Assembly: GCF_003008535.1 (NCBI RefSeq) | Contig: NZ_CP027666.1 | Location: 3,375,989-3,407,988, forward strand | Reading direction: 5' to 3' | Origin: Ottowia oryzae | GTDB taxonomy: Bacteria > Pseudomonadota > Gammaproteobacteria > Burkholderiales > Burkholderiaceae_C | DNA: 32,000 bases | Shown here: positions 1 to 32,000 of the stretch, piece after piece | Numbering within the stretch: position 1 is the stretch's first letter | Layout: every line of letters starts with the position of its first letter | Translations under genes and position numbers: made by a program | Notes under the pieces: generated by a model | Databases searched by the model: none | What the model saw: the letters and a program-made list of their open reading frames with translations, nothing else | Told to the model about the DNA's origin: nothing

Positions 1-2
1 AG

Positions 3-314
3 TTTTCCACCTGGGACATCATCCGCAAGTACAACAAGGACTACAAGCTGATCTTCGTGGGCGACGCCACCATGAGCCCCTACGAAATCCTGCAGCCGGG
101 CGGCAGCGTGGAATACAGCAACGAAGAGCCGGGCGCCGAATGGCTGCAGCGGCTGACGCACGCCTTTCCCAAGTTCGCGTGGATCAACCCCGAGCCGCAG
201 GGCGTGTGGCAGTACCGCCAAAGCATCGCCATCATTCAGCAGTTGATGGGCCAGCGCATGTACCCGCTGACCTTGAAGGGGCTGGAAGACGCGATGCGCA
301 TGCTATCTAAATAG
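3..314 (+). CDS. vWA domain-containing protein (CoxE-like), C-terminal fragment; the 5' end lies outside the window
   Basis: The frame is open from base 3 with no upstream stop. The translation FSTWDIIRKYNKDYKLIFVGDATMSPYEILQPGGSVEY...WINPEPQGVWQYRQS resembles C-termini of CoxE-type vWA proteins as I remember them. Stop TAG at 312-314. Confidence 0.6.
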   Translation, partial: FSTWDIIRKYNKDYKLIFVGDATMSPYEILQPGGSVEYSNEEPGAEWLQRLTHAFPKFAWINPEPQGVWQYRQSIAIIQQLMGQRMYPLTLKGLEDAMRMLSK

Positions 315-357
315 TAGCTTCCAGCGCTAGTCCCGCCTGCGCCGCGCGGCCATTTCA
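311..357 (+). repeat. REP-like intergenic repeat, copy A (slightly degenerate)
   Basis: ATAGtAGCTtCCAGCGCT...GCGCCgcgcGGCCATTT matches the ATAGCTGCCAGCGC...GCGCCAGAGGCC-ATTTT family. It overlaps the stop of the vWA gene and the 3' end of the hemerythrin gene. Confidence 0.55.
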
Positions 358-881
358 TGGCCCATGGCGCGCTGCGTCGGCGCGTCCAGCGCGGCGCGCG
401 CGGCGGGGTAAAGCACGTCTTCTTCCAGCCGGATGTGGCGCTGGTAGGCCTGAGCGAAGTCGCTGGCGTAGGTGCGTTCGGTTTCGGTCATGGGGCCGCA
501 ACCGGCACCCCCCGCCTGCCAGCGCAGCAGCACGGCGCGCAGGCGTTGCCAGATGGCGTTCATCAGCAGGTGGTCGTTTTCCAGCGTGACGACGGTGGCG
601 CGCACCCGCGCGTCCGGGTGATGGCCGAGGGCGGAGAACAGGTGCTGTTCCTCGTCCTCGTGGTGCAGGGGCGCGGCCACGTCGAAGTAGCGCAGCACAT
701 CGGCCGCGGCGCTGCGGGCATCGGCGTCGCAGCCGTGCTGATCCACATGGGCGATCAGGCGCCGCAGCAGGTCGAGGCTGCGCTGCACGCGCTCATGGCA
801 CGCCTCCAGCATCTCGAAAGGCTGATCGAAGCCAACGGCCGGCGACTGGACCCCTGGCAGGCATACCGAACTGGCATTCAT
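327..881 (-). CDS. hemerythrin domain-containing protein
   Basis: Histidine/glutamate-rich metal-ligand motifs are present: EACHERVQRSL, LHHEDEEQHLF, HIRLEEDVLYP. I chose the start at the internal ATG (MNASS...); the longer 947 start is not excluded. Confidence 0.6.
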   Translation of the reverse strand: MNASSVCLPGVQSPAVGFDQPFEMLEACHERVQRSLDLLRRLIAHVDQHGCDADARSAAADVLRYFDVAAPLHHEDEEQHLFSALGHHPDARVRATVVTLENDHLLMNAIWQRLRAVLLRWQAGGAGCGPMTETERTYASDFAQAYQRHIRLEEDVLYPAARAALDAPTQRAMGHEMAARRRRD

Positions 882-1024
882 GGTCGAATTATCTGGAGTG
901 CCCTGTAAGCAGGGCGTGCCCCATAGGGTGACCCAGATTCGGCCCACCGCTGTAACAAGTGGTCTCGGCCGTCACCCAATTCGCGGCCTTCTCTGACAAG
1001 GTCAACCACTACACTCGGTCGGTG

Positions 1025-2914
1025 ATGAAGTCAGGAAACCCGCGCCACCCCAGTTCATTGCCGATCCTGCTGGCGCTTCTGCTCATTTTGCCCGGGTGCG
1101 CGTGGTTGCCCGGCGGCAAAAAGGCCGACGACAAGGCCGCCACCCAGTCCACCGCCGACGGCGCGTCAGCACTGACCGAAGCGCCCGCCAACCCGTCTTT
1201 CGACATCCGCGTGGAGGTGGACGACGACGAGCTGAAAACCCTGGTCGAGCGGCACAACGAATTGCAGCGCTACCGCGCCGTGCCCGATCTGGACGAATCC
1301 GAGTTCGCCCGCGTGATGGCCGTGGCCGAAAGCGACGTGCGCAACCTGCTGGGCACCGAGGGCTACTTCAACCCGCAAATCAAGGTGCGGCGCGAAGAGC
1401 GCGCTGGCGCCCGCCCGGTGGTGGTGATCGCCATCACGCCGGGCGAGCCGACCACCGTGCGCAAGGTGAACATCGAGTTTGAAGGCGACATCGCGCAAAC
1501 CGCCGATGCGCAAGCCGTGCAGCAGCGCGGCCAGATCACAGACCACTGGAGCCTGGACGAAGGCCGCCGCTTCACGCAAAGCCGCTGGTCCAGCGCCAAG
1601 ACGGGCGCACTGCGTGAGCTGGTCGAGCGGCGCTACCCGCGCGGTCGCCTGAGCTACAGCCTGGCCGATGTCGACGCGCCCGAGGCCAAGGCCAACCTGG
1701 GCGTGCGCCTGGATTCCGGGCCGCCCTTTTTCCTGGGCCCGGCCACCGTGCGCGGCGCCAAGCGCTACCCGCCCGAGCTGGCCGAGCGCCTGTCCTGGCT
1801 CAAGCCGGGGGACGTGTACGACCAGAAAAAGCTGGTCGACGCGCAGCAGCGGCTGGCCGGCAGCGGCTACTACGACTCGGCCTACATCAGCATCGACCCG
1901 CAGGGCGACCCGAACGCCGCGCCCGTGACCTACAGCGTGCGCGAAGCCAAGCGCCACAAGGTGCAGCTGGGCGTGGGCTACAGCACCGACGGCGGCCCGC
2001 GTGTCACGCTGGAACACCGCGACAACCAGGCGCTGGGCACCTCGTGGCGGGCCGACACCAAGCTCAACTTCGACCGCAAGACGCCGCTGTTGCAGACCGA
2101 ATGGACGTCGCTGCCGCGCGCCAGCGGCTGGCGCAACGCGGCGCTGGCGCGGTACATGCGCCAGGACGATGGCGCGCTGGTTACCACCTCGCAAACGCTG
2201 CGCCTGGGCATGAACAAGACTGGGGAAAAGTACGACCGCAGCGTGTACCTGCAGTTCGACCACGCCAACGTCACCGGCTCGGGCAGCCGCGCCGTGCCCA
2301 GCGCGCTGCTGGGCGACGGCGCCGCCGTCAGCCTGAACTACGGCTGGACGGGGCGCTACTTCAACACCCTGCCCGTGCCCACGGCCGGCTATGGCCTGTC
2401 GGGCGAAGTGGGCGCGGGCGTGACGGCCGCGGGGCCGCGCAAGCCGTTCACGCGGCTCAACGGGCGCTGGCTGGGCATCTTCCCCGTGGGCAGCGGCGGC
2501 AGCAGCCTCGTGCTGCGCACCGAAGCGGGCGCGCTGCTGGCCGCGAAGCAGGCGCGCCTGCCGTCCACCTACATGTTCCGCACCGGTGGCGACACCACGG
2601 TGCGCGGCTACGGCTACCGCAAGATCGGCATCGACTTTGGCGACGACCTGATCGGCCCTGGCCGCTACATGGCCGTGGGCAGCGTCGAATGGCAGCGCCC
2701 CATCCTGCAAGACCGCTTTCCCGGCCTGCTGCAGCACACGCTGTTCGTGGACGTGGGCAGTGTGGCCAACAACATCGGTGACCTGCGCCCCAACTGGGGC
2801 GTGGGCACAGGCGTGCGGCTGATCACCCCGGTGGGCCCGATGGCGCTGGACGTGGCCTACGGCCTGCAATCCAAAGCCTTTCGCCTGCACATGACCGTGG
2901 GCTTCGTCTTCTGA
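1025..2914 (+). CDS. tamA: outer-membrane translocation and assembly module protein TamA (Omp85/BamA family)
   Basis: About 630 aa with N-terminal POTRA-like repeats and a C-terminal Omp85 barrel ending ...RLHMTVGFVF (terminal aromatic residue). It sits immediately upstream of, and overlaps (ATGA), a DUF490/TamB-type giant gene. Start chosen at MKSGNPRH, followed by a signal peptide LLLILPGC. Confidence 0.8.
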   Translation: MKSGNPRHPSSLPILLALLLILPGCAWLPGGKKADDKAATQSTADGASALTEAPANPSFDIRVEVDDDELKTLVERHNELQRYRAVPDLDESEFARVMAVAESDVRNLLGTEGYFNPQIKVRREERAGARPVVVIAITPGEPTTVRKVNIEFEGDIAQTADAQAVQQRGQITDHWSLDEGRRFTQSRWSSAKTGALRELVERRYPRGRLSYSLADVDAPEAKANLGVRLDSGPPFFLGPATVRGAKRYPPELAERLSWLKPGDVYDQKKLVDAQQRLAGSGYYDSAYISIDPQGDPNAAPVTYSVREAKRHKVQLGVGYSTDGGPRVTLEHRDNQALGTSWRADTKLNFDRKTPLLQTEWTSLPRASGWRNAALARYMRQDDGALVTTSQTLRLGMNKTGEKYDRSVYLQFDHANVTGSGSRAVPSALLGDGAAVSLNYGWTGRYFNTLPVPTAGYGLSGEVGAGVTAAGPRKPFTRLNGRWLGIFPVGSGGSSLVLRTEAGALLAAKQARLPSTYMFRTGGDTTVRGYGYRKIGIDFGDDLIGPGRYMAVGSVEWQRPILQDRFPGLLQHTLFVDVGSVANNIGDLRPNWGVGTGVRLITPVGPMALDVAYGLQSKAFRLHMTVGFVF

Positions 2915-5900
2915 TGATGGCGAGCAGTGGGCCAGCCTCCACCGCATCGGCCATCGATTCGGCCAATGCTTCTGATTTGATAGCTGCCAGCGCTGGTGCA
3001 GCGGGCGCTGGCGACCCAAATGGCACTGAATCAACGCCGCCACCGCCACGCCGCCGCAGCGCCTGGCGCTGGGTGCTCTGGCTGCTGATCAGCCTGATCC
3101 TGCTGCTGGCGCTGGCGCTGGGCGGCCTGTGGGTGTGGGCGGGCAGCGAAGGGTCTCTGGCCACCGCGCTGCGCTGGGCGGGCGCGCAACAACCGCTGGT
3201 CACCGACGAAGTCACCGGCACGGTGCGCGGCGGCGGCAAGGTGCGGCGCCTGGTGTGGGACAAGGAAGGCTTGCGCGTCGAGGTGCAGAACGCCGAGCTG
3301 CTGTGGACGCCCGCTGCGCTGATGCACCGCACGCTGCAGATCGACCAGCTTTCGGCCAGCCGCATCGTGGTGGACGACCGGCGCCCCAAGGGCGAGGCAT
3401 CCAGCGGGCCGCCGAAGTCGCTGGCGCTGCCGCTGAAGATCGACGTGAAAGCCCTGCGCGCCGATGAGCTGCGCTGGGCCGGCCCACCGCCCTACTCGCT
3501 GCAAGACGTGGCGGGGCGCTTCAAGTACGACGGCCATCAGCACGCGCTGGTGCTGGACAGCGCGCAGATCGAGGGCGGCCGCTACAAGGCCCGCGCCAAC
3601 ATCACCGCGCGCGCCCCCATTCAGCTGGACGTGGCGCTGGCCGGCGCGCTCACGGCCCCGGTGCCCGGCGCGCAGGCGCCCGTGCCACTGACGCTGCAAG
3701 CCACGCTGAGCGGCCCACTGACCGACATGCAGGCGCGCGCCGACCTGCAAGCCGCGCCCGCGGCGCCGGGTGCGTCGGCCCCGGCGATTCCCGATCTGCC
3801 GGCGGCGCGCGGTGCGTCGGGCAAGGCCCCGCCTTCGTCAGCCGCCAGCAGCCCCGGCGCTGCCGCTTCCACGCCCGCCGCTGCCGCGCCATCGGCCGAC
3901 GCAGCCTCCGCACCGCAGGCCGGCGCATCCTCGGCCAACGCACGCGCAGACGCAAAACCCTCCGGCACCGCGGCCAGCGCGCCGCCGGGCGCCGCCCCCA
4001 GCGAAGTGCCCGAGGCGCATGCCACCGCCCGCATCACCCCCTGGCAAGCGCAGCCGCTGCCCGAAGCGCACGCCCGCGTGCGGGCGCTGGACGTGGGCGC
4101 CATCTGGGCGCAGGCGCCCCAAACGCATCTGACGGGCGAGCTGCACGTGCGCCCCATCGAAGGCGCATCGCCCGGCGCCACCTGCTGGGCGGTGGACGCC
4201 GACCTGACCAACCGTGGCGCCGGCCCCTGGGACCAGCACCGCCTGCCGGTCGAGCGGCTGCTGGCCGACCTGACCTGGCAGCACGGCGTGGCCACGGTGC
4301 GCTCACTCAAGGCCGACGTGGCCGGCGGCACACTGGAATCCACCGGCCGCTGGGCGCAAGCGCCTGCGCCCGCCAGCGCGGCTTCGGCCCCATCCGCCTC
4401 AGCCACACCACCTGCGACGGGCGCCAGCGCCCCGGCGGCCGCGTCCGGCTGGGCGCTGGATACGCGCGTTCAGGGCATCAACCCGGCCGCGCTGCACAAG
4501 CAGCTGGCGGCCTTCCCGATCGATGGCACGGCCAAAGTGCAGGGCGCGGCGGGCGGCATCGACTTTGACGTTCAGTTGCAGGCGCGAAGTACCCGTACCG
4601 CTGCGCCAGCGCGGCGCGGCGAATCGGCCGCGCAAGCGCTGGCCCGCGACCTGCGCGCCGTGCATCTGCGCGACGCCACCGCCACTGGCCGCTGGGCAGA
4701 TGGCGAACTGGCCTTGAACACGCTGCGTGTGCGCACCGACGAGGCCGAACTGGCCGGCAATGCCCACGTGCGCCCCGGCAGCGAGCCCGGCCCCGGCGGC
4801 CAGGCCGATCTGCGGCTGACCGCGCCTGGCACGCAAGCGCAGCTCAAAGGCGAGCTGCAGCCCAACACCGGCGCGGGCACGCTGCTGGTGCAGTTGCAAG
4901 ACGTCGCGCGCGCCCTGGCCTGGGCGCAAAAGCTGCCCGGCGCCAGCGACGCCTTGGCCGGCGCCAGCGCCCGGGGCAGCGCGCGCCTGGACGGCACCTG
5001 GCGTGGCGGCTGGCGCGACCCCAACATTCAGGCGCAGCTGACCGCACCCTCACTCAGCATGACGCCGCCGCGCAGCGCCAGCTCAGCCACGCCCATCCAA
5101 TTGCGCGCGCTGAATGCCAGCGTCAAAGGCCGTCTGGCGCAGGCTGACCTTGCTGTGCAAGGCGAGGTGACGCAGGGCGAGCGCCACCTGGACTTGCGGC
5201 TGGCTGCCAACGGCGGGCGCACCACGCCGCAGGCCACGCTGGCCGCCTCCAGCTGGCGCGCGCAGCTCACGCGCCTGCAAGCGGTGGTGCGCGACCCGGC
5301 CCTGGGCGAAGGCACCTGGCAGGCGGCCACCGAAGGCGCCGTGCCGCTCAGCTGGTCGCCCGCGCAAGGCGGCCAGTTCGAGGTGGGCGCGGGGGCGCTG
5401 GCCGTCACCTCGTCCGCTCCCGTTTCCCAGGCGCGCATCCAGTGGGGGCCGGCGCGCTGGCGCGGCGGCGAATTGACGACCACCGGGCGCATCACCGGCC
5501 TGCCGCTGGAATGGGCCGAGCGCGTGGCCGGCGCCCAGCTGCGCGCCGCGGGCGTCACCGGCGACGTGGTCTTCAACGGCGACTGGGACGCCACGCTGGG
5601 CCACGGCCTGCGCGTCAGCGCCAACCTCGCGCGCGCCAGGGGCGACATCGGCATCCTGACGACCGACCCGAGCACCGGCGTGCAGTCGCGCGTGGCCGCG
5701 GGCCTGCGCGACGCGCGGCTCAGCCTGACCAGCCAGGGCCAGGCGCTGCAGGCGCGCGTGGTGTGGGACAGCGAGCGCGCCGGCACCGTCACCGGCCAGC
5801 TGCGCACCGAACTGTCGGCCCAGCGCAGCGGCGAAGGCGCCACGCAGTGGTCTTGGCCTGAAGCGGCGCCGCTGCAGGGCGAGTTGCGGGCGCGCTTGCC

Positions 5901-7269
5901 GCAGATTTCGGCCTGGTCGGTACTGGCGCCGCCCGGCTGGCGGCTGCGCGGCTCGCTGGCGGCCGACCTGCGCATCAGCGGCACGCGCAGCGCGCCCCTG
6001 GTCAACGGCACGTTGAACGCCGACGACATGGCCATGCGCTCGGTGGTGGACGGCCTGCAGTTCGAGGGCGGGCGCCTGCGTGCGCGCCTGGACGGCACCC
6101 GCCTGCTGATCGACGAATTCGTGCTGCGCGGCGCGGGCAACCAGGACGGTGGCGGCCTGCTGCGCGCCACCGGGCAGGCCGGGCTGGTGGACGGGCGGCC
6201 GCAGGCGGTCCTGCGCGCCACGCTGGAACAGCTGCGCGCCAGCATCCGCGCCGACCGGCAGGTGACCGTGTCGGGCAACGTGACCGCGGCGCTGGACGGG
6301 CGCAGCGTGACCGCCGATGGCAAGCTGCGCGTGGACCGCGCCCGTATCGTGCTGCCCGACGAAAGCCGCCCCAGCCTGGGCGACGACGTGATCGTGCGGG
6401 GTGCGGGCGGCAAGGTGATGGCGGGCAAAGATGCGCCCGGCGCCGTGGCCAAGCCCACCAGCACCGCCGGCCAGCAAGAGGCCGCACGCGACGCGCGGGC
6501 CGCCAGCAGCCGCCAGCGCGCAGAAGCCAAGGCCAAGGAAAGCCGCGCCGAGCCGCTGACGGCCAAGGCCAACGTGCAGATCGACCTGGGCGACGACTTC
6601 CGCCTGTCCGGCATGGGCATCGACACGCGCCTGGCCGGGCAGCTGACCTTGGCCGCCGACGGCCCGCTGACGCAGCTGCCCACGCTGACCGGCCGCGTGC
6701 GCACGGTGGGTGGCACCTTCCGCGCGTACGGCCAGTTCCTCACCATTCAGCGCGGCTTCGTGGTCTTCAGCGGGCCCATCGACAACCCGGCGCTGGACAT
6801 CGTGGCGCTGCGGCCCAACTACACCAGCGACCAGCGCGTGGGCGTGCAGGTGATGGGCAGCGCGCTGCTGCCGCGCGTGCGCCTGTATTCCGAGCCCGCC
6901 CTGCCCGACAACCAGACCCTGGCCTGGCTGCTGCTGGGCCGCGCCGCCCCCGAATCGGGGGCCGAGGCGGCCATGCTGCAATCCGCCGCACTCGCCCTGC
7001 TGGGCGGGCGCGAAGGGCGCGGGCTGGCGGCCAACTTCGGCCTGGACGAGCTGAGCTTCTCCGGCGGCGAAGGCGGGTCGCTGCAAAGCGCCAGCGTCAC
7101 GCTGGGCAAGCGCCTGTCCGACAAGCTGTACGCGGCGTACGAACACAGCCTGGCGGGCGCCAGCGGCACGCTGATGATCTTCTACGAGCTGTCGCGCCGC
7201 TGGACACTGCGCGGCCAGGCGGGCGAAAACAGCGCGGTGGACTTGATCTTCCGGCTGAGCTTCGACTGA
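2914..7269 (+). CDS. tamB: translocation and assembly module protein TamB (DUF490 family)
   Basis: 1451 aa with a single N-terminal TM anchor (WRWVLWLLISLILLLALALGGLWVW) and a long beta-rich body. The conserved C-terminal DUF490-like region reads ...LSDKLYAAYEHSLAGASGTLMIFYELSRRWTLRGQAGENSAVDLIFRLSFD. It is coupled to tamA. Confidence 0.85.
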   Translation: MMASSGPASTASAIDSANASDLIAASAGAAGAGDPNGTESTPPPPRRRSAWRWVLWLLISLILLLALALGGLWVWAGSEGSLATALRWAGAQQPLVTDEVTGTVRGGGKVRRLVWDKEGLRVEVQNAELLWTPAALMHRTLQIDQLSASRIVVDDRRPKGEASSGPPKSLALPLKIDVKALRADELRWAGPPPYSLQDVAGRFKYDGHQHALVLDSAQIEGGRYKARANITARAPIQLDVALAGALTAPVPGAQAPVPLTLQATLSGPLTDMQARADLQAAPAAPGASAPAIPDLPAARGASGKAPPSSAASSPGAAASTPAAAAPSADAASAPQAGASSANARADAKPSGTAASAPPGAAPSEVPEAHATARITPWQAQPLPEAHARVRALDVGAIWAQAPQTHLTGELHVRPIEGASPGATCWAVDADLTNRGAGPWDQHRLPVERLLADLTWQHGVATVRSLKADVAGGTLESTGRWAQAPAPASAASAPSASATPPATGASAPAAASGWALDTRVQGINPAALHKQLAAFPIDGTAKVQGAAGGIDFDVQLQARSTRTAAPARRGESAAQALARDLRAVHLRDATATGRWADGELALNTLRVRTDEAELAGNAHVRPGSEPGPGGQADLRLTAPGTQAQLKGELQPNTGAGTLLVQLQDVARALAWAQKLPGASDALAGASARGSARLDGTWRGGWRDPNIQAQLTAPSLSMTPPRSASSATPIQLRALNASVKGRLAQADLAVQGEVTQGERHLDLRLAANGGRTTPQATLAASSWRAQLTRLQAVVRDPALGEGTWQAATEGAVPLSWSPAQGGQFEVGAGALAVTSSAPVSQARIQWGPARWRGGELTTTGRITGLPLEWAERVAGAQLRAAGVTGDVVFNGDWDATLGHGLRVSANLARARGDIGILTTDPSTGVQSRVAAGLRDARLSLTSQGQALQARVVWDSERAGTVTGQLRTELSAQRSGEGATQWSWPEAAPLQGELRARLPQISAWSVLAPPGWRLRGSLAADLRISGTRSAPLVNGTLNADDMAMRSVVDGLQFEGGRLRARLDGTRLLIDEFVLRGAGNQDGGGLLRATGQAGLVDGRPQAVLRATLEQLRASIRADRQVTVSGNVTAALDGRSVTADGKLRVDRARIVLPDESRPSLGDDVIVRGAGGKVMAGKDAPGAVAKPTSTAGQQEAARDARAASSRQRAEAKAKESRAEPLTAKANVQIDLGDDFRLSGMGIDTRLAGQLTLAADGPLTQLPTLTGRVRTVGGTFRAYGQFLTIQRGFVVFSGPIDNPALDIVALRPNYTSDQRVGVQVMGSALLPRVRLYSEPALPDNQTLAWLLLGRAAPESGAEAAMLQSAALALLGGREGRGLAANFGLDELSFSGGEGGSLQSASVTLGKRLSDKLYAAYEHSLAGASGTLMIFYELSRRWTLRGQAGENSAVDLIFRLSFD
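2975..3034 (+). repeat. REP-like repeat, copy B, embedded in the 5' coding region of tamB
   Basis: TTTGATAGCTGCCAGCGCTGGTGCAGCGGGCGCTGGCGAC...AAATGG is nearly identical over the core to copy D (16225). Confidence 0.7.
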
Positions 7270-7328
7270 GCTGCGGTTGATCGCCGGCGGGCGCAGCCGT
7301 ACAGACGCCGCGCCGGCCTGAAAACGAC

Positions 7329-7353
7329 AACAGGCAGCCATTGGCTGCCTGTT
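7329..7353 (-). terminator. stem-loop terminator downstream of tRNA-Arg, also placed after tamB
   Basis: 11-bp perfect stem AACAGGCAGCC/GGCTGCCTGTT with a 3-nt loop. On the minus strand it is followed by TGTCGTTTT. Confidence 0.5.
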
Positions 7354-7372
7354 CGTGCGAGGTGTCGCGTGA

Positions 7373-7447
7373 TGGTGTCCCCACCAGGAATCGAACCTGG
7401 ATCTGATTCTTAGGAGGAACCTGTTCTATCCATTGAACTACAGGGAC
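7373..7447 (-). tRNA. tRNA-Arg (anticodon CCT)
   Basis: Manual cloverleaf: GTCCCTG TA GTTC AATGGATA GAAC A GGTTC CTCCTAA GAATC AGAT CCAGG TTCGATT CCTGG TGGGGAC A CCA. 75 nt with encoded CCA. Confidence 0.9.
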
Positions 7448-7529
7448 GCGAGCCCGCAACTATAGCAGCGGGCCGCGCAATTGCGCCCCTCGCAAGACAC
7501 CCGCATGTCCAGCGCCGCCCTGCCTAAAG

Positions 7530-7982
7530 TTAGCCCTGCCGGTCCTTGATGGCCTGGGCGAAGCGCTGCAGCAGTTCAGGAAACGCGGCTTGATCGGCCG
7601 CCGGCCAGTCGGCCACCAGTTCGCCAAGCAATCGGCGCCGCGCCTGGGTGATGGCCTGCACCGTGCGCGCGCCCGCTTCGGTGATGGCGGCCGCCCTCAC
7701 CCGCATGTCCGCCTCGGACGAAGGCCGCTCGACCAGGCCAAGCCGCTCCAGCTTCGCGATCTGGCGGCTGACGGTTGAAGGGTCGCGCCCCGCCTTGTCG
7801 GCCAGCTGCGCCACGCCCATGGCGGGGGATGCGCTCAGCCGCACCAGCAGCGGGAACAGCGCCCTGTCCAGCGAGACGCCGGCGGCGCCCAGCAGCACTT
7901 CGTCCTGGCGCGGGCTGTTCAGCAAGCCCGTCAGCTCAATCAGCGCCGCCGCGATGGCGTCGACATTGCATGTATCGCGCAT
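7530..7982 (-). CDS. MarR family transcriptional regulator
   Basis: 150 aa. The winged-helix region ...GVAQLADKAGRDPSTVSRQIAKLERLGLVERPSSEADMRVRAAAITEAG is typical of MarR. It is divergent from the FMN reductase gene. Confidence 0.85.
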   Translation of the reverse strand: MRDTCNVDAIAAALIELTGLLNSPRQDEVLLGAAGVSLDRALFPLLVRLSASPAMGVAQLADKAGRDPSTVSRQIAKLERLGLVERPSSEADMRVRAAAITEAGARTVQAITQARRRLLGELVADWPAADQAAFPELLQRFAQAIKDRQG

Positions 7983-8010
7983 GCTTTACACCGCCTCCAA
8001 AGTTGATCAC

Positions 8011-8033
8011 AATGCATGCATCGTACATGCATT
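8011..8033. promoter_or_regulatory. candidate MarR operator (inverted repeat) in the divergent promoter region
   Basis: AATGCATG-CATCGTA-CATGCATT, 8-bp perfect arms, located in the 65-bp gap between the MarR start (7982) and the FMN reductase start (8048). Confidence 0.4.
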
Positions 8034-8047
8034 TGAAAGCCGATCCG

Positions 8048-8644
8048 ATGAAACTCGACCCCAACGTGTTGCTGATCATGGGCAGCACCCGCGCGGGGCG
8101 CAAGTGCCCCGAAGTCACCGCCTGGGTGCAAGCCATTGCCAGCCAGGCTTGCCCTGAGCTGCGCTACGAAGTGGTGGACTTGGCCCAATGGCCGCTGCCG
8201 ATGGACGATGAGCCCGGCATTCCCGCCCTGGGCCACTACACGCAGGCGCACACGCTGGCGTGGAGCGAAAAAGTCCGCTCGGCCGCCGCCGTGGTTTTTG
8301 TCACCCCGCAGTACAACTGGGGCTACCCCGCCGTGCTCAAGAACGCCATTGACCACCTGTACGGCGAATGGCGCGACAAGCCTGCCGCCATCGTGACCTA
8401 CGGCGGCCACGGCGGCACCCGCTGTGCCGAGCAGCTGAAGCAAGTGGCGGCGGCGGTCGGGCTTAAAGTGGCGCCCACCATGCCCGCCATGGAGGTGCCA
8501 GACCCCGTCATCCGTGAAGGCGCGGCGCTGCACCCGGCCGAAGACTTTCGTGCGGCGATTCCGCAAATCCAAAGTGCTTTCCAGGAGCTAAGAGGCTTGA
8601 TCAGCGACGCTGCCGCTGCGCAAGCCAGCACCGCAGCCCACTGA
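8048..8644 (+). CDS. NAD(P)H-dependent FMN reductase family protein
   Basis: MKLDPNVLLIMGSTRAGRKCPEV...VFVTPQYNWGYPAVLKNAIDHL matches the flavodoxin-like NADPH-dependent FMN reductase pattern. The start is at an internal ATG of the listed 7775 ORF. Confidence 0.8.
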   Translation: MKLDPNVLLIMGSTRAGRKCPEVTAWVQAIASQACPELRYEVVDLAQWPLPMDDEPGIPALGHYTQAHTLAWSEKVRSAAAVVFVTPQYNWGYPAVLKNAIDHLYGEWRDKPAAIVTYGGHGGTRCAEQLKQVAAAVGLKVAPTMPAMEVPDPVIREGAALHPAEDFRAAIPQIQSAFQELRGLISDAAAAQASTAAH

Positions 8645-8911
8645 AGTCAGCCGGGCCCGCAAGCCCACTCAGCTTTGGCGTTGCCCAAGTGCTGGCCCGC
8701 GCCGGATTCTGGAACCTACTGAGAACCGGGGCCAGCAAAACGGCGCCAGCAAGGCGCCCAACACCCCGCCACCGGCGCGCTGTGGCGCACCCAGCAACAC
8801 TCCGCCCCTTCCGTAACACAAGCGGCACACGCCGATCGCACGCGGCCCTAAGATGGCTGAGGCGCCCACCGCCCCAGCGGCTGGGCGCCATCACCTCACC
8901 AGGAGACCGCC

Positions 8912-9217
8912 ATGCGCCGCTTGATCCACTCCCCAGCCGCACCCGCGCTGAGCCTGCCGCTGCTGGCCTGCCTGCTGCTCGGCGCCTGCGCGGCGACCGA
9001 TTCGGGGCCGGTGGCCGGCTTTGACGGCTCCTGGACGATCAGCAAGCGCGGCATCGTGGCGCAGCAGCCGGGCCAGCTGACGCGCTCAGCGGTGCAAGAA
9101 GCGACGGCCCACTGCGCGGCCAGCGGCAAGCGGTTTCGCCAGCTGGATCTGAAGGAAAGCCCGCCGGGCACGCTGTCTTCGCACGCCGAGAGCGAACTGA
9201 AGTTCGCCTGCGAGTGA
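8912..9217 (+). CDS. small hypothetical lipoprotein
   Basis: RBS-like AGGAGA lies 6 nt upstream of the ATG. Signal peptide with lipobox LLLGAC. 101 aa; no family recognised. Confidence 0.55.
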   Translation: MRRLIHSPAAPALSLPLLACLLLGACAATDSGPVAGFDGSWTISKRGIVAQQPGQLTRSAVQEATAHCAASGKRFRQLDLKESPPGTLSSHAESELKFACE

Positions 9218-9292
9218 CGCCGCTGGCGGGCGCGCTCTGAAGTTGTGACGCTATGGCTTGGCACCGCCCGGCAGTCGCGCCCTGGTTTTGCT

Positions 9293-9352
9293 ATTGATTG
9301 AGTAGCTGCCAGCGCCCGTCACACCTGCGCCAGACGCTGATTTTCCTTAAGG
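9293..9352 (+). repeat. REP-like repeat, copy C
   Basis: ATTGATTGAGTAGCTGCCAGCGCCCGTCACACCTGCGCCAGACGCTGATTTTCCTTAAGG. It overlaps the last codons of the convergent response-regulator gene. Confidence 0.65.
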
Positions 9353-10020
9353 CGCTCCACCCCGCCCAGCGCGCGGGCGGCGATCACCGCCTCGGTGCGG
9401 TTGCGCGCCCGCAGCGCACGGAAGATGGCCGCCAGGTGGATCTTGACCGTGCCTTCGCTGATGCCCAGGCCGCGCGCGATTTCCTTGTTGGGCTGCCCGG
9501 CCGAAAGGTGCGACAGCACGTCCAGCTGGCGGTCGGTCAGCATGTGGCGCAGCTGCGCGATCGACGGGCTCAGCGCCACGGTGTACGGGTCCAGCGCCTC
9601 GTCGCTGGCGCGCTCGGTTGCCGGCGCCGTGCCCGGCATCAGCTGCCAAGGCAGGTAGGTGCCGCCGCCCAGCACCGTCTGCACCGCCATCAGCATGGCT
9701 TCGGGGCTGTGCGCCTTGGGGATGAAGCCTTGCGCGCCCGCCTCCATCGCGGCGCGCACCACGGCATCGTCCTGCGCGCCCGACAACACGATGATCTTCA
9801 GCCCCGGCCAGCGCCGGTGCGCCTCGCTGATGTGCTCCACCCCGCGTGCGCCGGGCATGCCCAGGTCGATCAGCGCCAGCGCCACGCTGGCGTCCAGCGC
9901 GTGGTGCAGCTCGTCCACCGAAAAGGCGGTGCAGACGGCCAGATCGGGCGTCAGCTCTTTCAGCTTGTCGGCGACGGCTTCGACGATCAGGCGGTGGTCA
10001 TCGGCGATAAGGATTTTCAT
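9319..10020 (-). CDS. two-component response regulator, NarL/FixJ (LuxR-type HTH) family
   Basis: Receiver domain MKILIADDHRLIVE...LALIDLGMPG...KIIVLSG plus a C-terminal LuxR HTH LTDRQLDVLSHLSAGQPNKEIARGLGISEGTVKIHL. Start chosen at the ATG (MKIL). No sensor kinase is adjacent. Confidence 0.85.
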   Translation of the reverse strand: MKILIADDHRLIVEAVADKLKELTPDLAVCTAFSVDELHHALDASVALALIDLGMPGARGVEHISEAHRRWPGLKIIVLSGAQDDAVVRAAMEAGAQGFIPKAHSPEAMLMAVQTVLGGGTYLPWQLMPGTAPATERASDEALDPYTVALSPSIAQLRHMLTDRQLDVLSHLSAGQPNKEIARGLGISEGTVKIHLAAIFRALRARNRTEAVIAARALGGVERLKENQRLAQV

Positions 10021-10125
10021 GGGGGCACCCGCATACAGCGCAGCCAACCGGGCACCGTGCCCGGTTACGCCCGGTCACGATATACGCGCCGCGGCTGGCG
10101 CGCAAGCCAAATGATCGCCATTGGA

Positions 10126-10145
10126 CATAGGCCATTTGGCCTATG
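10126..10145. promoter_or_regulatory. 20-bp perfect palindrome upstream of the response-regulator gene
   Basis: CATAGGCCA-TT-TGGCCTATG, about 105 bp upstream of the start at 10020, within a ~350-bp non-coding gap. Confidence 0.3.
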
Positions 10146-10401
10146 CCGTGCGTGAGTTGGGCGCCTAACGGGCCCTGGCGGCGGGCGCCCGACCGGTCTG
10201 CGCAATGGAGCGTGCGGGGAGGATGCAGCCGGGCTTTCTCGGACGAAGGCCCCACTGCTTGCCCAACGGCAAAAACATATCCAATGAGTGGCCAGCGCAT
10301 CACCCGCTGCTGTCAGGCGCCGGTGCGGCCATGCCCTCATCCGACCAAGGCCGAAGGCGCCCAAGCCCTCAGGGCAGGGCGCCTTGCGGCGAGGTATCCG
10401 A

Positions 10402-10809
10402 TCAGCGGCCGCGCTTGGCGTCCAGGCTGAAGGCGCCTGCGCCGAAAGCGGCGAAGGCCAGCAAGCCGCCCGCGATGGCCACGTTCTTGTTGAACATCAG
10501 CTGCTGCACCATGGCCTGGTCGGCAGGCACGGCCCAGTAGTTATGGAAGAAAAAGCCGGCAGCGAGGGTGAAGAGCGTCAGCACCAGCGCAGCCCAGCGG
10601 GTTTGAAAGCCCACCAGCAGCATCAGGCCCACGCCCAGTTCCACGACGATAGCCAGCCCGGCGGCCACCTCGGGCATGGGCAGGCCCTTGGATGTGATGT
10701 AGCCCACGGTGCCGGCAAAGCCGGTCAGCTTGCCGATGCCGGCGGGGATGAACAGGTAGGCCAGCAACAGGCGGCCAATCAGGGCGATGGGGTTTTGCAG
10801 GGATGACAT
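10402..10809 (-). CDS. DoxX family membrane protein
   Basis: 135 aa with four predicted TM segments. LIGRLLLAYLFIPAGIGKL...GLAIVVELGVGLMLLVGFQTRWAAL is typical of DoxX. Confidence 0.85.
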   Translation of the reverse strand: MSSLQNPIALIGRLLLAYLFIPAGIGKLTGFAGTVGYITSKGLPMPEVAAGLAIVVELGVGLMLLVGFQTRWAALVLTLFTLAAGFFFHNYWAVPADQAMVQQLMFNKNVAIAGGLLAFAAFGAGAFSLDAKRGR

Positions 10810-10986
10810 GACAAGGTCCTTCAGAGGGTTAAGAAAATCAAAAACAGGAGCACCCGCGCAAGTAGGCGCCTGCGCTGGCAGCAGCCAGCACCAAATGCCA
10901 CCGGGCCGCGCGCTGCGGCGCCGGTCAGGTTGTGAATCGGCTTTCAGGCACGCCGGCGCTTGGCCGAGAGGCCGCCGCCGGCACGC

Positions 10987-11688
10987 TCAGGGCGCCAGGT
11001 CGAACACCAGCACTTCGGCGTCGTGCCCGTGGTTCAGCGTGATCTGGCTTTCACCGTCGATCAAGGCAGCGTCGCCGCCCGTCAGGCGTTGGCCGTTCAC
11101 ATCCAGCTGGCCGCGCACTAGGTGCACGTAGGCCTTGCGGGCGGGGTTCAGCGCCAGCGTGGCGTGTTCGGCGCCGTCGAACAGGCCGGCGTACAGGGCG
11201 GCGTCGGCGTGAATCTTGACCGCGTGCGCGTCGGACTGCGGGGAAGCCACCAGGCGCAGTTGGCCGCGCTTGTCGGCTTCGGGCACGGTTTTTTGCTCGT
11301 AGCTGGGCGCGATGCCGGTCTGGTTGGGCTCGATCCAGATCTGCAGGAAGTGCGTGATCTGGCCTTCGGCGTGGTTGAACTCGCTGTGCGTCACGCCGCT
11401 GCCGGCGCTCATGCGCTGCACGTCGCCAGGCGGAATGCCTTCGACGTTGCCCATGCTGTCGCGGTGGGCCAGGTTGCCTTCCAGCACGTAGCTGATGATT
11501 TCCATGTCGCGGTGGCTGTGCGCGCCAAAGCCCTTGCCCGGCGCTACGCGGTCTTCGTTGATGACGCGCAGGTTGCCCCAGCCCATGTGCGCCGGGTCGT
11601 AGTAGCCGGCGAAGGAAAAGCTGTGGTTGGACTTCAGCCAGCCGTGGTCCGCATAGCCACGGTCTTGCGATTTTCGGATTTGAATCAT
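10987..11688 (-). CDS. pirin family protein (quercetin 2,3-dioxygenase-like)
   Basis: MIQIRKSQDRGYADHGWLKSNHSFSFAGYYDP...GFGAHSHRDMEIISYVLEG...HSEFN shows the pirin cupin metal-ligand motifs. Start at an internal ATG (cat at 11686-11688). Confidence 0.9.
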   Translation of the reverse strand: MIQIRKSQDRGYADHGWLKSNHSFSFAGYYDPAHMGWGNLRVINEDRVAPGKGFGAHSHRDMEIISYVLEGNLAHRDSMGNVEGIPPGDVQRMSAGSGVTHSEFNHAEGQITHFLQIWIEPNQTGIAPSYEQKTVPEADKRGQLRLVASPQSDAHAVKIHADAALYAGLFDGAEHATLALNPARKAYVHLVRGQLDVNGQRLTGGDAALIDGESQITLNHGHDAEVLVFDLAP

Positions 11689-11843
11689 GGGGTAATGCCT
11701 TTCAAGTGCGGAAGGCCGCCTCATGCTGCATTGCAGCGTGGGTGCCACCCTCAGCACAGAACTAGAACTTTAGGCCGGGTTAGACCCGATGGGGGTTCGA
11801 CACATTGACGTCATCATTCAAAAAAATTAAACAATCGCCCTCC

Positions 11844-12788
11844 ATGCCCGAAACGCCTACCGACCTGCTCAGCCCCGATGCCTTTCGGATCCTCAACGCC
11901 ATCGCCCGCAACGGCACCTTTGCCGGTGCCGCGCGCGAATTGGGCGTGGTGCCCAGCGCCCTGACCTACCGCGTGCGCCAGGTAGAGGACGCGCTGGACG
12001 TGCTTTTGTTCGACCGCTCTTCCCGCCAGGCGCGCCCCACCGAAGCCGGCGCCGAGCTGCTGGCCCAGGGCGAGCGCCTGCACCGCGAAGTGAACTCCGT
12101 GGTCAACCGCGTCAAGCGCGTGGCCACCGGCTGGGCGCCGCAGTTCACCATCGCGGCGGACGGGCTGATCTCGTCTTCGGCGCTGATGGAGCTGGTGGAA
12201 GCCTTCTACGCGCTCAACCCGCCCACCCGGCTGCGCGTGCGCGACGAAATCCTGAGCGGCACGCTGAGCGCCGTCACCTCGGGCCGTGCCGACTTGGCGC
12301 TGGGCGTGATTCTGGAGCCGTCTTCGGCCGCCAACCTGAAGGCCATGCCGCTGGGTCAGGTGCGCTTTGTCTACGCGGTGGCGCCGCACCACCCGCTGGC
12401 CAAGGCGCCTGAGCCGCTGGCCGACACCGATTTGCTCAAGCACCGCGGCATCGTGGTGGCCGATTCGGTGCAAAGCGGCATCACCCAGTCGTTTGGGCTG
12501 CTGGAGGGGCAAGACACGCTCACCGTATCCAGCCTGGCGGCCAAGCTGGACGCGCAGTTGCGCGGGCTGGGCGCGGGCTTTCTGCCTGAGCCGATCGCGC
12601 GGCCCTACCTCGCCACCGGCCGCCTGGTTGAACGGCGCGTGGAGCGCTGCACCCGCGTCGCGCAACTGAACTACGCCTGGCGCGCCGACGGCAACCCCGG
12701 CAAGGCGCTGGAATGGTGGCTGGAGCAGCTGCAAAGCCCGAAGACGCGGCGCGCGCTGTTGGAACAGCACGGCCAGCGTGTAGAGTAG
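11844..12788 (+). CDS. LysR family transcriptional regulator
   Basis: N-terminal HTH FRILNAIARNGTFAGAARELGVVPSALTYRVRQVEDAL plus a LysR substrate-binding domain. It is divergent from the pirin gene, a common pairing. Confidence 0.85.
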   Translation: MPETPTDLLSPDAFRILNAIARNGTFAGAARELGVVPSALTYRVRQVEDALDVLLFDRSSRQARPTEAGAELLAQGERLHREVNSVVNRVKRVATGWAPQFTIAADGLISSSALMELVEAFYALNPPTRLRVRDEILSGTLSAVTSGRADLALGVILEPSSAANLKAMPLGQVRFVYAVAPHHPLAKAPEPLADTDLLKHRGIVVADSVQSGITQSFGLLEGQDTLTVSSLAAKLDAQLRGLGAGFLPEPIARPYLATGRLVERRVERCTRVAQLNYAWRADGNPGKALEWWLEQLQSPKTRRALLEQHGQRVE

Positions 12789-12793
12789 GCGGC

Positions 12794-13861
12794 ATGAGCA
12801 CCGCCCGCCGCCGCCCACCCCGACATTTCGCCGTGATCGGCGCTGGTATTGCCGGCCTGGCCGCGGCGCGCACGCTGCGCCAGGCGGGCGATCAAGTCAC
12901 CCTGTTCGAGAGCGCCGACGCCGTGGGCGGGCGCATGGCCACGCAGGACACGCCTTTCGGCAGCTTCGACACCGGGGCGCAGTACTTCACCGTGCGCGAC
13001 CCGCGATTCGCCCGCGCGCTGGAAGCCACCGCCGCCGACGTGGCCCGCCGCTGGAGCGCCAGCGCCGTGCGCGTACTCGACGCCGAAGGCCGCGTGGTTG
13101 AAGCGCCGCCGCCACCGCGCGAAGCCCACTGGGTCGCCGCACCCAGCATGCGCGCGCTGGCCGAGCGCTGGGCAGCCCCGCTGGCGGCCGACGGTTCGCT
13201 GCAACTGGGCACCCGCGTGCTGCGCATCGAGCGCGACGCGCTGGCGCCCGCGCGCTGGCAGCTGCAGACCCAGTCCGCCGCGCAGTCCAACCCCATCCGC
13301 GCAGGTTTTGACGGCGTTATCCTCGCCCTGCCCGCGCCCGACGTGCGCGAGCTGCTATCCAATTCAAAGCAACTGGCCGAGCTGGCCAAGCCGCTGGCCA
13401 AGGTGGACATGGCCCCGTGCTGGACGCTGACGCTGGCCTACCCCAACGCGGCGCAGCCCGGCCTGACCACGCTGGGCCCGCAGTGGAACGCCGCGCGCAG
13501 CACGCACCACCGCGTCAGCTGGCTGGCGCGCGAATCGTCCAAGCCGGGGCGCGCGCAGATCGAGCGATGGACCATCCAGGCCAGCCCCGCCTGGTCACGC
13601 GAGCATGAGCTGGACGACGCACCGCGCGCCAGCGACAAGCTGCGCAAGGCCTTTGCCGAAATCACCGGCATCCGCGCCACGCCCGCCTACGCGCACGCCC
13701 AGCTGTGGCACCACGCGCAAACCCTCACGCCGCTGGGCCAGCCCTTTGTGTGGGACGCGCGCCTGCAAGTCGGCCTGTGCGGCGACTGGTGCCTGGGCAA
13801 CCGCGTCGAGCACGCTTTTGTATCGGGCCTGGATCTGGCCCTGGCCGCCCTGGCCCGCTGA
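12794..13861 (+). CDS. NAD(P)/FAD-dependent oxidoreductase (renalase-like)
   Basis: Dinucleotide-binding motif [37 protein letters not shown]. About 355 aa. It starts 6 nt after the LysR stop. Confidence 0.75.
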
Positions 13862-13914
13862 GACGAATCCTTCAGGCGCCGGCCGCCGCCGCGGCAAGGG
13901 GCCTGGCGCTGCCC

Positions 13915-14862
13915 ATGGTCATCGGCCGCTTTGCCCCTTCGCCCACCGGCGCGCTGCATGCCGGGTCGCTGGTGGCAGCGCTGGCCAGCTGGCTGGACGT
14001 GCGTGCGCAAGGCGGCCGCTGGCTGGTGCGCATCGAAGACGTGGACACCCCGCGCTGCCTGCCCGGCGCCGACCAGCGCATCCTGCAGCAGCTGGCCGAT
14101 TGCGGCCTGGTGCCCGACGAAGCGCCCACCTGGCAATCCCAACGCGGCCATCTCTACGAAGCTGCCCTGGCGCGGCTGGTGGATGAGGGCCTGGCCTACC
14201 CCTGCGCGTGCTCACGCAAAGACATCGCTCTGGCCCAGGCGGCGCTGGGCCGCAGCGCCACGCGCGGCGTGGAACTGCCCTACCCCGGCACCTGCCGGCC
14301 CGAGCGCGGCGGCCTGCATGGCCGACCCGCCCGCGCGTGGCGCCTGCACACTGGGCGTTTGATACCCAATCAGCCCCCAGCGCAGGATGGGCCAGCGCCG
14401 GCAGCTACGCATTTCATAGCAAATTCAGCGCTGACCATCACCTGGAACGACCGCCGACTGGGCCCGCAGCGCCAGGATGTCGCCACCGCGGTGGGCGACT
14501 TCGTGCTGCGCCGCGCAGACGGGCTGTGGGCGTACCAGCTCGCCGTGGTGGTGGACGACGCCGCGCAAGGCATAACGCACGTCGTGCGCGGTGAAGACCT
14601 GGCCGACAACACGCCGCGGCAGATCCTGCTGCAACGCGCGCTGGGCCTGCCCACGCCGCTGTACCTTCACACCCCGCTGGTGCTGGCCGCCGATGGCGAA
14701 AAGCTCAGCAAGCAAAACGGCGCCGAAGCCGTGGACACCCGCACACCGCTGCAGGCCCTGAACGCCGCCGCCGCGCCACTGGGCCTGCCCCCCGCGCCCA
14801 CCGGCGACGTGCGCGGCGCACTGGCTTTCTGGACCGACGCGTGGCGCACGCGCTTGTGCTGA
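13915..14862 (+). CDS. gluQ: tRNA glutamyl-Q(34) synthetase GluQRS
   Basis: [44 protein letters not shown] (HIGH-like motif) and ...[35 protein letters not shown]...KLSKQ. It has the size of a truncated GluRS paralogue with no anticodon-binding domain. Confidence 0.9.
14357..14410 (-). repeat. REP-like repeat, copy K, embedded in frame within gluQ (reverse orientation)
   Basis: The plus strand reads ...CAGCCCCCAGCGCAGGATGGGCCAGCGCCGGCAGCTAC..., closely parallel to copy I (27505-27560: CAGCCTCTAGCGCAGGCTGCACCAGCGCCGGCAGCTAT). Confidence 0.65.
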
Positions 14863-15086
14863 CAGGCTGAGCGCCACCGGGGCGGCGAGCTGCCGTAGGG
14901 CACGCATTTCCGGCACAGCCAACGTGCACATCAAGCAGTTGCCGGCGCGAGGATGTGCGGAAGCCGCATGGGTGGATTCCAATGGCGGCGGGCAGCTGCG
15001 CGAATGCGCTGTCTGACCGATGGAACGAAAGCGTGGTCACAACAGCCGGGCCGCGCGCCAAGCCCTTCACGCACCCGAAGCCCCAG

Positions 15087-15122
15087 AAAAAAACCCCGCT
15101 ATCTTGTGGATAGCGGGGTTTT
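15087..15122 (-). terminator. rho-independent terminator downstream of tRNA-Lys (bidirectional shape)
   Basis: Stem CCCCGCTATC / GATAGCGGGG with loop TTGTG. It is flanked by A7 on the plus strand (T7 on the minus strand) and by TTTT on the other side. Confidence 0.75.
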
Positions 15123-15141
15123 CAGGCCAGAAGCCATGTTC

Positions 15142-15217
15142 TGGTAGGACGTACAGGGGTCGAACCTGTGACAAACGGATTAAAAGTCCGCTGCTCTACC
15201 AACTGAGCTAACGTCCC
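15142..15217 (-). tRNA. tRNA-Lys (anticodon TTT)
   Basis: Manual cloverleaf: GGGACGT TA GCTC AGTTGGTA GAGC A GCGGA CTTTTAA TCCGT TTGTC ACAGG TTCGACC CCTGT ACGTCCT A CCA. 76 nt; the first acceptor pair is G-U. Confidence 0.9.
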
Positions 15218-15261
15218 ACATTTGCCAGTTTACGCTTTAGCGTTTGCTGGAAAGCCTCGAA

Positions 15262-16089
15262 TTATAGCCCGGTTTTTTGGGGGTGGCCAGAAATTTTTTC
15301 AAGCACCCATCCGGCCGCGCAAAACCCGAAGGTGGCGGTCACCGCCACCGACGATCCGTAGCCGCTGCAATTGAGCGAACCGTCCACCTCTGCCGGCGCA
15401 TCGCACGCCTGCGGCATGACCACGGTTTCGCGGCTGAACACCGCGTGCACGCCGATGCGGCGCCCGGCGGCCGGCGCGCCGTGGCGGCGGCGCAGCTGAT
15501 AGCGCAACTGGGCGATCAGCGGGTCGTGCGTGACGTCGGCTACGTCGGCGATGTCCACGCGCTCGGCGTGGCGCTTGCCACCGGCCGCGCCCACGGTGAT
15601 GAAGTGCACGCGCTCAGCGCGCGCCCAGGCGGCCATGGCGGTCTTGGCGCGCACTTGGTCGCACGCGTCGATGACGGCGTCGGCCGGTGCGGGCAGCAGC
15701 GCGGGCCAGTTGCCGGGCTCGACAAACTCATCCACGGCATGAACGATGCAACCAGGGTGGATCTGCGCAATGCGCTCGCGCATCGCCTCGACCTTGGCTT
15801 GCCCCAGCGTGGGCGTCAGCGCGTGAATCTGCCGGTTGACGTTGGATTCGGCCACGTGGTCCAGATCGATCAGCGTCAGGCGGGCAACGCCGCTGCGCGC
15901 CAGCGCCTCGGCGGCCCACGAGCCCACGCCGCCGATGCCCACCACCGCCACGTGCGCGGCGCGAATGCGCGCGGCGCCCTCGCTGCCGTACAGGCGCGTC
16001 AGGCCGCCAAAGCGGCGTTCGGTATCGGCCGCGTCTTCGGCACCGATGGGCATCGGCGGGGCGGTCGGCTGTTCGGGGGCGTGGGTCAT
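15262..16089 (-). CDS. tcdA: tRNA threonylcarbamoyladenosine dehydratase TcdA (ThiF/MoeB-type E1-like)
   Basis: RFGGLTRLYGSEGAARIRAAHVAVVGIGGVGSWAAEALARSGVARLTLIDLDHVAESNVNRQIHA matches the TcdA/CsdL Rossmann motif. Start at an internal ATG (MTHAPE). Confidence 0.85.
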   Translation of the reverse strand: MTHAPEQPTAPPMPIGAEDAADTERRFGGLTRLYGSEGAARIRAAHVAVVGIGGVGSWAAEALARSGVARLTLIDLDHVAESNVNRQIHALTPTLGQAKVEAMRERIAQIHPGCIVHAVDEFVEPGNWPALLPAPADAVIDACDQVRAKTAMAAWARAERVHFITVGAAGGKRHAERVDIADVADVTHDPLIAQLRYQLRRRHGAPAAGRRIGVHAVFSRETVVMPQACDAPAEVDGSLNCSGYGSSVAVTATFGFCAAGWVLEKISGHPQKTGL

Positions 16090-16224
16090 GAATCGGTGGC
16101 AAGGGCCAGGGCGCGGCAAGGAGCATTGGGCCCCAGCCCGGGCCGCCGGCTGTGGCGCAGATTGTAGAAGTGCTGTGCGCGCCGCGCGGGCGTGCCTGCC
16201 GGTTGGCACATCCGATCAACTATG

Positions 16225-16280
16225 TTTTTCATAGCTGCCAGCGCTGGTGCAGCGGGCGCCAGAGGCCAATTTTGCTTAAA
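16225..16280 (+). repeat. REP-like repeat, copy D
   Basis: TTTTTCATAGCTGCCAGCGCTGGTGCAGCGGGCGCCAGAGGCCAATTTTGCTTAAA, in the divergent tcdA/valS intergenic region. Confidence 0.75.
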
Positions 16281-16426
16281 GCCCGGAAGCGACGGCGCTG
16301 CGCTACCCCAAGGCATGCCCTCGGTAGAATGACCCCCTTGATTCTCTTGCGGGCGCCCTTGGCTGGCGGCCCGCGCCTTGTCCATTCTGGCTCCATCCCG
16401 GCCTAGACGGCCCACTTCACAACACC

Positions 16427-19400
16427 ATGTCCGATCAGCCCGCGCAACCCGGCCTTGAAAGCCTGTCCAAATCGTTCGAACCGACCGCCATCGAGGCCTT
16501 CTGGGGCCCCGAGTGGGAACGCCGGGGCTACGGGCGCGCGGGCGTACGCGGCACAGGCCAGCCCGACGCGGCCGCGGCGGCGCGGGGCGATAACTTCTGC
16601 ATCCAGCTGCCGCCCCCGAACGTGACGGGCACGCTGCACATGGGCCATGCGTTCAACCAGACGATCATGGACACGCTCACGCGCTACCACCGCATGCGCG
16701 GCTTCAACACGCTGTGGGTGCCCGGCACCGACCATGCGGGCATCGCCACGCAGATCGTGGTGGAGCGCCAGCTGCAAGAGCAGCAAGGCCAAAGCCGCTA
16801 CGACCTGGGCCGCAAGAACTTCGTGGCGCGCGTGTGGGAATGGAAGCAGCAGTCGGGCGACACCATCACTCGCCAGATGCGCCGAATGGGCGACAGCGTG
16901 GACTGGGGCCATGAGTACTTCACCATGGACGACAACCTGTCCAAAGTGGTGACCGACACCTTCGTGCGCCTGTACGAACAGGGCCTGATCTACCGCGGCA
17001 AGCGCCTGGTCAACTGGGACCCGGCGCTGAAATCCGCCGTGAGCGACCTGGAAGTGGTCAGCGAAGAAGAAGACGGCTTTCTGTGGCACATCGCCTACCC
17101 GCTGGTCGACCCGGACGGCAGCCTGAAAGCCGCCGGCGCGCCCGCCAGCCTGGTGGTGGCCACCACCCGGCCCGAGACCATGCTGGGCGACGTCGCCGTG
17201 ATGGTGCACCCCGAAGACGAGCGCTACCAGGCGCTGATCGGCAAGCACGTCACGCTGCCGCTGGTGGGCCGCGAGATTCCGGTGATTGCCGACGACTATG
17301 TGGACCGCGAGTTCGGCACCGGCGTGGTCAAGGTCACGCCCGCGCACGACGCCAACGACTACGCCGTGGGCCAGCGGCACAAGCTGCCCATGATCGGCGT
17401 GCTGAACCTAGACGCCACCATCAACGACCAGTCGCCCGAGAAATACCGCGGCATGGACCGCTTCGTGGCGCGCAAGGCCATCGTGGCCGACCTGGATGCG
17501 CAAGGCGCGCTGGTCGACACCAAGAAACACAAGCTGATGGTGCCGCGCTGCGAGCGCACCGGCCAGATCATCGAGCCGATGCTGACCGACCAGTGGTTTG
17601 TGGCCATGACCAAGGTCAGCCCGCAAGACCCGACGGGCAAGAGCATTGCGCAAAAGGCGATCGACGCGGTGGCCAGCGGGCAGGTGCGCTTCGTGCCCGA
17701 AAACTGGGTCAACACCTACAACCAGTGGATGAACAACATCCAGGACTGGACCATCAGCCGCCAGCTGTGGTGGGGCCACCAAATCCCCGCCTGGTACGGC
17801 GAAGATGGTTCAATTTTTGTAGCAAACAACGAAGAAGAGGCCAGCGCCAAGGCCCAAAAAGCTGGCTATACCGGCACCCTGACGCGCGACCCCGATGTGC
17901 TGGACACCTGGTACTCATCGGCGCTGGTGCCCTTCTCTTCGCTGGGCTGGCCGCAGCAAGAGACCCCCACGCTCCCCGCTGCGCGTGGTTCGCTGCCCCC
18001 CGAGGGGGCTGCTGCGCCTTCGGGCGGCCGTGCGGCGCAGCTCTCAGACATGGCGCTGTACCTGCCCTCATCGGTGCTGGTGACAGGGCACGACATCATC
18101 TTCTTCTGGGTGGCCCGGATGATCATGATGACCACGCACTTCACCGGCAAGGTGCCCTTCCGCGACGTGTACATCCACGGCCTGGTGCTGGACGCGCACG
18201 GCAAGAAGATGAGCAAGAGCGAGGGCAACGTGCTGGACCCGGTCGATCTGATCGACGGCATCGCGCTCGACCCGCTGCTGGCCAAGCGCACCACGGGCCT
18301 GCGCCGCCCCGAGACGGCGCCCAAGGTGCGCGAGAACACCAAGAAGGAATTCCCTGAAGGCATTCCCGGCTACGGCGCCGACGCGCTGCGCTTCACCTTC
18401 GCCGCCATGGCCACGCTGGGGCGCACCATCAACTTCGACAGCAAGCGCTGCGAGGGCTACCGCAACTTCTGCAACAAGCTCTGGAACGCCAGCCGATTCG
18501 TGCTGATGAATTGCGAAGGTCATGATTGCGGAAATAACGCCCCCACGCTCCCCGCTTCGCGTGGTTCGCTGCCCCCCGAGGGGGCTGGCCCCGCCTTGGG
18601 GCGGCCCGGCACCGGGGCCGAAGGCGATACCGCCCCTGAACGCTCTGCCGCCGACCGCTGGATCGTCAGCCGCCTGCAGAAGGCCGAGGCCGCCGTGGCC
18701 AAGGCTTTCGAGGACTACCGGCTGGACCTGGCAGCCAACGCCATCTACGACTTTGTGTGGAACGAGTTCTGCGACTGGTACCTTGAAATCGCCAAGGTGC
18801 AGATCCAGACCGGCTCGCCCGAGCAGCAACGCGCCACGCGCCGCACCCTGGTGCGCGTGCTGGAAGCCATTCTGCGGCTGGCGCACCCCATCATCCCGTT
18901 CGTGACCGAGGCGCTGTGGCAAGCCGTGGCGCCCGTGGCGGGCAAGTCGGGCGCGTCGATCATGGTGGCGGCCTACCCGCAATCGCAGGCGGCCAACATC
19001 GATGAGGCGGCCGAGGCCGAAATCGCCCGCCTGAAGGCGCTGGTGGACGCTTGCCGCACCTTGCGCGGCGAGATGAACGTGTCGCCCGCGCAGCGCCTGC
19101 CGCTGTACGCCACCGGCGACGAAGCCTTCCTGCGCACCATGGGCCCCACGCTGCAAGCGCTGGCCAAACTGAGCGAGGTGCGCCTGTTTGCCGACGAAGC
19201 GCAATGGGCCGAGGCCGCTGGCGCCGCGCCCGTGGCCGTGGTGGGCGATGCGCGCCTCGCGCTGTTCATGGAAATCGACGTGGCGGCCGAGCAGCAGCGC
19301 CTGGACAAGGAGATCAAGCGCCTGGAAGGCGAGATCGCCAAGGCCAACGCCAAGCTGGGCAACGAAGCCTTCGTGGCCAAGGCGCCGCCGCAGGTGATCG

Positions 19401-19477
19401 AGCAAGAGAAAAAGCGTGTGGCCGACTTTGGCGATGCGCTGGAGAAGTTGAAGGCGCAGCGCCGGCGCCTGGGCTGA
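16427..19477 (+). CDS. valS: valine--tRNA ligase
   Basis: 1016 aa with [15 protein letters not shown] (HIGH), KMSKSEGN (KMSKS) and a C-terminal coiled coil ...[36 protein letters not shown]. It is collinear with E. coli ValRS as I remember it, apart from two inserts. Confidence 0.97.
17964..18030 (+). repeat. GC-rich palindromic element, copy 1, in frame inside valS
   Basis: CCCCCACGCTCCCCGCTGCGCGTGGTTCGCTGCCCCCCGAGGGGGCTG is identical at 47/48 positions to 18540-18587. It contains the inverted repeats CCACGC/GCGTGG and GCCCCC/GGGGGC. Confidence 0.8.
18540..18606 (+). repeat. GC-rich palindromic element, copy 2, in frame inside valS
   Basis: CCCCCACGCTCCCCGCTTCGCGTGGTTCGCTGCCCCCCGAGGGGGCTG, in the same codon phase as copy 1. 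Weaker similarity continues for ~18 more nt (..CGCCTT(C/G)GGGCGGCC). Confidence 0.8.
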
Positions 19478-19560
19478 CGCCAGCGCGCCTGGGCCAACCG
19501 GTCCAGGACAAAGCCCCGATCAGCGCGCCGGGCCGCCTGCCTGGCGCGCGGCCCGCTGGT

Positions 19561-20541
19561 TCAGGCGAACGGCATGGGCTCGCTGTCCAGCAGTCCGCCG
19601 GGGCCCCGCGCCTCGCTCATCATCAGGGTTTCGTGGATTCGATCCACCAGGTACCAGCTGCCACGCAGCTGCGATTCGTTCGTATAGGGCGCCAGGCGCG
19701 GCGTCACGCAGACGTTATCCAGGCCTTGCAGAGGCGAATCGGGCGCGTAGATTTCTTCGTCGTCGCTGTCCATCAGCATCGCCCTGATGCGGCCGTTGCG
19801 CAGCACTTCGGACAAGGCGTCCAGATCGAACAGCGCGGCGCGGCTGATGGAAGTCCACAGCTGGCCGGGCTTGCATGAAGACAGGATGCGTTCGCCCAGC
19901 AAACCACGGTAACGGCTGGCGTAGATCATCTGCACGGAAACGGCGTCGGCCACTTCCAGCATTTCATTCAGGCTCATCGGCTGCACGCCCAGGCGGCGCC
20001 ACAGCTCGGCGTTGCGGTGCACGGCCGGGTCGTAACCCACCACGCGCACGCCCAGGGGCACCAGCATCGTCGCCAGTACGTGCGCCACCGGTGCCAGGCC
20101 CAGCAAGGCCACCACGCTGTCGTTGATCTCTCGCCCAGGCGCCGGCCGCACGGCCGCCGCGCGATCGCGGGCGCCAGCGCAGGCGCCATGCACACCCGAG
20201 CGAAACAGCGTCAAGATGGTGGACAGCAAGTATTCGGCGCTGGCGCGGACCGTGGCGCTGGACGCCTGAATCATGCGCACGCGGCGCTTCTGGCAGGCCT
20301 CGAAATCGACGTTGTCGGTGCCGTCGTGAATGCGGGCGATGGCCACCAGCTGCGGGGCCATGTCCAGCAAGGCGCTATTGACCTTGAAGCGCGAGGGCAC
20401 GACCAGCGCGTCGACCTCGCCCAGGCGCGCAGCCAGGGCCTCGGGGTTGTCTGCAAGCTCTGGCAGATAATCCACCGTATGCCGGGATGCAAGCCATTGG
20501 CGGGCGTCGGAGGCAAGATCCTCCAGCAGGAGAATGTGCAC
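19561..20541 (-). CDS. D-isomer-specific 2-hydroxyacid dehydrogenase family protein (possibly non-catalytic)
   Basis: The overall pattern fits the family: MHILLLEDL...VDALVVPSRFKVNSALLDMAPQLVAIARIHDGTDNVDFEAC. The NAD domain has VVALLGLAPVAHVLA...VVGYDP, and the C-terminal part reads ...ISRAALFDLDAL...VCVTPRLAPYTNES. Confidence 0.65.
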   Translation of the reverse strand: MHILLLEDLASDARQWLASRHTVDYLPELADNPEALAARLGEVDALVVPSRFKVNSALLDMAPQLVAIARIHDGTDNVDFEACQKRRVRMIQASSATVRASAEYLLSTILTLFRSGVHGACAGARDRAAAVRPAPGREINDSVVALLGLAPVAHVLATMLVPLGVRVVGYDPAVHRNAELWRRLGVQPMSLNEMLEVADAVSVQMIYASRYRGLLGERILSSCKPGQLWTSISRAALFDLDALSEVLRNGRIRAMLMDSDDEEIYAPDSPLQGLDNVCVTPRLAPYTNESQLRGSWYLVDRIHETLMMSEARGPGGLLDSEPMPFA

Positions 20542-20626
20542 GCGTTCCTCAGTGATGTCGAATGATGCGGCCCGACATTCTGGCAGCTTGTTGGGGCAGT
20601 CACTGTAGCATTTGTATTAAAAATTC

Positions 20627-21514
20627 ATGCCTAAGCCCTACCAGGTCGATGTCGCCGTTTTTCCCGTCGCAGGGCTCGGCACGCGCTTTCTACCGGCCAC
20701 CAAGGCCAGCCCCAAAGAGATGCTGCCGGTGGTGGACAAGCCACTCATCCAATACGCGGTGGAAGAGGCCTACGCGGCCGGCGTGCGGCACATGGTGTTT
20801 GTCACAGGGCGCAGCAAGCGCGCCATCGAAGACCACTTCGACACCGCCTACGAGCTGGAAAGCGAGCTGGAAGCCGCTGGCAAATCCGCCCTGCTGAACA
20901 CCGTTCAGGCCGTGCAGCCTGCCGACATGGTGTGCACCTACGTGCGCCAGCCGCGCTCATTGGGGTTGGGGCACGCCGTGCTGTGCGCCGCGCACATCGT
21001 GGGCCAGCACCCGTTTGCGGTGCTGCTGGCGGATGACCTGATGGTCGGCCCGGCCAATGGCCTGCCGGTGCTGGCGCAAATGACCCGCGCTTACGAATCG
21101 CTGGGCCGTTCGGTACTGGCCGTGCAAGAGGTGCCGACCGACCAGGTCAGCCGCTACGGGATCGTGGCCGGCTCGCCTGCGGGCGAGCGGCTGATGAGCA
21201 TCGAGCGCATCGTCGAAAAACCCTCGCCTGCCGAAGCGCCTTCGCGCATGGGTGTTGCCGGGCGCTACATCCTCACCCCGCGCATCTTCGACGAACTGCG
21301 CGACCAGCCGCCCGGCGCTGGCGGCGAGATTCAGCTGACCGACGCCATCGCGCGCCTGATGGCCAAAGAGCGCGTTTACGCTTACCAGTACGAGGGCAAG
21401 CGCTACGATTGCGGTAGCAAAGAGGGCTTTCTGCAAGCCACGGTGGAACTGGCCCTGCAACACCCGCAGATGGGTGCGTCGTTCTGCGAATACCTGAAGT
21501 CCCTGGCACTCTGA
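20627..21514 (+). CDS. galU: UTP--glucose-1-phosphate uridylyltransferase
   Basis: [39 protein letters not shown]...[10 protein letters not shown]...LLADDL is the classic GalU signature. 295 aa. Confidence 0.95.
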
Positions 21515-21570
21515 TATTCATAGCTGCCAGCGCTTTTCCATCAAGCGCCAGAGGCCGATTTAACAAAAAA
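21514..21570 (+). repeat. REP-like repeat, copy E
   Basis: ATATTCATAGCTGCCAGCGCTTTTCCATCAAGCGCCAGAGGCCGATTTAACAAAAAA, immediately after the galU stop. Confidence 0.75.
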
Positions 21571-21579
21571 CTTCTGCAT

Positions 21580-21596
21580 GCGACACAGTTTGTCGC
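21580..21596. promoter_or_regulatory. inverted repeat just upstream of the SIR2-gene start (candidate operator or RNA hairpin)
   Basis: GCGACA-CAGTT-TGTCGC, ending 10 nt before the ATG at 21607. Confidence 0.25.
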
Positions 21597-21606
21597 TGCC
21601 CGGCCG

Positions 21607-22668
21607 ATGATGGCGGCCATGACCACCGAGACACCCTTCGAGGGCCGCGACGACCCGCTGTACCTGCGCGCGCGCCAGCTCGTGCTTTTCCGCCGCGCCC
21701 CCGGCATCGCCACGCTGCAACGCGCCCTGCGCATCGGCCACCAGCACGCCACCCGCCTGCGCGACGCCATGCGCGGCGACATCCTGAACTGCGACGAACA
21801 GGGTCACGGCTGGCACATCGCCGAAGGGGCCGGTGAAGGGCCCGACCTGCTGCTGCAAGACAAGCTCGCCCAGGCCGCCCACTGGATCAGCACCGCGCAA
21901 GCCATGGTCGTGGCCGCGGGCGCTGGCATGGGCATCGACTCCGGCCTGCGGTTTGGCAACATGGGCTCACCCGAGGCGTTCCAGCAGCGCCCCGCCGCTG
22001 TCTGGGGCGTCTACGGCCACCAGCTCAACCTGTACCGCGCCGCCACGCCCCACGCCGGGTTCGGCCTGCTCCACGCCTGGGGGCAGCGCATGCAGCAGGG
22101 CTGCTTCGTGTTCACCAGCAATATCGATGGGCACTTCCAGAAGGCGGGCTTCACGCCCGCCCGCGTGTACGAATGCCGCGGCTCCATCCACCGGCTGCAA
22201 TGCGCGGACAACTGCAAAGGCCCTATCTGGTCCACGACAGACCTGCGCCCGCAGGTGGATGAGGCCGCGTGCGAATGGCGGGGCGAGTTGCCAACCTGCC
22301 CCCGCTGCGGCGCGCTGGCGCGGCCCAACATCCTCATGGCCGACGACTGGCAATGGAATGCAACGCGCAGCGCCCAGCAGCGCATGCTGCTCGACATGTG
22401 GCTGGACAGCGTCCAGGCCCCGCTGGTGCTGGAGATCGGCGCGGGCCGCGCCGTGCCCACGGTGCGCAACTTCACCCGGCGCATGCAGTTGCGCGGCAGC
22501 CGGCTGATCCGCATCAACCTGCACGAGGCGAACATCCACAACCCCAGGGACATTGAACTGGCGCTGGGGGCAAAGCAAGCGCTGCAAGCCCTGGAGGCGC
22601 ACCTGGTCAGCCAGGGCTCGACGAATCACAGCAAGGAAAAAGCAGATGGCGATGCACCCAGAATTTGA
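21607..22668 (+). CDS. FtsK-gamma-like winged-helix domain fused to a SIR2 (sirtuin) family domain
   Basis: The N-terminus DPLYLRARQLVLFRRAPGIATLQRALRIGHQHATRLRDAMRGDIL parallels E. coli FtsK-gamma DPLFDQAVQFV...ASISGVQRQFRIGYNRAARIIEQM. The SIR2 motifs are VVAAGAGMGIDSGL, FVFTSNIDGHFQKAG, a Zn ribbon QCADNC...CPRCG, RPNILMADD and LVLEIGAG. Confidence 0.7.
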   Translation: MMAAMTTETPFEGRDDPLYLRARQLVLFRRAPGIATLQRALRIGHQHATRLRDAMRGDILNCDEQGHGWHIAEGAGEGPDLLLQDKLAQAAHWISTAQAMVVAAGAGMGIDSGLRFGNMGSPEAFQQRPAAVWGVYGHQLNLYRAATPHAGFGLLHAWGQRMQQGCFVFTSNIDGHFQKAGFTPARVYECRGSIHRLQCADNCKGPIWSTTDLRPQVDEAACEWRGELPTCPRCGALARPNILMADDWQWNATRSAQQRMLLDMWLDSVQAPLVLEIGAGRAVPTVRNFTRRMQLRGSRLIRINLHEANIHNPRDIELALGAKQALQALEAHLVSQGSTNHSKEKADGDAPRI

Positions 22669-23383
22669 AACATGGGCCCAGTCCTATGCAGGCTGCGACG
22701 GCGGCGACATCGGCAGCCCCGAGCGGCGCGCCATCTGGCTGTGCGGCATCGAGTGGGGCGGCGCCCGCACCGCCGGGCAACTGCAGGCCGAAATGCAGCG
22801 CGGCGAACCCCGCCCGCGCGGGGGCTACGGCAATGCGTCGGACAACCTGGGCTACATCTTCAACCGGCAGGCCATGAAGATACTGTCTGCCATCCATGGC
22901 ACCCAGGTGTCTGGATACCGCGATTTCTGCGAACAGGCAAAACCCTTCACCCAAGGCTCGTCAGGGTATTTCAAGATGAACCTGTACCCCATCGCCTTCA
23001 AGGACACGAACCAGGCCCGGTGGCATGCAGATTTCGCGCAAGCGACCGGGTTTGAAGAGAAGTCCGGCTACATCGAATGGTGCAGACAACTCCGTTTCCC
23101 CCAGATGCGCCAATGGGCCGCAGCGGCGCGGCCCAAGCTGATTCTGTGCCTTGGCAAGAGCTACCGCGACGATTTTCACAAGGCGTTTTGCGACGAAAAC
23201 ACCCGCTTGACCCACGACCCCCCCATCGACGGCCGCGACCTGTGGTGGGGCGTCAACCGTGACGGCATCCTGGTCGCCATCATCCCTTTCATGGTCAACC
23301 GCCATGGTCTGACCCGCAACGAGAGCATCCAGAAATTCGGCGACCGGATCGCCCAACTGATGGAGCAGCATGGCTGCCGGTAA
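22646..23383 (+). CDS. hypothetical protein (245 aa) with weak UDG/MUG-superfamily-like motifs
   Basis: The ATG is preceded by AAGGA at ~8 nt and overlaps the SIR2 gene by 23 nt. The frame has a good coding signal but uses several rare A/T-ending codons (ATA, AGA, TCT, CGT). Motifs are IWLCGIEWGG, KLILCLGKS and IIPFMVNRHGLTR. Confidence 0.6.
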   Translation: MAMHPEFETWAQSYAGCDGGDIGSPERRAIWLCGIEWGGARTAGQLQAEMQRGEPRPRGGYGNASDNLGYIFNRQAMKILSAIHGTQVSGYRDFCEQAKPFTQGSSGYFKMNLYPIAFKDTNQARWHADFAQATGFEEKSGYIEWCRQLRFPQMRQWAAAARPKLILCLGKSYRDDFHKAFCDENTRLTHDPPIDGRDLWWGVNRDGILVAIIPFMVNRHGLTRNESIQKFGDRIAQLMEQHGCR

Positions 23384-24230
23384 AAGCAGCCTGCGCATCA
23401 CGGCCTTCCAGCAGGCCATGCACCCTGCCGCGCTGCGCCATGCCCGCCCGGCGCCGCAGCAGGACGCGCTGGCGCTCCATACGCTGGACGAGCGCCACGT
23501 CCGGCAAGCGCCACTGGGCCGATGGGCCTGCGCCGCGCCCGGCGGCGTGGCGTGGGTGTCCGTGGCCGATGGCGTGGCGTCCAGCCCCTGCGCCGACCTG
23601 GCCAGCCGCAGCTTTTTGCAGGTGCTGCACCGCGCCAGCCCGGCCGCCGCCCGGCAACTGCCGGGCCTGGTGCGCCATGCGCGGCTCGACTGGCGCGCCC
23701 GCTACCTGAAGCCCCGCACCCGTGGCGCGGCCTGCACGCTGGCGAGCCTGCTGGTGGCCGACGGGCAGGTGTGCGCCGTCAACAGCGGCGATGCGCGCAT
23801 CTGGCGCCTGCGCCCACAGGCCGATGGCAGCGTGCAATGGCGGCAGCTCAGCCGCGACCATACGGCGTGGCAGCAGATGCTGGACGACGGCGAAGCGGAT
23901 GCCGCCCAGGCGGACGCCTACGCTTCGATCTACCAGGGCCTGCTGCACTGCCTGGTGCTGGACGCCGACGACGATCTGGACGAAGACGCCGACGAAAGCG
24001 CCGCACAGGAGGACGACTGGCTGCACATCTGGCACGGGCAGGCCGCGCTGGGCGATGCCTATCTGCTGGCCACCGATGGCCTGCACGGCGTGCTGACCGA
24101 TGCGCAGATGCAGGCCCTCTGGCAGGTGGCCGACGCGCCGCCAGGCAAGTTGCAGGCACTGCACGACGCGTACCGGCGGGCCGGGGCACAGGATGACGTC
24201 TCGGTGGTTCTGCTGGACATTGGTGCATAG
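23370..24230 (+). CDS. PP2C-family (PPM) serine/threonine protein phosphatase
   Basis: PPM motifs appear in order: VSVADGVASS, ACTLASLLVADGQVCAVNSGDARIW, LSRDHT, YLLATDGLHGVLTD, AQDDVSVVLLDI. GGAG lies 7 nt upstream of the ATG. The start overlaps the previous gene by 14 nt. Confidence 0.75.
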   Translation: MAAGKSSLRITAFQQAMHPAALRHARPAPQQDALALHTLDERHVRQAPLGRWACAAPGGVAWVSVADGVASSPCADLASRSFLQVLHRASPAAARQLPGLVRHARLDWRARYLKPRTRGAACTLASLLVADGQVCAVNSGDARIWRLRPQADGSVQWRQLSRDHTAWQQMLDDGEADAAQADAYASIYQGLLHCLVLDADDDLDEDADESAAQEDDWLHIWHGQAALGDAYLLATDGLHGVLTDAQMQALWQVADAPPGKLQALHDAYRRAGAQDDVSVVLLDIGA

Positions 24231-24244
24231 CGCTGCCGCATCGA

Positions 24245-24300
24245 ATTTGATAGCTGCCGACGCTTTCCAGACAAGGGATACAGCCTTAATTTGCTTGAAG
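24245..24300 (+). repeat. REP-like repeat, copy F (degenerate)
   Basis: ATTTGATAGCTGCCGACGCTTTCCAGACAAGGGATACAGCCTTAATTTGCTTGAAG, in the 151-bp gap between the PP2C and WYL genes. Confidence 0.6.
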
Positions 24301-24381
24301 CCATCCTGGCGCAACCATGCGGAAGATGACACCCCATGACACCCGGAGAATCCCCTGCCCAGCCCGTGCGAGACTGAAGCG

Positions 24382-25383
24382 ATGCCCCAACGCCCCGACA
24401 CCCTCGAAAGCGTCCTGCTCGCCGTGGAACTGCTGCGCCGCATCCCGCGCGGGCGCAAGATCACCGCCGCCGAACTGCACCGGCAACTCAAGGACGCGGG
24501 CATGGAGCGTACCGAGCGCACCATCCAGCGCCAGTTGGAAATGCTCTCGCGCCATTTCGAGATTGAGCGCGACGAGCGCAGCAAGCCCTACGGCTACCGC
24601 TGGCTGGAGCGCGCCCAACACCTGGCCGTGCCCCACCTCACGCCGCACGAATCGCTGCTGCTGCAACTGGCCGAGGAGCACCTGAAACACCTGCTGCCCA
24701 CGCGGCTGATGCAGTCCATGGACGGCTTCTTTGCCCAGGCCCGCCGCAATCTGGGCGACGATAGCCAGGGCCACAACGTGCGCCTGGCCCGTGAATGGCC
24801 GCGCAAGGTGCGCGTGGTTGCCACCAGCCAGCCGCTGCTGCCGCCCTCCATCGCCCCCGGCGTGCTGGAAGCCGTGAGCGACGCGCTGTACGGCAACCGC
24901 TGGCTGGAGCTGGACTACCAGAACGCCGCAGGCAAACGAAAGCCGGTCAAGGTCATGCCCCTGGGCCTGGCCCAGCAAGGCCCTCGCCTGTACCTGGTGT
25001 GCCGGTATGAGGGTTTTGGCAACGAACGCAGCCTGGCGCTGCACCGCGTCCGCAAGGCGCAGGCGTCCACGCTGGCTTTTGAGCGGCCTGCGGATTTCGA
25101 CTTGCAGAAGTACGACGACGACGGACGCTTTGGGTTTGGCGAAGGGGAGCGGGTGCAGCTCACGTTCTGCATTGAAAACGAGGCTGGCTTTCACCTGCGT
25201 GAAACGCCTTTGTCCCAGGACCAGCAGGTGCGCGATTGCGGAGATGGGTGGATGGAAGTCACCGCCACGGTCGTGGACAGCGCCATGCTGCAATGGTGGC
25301 TGCGGGGGTTTGGAGAGTCCGTGCGCGAGGTCAACAGCAAGCCAGCGCAGCCACTGCGCACCACGACGCTCCTAAACAAATAG
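24382..25383 (+). CDS. WYL domain-containing transcriptional regulator (HTH-WYL-WCX architecture, BrxR/CapW/PafBC-like)
   Basis: N-terminal wHTH LLAVELLRRIPRGRKITAAELHRQLKDAGMERTERTIQRQLEML. Central WYL-type segment NRWLELDYQNAAGKRKPVKVMPLGLAQQGPRLYLVCRYEGF...LALHRV. A C-terminal extension follows. Confidence 0.8.
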   Translation: MPQRPDTLESVLLAVELLRRIPRGRKITAAELHRQLKDAGMERTERTIQRQLEMLSRHFEIERDERSKPYGYRWLERAQHLAVPHLTPHESLLLQLAEEHLKHLLPTRLMQSMDGFFAQARRNLGDDSQGHNVRLAREWPRKVRVVATSQPLLPPSIAPGVLEAVSDALYGNRWLELDYQNAAGKRKPVKVMPLGLAQQGPRLYLVCRYEGFGNERSLALHRVRKAQASTLAFERPADFDLQKYDDDGRFGFGEGERVQLTFCIENEAGFHLRETPLSQDQQVRDCGDGWMEVTATVVDSAMLQWWLRGFGESVREVNSKPAQPLRTTTLLNK

Positions 25384-25430
25384 CTGCCAGCGCTTGCTAA
25401 ATAAGCACCAGCAGCCAGTTTGGCTTCAAC
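25378..25430 (+). repeat. REP-like repeat, copy G
   Basis: AAATAGCTGCCAGCGCTTGCTAAATAAGCACCAGCAGCCAGTTTGGCTTCAACC. The TAG of the core is the stop codon of the WYL gene. Confidence 0.7.
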
Positions 25431-25431
25431 C

Positions 25432-25659
25432 TCAACGCCGCCGCAGCACGTGCGTGTATTCGTCGCCCGCGCTCTGCTGCTCGACCAGGCCGTGGCCGGT
25501 TTGCTTGCAAAAGGCCTGAAAGTCGCGCACCGACCCCGGATCGGTGCACACCACCTTCAGCAGCTGCCCGCTTTCGATCTCTGCCAGCGCCTTCTTGGCC
25601 TTGAGGATGGGCAGCGGGCAATTCATGCCGCGCGCATCCACTTCCTTTGCGATGTCCAT
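25432..25659 (-). CDS. sulfurtransferase TusA family protein
   Basis: 75 aa. MDIAKEVDARGMNCPLPILKAKKALAEIESGQLLKVVCTDPGSVRDF contains the CPxP active-site motif of the TusA/SirA family. It uses only the 3' part of the listed 25432..25857 ORF. Confidence 0.85.
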   Translation of the reverse strand: MDIAKEVDARGMNCPLPILKAKKALAEIESGQLLKVVCTDPGSVRDFQAFCKQTGHGLVEQQSAGDEYTHVLRRR

Positions 25660-25673
25660 GGGGCGATTGTCGA

Positions 25674-26222
25674 TCAATCCAGCCCGCGGCGCCGCTCGGC
25701 GTTTTCTTCCTCGGTGAAGAACACCGGCTCGTGCCCGCGCGTGCGCAGCCAGTCGGCCAACGCATAGCCTGTGCCCGCGGGCCAGCACTTGAGTTCGTCC
25801 AGCGCGCAAAGGCGCCAATCCACCAACTCGGGCGACAGGCGCACATCGCCTTCGCACACGGCGTGGTAGGCGATGATGACTTGGTTCATGCGCAGGAATT
25901 CGTATGCGCCCACCAGCTTCAAGCCGCGCACATCCAGGTTGGTTTCTTCCTTGACTTCGCGCGCCACGCCTTCCAGCGGCGATTCACCCGCCTCCATGAA
26001 GCCGGTGATCAAGCCAAACATCTTGGGCGGCCACGCCGCGTTGCGCGCCAACAGCACCTTGCCTTGGTATTCGACGATGGCCGCCAGCACCGGCGTGGGG
26101 TTGTTCCAGTGCGTGAAGCCGCAGGCCGGGCAGCGCAGCCGCTCTTTCCAGCCGCCGTCTTCCAGGGAGGGCAGCAGCTCCAGCGGCGTGGCGCATTGCG
26201 GGCAGAAGCGGAATTCGTTCAT
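25674..26222 (-). CDS. NUDIX hydrolase with N-terminal zinc ribbon
   Basis: CPQC...CPAC zinc ribbon plus the NUDIX box GFMEAGESPLEGVAREVKEETNL. 182 aa. Confidence 0.85.
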   Translation of the reverse strand: MNEFRFCPQCATPLELLPSLEDGGWKERLRCPACGFTHWNNPTPVLAAIVEYQGKVLLARNAAWPPKMFGLITGFMEAGESPLEGVAREVKEETNLDVRGLKLVGAYEFLRMNQVIIAYHAVCEGDVRLSPELVDWRLCALDELKCWPAGTGYALADWLRTRGHEPVFFTEEENAERRRGLD

Positions 26223-26228
26223 GCTTTT

Positions 26229-26288
26229 ATTTTGATAGCTGCTTGCGCCCTACTGGCAAACGCCAGCGGCCGATTTGGATTGAATCAA
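26229..26288 (+). repeat. REP-like repeat, copy H
   Basis: ATTTTGATAGCTGCTTGCGCCCTACTGGCAAACGCCAGCGGCCGATTTGGATTGAATCAA, between the NUDIX start and the cysM stop, oriented against transcription. Confidence 0.65.
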
Positions 26289-27187
26289 GCGGGGAAGACG
26301 CCGGTGGAGAGATAGCGGTCGCCGCGGTCGCACACCACAAAAACGATGGTGGCCGATTCGGTGCGCGCCGCCACTTGTTCGGCCACCCAGGCTGCGCCGC
26401 CAGACGAAATGCCGCCAAAGATGCCCTCTTCGCGCGCCAGGCGCCGCGCCATTTCCTCGGCGTCGGACTGGTCGACCAGCACCAGCTCATCGACCAGGGC
26501 CGGCTCGTAAATTTTCGGCAGGTATTCCTCGGGCCATTTGCGGATGCCCGGAATGCGCGAACCCTCGGCCGGCTGCGCGCCGATCACCTGAATGGCCGGG
26601 TTGCGCTCTTTCAGGTAGCGCGACACGCCGGTGATGGTGCCCGTGGTGCCCATCGCGCTCACGAAATGCGTGATGCGCCCTTGCGTCTGCTCCCACAGCT
26701 CGGGGCCGGTGGTTTCGTAGTGGATGCGCGGGTTGTCGGCGTTGGCGAACTGGTCCAGCATGCGGCCCTTGCCTTGGCCAACCATCTTGTCGGCCAAGTC
26801 GCGCGCGTATTCCATGCCGCCAGAGCGCGGCGTCAGGATCAGCTCGGCGCCAAACGCCTTCATGGTCTGCGCGCGCTCGACGGACAAGTCCTCAGGCATG
26901 ATCAGCACCATGCGGTAGCCCTTGATGGCAGCGGCCATCGCCAGCGCAATGCCGGTGTTGCCGCTGGTGGCCTCGATCAGCGTGTCGCCAGGCTGGATCT
27001 CGCCGCGCTCTTCGGCGCGCCGGATCATCGACACGGCCGGCCTGTCCTTGACCGAGCCCGCGGGGTTGTTGCCTTCCAGCTTGGCCAGCACGACATTGCC
27101 GCGGGCCGTGTTGACCTGCGCATCGATGCGCTGCAGCCTCACCAACGGCGTGCGGCCAATGGCGTCCTCAATCGTCGGATAGTTCAT
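26285..27187 (-). CDS. cysM: cysteine synthase B (O-acetylserine sulfhydrylase B)
   Basis: MNYPTIEDAIGRTPLVRLQRI...AKLEGNNPAGSVKDRPA (PLP-lysine motif)...TSGNTGIALAM. About 300 aa with a short CysM-type C-terminus. Confidence 0.9.
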   Translation of the reverse strand: MNYPTIEDAIGRTPLVRLQRIDAQVNTARGNVVLAKLEGNNPAGSVKDRPAVSMIRRAEERGEIQPGDTLIEATSGNTGIALAMAAAIKGYRMVLIMPEDLSVERAQTMKAFGAELILTPRSGGMEYARDLADKMVGQGKGRMLDQFANADNPRIHYETTGPELWEQTQGRITHFVSAMGTTGTITGVSRYLKERNPAIQVIGAQPAEGSRIPGIRKWPEEYLPKIYEPALVDELVLVDQSDAEEMARRLAREEGIFGGISSGGAAWVAEQVAARTESATIVFVVCDRGDRYLSTGVFPA

Positions 27188-27227
27188 GCTTCGCACTGTG
27201 CCATAATTTCGGGCTGGCTATCGCGCT

Positions 27228-27314
27228 GCCCGGGTGGCGAAATCGGTAGACGCAGCAGATTCAAAATCTGCCGGTGGCAACACCGTGCCGGTTCGATTCC
27301 GGCTCCGGGCACCA
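27228..27314 (+). tRNA. tRNA-Leu (anticodon CAA)
   Basis: Type II tRNA: GCCCGGG TG GCG AAATCGGTAGA CGC A GCAGA TTCAAAA TCTGC, long variable arm CGGTGGCAACACCGT, GCCGG TTCGATT CCGGC TCCGGGC A CCA. 87 nt. Confidence 0.9.
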
Positions 27315-27504
27315 GTGGTTTTTTGCCGCTGTCGCGCACTTCGTTGGTCTGTTGGCGGACTCTGGCTCGCCGCTTCAGGCGCCTTCTCGTCATGAGGGGC
27401 GCCTTTTGCGTTTCTGGGGCGCGATCGGCGAAGGCTCAAGCGCCGGGCAACCGTGCCGCAAGCGCCAGGCGGCGGCCACAGCGGCCGTCAATGCAGCCCA
27501 ACCC

Positions 27505-27560
27505 ATTTCAAAAAAAAACAGCCTCTAGCGCAGGCTGCACCAGCGCCGGCAGCTATTCTT
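27505..27560 (-). repeat. REP-like repeat, copy I (reverse orientation), terminator-like
   Basis: The minus strand reads AAAGAATAGCTGCCGGCGCTGGTGCAGCCTGCGCTAGAGGCTGTTTTTTTTTGAAAT. The stem CAGCCT/AGGCTG is followed by T9. The core TAG is the stop codon of the SDR gene. Confidence 0.75.
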
Positions 27561-28485
27561 TAGGTAGCAACCCAGTCGCCGGCGTGGGGTAGCGCAAGCG
27601 CAGGCGCGGCTCACGCTTGAGCCGTGTGTTGTCCAGCCGCCGCGACTCCTGCATGAACGACAAGCGCTCGGGCGACAGGTGGCTGGGCGCCTCTGCCAGG
27701 CCGATGCGCGGCGGGCGCGGCACGCCGTACAGGTCGGCAGCCATGTCGAAGTAGTCGCCCATCTTCAGCTGGCTGTCGTCGTTGGCGTTGATCACGCGCT
27801 GCGGCCCGGCGCGCCACAGTGCCAGCACGCAGGCGCGCGCCAGGTCATCGGCATGGATGTGGTTGGTGTAGACGTCATCGTCGGCGTTCAGCACCGGCGT
27901 GCCCGCCAGCAGGCGCGCGCGGGGCGTGCCGTTGGGCCGGTCGGGCGCGTAGATACCCGGAATGCGCAGCACGGCGGTGCGCACGGCCGCGCGCTGGCCA
28001 AAGTCGCGCACCAGGCGCTCGGCCGCCACCCGCCGGGCCGACCGCGCCGTGCTGGGGCGCACGGTGGCCGTTTCGTCGATGAAGGCGCCCGCGCGATCAC
28101 CGTACACCCCGCTGGTGGACGCGTACACCAACGCCTGCGGCGGCGTGCGCCTCGCCAGCGCCCGCAGCAGCGCCGCCGTGCGCGGGTCGCCCGTGCCGCT
28201 GCCGGGCGGCGGGGCCAGGTGCAGCACGTGCGTGGCCACGCCCGCCAGACGGCGCAGGCTGGCGGGGCTGTCCAGATCGCCGCGCAGCATGAAGGCCGCG
28301 GGCCCGTTACCCAACGCCCCGCCACTGCCAGTGGATGCGGCACTCCGAGTCAGGCCCAGCACCCGCACGCGCGGCGCCAGCAGGCGCGCGACGCGCCCAC
28401 CCACGTCGCCGTAGCCGACGATCAAGACGCGCGCACGGCGAAAGCGGGCGGGCAGCGCGCCGAGGGGGCTGAGGTTTGAGGGCAA
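27553..28485 (-). CDS. NAD-dependent epimerase/dehydratase (SDR) family protein
   Basis: N-terminal Rossmann motif RVLIVGYGDVGGRVARLL. 310 aa. ...YASTSGVYGD... is typical of extended SDRs. Confidence 0.7.
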   Translation of the reverse strand: MPSNLSPLGALPARFRRARVLIVGYGDVGGRVARLLAPRVRVLGLTRSAASTGSGGALGNGPAAFMLRGDLDSPASLRRLAGVATHVLHLAPPPGSGTGDPRTAALLRALARRTPPQALVYASTSGVYGDRAGAFIDETATVRPSTARSARRVAAERLVRDFGQRAAVRTAVLRIPGIYAPDRPNGTPRARLLAGTPVLNADDDVYTNHIHADDLARACVLALWRAGPQRVINANDDSQLKMGDYFDMAADLYGVPRPPRIGLAEAPSHLSPERLSFMQESRRLDNTRLKREPRLRLRYPTPATGLLPKE

Positions 28486-28535
28486 AATCGACCGTTCAGT
28501 ACAGATACAGACAGACCCGCGAGGATATCGAAGAC

Positions 28536-29579
28536 ATGGCGTTCAACATCTCGGTGCTGCCCAGCGGCCGCAGCTTTGAAGCGGATGCGGGCGAAACGAT
28601 GCTGGCAGCCGGCATTCGCCAGGGCGTGGGCCTGCCCTACGGCTGCAAGGACGGCGCCTGCGGTTCGTGCAAGTGCAAGAAGCTGTCGGGCACGGTGGTC
28701 CACGGGCCGCACCAGGAAAAAGCGCTCAGCGCGCAGGAAGAGGCCGACGGCTACGTGCTGACGTGCTGCGGCACCGCCACCAGCGACGTGGTGCTGGAAT
28801 CGCGCCAGGTGACGCACGCAGGGGCCTTCCCGATCAAGAAAATGCCCGCGCGCGTGGCCCAGCTGGAACGCCTGTCGCACGACGTGATGCGTGTGAAGCT
28901 GCAGCTGCCCGCCGCCGACGTGATGCAGTTTCACGCGGGCCAGTACATCGAATTCATCCTGCGCGACGGCGCGCGCCGCAGCTACAGCATGGCGAACGCG
29001 CCGCACCGCCTGCTGGAAAGCGGCGCGCCCATGGTGGACCTGCACATCCGCCACATGCCGGGCGGCAAGTTCACCGATCACGTGTTCGGCGCGATGAAGG
29101 AAAAGGAAATCCTGCGCATCGAAGGGCCGTACGGCAGCTTTTACCTGCGCGACGATTCGCCCAAGCCCATCGTCATGCTGGCGTCGGGCACCGGCTTTGC
29201 GCCCGTGAAGGCGATCCTGGAGCACATGCAGTTCATGGGCATCACGCGCGACGTGGTGCTGTACTGGGGCGGCCGCCGCCCGCACGATCTGTACCTGGAC
29301 GCCTGGGTGCGCGAGCAGCAGGCGGCCATGCCGCACCTGCGCTACGTGCCCGTCGTGTCCGACGCGCTGCCCGAAGACGGCTGGACGGGCCGCACCGGCT
29401 TCGTCCACCAGGCCGTGCTGCAAGACCTGCCTGATCTGTCCGGCCACCAGGTGTATGCGTGCGGCGCGCCCATCGTGGTGGATTCGGCCCGCAAGGACTT
29501 CACCGAGCGCGCCGCGCTGCCCGAGGAAGAGTTCTACGCCGACGCCTTCACCACCGAGGCGGACAAGGCCGCGCCCTGA
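28536..29579 (+). CDS. 2Fe-2S ferredoxin / FAD / NAD(P)-binding oxidoreductase (AscD, CDP-6-deoxy-delta-3,4-glucoseen reductase-like family)
   Basis: Plant-type ferredoxin cysteines YGCKDGACGSCKCK...LTCC, flavin motif RRSYSMAN and NAD domain MLASGTGFAPVKAIL. Start at an internal ATG (MAFNISV). Confidence 0.85.
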   Translation: MAFNISVLPSGRSFEADAGETMLAAGIRQGVGLPYGCKDGACGSCKCKKLSGTVVHGPHQEKALSAQEEADGYVLTCCGTATSDVVLESRQVTHAGAFPIKKMPARVAQLERLSHDVMRVKLQLPAADVMQFHAGQYIEFILRDGARRSYSMANAPHRLLESGAPMVDLHIRHMPGGKFTDHVFGAMKEKEILRIEGPYGSFYLRDDSPKPIVMLASGTGFAPVKAILEHMQFMGITRDVVLYWGGRRPHDLYLDAWVREQQAAMPHLRYVPVVSDALPEDGWTGRTGFVHQAVLQDLPDLSGHQVYACGAPIVVDSARKDFTERAALPEEEFYADAFTTEADKAAP

Positions 29580-29600
29580 TCGGCCAGCGCCATTCGCTTC

Positions 29601-29660
29601 TTTTTTGATAGCTGCCAGCGCCCTCTGCACCTGCGCTGGAGCCTGTTTTTTTGATTGATA
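29601..29660 (+). repeat. REP-like repeat, copy J, terminator-like
   Basis: TTTTTTGATAGCTGCCAGCGCCCTCTGCACCTGCGCTGGAGCCTGTTTTTTTGATTGATAAG. Stem CCAGCGC/GCGCTGG, then a T7 run. Confidence 0.75.
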
Positions 29661-29668
29661 AGACAACC

Positions 29669-30634
29669 ATGCAACGCAGACACCTCATGCTGGCCAGCAT
29701 CGCGCTGGCCGCCAGCGCAAGCGCTTTGGCCGACAACGGCAAACCCATTCGCCTGATCGTGCCCTACGCCGCGGGCGGCCCGCTGGACATCACCTCGCGC
29801 GCGCTGGCCGAGCGGGTGAAGGATTCGCTGGGCATCGTGGTGGTGGACAACAAGCCGGGCGCCGGCGGCAACCTGGGCAGCGACCTGGTCGCCAAGGCCG
29901 CGCCCGACGGCCGCACCATCGGCCTGGCCGCCGTGGCCACGCACGCCATCAACCCCTGGCTGTTCGCCAAGATGCCGTACGACGCCGCGAAGGATTTCGC
30001 CCCCATCACCCAGATGGTGCGCGTGCCCAACGTGCTGGTGATGAACGCCGACACCGCCGCGCGCCTGCACATCAACACCGTGGCCGACCTGATCGCCTAC
30101 GCCAAGAAGAACCCCGGCAAGCTGAACTACGGCTCGGGCGGCAATGGCTCGGCCGGGCACCTGGCGGGCGAAATGTTCAAGCAGGGCGCCGGCATCTTCA
30201 CCGTGCACATTCCCTACAACGGCGGCAACCCGGCGCAGCTGGCGCTTTTGTCCGGCCAGGTCGACTACAACATCGACAACCTGGCCACGGCGGCGCCCAA
30301 CATCAAGTCGGGCAAGCTGAAGGCATTGGCCGTGACCACCGCCAAGCCCTCATCCATGCTGCCGGGCGTGCCGCCGCTGGCCAACACGATCAAGGGTTTT
30401 GAAGTGGACACCTGGTGGGGCCTGGTGGCCCCCGCGGGCACGCCCCGCGCGGTGATCGACAAGCTGAACGCGGCCTTCACCACCGCGCTGAAGAGCCCCG
30501 AGACGCAGCAGCGCTTCGCCCTGCTGATGGCCGAGCCGGTGGCCACCACGCCCGAGCAGTTCGGCCAGTTGATGGACCGCGAGCGCGCCCGCTACGAGCC
30601 GGTGGTCAAGCGATCGGGCGCGAAGGTGGACTGA
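29669..30634 (+). CDS. Bug family tripartite tricarboxylate transporter substrate-binding protein (TctC-like)
   Basis: Signal peptide MQRRHLMLASIALAASASALA, then KPIRLIVPYAAGGPLDITSRALAERV...VDNKPGAGGNLG, the characteristic Bug-family N-terminus. Confidence 0.9.
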   Translation: MQRRHLMLASIALAASASALADNGKPIRLIVPYAAGGPLDITSRALAERVKDSLGIVVVDNKPGAGGNLGSDLVAKAAPDGRTIGLAAVATHAINPWLFAKMPYDAAKDFAPITQMVRVPNVLVMNADTAARLHINTVADLIAYAKKNPGKLNYGSGGNGSAGHLAGEMFKQGAGIFTVHIPYNGGNPAQLALLSGQVDYNIDNLATAAPNIKSGKLKALAVTTAKPSSMLPGVPPLANTIKGFEVDTWWGLVAPAGTPRAVIDKLNAAFTTALKSPETQQRFALLMAEPVATTPEQFGQLMDRERARYEPVVKRSGAKVD

Positions 30635-30654
30635 GCCAGCACGCCGCGCCCAAT

Positions 30655-30686
30655 AAAAAAGCCACGCCGGACAGCGTGGCTTTTTG
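30655..30686. terminator. bidirectional rho-independent terminator between convergent genes
   Basis: AAAAAA-GCCACGC-CGGACA-GCGTGGC-TTTTT. Confidence 0.75.
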
Positions 30687-30713
30687 CTTGAACGCGCAGG
30701 CGTTTGGCTGATA

Positions 30714-31856
30714 TCAGTTCAGCGGCGTGCGCACGCCATTCTTGTAGCCGTTCAGCGTCACGGCGGGCTGGGTCAGCTCACCCTTGTTGGTGAACTGGAT
30801 CTGCGCTGTCACGCCCTTGTAGTTGGTCTTGGCCAGCGCAGGCACGTAGACCTTCGGATCGACCGAGTTGGCGCGCTTCATCGCGTCGACCAGCACCATG
30901 GTGGCGTCGTACGAATACGGGCTGTAGATCTGGAATTGGCCGGGGTACTTGGCGTCGTAGCGCTTCTTCCACTCTTGGCCGCCGGCCATCTTCTCGACGG
31001 AGATGCCGCCAGTGGCGCAGGTCACATTGCCGACAGCGGCGACTTTGCTGGCCAGCTCGGGCAGCTTTTCAGTGCACGAGCCGTCGCCCGAGAAGAACTT
31101 CACGTTGCCCAGGCCAAGCTGCTCAAGCTGGCGCAGCATCGGGCCAGACTGCGAATCCAGGCCGCCGTAGAAGATCGCGTCAGGCTTCTTGCTGCGGATG
31201 TTGGTCAAGATGGCCATGAAATCGGTGGCCTTGTCGGTGGTGAATTCCGACGCCACCACGTTCAAGCCCTTTTTCTTCGCCGTTTGCTTGAACACATCGG
31301 CCAGGCCCTGGCCGTAGGCGGTGCGGTCGTCGATAACGGCCACGTTCTTCAGCTTGAGCGCGTCGGCCGCGTAGATGGCCAGCGCAGCGCCCAGGGCGTT
31401 GTCGTTGGCAATCAGGCGGTAGGTGGTCTTGTAGCCGGGCTTGGTCACGTCCGGGTTGGTGGCCGCGGTGGTGATGTGCGGAATGCCGCAGCCGTGGTAG
31501 ATGCTCGAAGCGGGAATCGTCGTGCCCGATTGCAGGTGGCCCACCACGCCAGCCACTTTCATGTCGCACAGTTTTTGTGCCACGGCGGTGGCCTGCTTGG
31601 GGTCGCCCGCGTCGTCTTCGGCCACGATCTCGAACTTGATCTTCTTGCCGCCGATGGTCAGGTTCTGCGCGTTCAGCTCGTCGATGGCCATGCGCACGCC
31701 GTTCTCGGTGTCCTTGCCGATGTGGGCGATGCCGCCGGACGTCGGGCCCGCGTGGGCGATCTTGACGGTTTGGACTTCCTGGGCGTTGGCGGCGGCAGCG
31801 ACCATCAGGCCAGCGACGGCCAGGGCGGTGGCGGAAATGCGATGGGTGTTTTTCAT
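30714..31856 (-). CDS. ABC transporter substrate-binding protein, branched-chain amino acid (LivK/LivJ) family
   Basis: Signal peptide MKNTHRISATALAVAGLMVAAAANA, then VKIAHAGPTSGGIAHIGKDTENGVRMAIDELNAQ...VVGHLQSGT, typical of type I periplasmic binding proteins. The start could be 31865 instead. Confidence 0.85.
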   Translation of the reverse strand: MKNTHRISATALAVAGLMVAAAANAQEVQTVKIAHAGPTSGGIAHIGKDTENGVRMAIDELNAQNLTIGGKKIKFEIVAEDDAGDPKQATAVAQKLCDMKVAGVVGHLQSGTTIPASSIYHGCGIPHITTAATNPDVTKPGYKTTYRLIANDNALGAALAIYAADALKLKNVAVIDDRTAYGQGLADVFKQTAKKKGLNVVASEFTTDKATDFMAILTNIRSKKPDAIFYGGLDSQSGPMLRQLEQLGLGNVKFFSGDGSCTEKLPELASKVAAVGNVTCATGGISVEKMAGGQEWKKRYDAKYPGQFQIYSPYSYDATMVLVDAMKRANSVDPKVYVPALAKTNYKGVTAQIQFTNKGELTQPAVTLNGYKNGVRTPLN

Positions 31857-32000
31857 ATCGTTCATCTCGTTGAAAAATGCTTCGGGAAAGCCAGCACCGT
31901 GCCCCAAAGTGGAGCATCGGCGCGCTCGCCAATGCTACCGCGATCCGCCGGGCCGTCCCAGTCACTACGGCGTGCCCGCCCGCGCCGCGCCGGCACGTGC

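Follow-up and report, generated by a model that had tools for sequence, protein, structure and literature searches.

Two repeats in the valS gene of Ottowia oryzae as probable in-frame copies of a hairpin-forming Beta-proteobacterial repeat element

Introduction

What are two near-identical, GC-rich, palindromic segments doing in the reading frame of the valine-tRNA ligase gene of Ottowia oryzae? The gene lies in the 32,000-nt stretch of contig NZ_CP027666.1 analyzed here (the window), and an earlier note, made from the letters alone, had likened the segments both to REP or MITE sequences and to the in-frame palindromic elements of Rickettsia. We propose, with a probability of about 85%, that they are in-frame copies of the hairpin-forming Beta-proteobacterial repeat element (BRE), already described in Betaproteobacteria (Hot et al. 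2011, BMC Genomics 12:207, PMC3110155). There, BREs are GC-rich, 75-91 bp long, arranged in tandem arrays, called VNTR, and sometimes located wholly inside coding sequences (PMC3110155). Members share >70% identity with the Bordetella pertussis BRE consensus, and the hosts are Bordetella and Comamonadaceae, with Polaromonas, Delftia, Acidovorax, Rhodoferax, and Azoarcus named. The paper offers neither a structure nor a mechanism, leaves reading frames aside, and has no Ottowia in its sample.

Results

valS occupies 16427..19477 (+ strand) and encodes a product of 1016 amino acids. The assignment follows from the open reading frame and from the Pfam families of its orthologues (tRNA-synt_1, Anticodon_1, and Val_tRNA-synt_C), and the product matches T. 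thermophilus ValRS (1GAX) with E = 3.7e-192. The pair of 48-nt segments with one mismatch, on which the earlier note was built, was recovered as described: 17964-18011 and 18540-18587 are identical at 47 of 48 positions (98%) and spaced by 576 nt (3 x 192). Scanning the window for the 48-mer with up to 3 mismatches returned exactly these two sites, both in valS, and two matches arose in 0 of 100 shuffles. Similarity had been thought to be only weak beyond this point, for ~18 nt; in fact it continues for ~40 nt more, through CGCCTTSGGGCGGCC and a stem that covaries, and the copies differ there by a 1-nt indel. The codon phase attributed to both copies is thus common to the first 48 nt only (the 5' two-thirds), and the 3' parts differ in reading frame (APSGGRA versus ALGRPGT), which marks the repeat as a DNA-level one and not a protein motif.

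Both copies add a multiple of 3 nt without a stop codon. Relative to empty alleles, the net gain is 81 nt for copy A (site 1) and 84 nt for copy B (site 2), and by translation each presumably adds 27-28 residues rich in Pro, Gly, and Ala. Taking 949 residues, the commonest ValRS length among relatives, as reference, the inserts account for 27 + 28 = 55 of the 67 surplus residues. Both sites are length-variable loops of ValRS. In the 1GAX alignment, both inserts are pure insertions, the first separating residues 473 and 474 and the second lying at ~605, in agreement with the loop positions given earlier for E. coli ValRS. An AlphaFold ValRS model (30 close orthologues) had a mean pLDDT of 48.9, too poor for surface mapping.

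Copy A spans 17959..18045 (+ strand), its 87 nt replacing 6 nt of the empty allele, and its peptide has 27 residues, flanked by E and S. Copy B spans 18533..18619 (+ strand), 87 nt in place of CTG, and this interval encodes 29 residues. A covariance model of the family matched them at 17962-18047 (+ strand; 87.9 bits, E = 1e-18) and 18538-18624 (+ strand; 75.5 bits, E = 8e-16), with G+C contents of 0.79 and 0.83, respectively. At the 5' side of copy A, a purine-rich, C-poor tail, GCAAGAGA, precedes the conserved 5' box CCCCCACGCT (17955..17973, + strand). The same trend holds in 129 BRE copies: the 10 nt ahead of the box are poor in C and rich in A, and the nucleotide directly before it is G in 81%.

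Three hairpins follow, all on the + strand. Hairpin 1 is CCCGC-TGC-GCG(t)GG in copy A (17975..17988) and CCCGC-TTC-GCG(t)GG in the same register in copy B (18551..18564). Of the two inverted repeats noted before, GCCCCC/GGGGGC stands as hairpin 2; CCACGC/GCGTGG is better drawn as CCCGC paired with GCG-t-GG around a bulged T, because it is this arrangement that covaries across the family. Hairpin 2, GCCCCC-CGA-GGGGGC, is the invariant core at 17995..18009 and 18571..18585. A third hairpin, beyond the two seen earlier, comprises in copy A (18011..18041) an outer stem, GCTGCGCC/GGCGCAGC, that encloses the conserved loop-helix TTCGGGCGGCCGTGC, with the compensatory C66/G75 variant in the inner helix, and in copy B (18587..18619) a stem GGCCCCG/CGGGGCC around CCTTGGGGCGGCCCGGCA. 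At the orthologous site 2, the third stem reads GACCCC/GGGGTC in one relative (L130) and GATCCC/GGGATC in another (L129).

The family as a whole has these three hairpins, two of them with strong covariation. Changes on both sides were found in all five pairs of hairpin 1 (71 copies) and in all 11 pairs of hairpin 3, i.e., in 16 pairs; hairpin 2 gives no covariation evidence, since the 19-mer CGCTGCCCCCCGAGGGGGC served as the seed to recover the family and this core is invariant by ascertainment. Paired cells amounted to 92.7%, versus 79.8% in shuffles, and the covariation score was 0.341, versus 0.124 when shuffled, a value reached in 0 of 500 shuffles; slid registers scored 0.06-0.12. One pair is a conserved U-G wobble in 56 of 71 copies. 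Together with this pair, the excess of G-T over A-C among non-Watson-Crick cells (84 versus 20) suggests a single structured strand, although without it the asymmetry is weak (28 versus 20). The fold energy of the single valS copies did not exceed that of shuffles (z ~0), which is uninformative because the sequence is so GC-rich; covariation across the family is the useful test.

Compared with two B. pertussis BREs (List S1, PMC3110155), the valS copies are 80.5-85.2% identical over 80-87 aligned nt (copy A, 80-81%; copy B, 83-85%), over most of the element's length and above the 70% level used for the family. Their size lies within ~75-91 bp, and their G+C content is above the genome average. 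The 5' box, the GCTGCCCCCCGAGGGGGC core, and the CCTTGGGCGGCCC loop are shared with the B. pertussis copies, and no defining difference was found, so that we treat the valS copies as members. Host and distribution agree as well: Ottowia belongs to the Betaproteobacteria, and the element is dispersed, mostly intergenic, and found in tandem arrays (in our sample at L024, L062, L089, and L090). The 19-mer core occurs in at least 120 genomic stretches, nearly all from Betaproteobacteria, and >130 further BRE copies were found, nearly all in Burkholderiales and Rhodocyclales genomes; matches in a plasmid collection came from Variovorax, Acidovorax, Rhodoferax, Azoarcus, and Burkholderia. Counting copies in other genomes and aligning ValRS orthologues, along the lines that the earlier note had suggested, yielded an element that is widespread and mostly intergenic and close relatives that lack one or both inserts, not a motif restricted to valS and conserved in the protein.

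No spanning open reading frame was present at 101 of the 128 assessable copies (~80%), and ~20% of copies lie in frame within housekeeping genes. Hosts confirmed by Pfam are UvrA, biotin carboxylase, GlmS, GcvT, RadA, PGI, threonine synthase, CobQ, a FemAB-like protein, and a topoisomerase; DnaE, found separately, also hosts an in-frame copy. Literature text searches with the core sequence and the peptides gave no match, nor did Rfam covariance models give a relevant one over 17800-18800 at E <= 10. At the gathering score, the whole window contained three tRNAs only, and a tRNA or known RNA at the valS sites was rejected, ARAGORN and Rfam both being negative there.

Genic copies use few of the possible frames: usage was 13/1/0 for sense and 11/1/0 for antisense copies (chi-square p = 8e-8; L081, with a wrong-strand ORF, was left out of the count). 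None of the six frames has many stop codons, and arginine content is lowest in the two that are used. Antisense copies read as ..APSGGSxxREAxSVGA in other proteins, and in one subset genic copies were about equally divided between orientations (8 sense, 10 antisense). Between co-directional genes, 32 copies were sense and 8 antisense. An ATG lies within 15 nt upstream of 72 of 120 copies, ~35 copies form mini-ORFs of 25-45 codons that stop at the 3' end of the element, and the stop of these mini-ORFs often overlaps the next ATG.

Close relatives of the O. oryzae gene show the inserts in different combinations. Within a cluster of ValRS proteins 98-99% identical, 1016-aa forms have both inserts (in two independent assemblies), 988/989-aa forms the second only, and 961-aa forms neither. 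Copy A is missing from L005 (valS 97.3% identical) and L131, and copy B from L131 (96.4% identical), L006, L007, and L128; L132, an independent metagenome assembly, has both. In DNA alignments of filled and empty alleles 96-97% identical, each insert is cleanly absent. Other Ottowia (P0018, P0020) have a third occupied site in valS.

The near-identity of the 48-nt segments may reflect a common subfamily consensus or conversion of the 5' half of copy A by copy B. If conversion took place, copy A would have been present at site 1 beforehand and its 5' half overwritten by the copy downstream. Copy A is indeed mosaic: over the 5' 48 nt it matches copy B, and its 3' 62 nt equal those at site 1 in L007 and L128, two copies that depart from copy A at ~6 positions in the 5' half. 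In addition, the CGTGGT (Arg-Gly) state of copy A occurs at site 2 in this lineage alone. Against this, the 48-mer of copy B recurs in uvrA of Xenophilus azovorans (L028) and the first 47 nt of copy A in L090, as a shared consensus would have it. We regard such a conversion as possible but on balance improbable, and it would touch the history of copy A alone, not the nature of the elements.

Our searches revealed no mobility machinery. No target-site duplication was found at either valS site, where the insert takes the place of 3-6 nt of the empty allele, and inspection by eye showed no terminal inverted repeats, the ends being an A-rich tail and a stem-3 arm. No recurrent transposase-like family emerged from ~120 BRE neighborhoods of 8 kb. 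Clustering all 2,496 ORFs of BRE loci against each other gave, by inspection, common paralogue families only (ABC ATPases, short-chain dehydrogenases, Bug/TctC-type binding proteins, and LysR regulators). The ORFs that separate paired copies in L024 and L105 are DnaE, nuoL/M/N-type genes, and unassigned ORFs overlapping a BRE-filled stretch, with no transposase among them; an association of BRE with a transposase was accordingly rejected for the loci sampled. TGAnATGA, present at both ends of a short subfamily, was rejected as a target duplication because it also occurs at unit junctions within tandem arrays and thus appears to be part of the element. Derivation of stem 3 from the target site, prompted by the resemblance of GGCGCAGC to the upstream GGCCGCAGC, was rejected as well: other copies have no such relation, and stem types common to different genomes contradict it.

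Discussion

Our analysis places the two valS segments in a family that already has a name, which makes them a clear new example of a little-studied element. To the picture of BRE it adds a three-hairpin model supported by covariation, two preferred reading frames, and valS polymorphism at three sites, as well as a transcription-oriented intergenic arrangement bracketed by start and stop codons and in-frame copies in many core genes. We suppose that BRE copies arise by an insertion or copy-in process and that they might spread and vanish among strains via homologous recombination and near-precise deletion. Genic copies would be kept by selection only where the frame is preserved, the loop is tolerant, and the peptide is read in the least basic frames.

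A plain dead selfish insert fits poorly with several observations. Orthologous site-2 copies keep perfect stems via compensatory changes (GGCCCC/GGGGCC, GACCCC/GGGGTC, and GATCCC/GGGATC), three lineages share the 3' 62 nt of the site-1 copy unchanged, with only 82-86% identity between their valS genes, and the 32:8 bias favors the sense orientation. This raises the question whether BRE, more than selfish DNA that is tolerated, is mainly a functional module of structured RNA (or single-stranded DNA) under selection, with the valS copies persisting through a role of the mRNA hairpins in processing, stability, translational pausing, or coupling. Strong covariation and conserved loops across orders, the conserved U-G pair with the G-T excess, the sense bias, the upstream ATGs and mini-ORFs, and the compensatory changes at site 2 would suit such a role. 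So would the BRE within the B. pertussis sRNA BprJ1/J2 (PMC3110155), a feature of one Bordetella locus and not a criterion for the family; the bprJ level is altered in an RNase III mutant. However, genic copies occur about equally in both orientations, near-identical strains lack either valS copy, the strand asymmetry is weak apart from a single pair, and conversion between copies or stem arms could keep the pairing without selection. We therefore consider this role unlikely.

Equally doubtful, although tempting to speculate about, is a selected module defined by hairpins that stay paired within an essential ORF, by intergenic copies that follow the direction of transcription and have start and stop codons around them so that translation runs through, and by near-precise gain and loss at recurrent sites, as the three different complementary stems at site 2 and the site-1 identity across ~15% divergence might suggest. 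Were this true, it would call for a copy-in/copy-out or conversion mechanism not yet described, which might operate on single-stranded hairpins, and BRE would act at the RNA level, for example in processing, pausing, or coupling. To our knowledge, no known element family has all these features.

Two further explanations are refuted: an old duplicated ValRS motif with a protein-level function, to which the near-identity of the peptides over 16 residues in a common frame might have pointed, by its absence from most orthologues, including those 98-99% identical, by the two frames of the conserved 3' part, and by the intergenic and antisense copies; and an assembly or chimera artefact, with nothing in its favor except that GC-rich hairpin repeats are in general hard to assemble, by the 1016-aa allele on both the 3.9-Mb NCBI contig and the independent ENA metagenome scaffold L132 and by the recurrence of site-1 and site-2 copies in many ENA, NCBI, JGI, and Logan assemblies.

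As in-frame BRE copies, the valS inserts offer a natural experiment, with near-identical Ottowia strains carrying 0, 1, or 2 inserts of 27-28 residues. These alleles show how much insertion the ValRS loops tolerate, relatives using a third site, and matched alleles allow neutrality tests. BRE, barely studied since 2011, also inflates protein lengths in Burkholderiales annotation and creates spurious "PTLP...LPPEGA" or "APSGGS" similarity among unrelated proteins of this order.

Like BRE, REP/REPIN sequences and MITEs are short, GC-rich, hairpin-forming, dispersed, sometimes clustered, and non-autonomous. However, a REP is a shorter, single imperfect palindrome of 20-40 bp, whereas BRE has three distinct hairpins over ~85 nt; REP/REPIN flank genes for RAYT (a Y1 transposase), and neither RAYT nor another transposase was seen in the sampled BRE neighborhoods (~120 loci of 8 kb). 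MITEs are defined by terminal inverted repeats and target-site duplication, and the valS copies have neither, the repeats being judged by eye. BRE is probably not a REP or a MITE in the strict sense.

Mycobacterial interspersed repetitive units (MIRUs) reportedly lie between the genes of operons and carry small ORFs that overlap the start and stop codons of the neighboring genes with their own (Supply et al. 1997). Intergenic BRE copies are arranged likewise. Both are short repeats, often tandem and variable in number, but MIRUs are unrelated to BRE in sequence and hosts and are not described as hairpin-rich, and the frame of the BRE mini-ORFs varies from copy to copy. MIRUs measure 40-100 bp, with variable copy number (PMC3184786).

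A further comparison is with the Rickettsia palindromic elements of Ogata et al. 2000, in-frame palindromic repeats within housekeeping genes (summarized in PMC10969869). The earlier comparison of the valS inserts with these elements gains support from the dispersal of BRE and from close orthologues with one or both inserts missing: both families are short and palindromic, and both sit in frame in unrelated housekeeping genes, lengthening the protein by a peptide segment but leaving it intact. The Rickettsia elements, in contrast, belong to Alphaproteobacteria with AT-rich, reduced genomes and measure ~150 bp, and only ~20% of BRE copies are genic, in either orientation. BRE thus appears to resemble the Rickettsia palindromic elements in behavior only.

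A DNA-level repeat inside valS

The valine-tRNA ligase gene valS (16427-19477, + strand) is a single long open reading frame (ORF) of 1016 aa, with Ottowia ValRS as its nearest proteins and a match to Thermus thermophilus ValRS 1GAX at E = 3.7e-192. It contains, as the earlier note had reported, a near-identical 48-nt pair (17964-18011 and 18540-18587; one mismatch, spacing 576 nt). Allowing up to three mismatches brought up no further site in 32 kb, and two matches were never obtained in shuffled sequence. Similarity past the 48-mer had been described as weak and about 18 nt long; alignment of the surroundings traced it over about 40 nt, where the second copy has an additional G. We refer to the full elements as copy A (site 1, 17959-18045, + strand) and copy B (site 2, 18533-18619, + strand). 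The proposed common codon phase held over the 48-mer and was lost beyond it, where the extra G places CGCCTTSGGGCGGCC, conserved in both copies, in different frames (APSGGRA in copy A, ALGRPGT in copy B). Because this conservation disregards the reading frame, the repeat is conserved as DNA and not as protein.

Identification as BRE

A blastn search of plasmids with copy A returned 74-77-nt matches in Variovorax, Acidovorax, Rhodoferax, Azoarcus, Paraburkholderia, and Burkholderia. The Acidovorax match is intergenic, with a HupU-family gene on one side and a gene for a sigma-54-dependent regulator on the other; the Azoarcus match occupies the gap separating two transketolase subunit genes, and the Rhodoferax match lies within a Fic gene, opposite to it in strand. 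The repeat is found beyond valS, in other genera, both between and within genes. Its invariant 19-mer, CGCTGCCCCCCGAGGGGGC, occurred in at least 120 stretches of one-genome-per-species contigs, and its hosts among the matches listed were almost all Comamonadaceae, other Burkholderiales, or Rhodocyclales. In just 1 of 137 extracted matches (locus L121) was the rest of the element missing. Matches in metagenomic bins labeled Synechococcus (L022), Desulfobulbus (L036), and Kapabacteria (L067) are most likely mis-binned contigs.

Via a review (PMC3184786) we reached Hot et al. 2011 (PMC3110155), who named a GC-rich element of about 90 bp (75-91 bp) the "Beta-proteobacterial repeat element" (BRE). 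For Bordetella, Polaromonas, Delftia, Acidovorax, Rhodoferax, and Azoarcus, the study gave 8-29 copies, most of them between genes and often in tandem; it noted "some located entirely within coding sequences" as well as an overlap with the small RNA BprJ1/J2 (PMC3110155). The supplementary sequences of that study read, in reverse complement, AAAAAGACCCCCACGCT...GCTGCCCCCCGAGGGGGC...GCCTTGGGCGGCCCGCGGCC (PMC3110155), and copies A and B are 80-85% identical to them. Judged by sequence, the valS repeat is a BRE. No Rfam family matches BRE.

Structure and covariation

From its 5' end, BRE comprises a tail of about 10 nt that is poor in C, rich in A, and often contains ATG; the box GCCCCCACGCT; hairpin 1, with five pairs and a bulged T; hairpin 2, which is invariant (GCCCCC-CGA-GGGGGC); and hairpin 3, a variable 7-10-bp stem around CTTGGGGCGGCCCGGCG, which folds as GGG-GCGG-CCC. 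In variants, mainly from Polaromonas, the 5' module is shorter or the 3' module is of another type. Among 71 distinct copies, 92.7% of cells were paired (79.8% in shuffles), and 16 pairs, in 256 cells, had changed on both sides. The covariation score of 0.341, compared with 0.124 in shuffles, was attained by none of 500 shuffles, and slid registers scored 0.06-0.12. Hairpin 2 served as search seed and is hence invariant, so that it is uninformative on covariation either way. Run over the window, a covariance model derived from the aligned copies found only the two in valS (87.9 and 75.5 bits, against 12.8 for the next best hit); in 760 kb of fetched loci it found 161 copies. One Ottowia locus (L024) holds 12 copies in 8 kb (694-781, 4178-4265, 4592-4931, 5910-6486, and 7411-7495), including a fourfold tandem array with units of 84-88 nt.

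Filled and empty valS alleles

Against T. thermophilus ValRS, both inserts are pure insertions, the first at residues 473/474 (GWPEET|EDLKAFYP) and the second at about residue 605, immediately N-terminal to the ADRF/ADRW helix in the anticodon-binding part. ValRS orthologues are length-variable at both positions; among 40 from the Ottowia clade, site 2 is filled in many and site 1 in few. Two orthologues are filled at a third site, which follows the counterpart of residue 396 of the ValRS of the window (FVAMNK|... in P0018 and P0020, the latter corresponding to L128, ~2160-2250). Short BRE remnants were seen at site 1 in two others (P0021 and P0114). Site-2 carriers are scattered across the whole clade among noncarriers in a neighbor-joining tree, which implies either an old insertion with many losses or frequent allele exchange.

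The polymorphism extends to the species level: the 90%-identity cluster of this ValRS comprises two records of 1016 aa (the 3.9-Mb contig of this genome and an independent ENA scaffold), seven of 988-989 aa, one of them named Ottowia oryzae, and one of 961 aa. Eight aligned members, covering all three lengths, are 98-99% identical to the ValRS of the window; the orthologue alignment suggested in the earlier note finds the inserts present in some relatives and absent from others even among such close alleles. Occurrence of the 1016-aa allele in an independent assembly rules out an assembly artefact. In DNA, empty and filled alleles read GGA|CTG|GAAGGC and GGA|AATAAC...GGGGCC|GAAGGC at site 2, and CAGCA|GACCGA|AGACATG and CAGCA|AGAGACC...CTCTC|AGACATG at site 1; the comparison revealed no target duplication at either site, and a few junction bases differ.

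History of the valS copies

The site-1 copies of the window (17990-18049), L007 (5005-5090), and L128 (~2565-2690) share an identical 3' 62 nt, junction CTCTCAGAC included, in valS genes that are 82-86% identical, a coincidence with a chance of ~1e-5 per pair. Either a very short tract was recently exchanged or constraint is unusually strong. The 5' halves of these copies differ, and that of the window equals its own site-2 copy. Since its 5' half thus equals copy B while its 3' 62 nt match L007 and L128, copy A has the appearance of a mosaic, as conversion by copy B would produce. It is equally simple to regard the shared 48-mer as a subfamily consensus: the 48-mer of copy B recurs in another genus (L028), as do the first 47 nt of that of copy A (L090). 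Site 1 is also filled in L129 and in L040, a distant Comamonadaceae genome, by copies with a quite different stem 3, which suggests that the spot was used repeatedly or that copies were replaced in place. In orthologous site-2 copies (window 18587-18619, L130, and L129), stem 3 is perfectly paired as GGCCCC/GGGGCC, GACCCC/GGGGTC, or GATCCC/GGGATC, with covarying residues G..A, D..V, and D..I in the protein; these are compensatory changes within an ORF.

Copies within and between genes

ORFs with coding-type GC3 periodicity on both sides span 27 of 128 assessable BRE copies, one being a wrong-strand ORF. The insert is flanked on either side by Pfam domains in UvrA, biotin carboxylase, GlmS, GcvT, RadA, PGI, threonine synthase, CobQ, a FemAB-like protein (2.5 tandem copies), and a topoisomerase; further hosts resemble, as judged by eye, PutA, the alpha subunit of a formate dehydrogenase, a helicase of the UvrD type, and a GlnD/GlnE-type enzyme. 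Ottowia DnaE (L024) carries one in-frame copy near its C-terminus. All this is a set of common housekeeping functions. Nearly all genic copies fall into two of the six frames, sense APTLxxxxxxLPPEGA (13) and antisense APSGGSxxREAxSVGA (11; chi-square p = 8e-8). Stop codons are scarce in all six; the used frames are distinguished by the lowest arginine content, which fits selection on the encoded peptide. Another copy in L024, opposite in strand to dnaE, abuts the start codon of that gene. Copies of differing subtypes lie near homologous formate-dehydrogenase-type genes in several genera (L019, L039, L045, and L066), intergenic directly before the large-subunit gene in L039 and L045 and antisense, in frame inside it in L019; either one old copy has been conserved or the site is used recurrently.

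Between codirectional genes, 32 copies are sense and 8 antisense (binomial p = 0.0002), which differs from the 8 sense and 10 antisense genic copies (Fisher p = 0.013). This orientation bias, the covariation, and the compensatory changes in the stems are compatible with a selected role of BRE at the RNA or single-strand level, which we consider unlikely. An ATG lies within 15 nt upstream of 72 of 120 copies, and about 35 form mini-ORFs of 25-45 codons that terminate at the 3' end of the element, with a TGA often overlapping the next ATG. Since their frame varies between copies, the arrangement is conserved and not the peptide. In L105, short-form copies (1460 and 3042) flank a Proton_antipo_M gene beside a nuoL-like gene (NADH dehydrogenase operon type), and that at 3042 makes a 37-codon mini-ORF.

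A second repeat family

An unrelated intergenic repeat of the window consists of the core ATAGCTGCCAGCGC, 7-11 nt, and GCGCTGG/GCGCCAG, forming a hairpin with flanking A/T-rich runs. It lies on the + strand at 302-355, 2968-3029, 9290-9351, 16219-16280, 21508-21569, 24250-24299, 25380-25429, 26223-26284, and 29596-29649 and on the - strand at 14368-14422 and 27507-27570. At up to two mismatches the window holds 13 matches (0.69 expected); no Rfam family matches this repeat.

Origin of BRE and comparison with known elements

BRE is a structured, dispersed DNA-level repeat that is polymorphic between near-identical alleles, and genic copies persist only with the frame kept, in two preferred frames. 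No transposase was associated with BRE in the sampled neighborhoods, and inspection by eye showed no terminal inverted repeats. Copies would be generated by some process and then spread or removed via recombination and near-precise deletion, with selection probably acting as a filter.

The start/stop-bracketed arrangement of the mini-ORFs resembles the one reported for MIRUs by Supply et al. (1997). The in-frame palindromic-repeat interpretation of valS, proposed by analogy with Rickettsia palindromic elements, is supported by a dispersed repeat that differs between near-identical alleles. The family had already been named and its coding-sequence copies noted; valS is a new and unusually tidy example of it, not a new kind.

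What the first reader, a model, noticed from the sequence alone, without database searches (positions are those of the whole stretch)
21607..25383. Four-gene module wHTH-SIR2 / orphan / PP2C / WYL regulator between galU and tusA-like: candidate undescribed conflict or DNA-associated system
Four co-directional genes sit between core genes galU (ends 21514) and the tusA-like/NUDIX/cysM block (from 25432):
1. a 353-aa FtsK-gamma-like winged helix fused to a SIR2 domain
2. a 245-aa protein with no family I can name confidently
3. a 286-aa PP2C phosphatase
4. a 333-aa HTH-WYL regulator

Genes 1-3 overlap. The start at 22646 lies 23 nt inside gene 1, and the start at 23370 lies 14 nt inside gene 2. 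Both starts have AAGGA/GGAG ribosome-binding sites, which implies translational coupling and a functional unit.

REP-like repeats bracket and punctuate the module (21514, 24245, 25378, 26229). Gene 2 uses rare A/T-ending codons (ATA, AGA, TCT, CGT) that the neighbouring genes largely avoid. This hints at foreign origin.

SIR2 domains (Thoeris ThsA, DSR1/DSR2, SIR2-HerA, SIR2-associated short pAgo) and WYL regulators (BrxR, CapW) recur in anti-phage systems. WYL proteins such as DriD and PafBC also sense DNA damage. I do not recognise this exact combination as any named system.
Basis: partly seen in the sequence, partly recalled or inferred. Interest (0 to 1): 0.85.

Follow-up and report, generated by a model that had tools for sequence, protein, structure and literature searches.

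The report
DNA-damage regulon island beside galU
The four genes are a real unit, most likely switched on by DNA damage: a DriD/DdaA-type WYL regulator sits beside a three-gene operon (a sirtuin that looks catalytically dead here, a new uracil-DNA-glycosylase-fold protein and a PP2C phosphatase) that carries this regulator family's operator in its promoter, and nothing marks it as a known anti-phage system.

Summary
The four genes, their overlaps and their domains are real.

**What it is**
- The "orphan" gene 2 has a uracil-DNA-glycosylase (UDG) superfamily fold.
- Gene 4 is a wHTH-WYL-WCX regulator. DriD is its only solved relative.
- One 15-bp palindrome, CGACACAGTTTGTCG (21581-21595), lies 10 nt upstream of a -10 hexamer in front of gene 1. 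It matches the published DdaA and DriD operators.
- The same operator-plus-(-10) promoter precedes SIR2, the UDG-like gene, PP2C, a double AAA+ ATPase, a DUF2779 nuclease, WYL and small unknown genes in about 20 other loci. It also precedes an unlinked PP2C.
- A weight matrix trained only on other loci scores the window site at 36 bits. The best shuffle scores 15.

**Best reading**
- The module is a local regulon of a DriD/DdaA-type activator, probably induced by single-stranded DNA or DNA damage.
- It sits in a conserved island between galU and tusA whose inner genes turn over.

**Against a defence system**
- No PADLOC system matches.
- The SIR2 is a zinc-ribbon sirtuin. In this genome it has lost the cofactor loop and the catalytic His.
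- Neighbours of gene 2 elsewhere are mostly housekeeping genes.
- The REP-like repeats occur throughout the window, and the codon-usage signal is weak.

What the operon's products do remains unknown.

The parts
21580..21596 (+). WYL operator: palindrome GCGACAC-AGT-TTGTCGC. Its core CGACA-N5-TGTCG matches the DdaA consensus CGWCA-N5-TGWCG and the DriD consensus CGAC-N7-GTCG. It lies where a -35 element would be.
   Evidence: It is the only exact CGAC-N7-GTCG match in the window. A weight matrix trained on 23 promoters from other loci scores 21578-21613 at 36.4 bits. The best of 30 shuffles scores 15.3 and the next independent site 13.3. The same box lies upstream of SIR2 orthologues in L001, L004, L005, L075, L086, L088, L091, L095 and L098. 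The consensus sequences are quoted from PMC12392091.
21606..21611 (+). Predicted -10 hexamer GATGAT, 10 nt downstream of the operator. No -35 hexamer is present.
   Evidence: An nAnnAT hexamer sits at the same spacing in all aligned SIR2 promoters, with the A and T invariant. It is also present in most of the other box promoters. The sigma-70 consensus scan finds no complete promoter in 21400-25600. DriD-dependent promoters have this layout (PMC13004042).
21619..22668 (+). Gene 1: an FtsK-gamma-like winged helix fused to a zinc-ribbon sirtuin (SIR2) domain. The ORF opens at 21607, but the likely start is 21619, which would give a nearly leaderless mRNA. In this genome a 22-residue cofactor-loop segment (LPDFRG...) is deleted and the HG catalytic His is Arg (ECRGS).
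   Evidence: Pfam, NCBIfam and PDB matches. AlphaFold2 model with pLDDT 86.5, whose best fold matches are SirTM, Mfs1, SIRT5, Sir2Af2 and CobB. The deletion and the His-to-Arg change are seen against 21 homologues, and the 90%-identical P0121 shares them. dN/dS is 0.33-0.53.
22646..23383 (+). Gene 2: a 245-aa protein with a UDG-superfamily fold, from a small family with no Pfam model. It overlaps gene 1 by 23 nt. Invariant motifs are GIEWGG after strand 1, FKMNLYP, and PFMVNRxGL after the last strand.
   Evidence: AlphaFold2 model with pLDDT 93.2. Foldseek against the PDB gives TDG, UdgX, family-4 UDG and MUG at probability about 1, E about 1e-4 and TM 0.4-0.5. Invariant columns are listed. 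The family has 673 representatives at E<=1e-3 among 1.84 billion. FtsK_gamma is fused to it in at least 6 clusters.
23370..24230 (+). Gene 3: a divergent PP2C-type phosphatase from a narrow Comamonadaceae subfamily, with an acidic insertion. It overlaps gene 2 by 14 nt.
   Evidence: Pfam PP2C_2 scores 22.2 bits (cutoff 24) and NCBIfam Stp1 gives 2.7e-14. The alignment to PstP (1TXO) keeps ADG, GDxR, TDGL and DD. Only about 80 clusters are more than 40% identical.
24239..24291 (.). REP-like dispersed intergenic element between genes 3 and 4. It occupies the place where C. koreensis has a WYL box in front of its WYL gene.
   Evidence: Repeat family D1. The core occurs 10 times in the window. L075 has a box at 9662 upstream of its WYL gene, and the window has none there.
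24382..25383 (+). Gene 4: a wHTH-WYL-WCX transcription factor, closest among solved structures to Caulobacter DriD. It is the presumed activator of the promoter at 21580-21611.
   Evidence: Pfam WYL and WCX. The only PDB sequence matches are five DriD chain sequences at E about 1e-4, with the Tyr of the WYL motif and the residue equivalent to DriD R204 conserved. There is no BrxR or CapW signature. WYL genes are adjacent to gene 2 homologues in 13 loci.
21509..21561 (.). REP-like element directly after the galU stop codon. It is not specific to the module.
25369..25421 (.). REP-like hairpin element between gene 4 and the convergent tusA-like gene. On the minus strand it looks like a terminator.

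Best explanation
The locus is a local regulon of a DriD/DdaA-family WYL transcription factor. It sits in a long-lived chromosomal island between galU and tusA.

**Proposed mechanism, step by step**
1. *Shown from sequence.* Gene 4 encodes a wHTH-WYL-WCX regulator. A single operator of this regulator family's type lies over the -35 position of a promoter that has a -10 hexamer but no -35. That promoter sits directly in front of the overlapping genes 1-2-3.
2. *Inferred by analogy with DriD, DdaA and PafBC.* Single-stranded DNA produced by DNA damage, or possibly by phage replication, binds the WYL domain. The dimer then binds the operator, recruits RNA polymerase, and switches on a nearly leaderless gene 1-2-3 transcript.
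3. *Inferred from folds and motifs.* The products act on DNA or on DNA-bound proteins.
   - Gene 2 is a UDG-fold enzyme that probably excises a damaged or modified base.
   - Gene 3 is a PP2C phosphatase.
   - Gene 1 is a DNA-binding sirtuin. In relatives it is probably an NAD-dependent deacylase, and in one Methylotenera locus a Zn-dependent HDAC takes its place.
   - In this genome the sirtuin has lost its cofactor loop and catalytic His, so it probably keeps only a DNA-binding or scaffolding role.
4. *Shown by comparison.* Other members of the same regulon carry their own copy of the promoter and come and go between genomes. They include a double AAA+ ATPase, a DUF2779 nuclease, small unknown proteins and a HAD phosphatase. 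The Ottowia island is a reduced version.
For: **Regulator type**
- WYL and WCX domains are present, and DriD is the only solved relative.

**Operator**
- CGACACAGTTTGTCG at 21581 is the only such site in the window. It fits the published consensus sequences for DdaA and DriD.
- The box, a 10-nt spacer and an nAnnAT -10 are conserved in front of SIR2 orthologues.
- The same layout precedes u153, gene 2, PP2C, the double AAA+ ATPase (AAA2), DUF2779, WYL and further genes.
- A weight matrix trained without the window scores the window site at 36.4 bits, against a shuffle maximum of 15.3.
- Held-out hits of at least 22 bits all lie directly upstream of module-family genes. They are in L091, L095 (two), L097, L042, L074 and L098 (two).
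- Three shuffles of 1.05 Mb gave no hit.
- An unlinked PP2C in Vandammella carries the box.
- No sigma-70 consensus promoter is found, which fits dependence on an activator.
- DriD binds over the -35 position at a fixed distance from the -10.

**Operon**
- The overlaps and ribosome-binding sites are confirmed.

**Synteny**
- Comamonadaceae AAW (L004) has the fullest form: galU, SIR2, gene 2, PP2C, AAA2, DUF2779, WYL.
- L054 and L060 are rearranged but still linked.
- L095 and L098 lie in the same galU-to-tusA-NUDIX interval.

**Folds**
-.

**Selection**
- All four genes are under purifying selection, with dN/dS 0.13-0.34 against C. koreensis.

**Literature**
- The DdaA paper notes that DdaA homologues outside Moraxellaceae appear to regulate neighbouring genes of unknown function.
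Against: - No experiment links gene 4 to the box. The inducing signal and the direction of control, activation or repression, rest on analogy.
- The PDB match to DriD is weak (E about 1e-4, C-terminal half only). Only some of DriD's ssDNA-contact residues are conserved.
- If translation really starts at 21607, the box and the -10 would lie at the start codon and would suit repression better.
- The window has no box in front of gene 4.
- L054 and L060 keep the genes but have no box scoring at least 18 bits.
- The biochemical roles of genes 1-3 are inferred from fold alone.
- GmrSD-type restriction genes recur inside or beside the island in L095, L098 and L088, and beside a wHTH-gene 2 fusion in L079. 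In C. koreensis the module lies among defence-like genes. A defence role for the operon's genes is therefore not excluded.
Confidence: 0.6

Rival explanations
1. It is an anti-phage defence system under WYL control, comparable to BrxR- or CapW-regulated systems. On this reading the UDG-fold protein attacks modified phage DNA as Brig1 and Brig2 do, SIR2 acts as an NAD-consuming or modifying effector, and PP2C acts as a modulator. Phage replication intermediates would induce it.
For: - Solo UDG-like proteins can be antiviral, as Brig1 and Brig2 are.
- DdaA-type regulators also control defence genes.
- In C. koreensis the module lies between NERD-UvrD and HNH genes on one side and a DEAD/ResIII helicase, an ImmA-HTH pair and a SAVED gene on the other.
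- GmrSD-family genes lie inside or next to the island in L095, L098 and L088, and next to a wHTH-gene 2 fusion in L079.
- Gene 2 is patchily distributed, and in Alcanivorax it lies in an integrative-element-like region.
Against: - No PADLOC model hits gene 1 or gene 2. Gene 3 has only a weak partial hit, to PDC-M21C at 2e-4.
- The SIR2 is a zinc-ribbon sirtuin. No defence SIR2 appears among its sequence matches or its top 50 fold matches.
- In the window the SIR2 has lost its cofactor loop and catalytic His.
- The WYL protein matches DriD and lacks BrxR domains.
- The promoter lacks a -35 element, which is the activator-type layout.
- The two nearest genes on each side of gene 2 in 34 other loci are mostly housekeeping. 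Only WYL and WCX recur, and defence genes are not enriched.
- The GmrSD genes have no box.
- The island sits at a conserved chromosomal position in several genera.
- Gene 2 is absent from the phage collection and has one hit among 2.9 million viral contigs.
Confidence: 0.2
2. The four genes are neighbours without a common function. They would be unrelated genes that accumulated in a variable spot downstream of galU.
For: - Each gene also occurs alone: gene 2 in most of the 74 loci, wHTH-SIR2 alone in L086, SIR2 alone in L090, and PP2C alone in L097.
- The island's content differs between genomes.
Against: - Genes 1-3 overlap and share one promoter.
- The same gene families recur together in different orders and orientations.
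- They carry the same operator and promoter even when unlinked.
- The FtsK-gamma wHTH is fused to SIR2 in some genomes and to gene 2 in others.
Confidence: 0.08
3. In this genome the module is a decaying remnant. The island has lost AAA2, DUF2779 and u153, and the sirtuin is catalytically dead, so the Ottowia copy may no longer perform the ancestral function. This rival concerns present-day function only and is compatible with the regulon reading.
For: - The sirtuin has a 22-residue deletion of the conserved LPDFRG loop and its catalytic His is Arg.
- Related lineages show independent decay: His to Leu and GAG to GEG in L001 and L006, and a degenerate loop in L086.
- u153 is split in L095.
- Gene 1 has the highest dN/dS of the four genes against C. 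koreensis, 0.33, and 0.53 against its closest relative.
- A REP element replaces the box upstream of the WYL gene.
Against: - All four ORFs are intact and under purifying selection.
- The deletion is shared with a homologue that has diverged by 10% while keeping the frame.
- The promoter scores as well as any other in the set.
- Gene 1 also evolves fast in a pair of genomes where it is intact, with dN/dS 0.40.
Confidence: 0.3

Closest known systems
DriD regulon of Caulobacter crescentus (SOS-independent DNA damage response)
   Same: - The regulator has the same wHTH-WYL-WCX build, and DriD is its best solved match.
- The operator is a CGAC-N7-GTCG palindrome.
- The operator lies over the -35 position at a fixed distance from a -10, and the promoters lack a -35.
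   Different: - The target genes differ. DriD controls didA, bapE, recJ, dnaG and an uncharacterised operon (CCNA_03891/CCNA_01149). Here the targets are SIR2, a UDG-like protein and PP2C, with AAA+ and DUF2779 in relatives.
- The targets here are clustered next to the regulator.
- Sequence similarity is low (E about 1e-4).
- Nothing here has been tested experimentally.
DdaA regulon of Moraxellaceae (WYL activator of DNA damage response and defence genes)
   Same: - The operator consensus CGWCA-N5-TGWCG is matched exactly by CGACA-CAGTT-TGTCG.
- The DdaA paper reports homologues outside Moraxellaceae that seem to regulate adjacent genes of unknown function. That is the situation here.
   Different: - DdaA became a global regulator that replaced LexA. 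Here the regulon looks local.
- I could not compare gene 4 with the DdaA sequence itself.
- The genes under control are different.
Defence SIR2 systems (Thoeris ThsA, DSR1/DSR2, SIR2-HerA, SIR2-associated short pAgo)
   Same: - A SIR2 domain is present.
- In some genomes defence genes lie nearby.
   Different: - No partner protein (TIR, HerA or pAgo) is present.
- No PADLOC hit was found.
- The SIR2 is of the zinc-ribbon sirtuin type, closest to SirTM, SIRT5 and CobB.
- The catalytic His and the cofactor loop are lost in the window.
Class M sirtuins (SirTM, ADP-ribosyltransferases linked to macrodomains)
   Same: - They are the best fold match (5a3a at 3.9e-13, and 8rsn).
- The window protein, like SirTM, lacks the HG histidine.
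   Different: - SirTM has QG. The gene 1 family has HG and the window has RG.
- There is no macrodomain, GcvH-L or LplA2 neighbour.
- SIRT5 and Sir2Af2 match almost equally well.
UDG superfamily glycosylases, including the antiviral Brig1 and Brig2
   Same: - The predicted fold is the same.
- Conserved motifs sit where UDG motifs A and B lie.
- It is often a solo gene with a patchy distribution.
   Different: - It has no sequence-level match to any UDG family or Pfam model.
- The structural match is modest (TM 0.4-0.5).
- Here it is embedded in a WYL-controlled operon with a sirtuin and a phosphatase.
- Distant relatives in Ralstonia and Cupriavidus are annotated as transcriptional regulators, so an enzymatic role is not certain.
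BrxR/CapW WYL repressors of defence systems
   Same: - Both are WYL regulators encoded next to the genes they control.
- Both are thought to sense ssDNA.
   Different: - Gene 4 has no WHD_BrxR or BrxR_CTD domains.
- It has no PDB sequence match to BrxR or CapW at E<=1.
- The promoter layout suggests activation rather than repression.

Membership tests
DriD/DdaA-type WYL regulon | Regulator with wHTH, WYL and WCX domains | tested here: met
   Pfam WYL at 8e-10 and WCX at 3e-8. The N-terminal HTH has only weak hits. Architecture as described in PMC12392091.
DriD/DdaA-type WYL regulon | Regulator more closely related to DriD or DdaA than to BrxR, CapW or PafBC | tested here: inconclusive
   The only PDB sequence matches at E<=1 that are WYL proteins are five DriD chain sequences, at E about 1e-4. 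No tree was built and no DdaA sequence was available.
DriD/DdaA-type WYL regulon | Palindromic operator CGWCA-N5-TGWCG or CGAC-N7-GTCG in target promoters | tested here: met
   One exact site at 21581-21595. The matrix score is 36.4 bits against a shuffle maximum of 15.3. The site is conserved upstream of orthologues and other regulon genes.
DriD/DdaA-type WYL regulon | Operator over the -35 position at a fixed distance from a -10, with no recognisable -35 | tested here: met
   A 10-nt spacer to an nAnnAT hexamer in nearly all instances. No full sigma-70 promoter was found. The layout is described in PMC13004042.
DriD/DdaA-type WYL regulon | ssDNA binding by the WYL domain and induction by DNA damage | not testable with these tools
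   Only partial conservation of DriD's ssDNA-contact residues can be read from the alignment. Equivalents of Y168, Y192 and R204 are kept, and those of S172, R178, K202 and W206 are not (residues).
Defence SIR2 systems (Thoeris, DSR, SIR2-HerA, SPARSA) | Match to the system's protein models and presence of the partner gene (ThsB/TIR, HerA, pAgo) | tested here: not met
   No PADLOC hit for gene 1 at E<=0.1. No such partner is present in the window or in orthologous loci.
Defence SIR2 systems (Thoeris, DSR, SIR2-HerA, SPARSA) | Catalytically competent SIR2 (Asn and His) able to consume NAD+ | tested here: not met
   In the window the His is Arg and the LPDFRG cofactor loop is deleted. The Asn of the TSNID motif is kept.
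Canonical sirtuin deacylases (CobB/SIRT5-like) | Rossmann GAG motif, NID motif and a four-Cys zinc ribbon | tested here: met
   GAGMGIDSG, TSNIDG, and C199, C203, C231 and C234 are conserved. The fold matches SIRT5, Sir2Af2 and CobB at E about 1e-11.
Canonical sirtuin deacylases (CobB/SIRT5-like) | HG catalytic histidine and an intact cofactor-binding loop | tested here: not met
   The window has ECRGS and a 22-residue deletion. Most family members have ECHGS and LPDFRG. NCBIfam scores are far below the cutoffs, 96 bits against 243.
Class M sirtuins (SirTM) | QG in place of HG, and linkage to a macrodomain gene | tested here: not met
   The family has HG and the window has RG. No macrodomain is present in any locus. 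The definition comes from PMC4518038.
UDG superfamily | UDG alpha/beta fold | tested here: met
   AlphaFold2 model with pLDDT 93.2. Foldseek probability is about 1 to TDG, UdgX, family-4 UDG and MUG, with E 2e-4 to 5e-3 and TM 0.4-0.5.
UDG superfamily | Sequence membership in a described UDG family (families 1-6, UdgX, Brig1) | tested here: not met
   No Pfam, NCBIfam or PADLOC hit. I did not compare it directly with the Brig1 or Brig2 sequences.
UDG superfamily | DNA glycosylase activity | not testable with these tools
   The invariant E36 (GIEWGG), N112 (FKMNLYP) and N218 (MVNRxGL) sit where UDG motif A, the base-recognition Asn and motif B lie. This is inferred from the secondary structure and is not measured.
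PP2C (PPM) phosphatases | Match to PPM models with conserved metal-binding aspartates | tested here: inconclusive
   Pfam PP2C_2 scores 22.2 bits, under the cutoff of 24. Stp1 scores 53 bits against 230. The alignment to PstP keeps ADG, GDxR, TDGL and DD, but DGxGG is ADGVAS.
BrxR/CapW defence repressors | WHD_BrxR or BrxR_CTD domains, or similarity to CapW or BrxR | tested here: not met
   Pfam does not report these domains for gene 4, although it does for an unrelated WYL protein in L083. There is no PDB match.

The most novel reading that the evidence does not exclude
The SIR2 or HDAC deacylase, the PP2C or HAD phosphatase, the UDG-fold protein, the double AAA+ ATPase and the DUF2779 nuclease may together form an undescribed ssDNA-triggered pathway. 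In it, an FtsK-gamma-like winged helix, fused to the sirtuin in some genomes and to the UDG-fold protein in others, would bring modification-removing and base-excising enzymes to chromosomal or invading DNA. The pathway could be a new damage-tolerance route, or a damage- and phage-induced defence against modified DNA that works alongside GmrSD.
Probability: 0.25. Interest if true: 0.75.

Novelty: new variant of a known kind. Interest (0 to 1): 0.55.

Why it matters
WYL regulators of the DriD, DdaA and PafBC type are emerging as a second, LexA-independent way for bacteria to respond to DNA damage. Outside a few model species their targets are unknown.

This locus and about 20 related ones give a clean, sequence-defined operator and promoter. 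They also give a recurring set of target genes: a sirtuin or HDAC, a new UDG-fold family, PP2C, a double AAA+ ATPase and a DUF2779 nuclease. None of these has been characterised.

The case is directly testable:
- one regulator, one box and one operon in Ottowia;
- fuller versions in Comamonas, Diaphorobacter and Acidovorax.

It also warns against annotating by association. SIR2 plus WYL does not by itself indicate phage defence.

Tried and rejected
- **PADLOC models on all four proteins.** No system was found.
- **Named systems in the literature.** I searched for the SIR2, PP2C, WYL and glycosylase combination, for DUF2779, and for FtsK gamma with SIR2. Nothing relevant came up.
- **Phage origin of gene 2.** There was no hit in 50,697 phage records and one hit in IMG/VR.
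- **REP elements as module borders.** Rejected, because the element occurs 10 times in the window.
- **Codon usage or GC content as evidence of foreign origin.** Rejected as marginal.
- **SirTM membership of gene 1.** Rejected on the HG/QG motif and the lack of a macrodomain.
- **dN/dS as a test of pseudogenisation of gene 1.** Inconclusive. The values are 0.33-0.53, and an intact pair also reaches 0.40.
- **Defence enrichment around gene 2 homologues.** Not found.
- **Second box in front of gene 4 or elsewhere in the window.** None.
- **Rfam scan of 20-28 kb.** It found only a tRNA.
- **Look-up of the TusA-like protein to find relatives lacking the island.** It failed because no exact match is on record.
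- **Supplementary data of the DdaA paper.** Not held.
- **Box promoters in front of the GmrSD genes.** None.

Full report
**1. The observation**

The four co-directional ORFs are present at 21607-22668, 22646-23383, 23370-24230 and 24382-25383.
- Gene 2 starts 23 nt inside gene 1, behind AAGGA. Gene 3 starts 14 nt inside gene 2, behind GGAG.
- The domain calls hold:
  - SIR2 and a sub-threshold FtsK_gamma in gene 1;
  - a weak PP2C in gene 3;
  - WYL and WCX in gene 4;
  - nothing for gene 2.
- The flanks are valS, a 2-hydroxyacid dehydrogenase and galU on the left, and a TusA-like gene, NUDIX and cysM on the right.
- Gene 2 is 100% identical to a hypothetical protein of Ottowia oryzae, in the Comamonadaceae.

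Two supporting details of the finding are weaker than stated.
- The REP-like element is real, but its core occurs 10 times in the 32-kb window. It is a dispersed intergenic hairpin and not a border of the module.
- Gene 2's GC3 is 0.80, hardly different from galU at 0.81. Only six of its 246 codons are ATA, AGA, TCT or CGT.

**2. The proteins**

*Gene 2* gives a confident AlphaFold2 model (pLDDT 93.2).
- The model matches thymine-DNA glycosylase, UdgX, family-4 UDG and MUG, with probability about 1, E about 1e-4 and TM 0.4-0.5.
- The family is very well conserved internally. Invariant motifs are GIEWGG after the first core strand, FKMNLYP, and PFMVNRxGL after the last strand.
- By position these motifs correspond to UDG motif A, the base-recognition Asn and motif B. 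That correspondence is my inference.
- The family is small: 673 representatives at E<=1e-3 among 1.84 billion.
- In at least six clusters, an FtsK-gamma winged helix is fused to its N-terminus. This is the same domain that is fused to SIR2 in the window.

*Gene 1* models well (pLDDT 86.5).
- Its fold matches SirTM, Mfs1, SIRT5, Sir2Af2 and CobB. No defence SIR2 appears in the top 50 or among the sequence matches.
- Its family keeps the GAG, NID and HG motifs and four zinc-ribbon cysteines.
- The window protein and its 90%-identical relative P0121 lack a 22-residue stretch that holds the conserved LPDFRG cofactor loop. They also have Arg in place of the catalytic His, reading ECRGS.
- Other lineages show independent degeneration.
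- The gene is still under purifying selection, with dN/dS 0.33-0.53. It is the fastest-evolving of the four against C. koreensis, and that also holds where it is intact.

*Gene 3* belongs to a narrow Comamonadaceae PP2C subfamily. It keeps the aspartate motifs that align to PstP and has an acidic insertion.

*Gene 4* has DriD as its only solved relative. It has no BrxR or CapW signature.

**3. Synteny**

A scan of one genome per species found 74 loci with gene 2 homologues.
- They are spread patchily over Proteobacteria: Comamonadaceae, Campylobacter, Neisseria, Pasteurellaceae, Moraxella, Halomonadaceae, Alcanivorax and others.
- Most are solo genes.
- The recurrent neighbours are:
  - WYL, in 13 loci;
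  - a DUF2779 nuclease, in 11;
  - SIR2, in 9;
  - a double AAA+ ATPase (AAA2), in 8;
  - PP2C, in 7.
- The fullest arrangement is in Comamonadaceae AAW: galU, wHTH-SIR2, gene 2, PP2C, AAA2, DUF2779, WYL.
- In L054 and L060 the genes are rearranged but still linked.

The same interval is occupied in relatives.
- A close unnamed metagenomic relative (L095) has galU, SIR2, a split u153, gene 2, PP2C, two GmrSD genes, WYL, TusA, NUDIX and CysM.
- Diaphorobacter (L098) has valS, galU, wHTH-SIR2, a 155-aa gene, PP2C, AAA2, DUF2779, WYL, GmrSD, then TusA and NUDIX, with no gene 2.
- Acidovorax HDW3 shares the left flank and has SIR2, PP2C and AAA2.
- In C. koreensis the module lies elsewhere, among defence-like genes.

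The island between galU and tusA is therefore old and chromosomally anchored, and its content turns over.

**4. The unifying feature: a WYL operator and promoter**

The DdaA paper gives the operators as CGWCA-N5-TGWCG for DdaA and CGAC-N7-GTCG for DriD.
- The window contains exactly one such site, CGACACAGTTTGTCG at 21581-21595, just upstream of gene 1.
- The same box lies directly upstream of SIR2 orthologues in every lineage examined.
- It also lies upstream of u153, gene 2 (where gene 2 is first in its unit), PP2C, AAA2, DUF2779 and WYL. Further genes carry it too, among them an HDAC-family deacetylase, an SHS2-domain protein and DUF6847.
- In nearly all cases the box is followed, after 10 nt, by an nAnnAT -10 hexamer.

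The statistics are clear.
- A weight matrix built from 23 promoters of other loci scores the window site at 36.4 bits. The shuffle maximum is 15.3 and the next independent site in the window scores 13.3.
- Across 1.05 Mb of loci there are 31 hits of at least 22 bits. Three shuffles gave none.
- Every held-out hit lies in front of a module-family gene. One of these is an unlinked PP2C in Vandammella.
- No complete sigma-70 promoter is found in the region.

This is the architecture shown by cryo-EM for DriD: the operator over the -35 position, a fixed distance to the -10, and no -35 hexamer.

In the window the -10 (GATGAT, 21606-21611) overlaps ATG 21607 and ATG 21610. The conserved 'MTTETP' start at 21619 is therefore the likely start codon, and the mRNA would be nearly leaderless. 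The C. koreensis orthologue was independently called at the equivalent ATG.

**5. Interpretation**

The best-supported reading has two levels of support.
- *Shown from sequence and comparison.* Gene 4 is a DriD/DdaA-type WYL regulator, and genes 1-3 are its local target operon. The operator, the promoter layout, the operon structure and the recurrent co-occurrence are all observed.
- *Inferred.* Induction by ssDNA, activation rather than repression, and the biochemical roles of the three products are inferred.

Three observations bear on those roles.
- An HDAC-family deacetylase replaces SIR2 in a Methylotenera locus. A CobB-like SIR2 stands under the same box in Polaromonas. Both suggest that the ancestral role of gene 1 is deacylation and not NAD depletion.
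- The wHTH shifts between SIR2 and the UDG-fold protein, which suggests that both act at DNA.
- The Ottowia sirtuin is probably a pseudoenzyme.

**6. The defence alternative**

It is not excluded.
- UDG-like proteins can be antiviral.
- DdaA also controls defence genes.
- GmrSD genes recur in or beside the island.

Several results argue against it.
- No defence model matches.
- The SIR2 type and its state are wrong for an NADase effector.
- The regulator and promoter are of the activator type.
- The island is chromosomally anchored.
- The nearest neighbours of gene 2 in 34 other loci are mostly housekeeping genes.
- The GmrSD genes carry no box.

**7. Novelty**

- The regulatory principle is known from DriD and DdaA.
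- The DdaA authors already remarked that homologues outside Moraxellaceae seem to regulate adjacent genes of unknown function.
- What I did not find described is this defined regulon and island: its promoter, its recurrent gene set, the UDG-fold family and the wHTH-sirtuin.
- I rate it a new variant of a known kind, of moderate interest.

Noticed in passing
window 2980, 9302, 14395, 16231, 21520, 24250, 25380, 26235, 27543, 29608: A dispersed REP-like intergenic element with core ATAGCTGCYDRCGC occurs 10 times in 32 kb, against 0.2 expected. It usually lies just after stop codons. The copy at 25381-25417 forms a 15-bp hairpin that looks like a terminator for the tusA-like gene.
   Followed up: partly
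window 27228-27311 (+): A tRNA gene (Rfam RF00005, 54.9 bits) lies between cysM and the next gene, about 1.8 kb downstream of the module. I did not determine the anticodon.
   Followed up: no
L021:6568-7452 and L021:7498-7956; L050:6442-6912 and 6967-7893: In two Methylotenera loci the WYL-box promoter drives other genes ahead of the gene 2 homologue. In L021 these are an HDAC-family deacetylase (PF00850, 1.5e-31) and a 152-aa protein with an FtsA-type SHS2 domain. In L050 they are the SHS2 protein and a DnaB_C-like ATPase. The HDAC takes the place of SIR2.
   Followed up: partly
L088:13881-14657; L098:19762-20322 (-): FtsZ/tubulin-like fragments lie inside or beside the island: a 258-aa protein with a weak FtsZ_C hit, and a 186-aa protein with a Tubulin-family hit. 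Together with the SHS2_FtsA proteins they hint at a link to cell division, as with DidA in the DriD regulon.
   Followed up: no
L095:4992-9085; L098:17251-19524; L088:14738-14876; L079:2358-3512: GmrSD-family genes (type IV restriction of modified DNA) recur inside or next to the island, and next to an FtsK-gamma-gene 2 fusion. None has a WYL-box promoter.
   Followed up: partly
L092:4959-5765 (Cupriavidus pinatubonensis plasmid p2); L093:3656-4576 (Ralstonia solanacearum megaplasmid): Distant relatives of gene 2 (23-27% identity, E 1e-6 to 3e-5) are annotated as 'transcriptional regulator' and sit next to exopolysaccharide biosynthesis genes. From memory the Ralstonia gene resembles xpsR in position, but I did not verify this. 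The fold family may include non-enzymatic DNA binders.
   Followed up: partly
window 21619-25383 versus L075: Synonymous divergence between Ottowia and C. koreensis is uneven across the module: dS 0.39 for gene 1, 0.99 for gene 2, 0.61 for gene 3 and 1.02 for gene 4. This suggests recombination or a mosaic origin within the operon.
   Followed up: no
L090:4642-6455: In Rugamonas a solo SIR2 of the same family, without the wHTH, lies next to an AAA_15/AAA_21 ATPase and a DUF4276 protein. From memory this pair resembles the PARIS defence system. No WYL box is present there.
   Followed up: no
L086:7001-9745: A wHTH-SIR2 with a degenerate cofactor loop and a WYL-box promoter stands alone next to hrpA. 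It is followed by a 145-aa unknown gene that also occurs after gene 2 in L001 and L006. A lexA gene lies about 1 kb downstream.
   Followed up: partly
window 25674-26222 (-): The NUDIX gene next to the module has a zinc ribbon and its best NCBIfam match is NAD+ diphosphatase NudC (1.3e-19, below the cutoff). It belongs to the conserved right flank, so it is probably unrelated to the SIR2 gene.
   Followed up: no
window 3500-6500: This stretch has unusually high G+C (0.74-0.78 against about 0.66 elsewhere). It lies within a 1451-aa ORF (2914-7269) that I did not examine.
   Followed up: no
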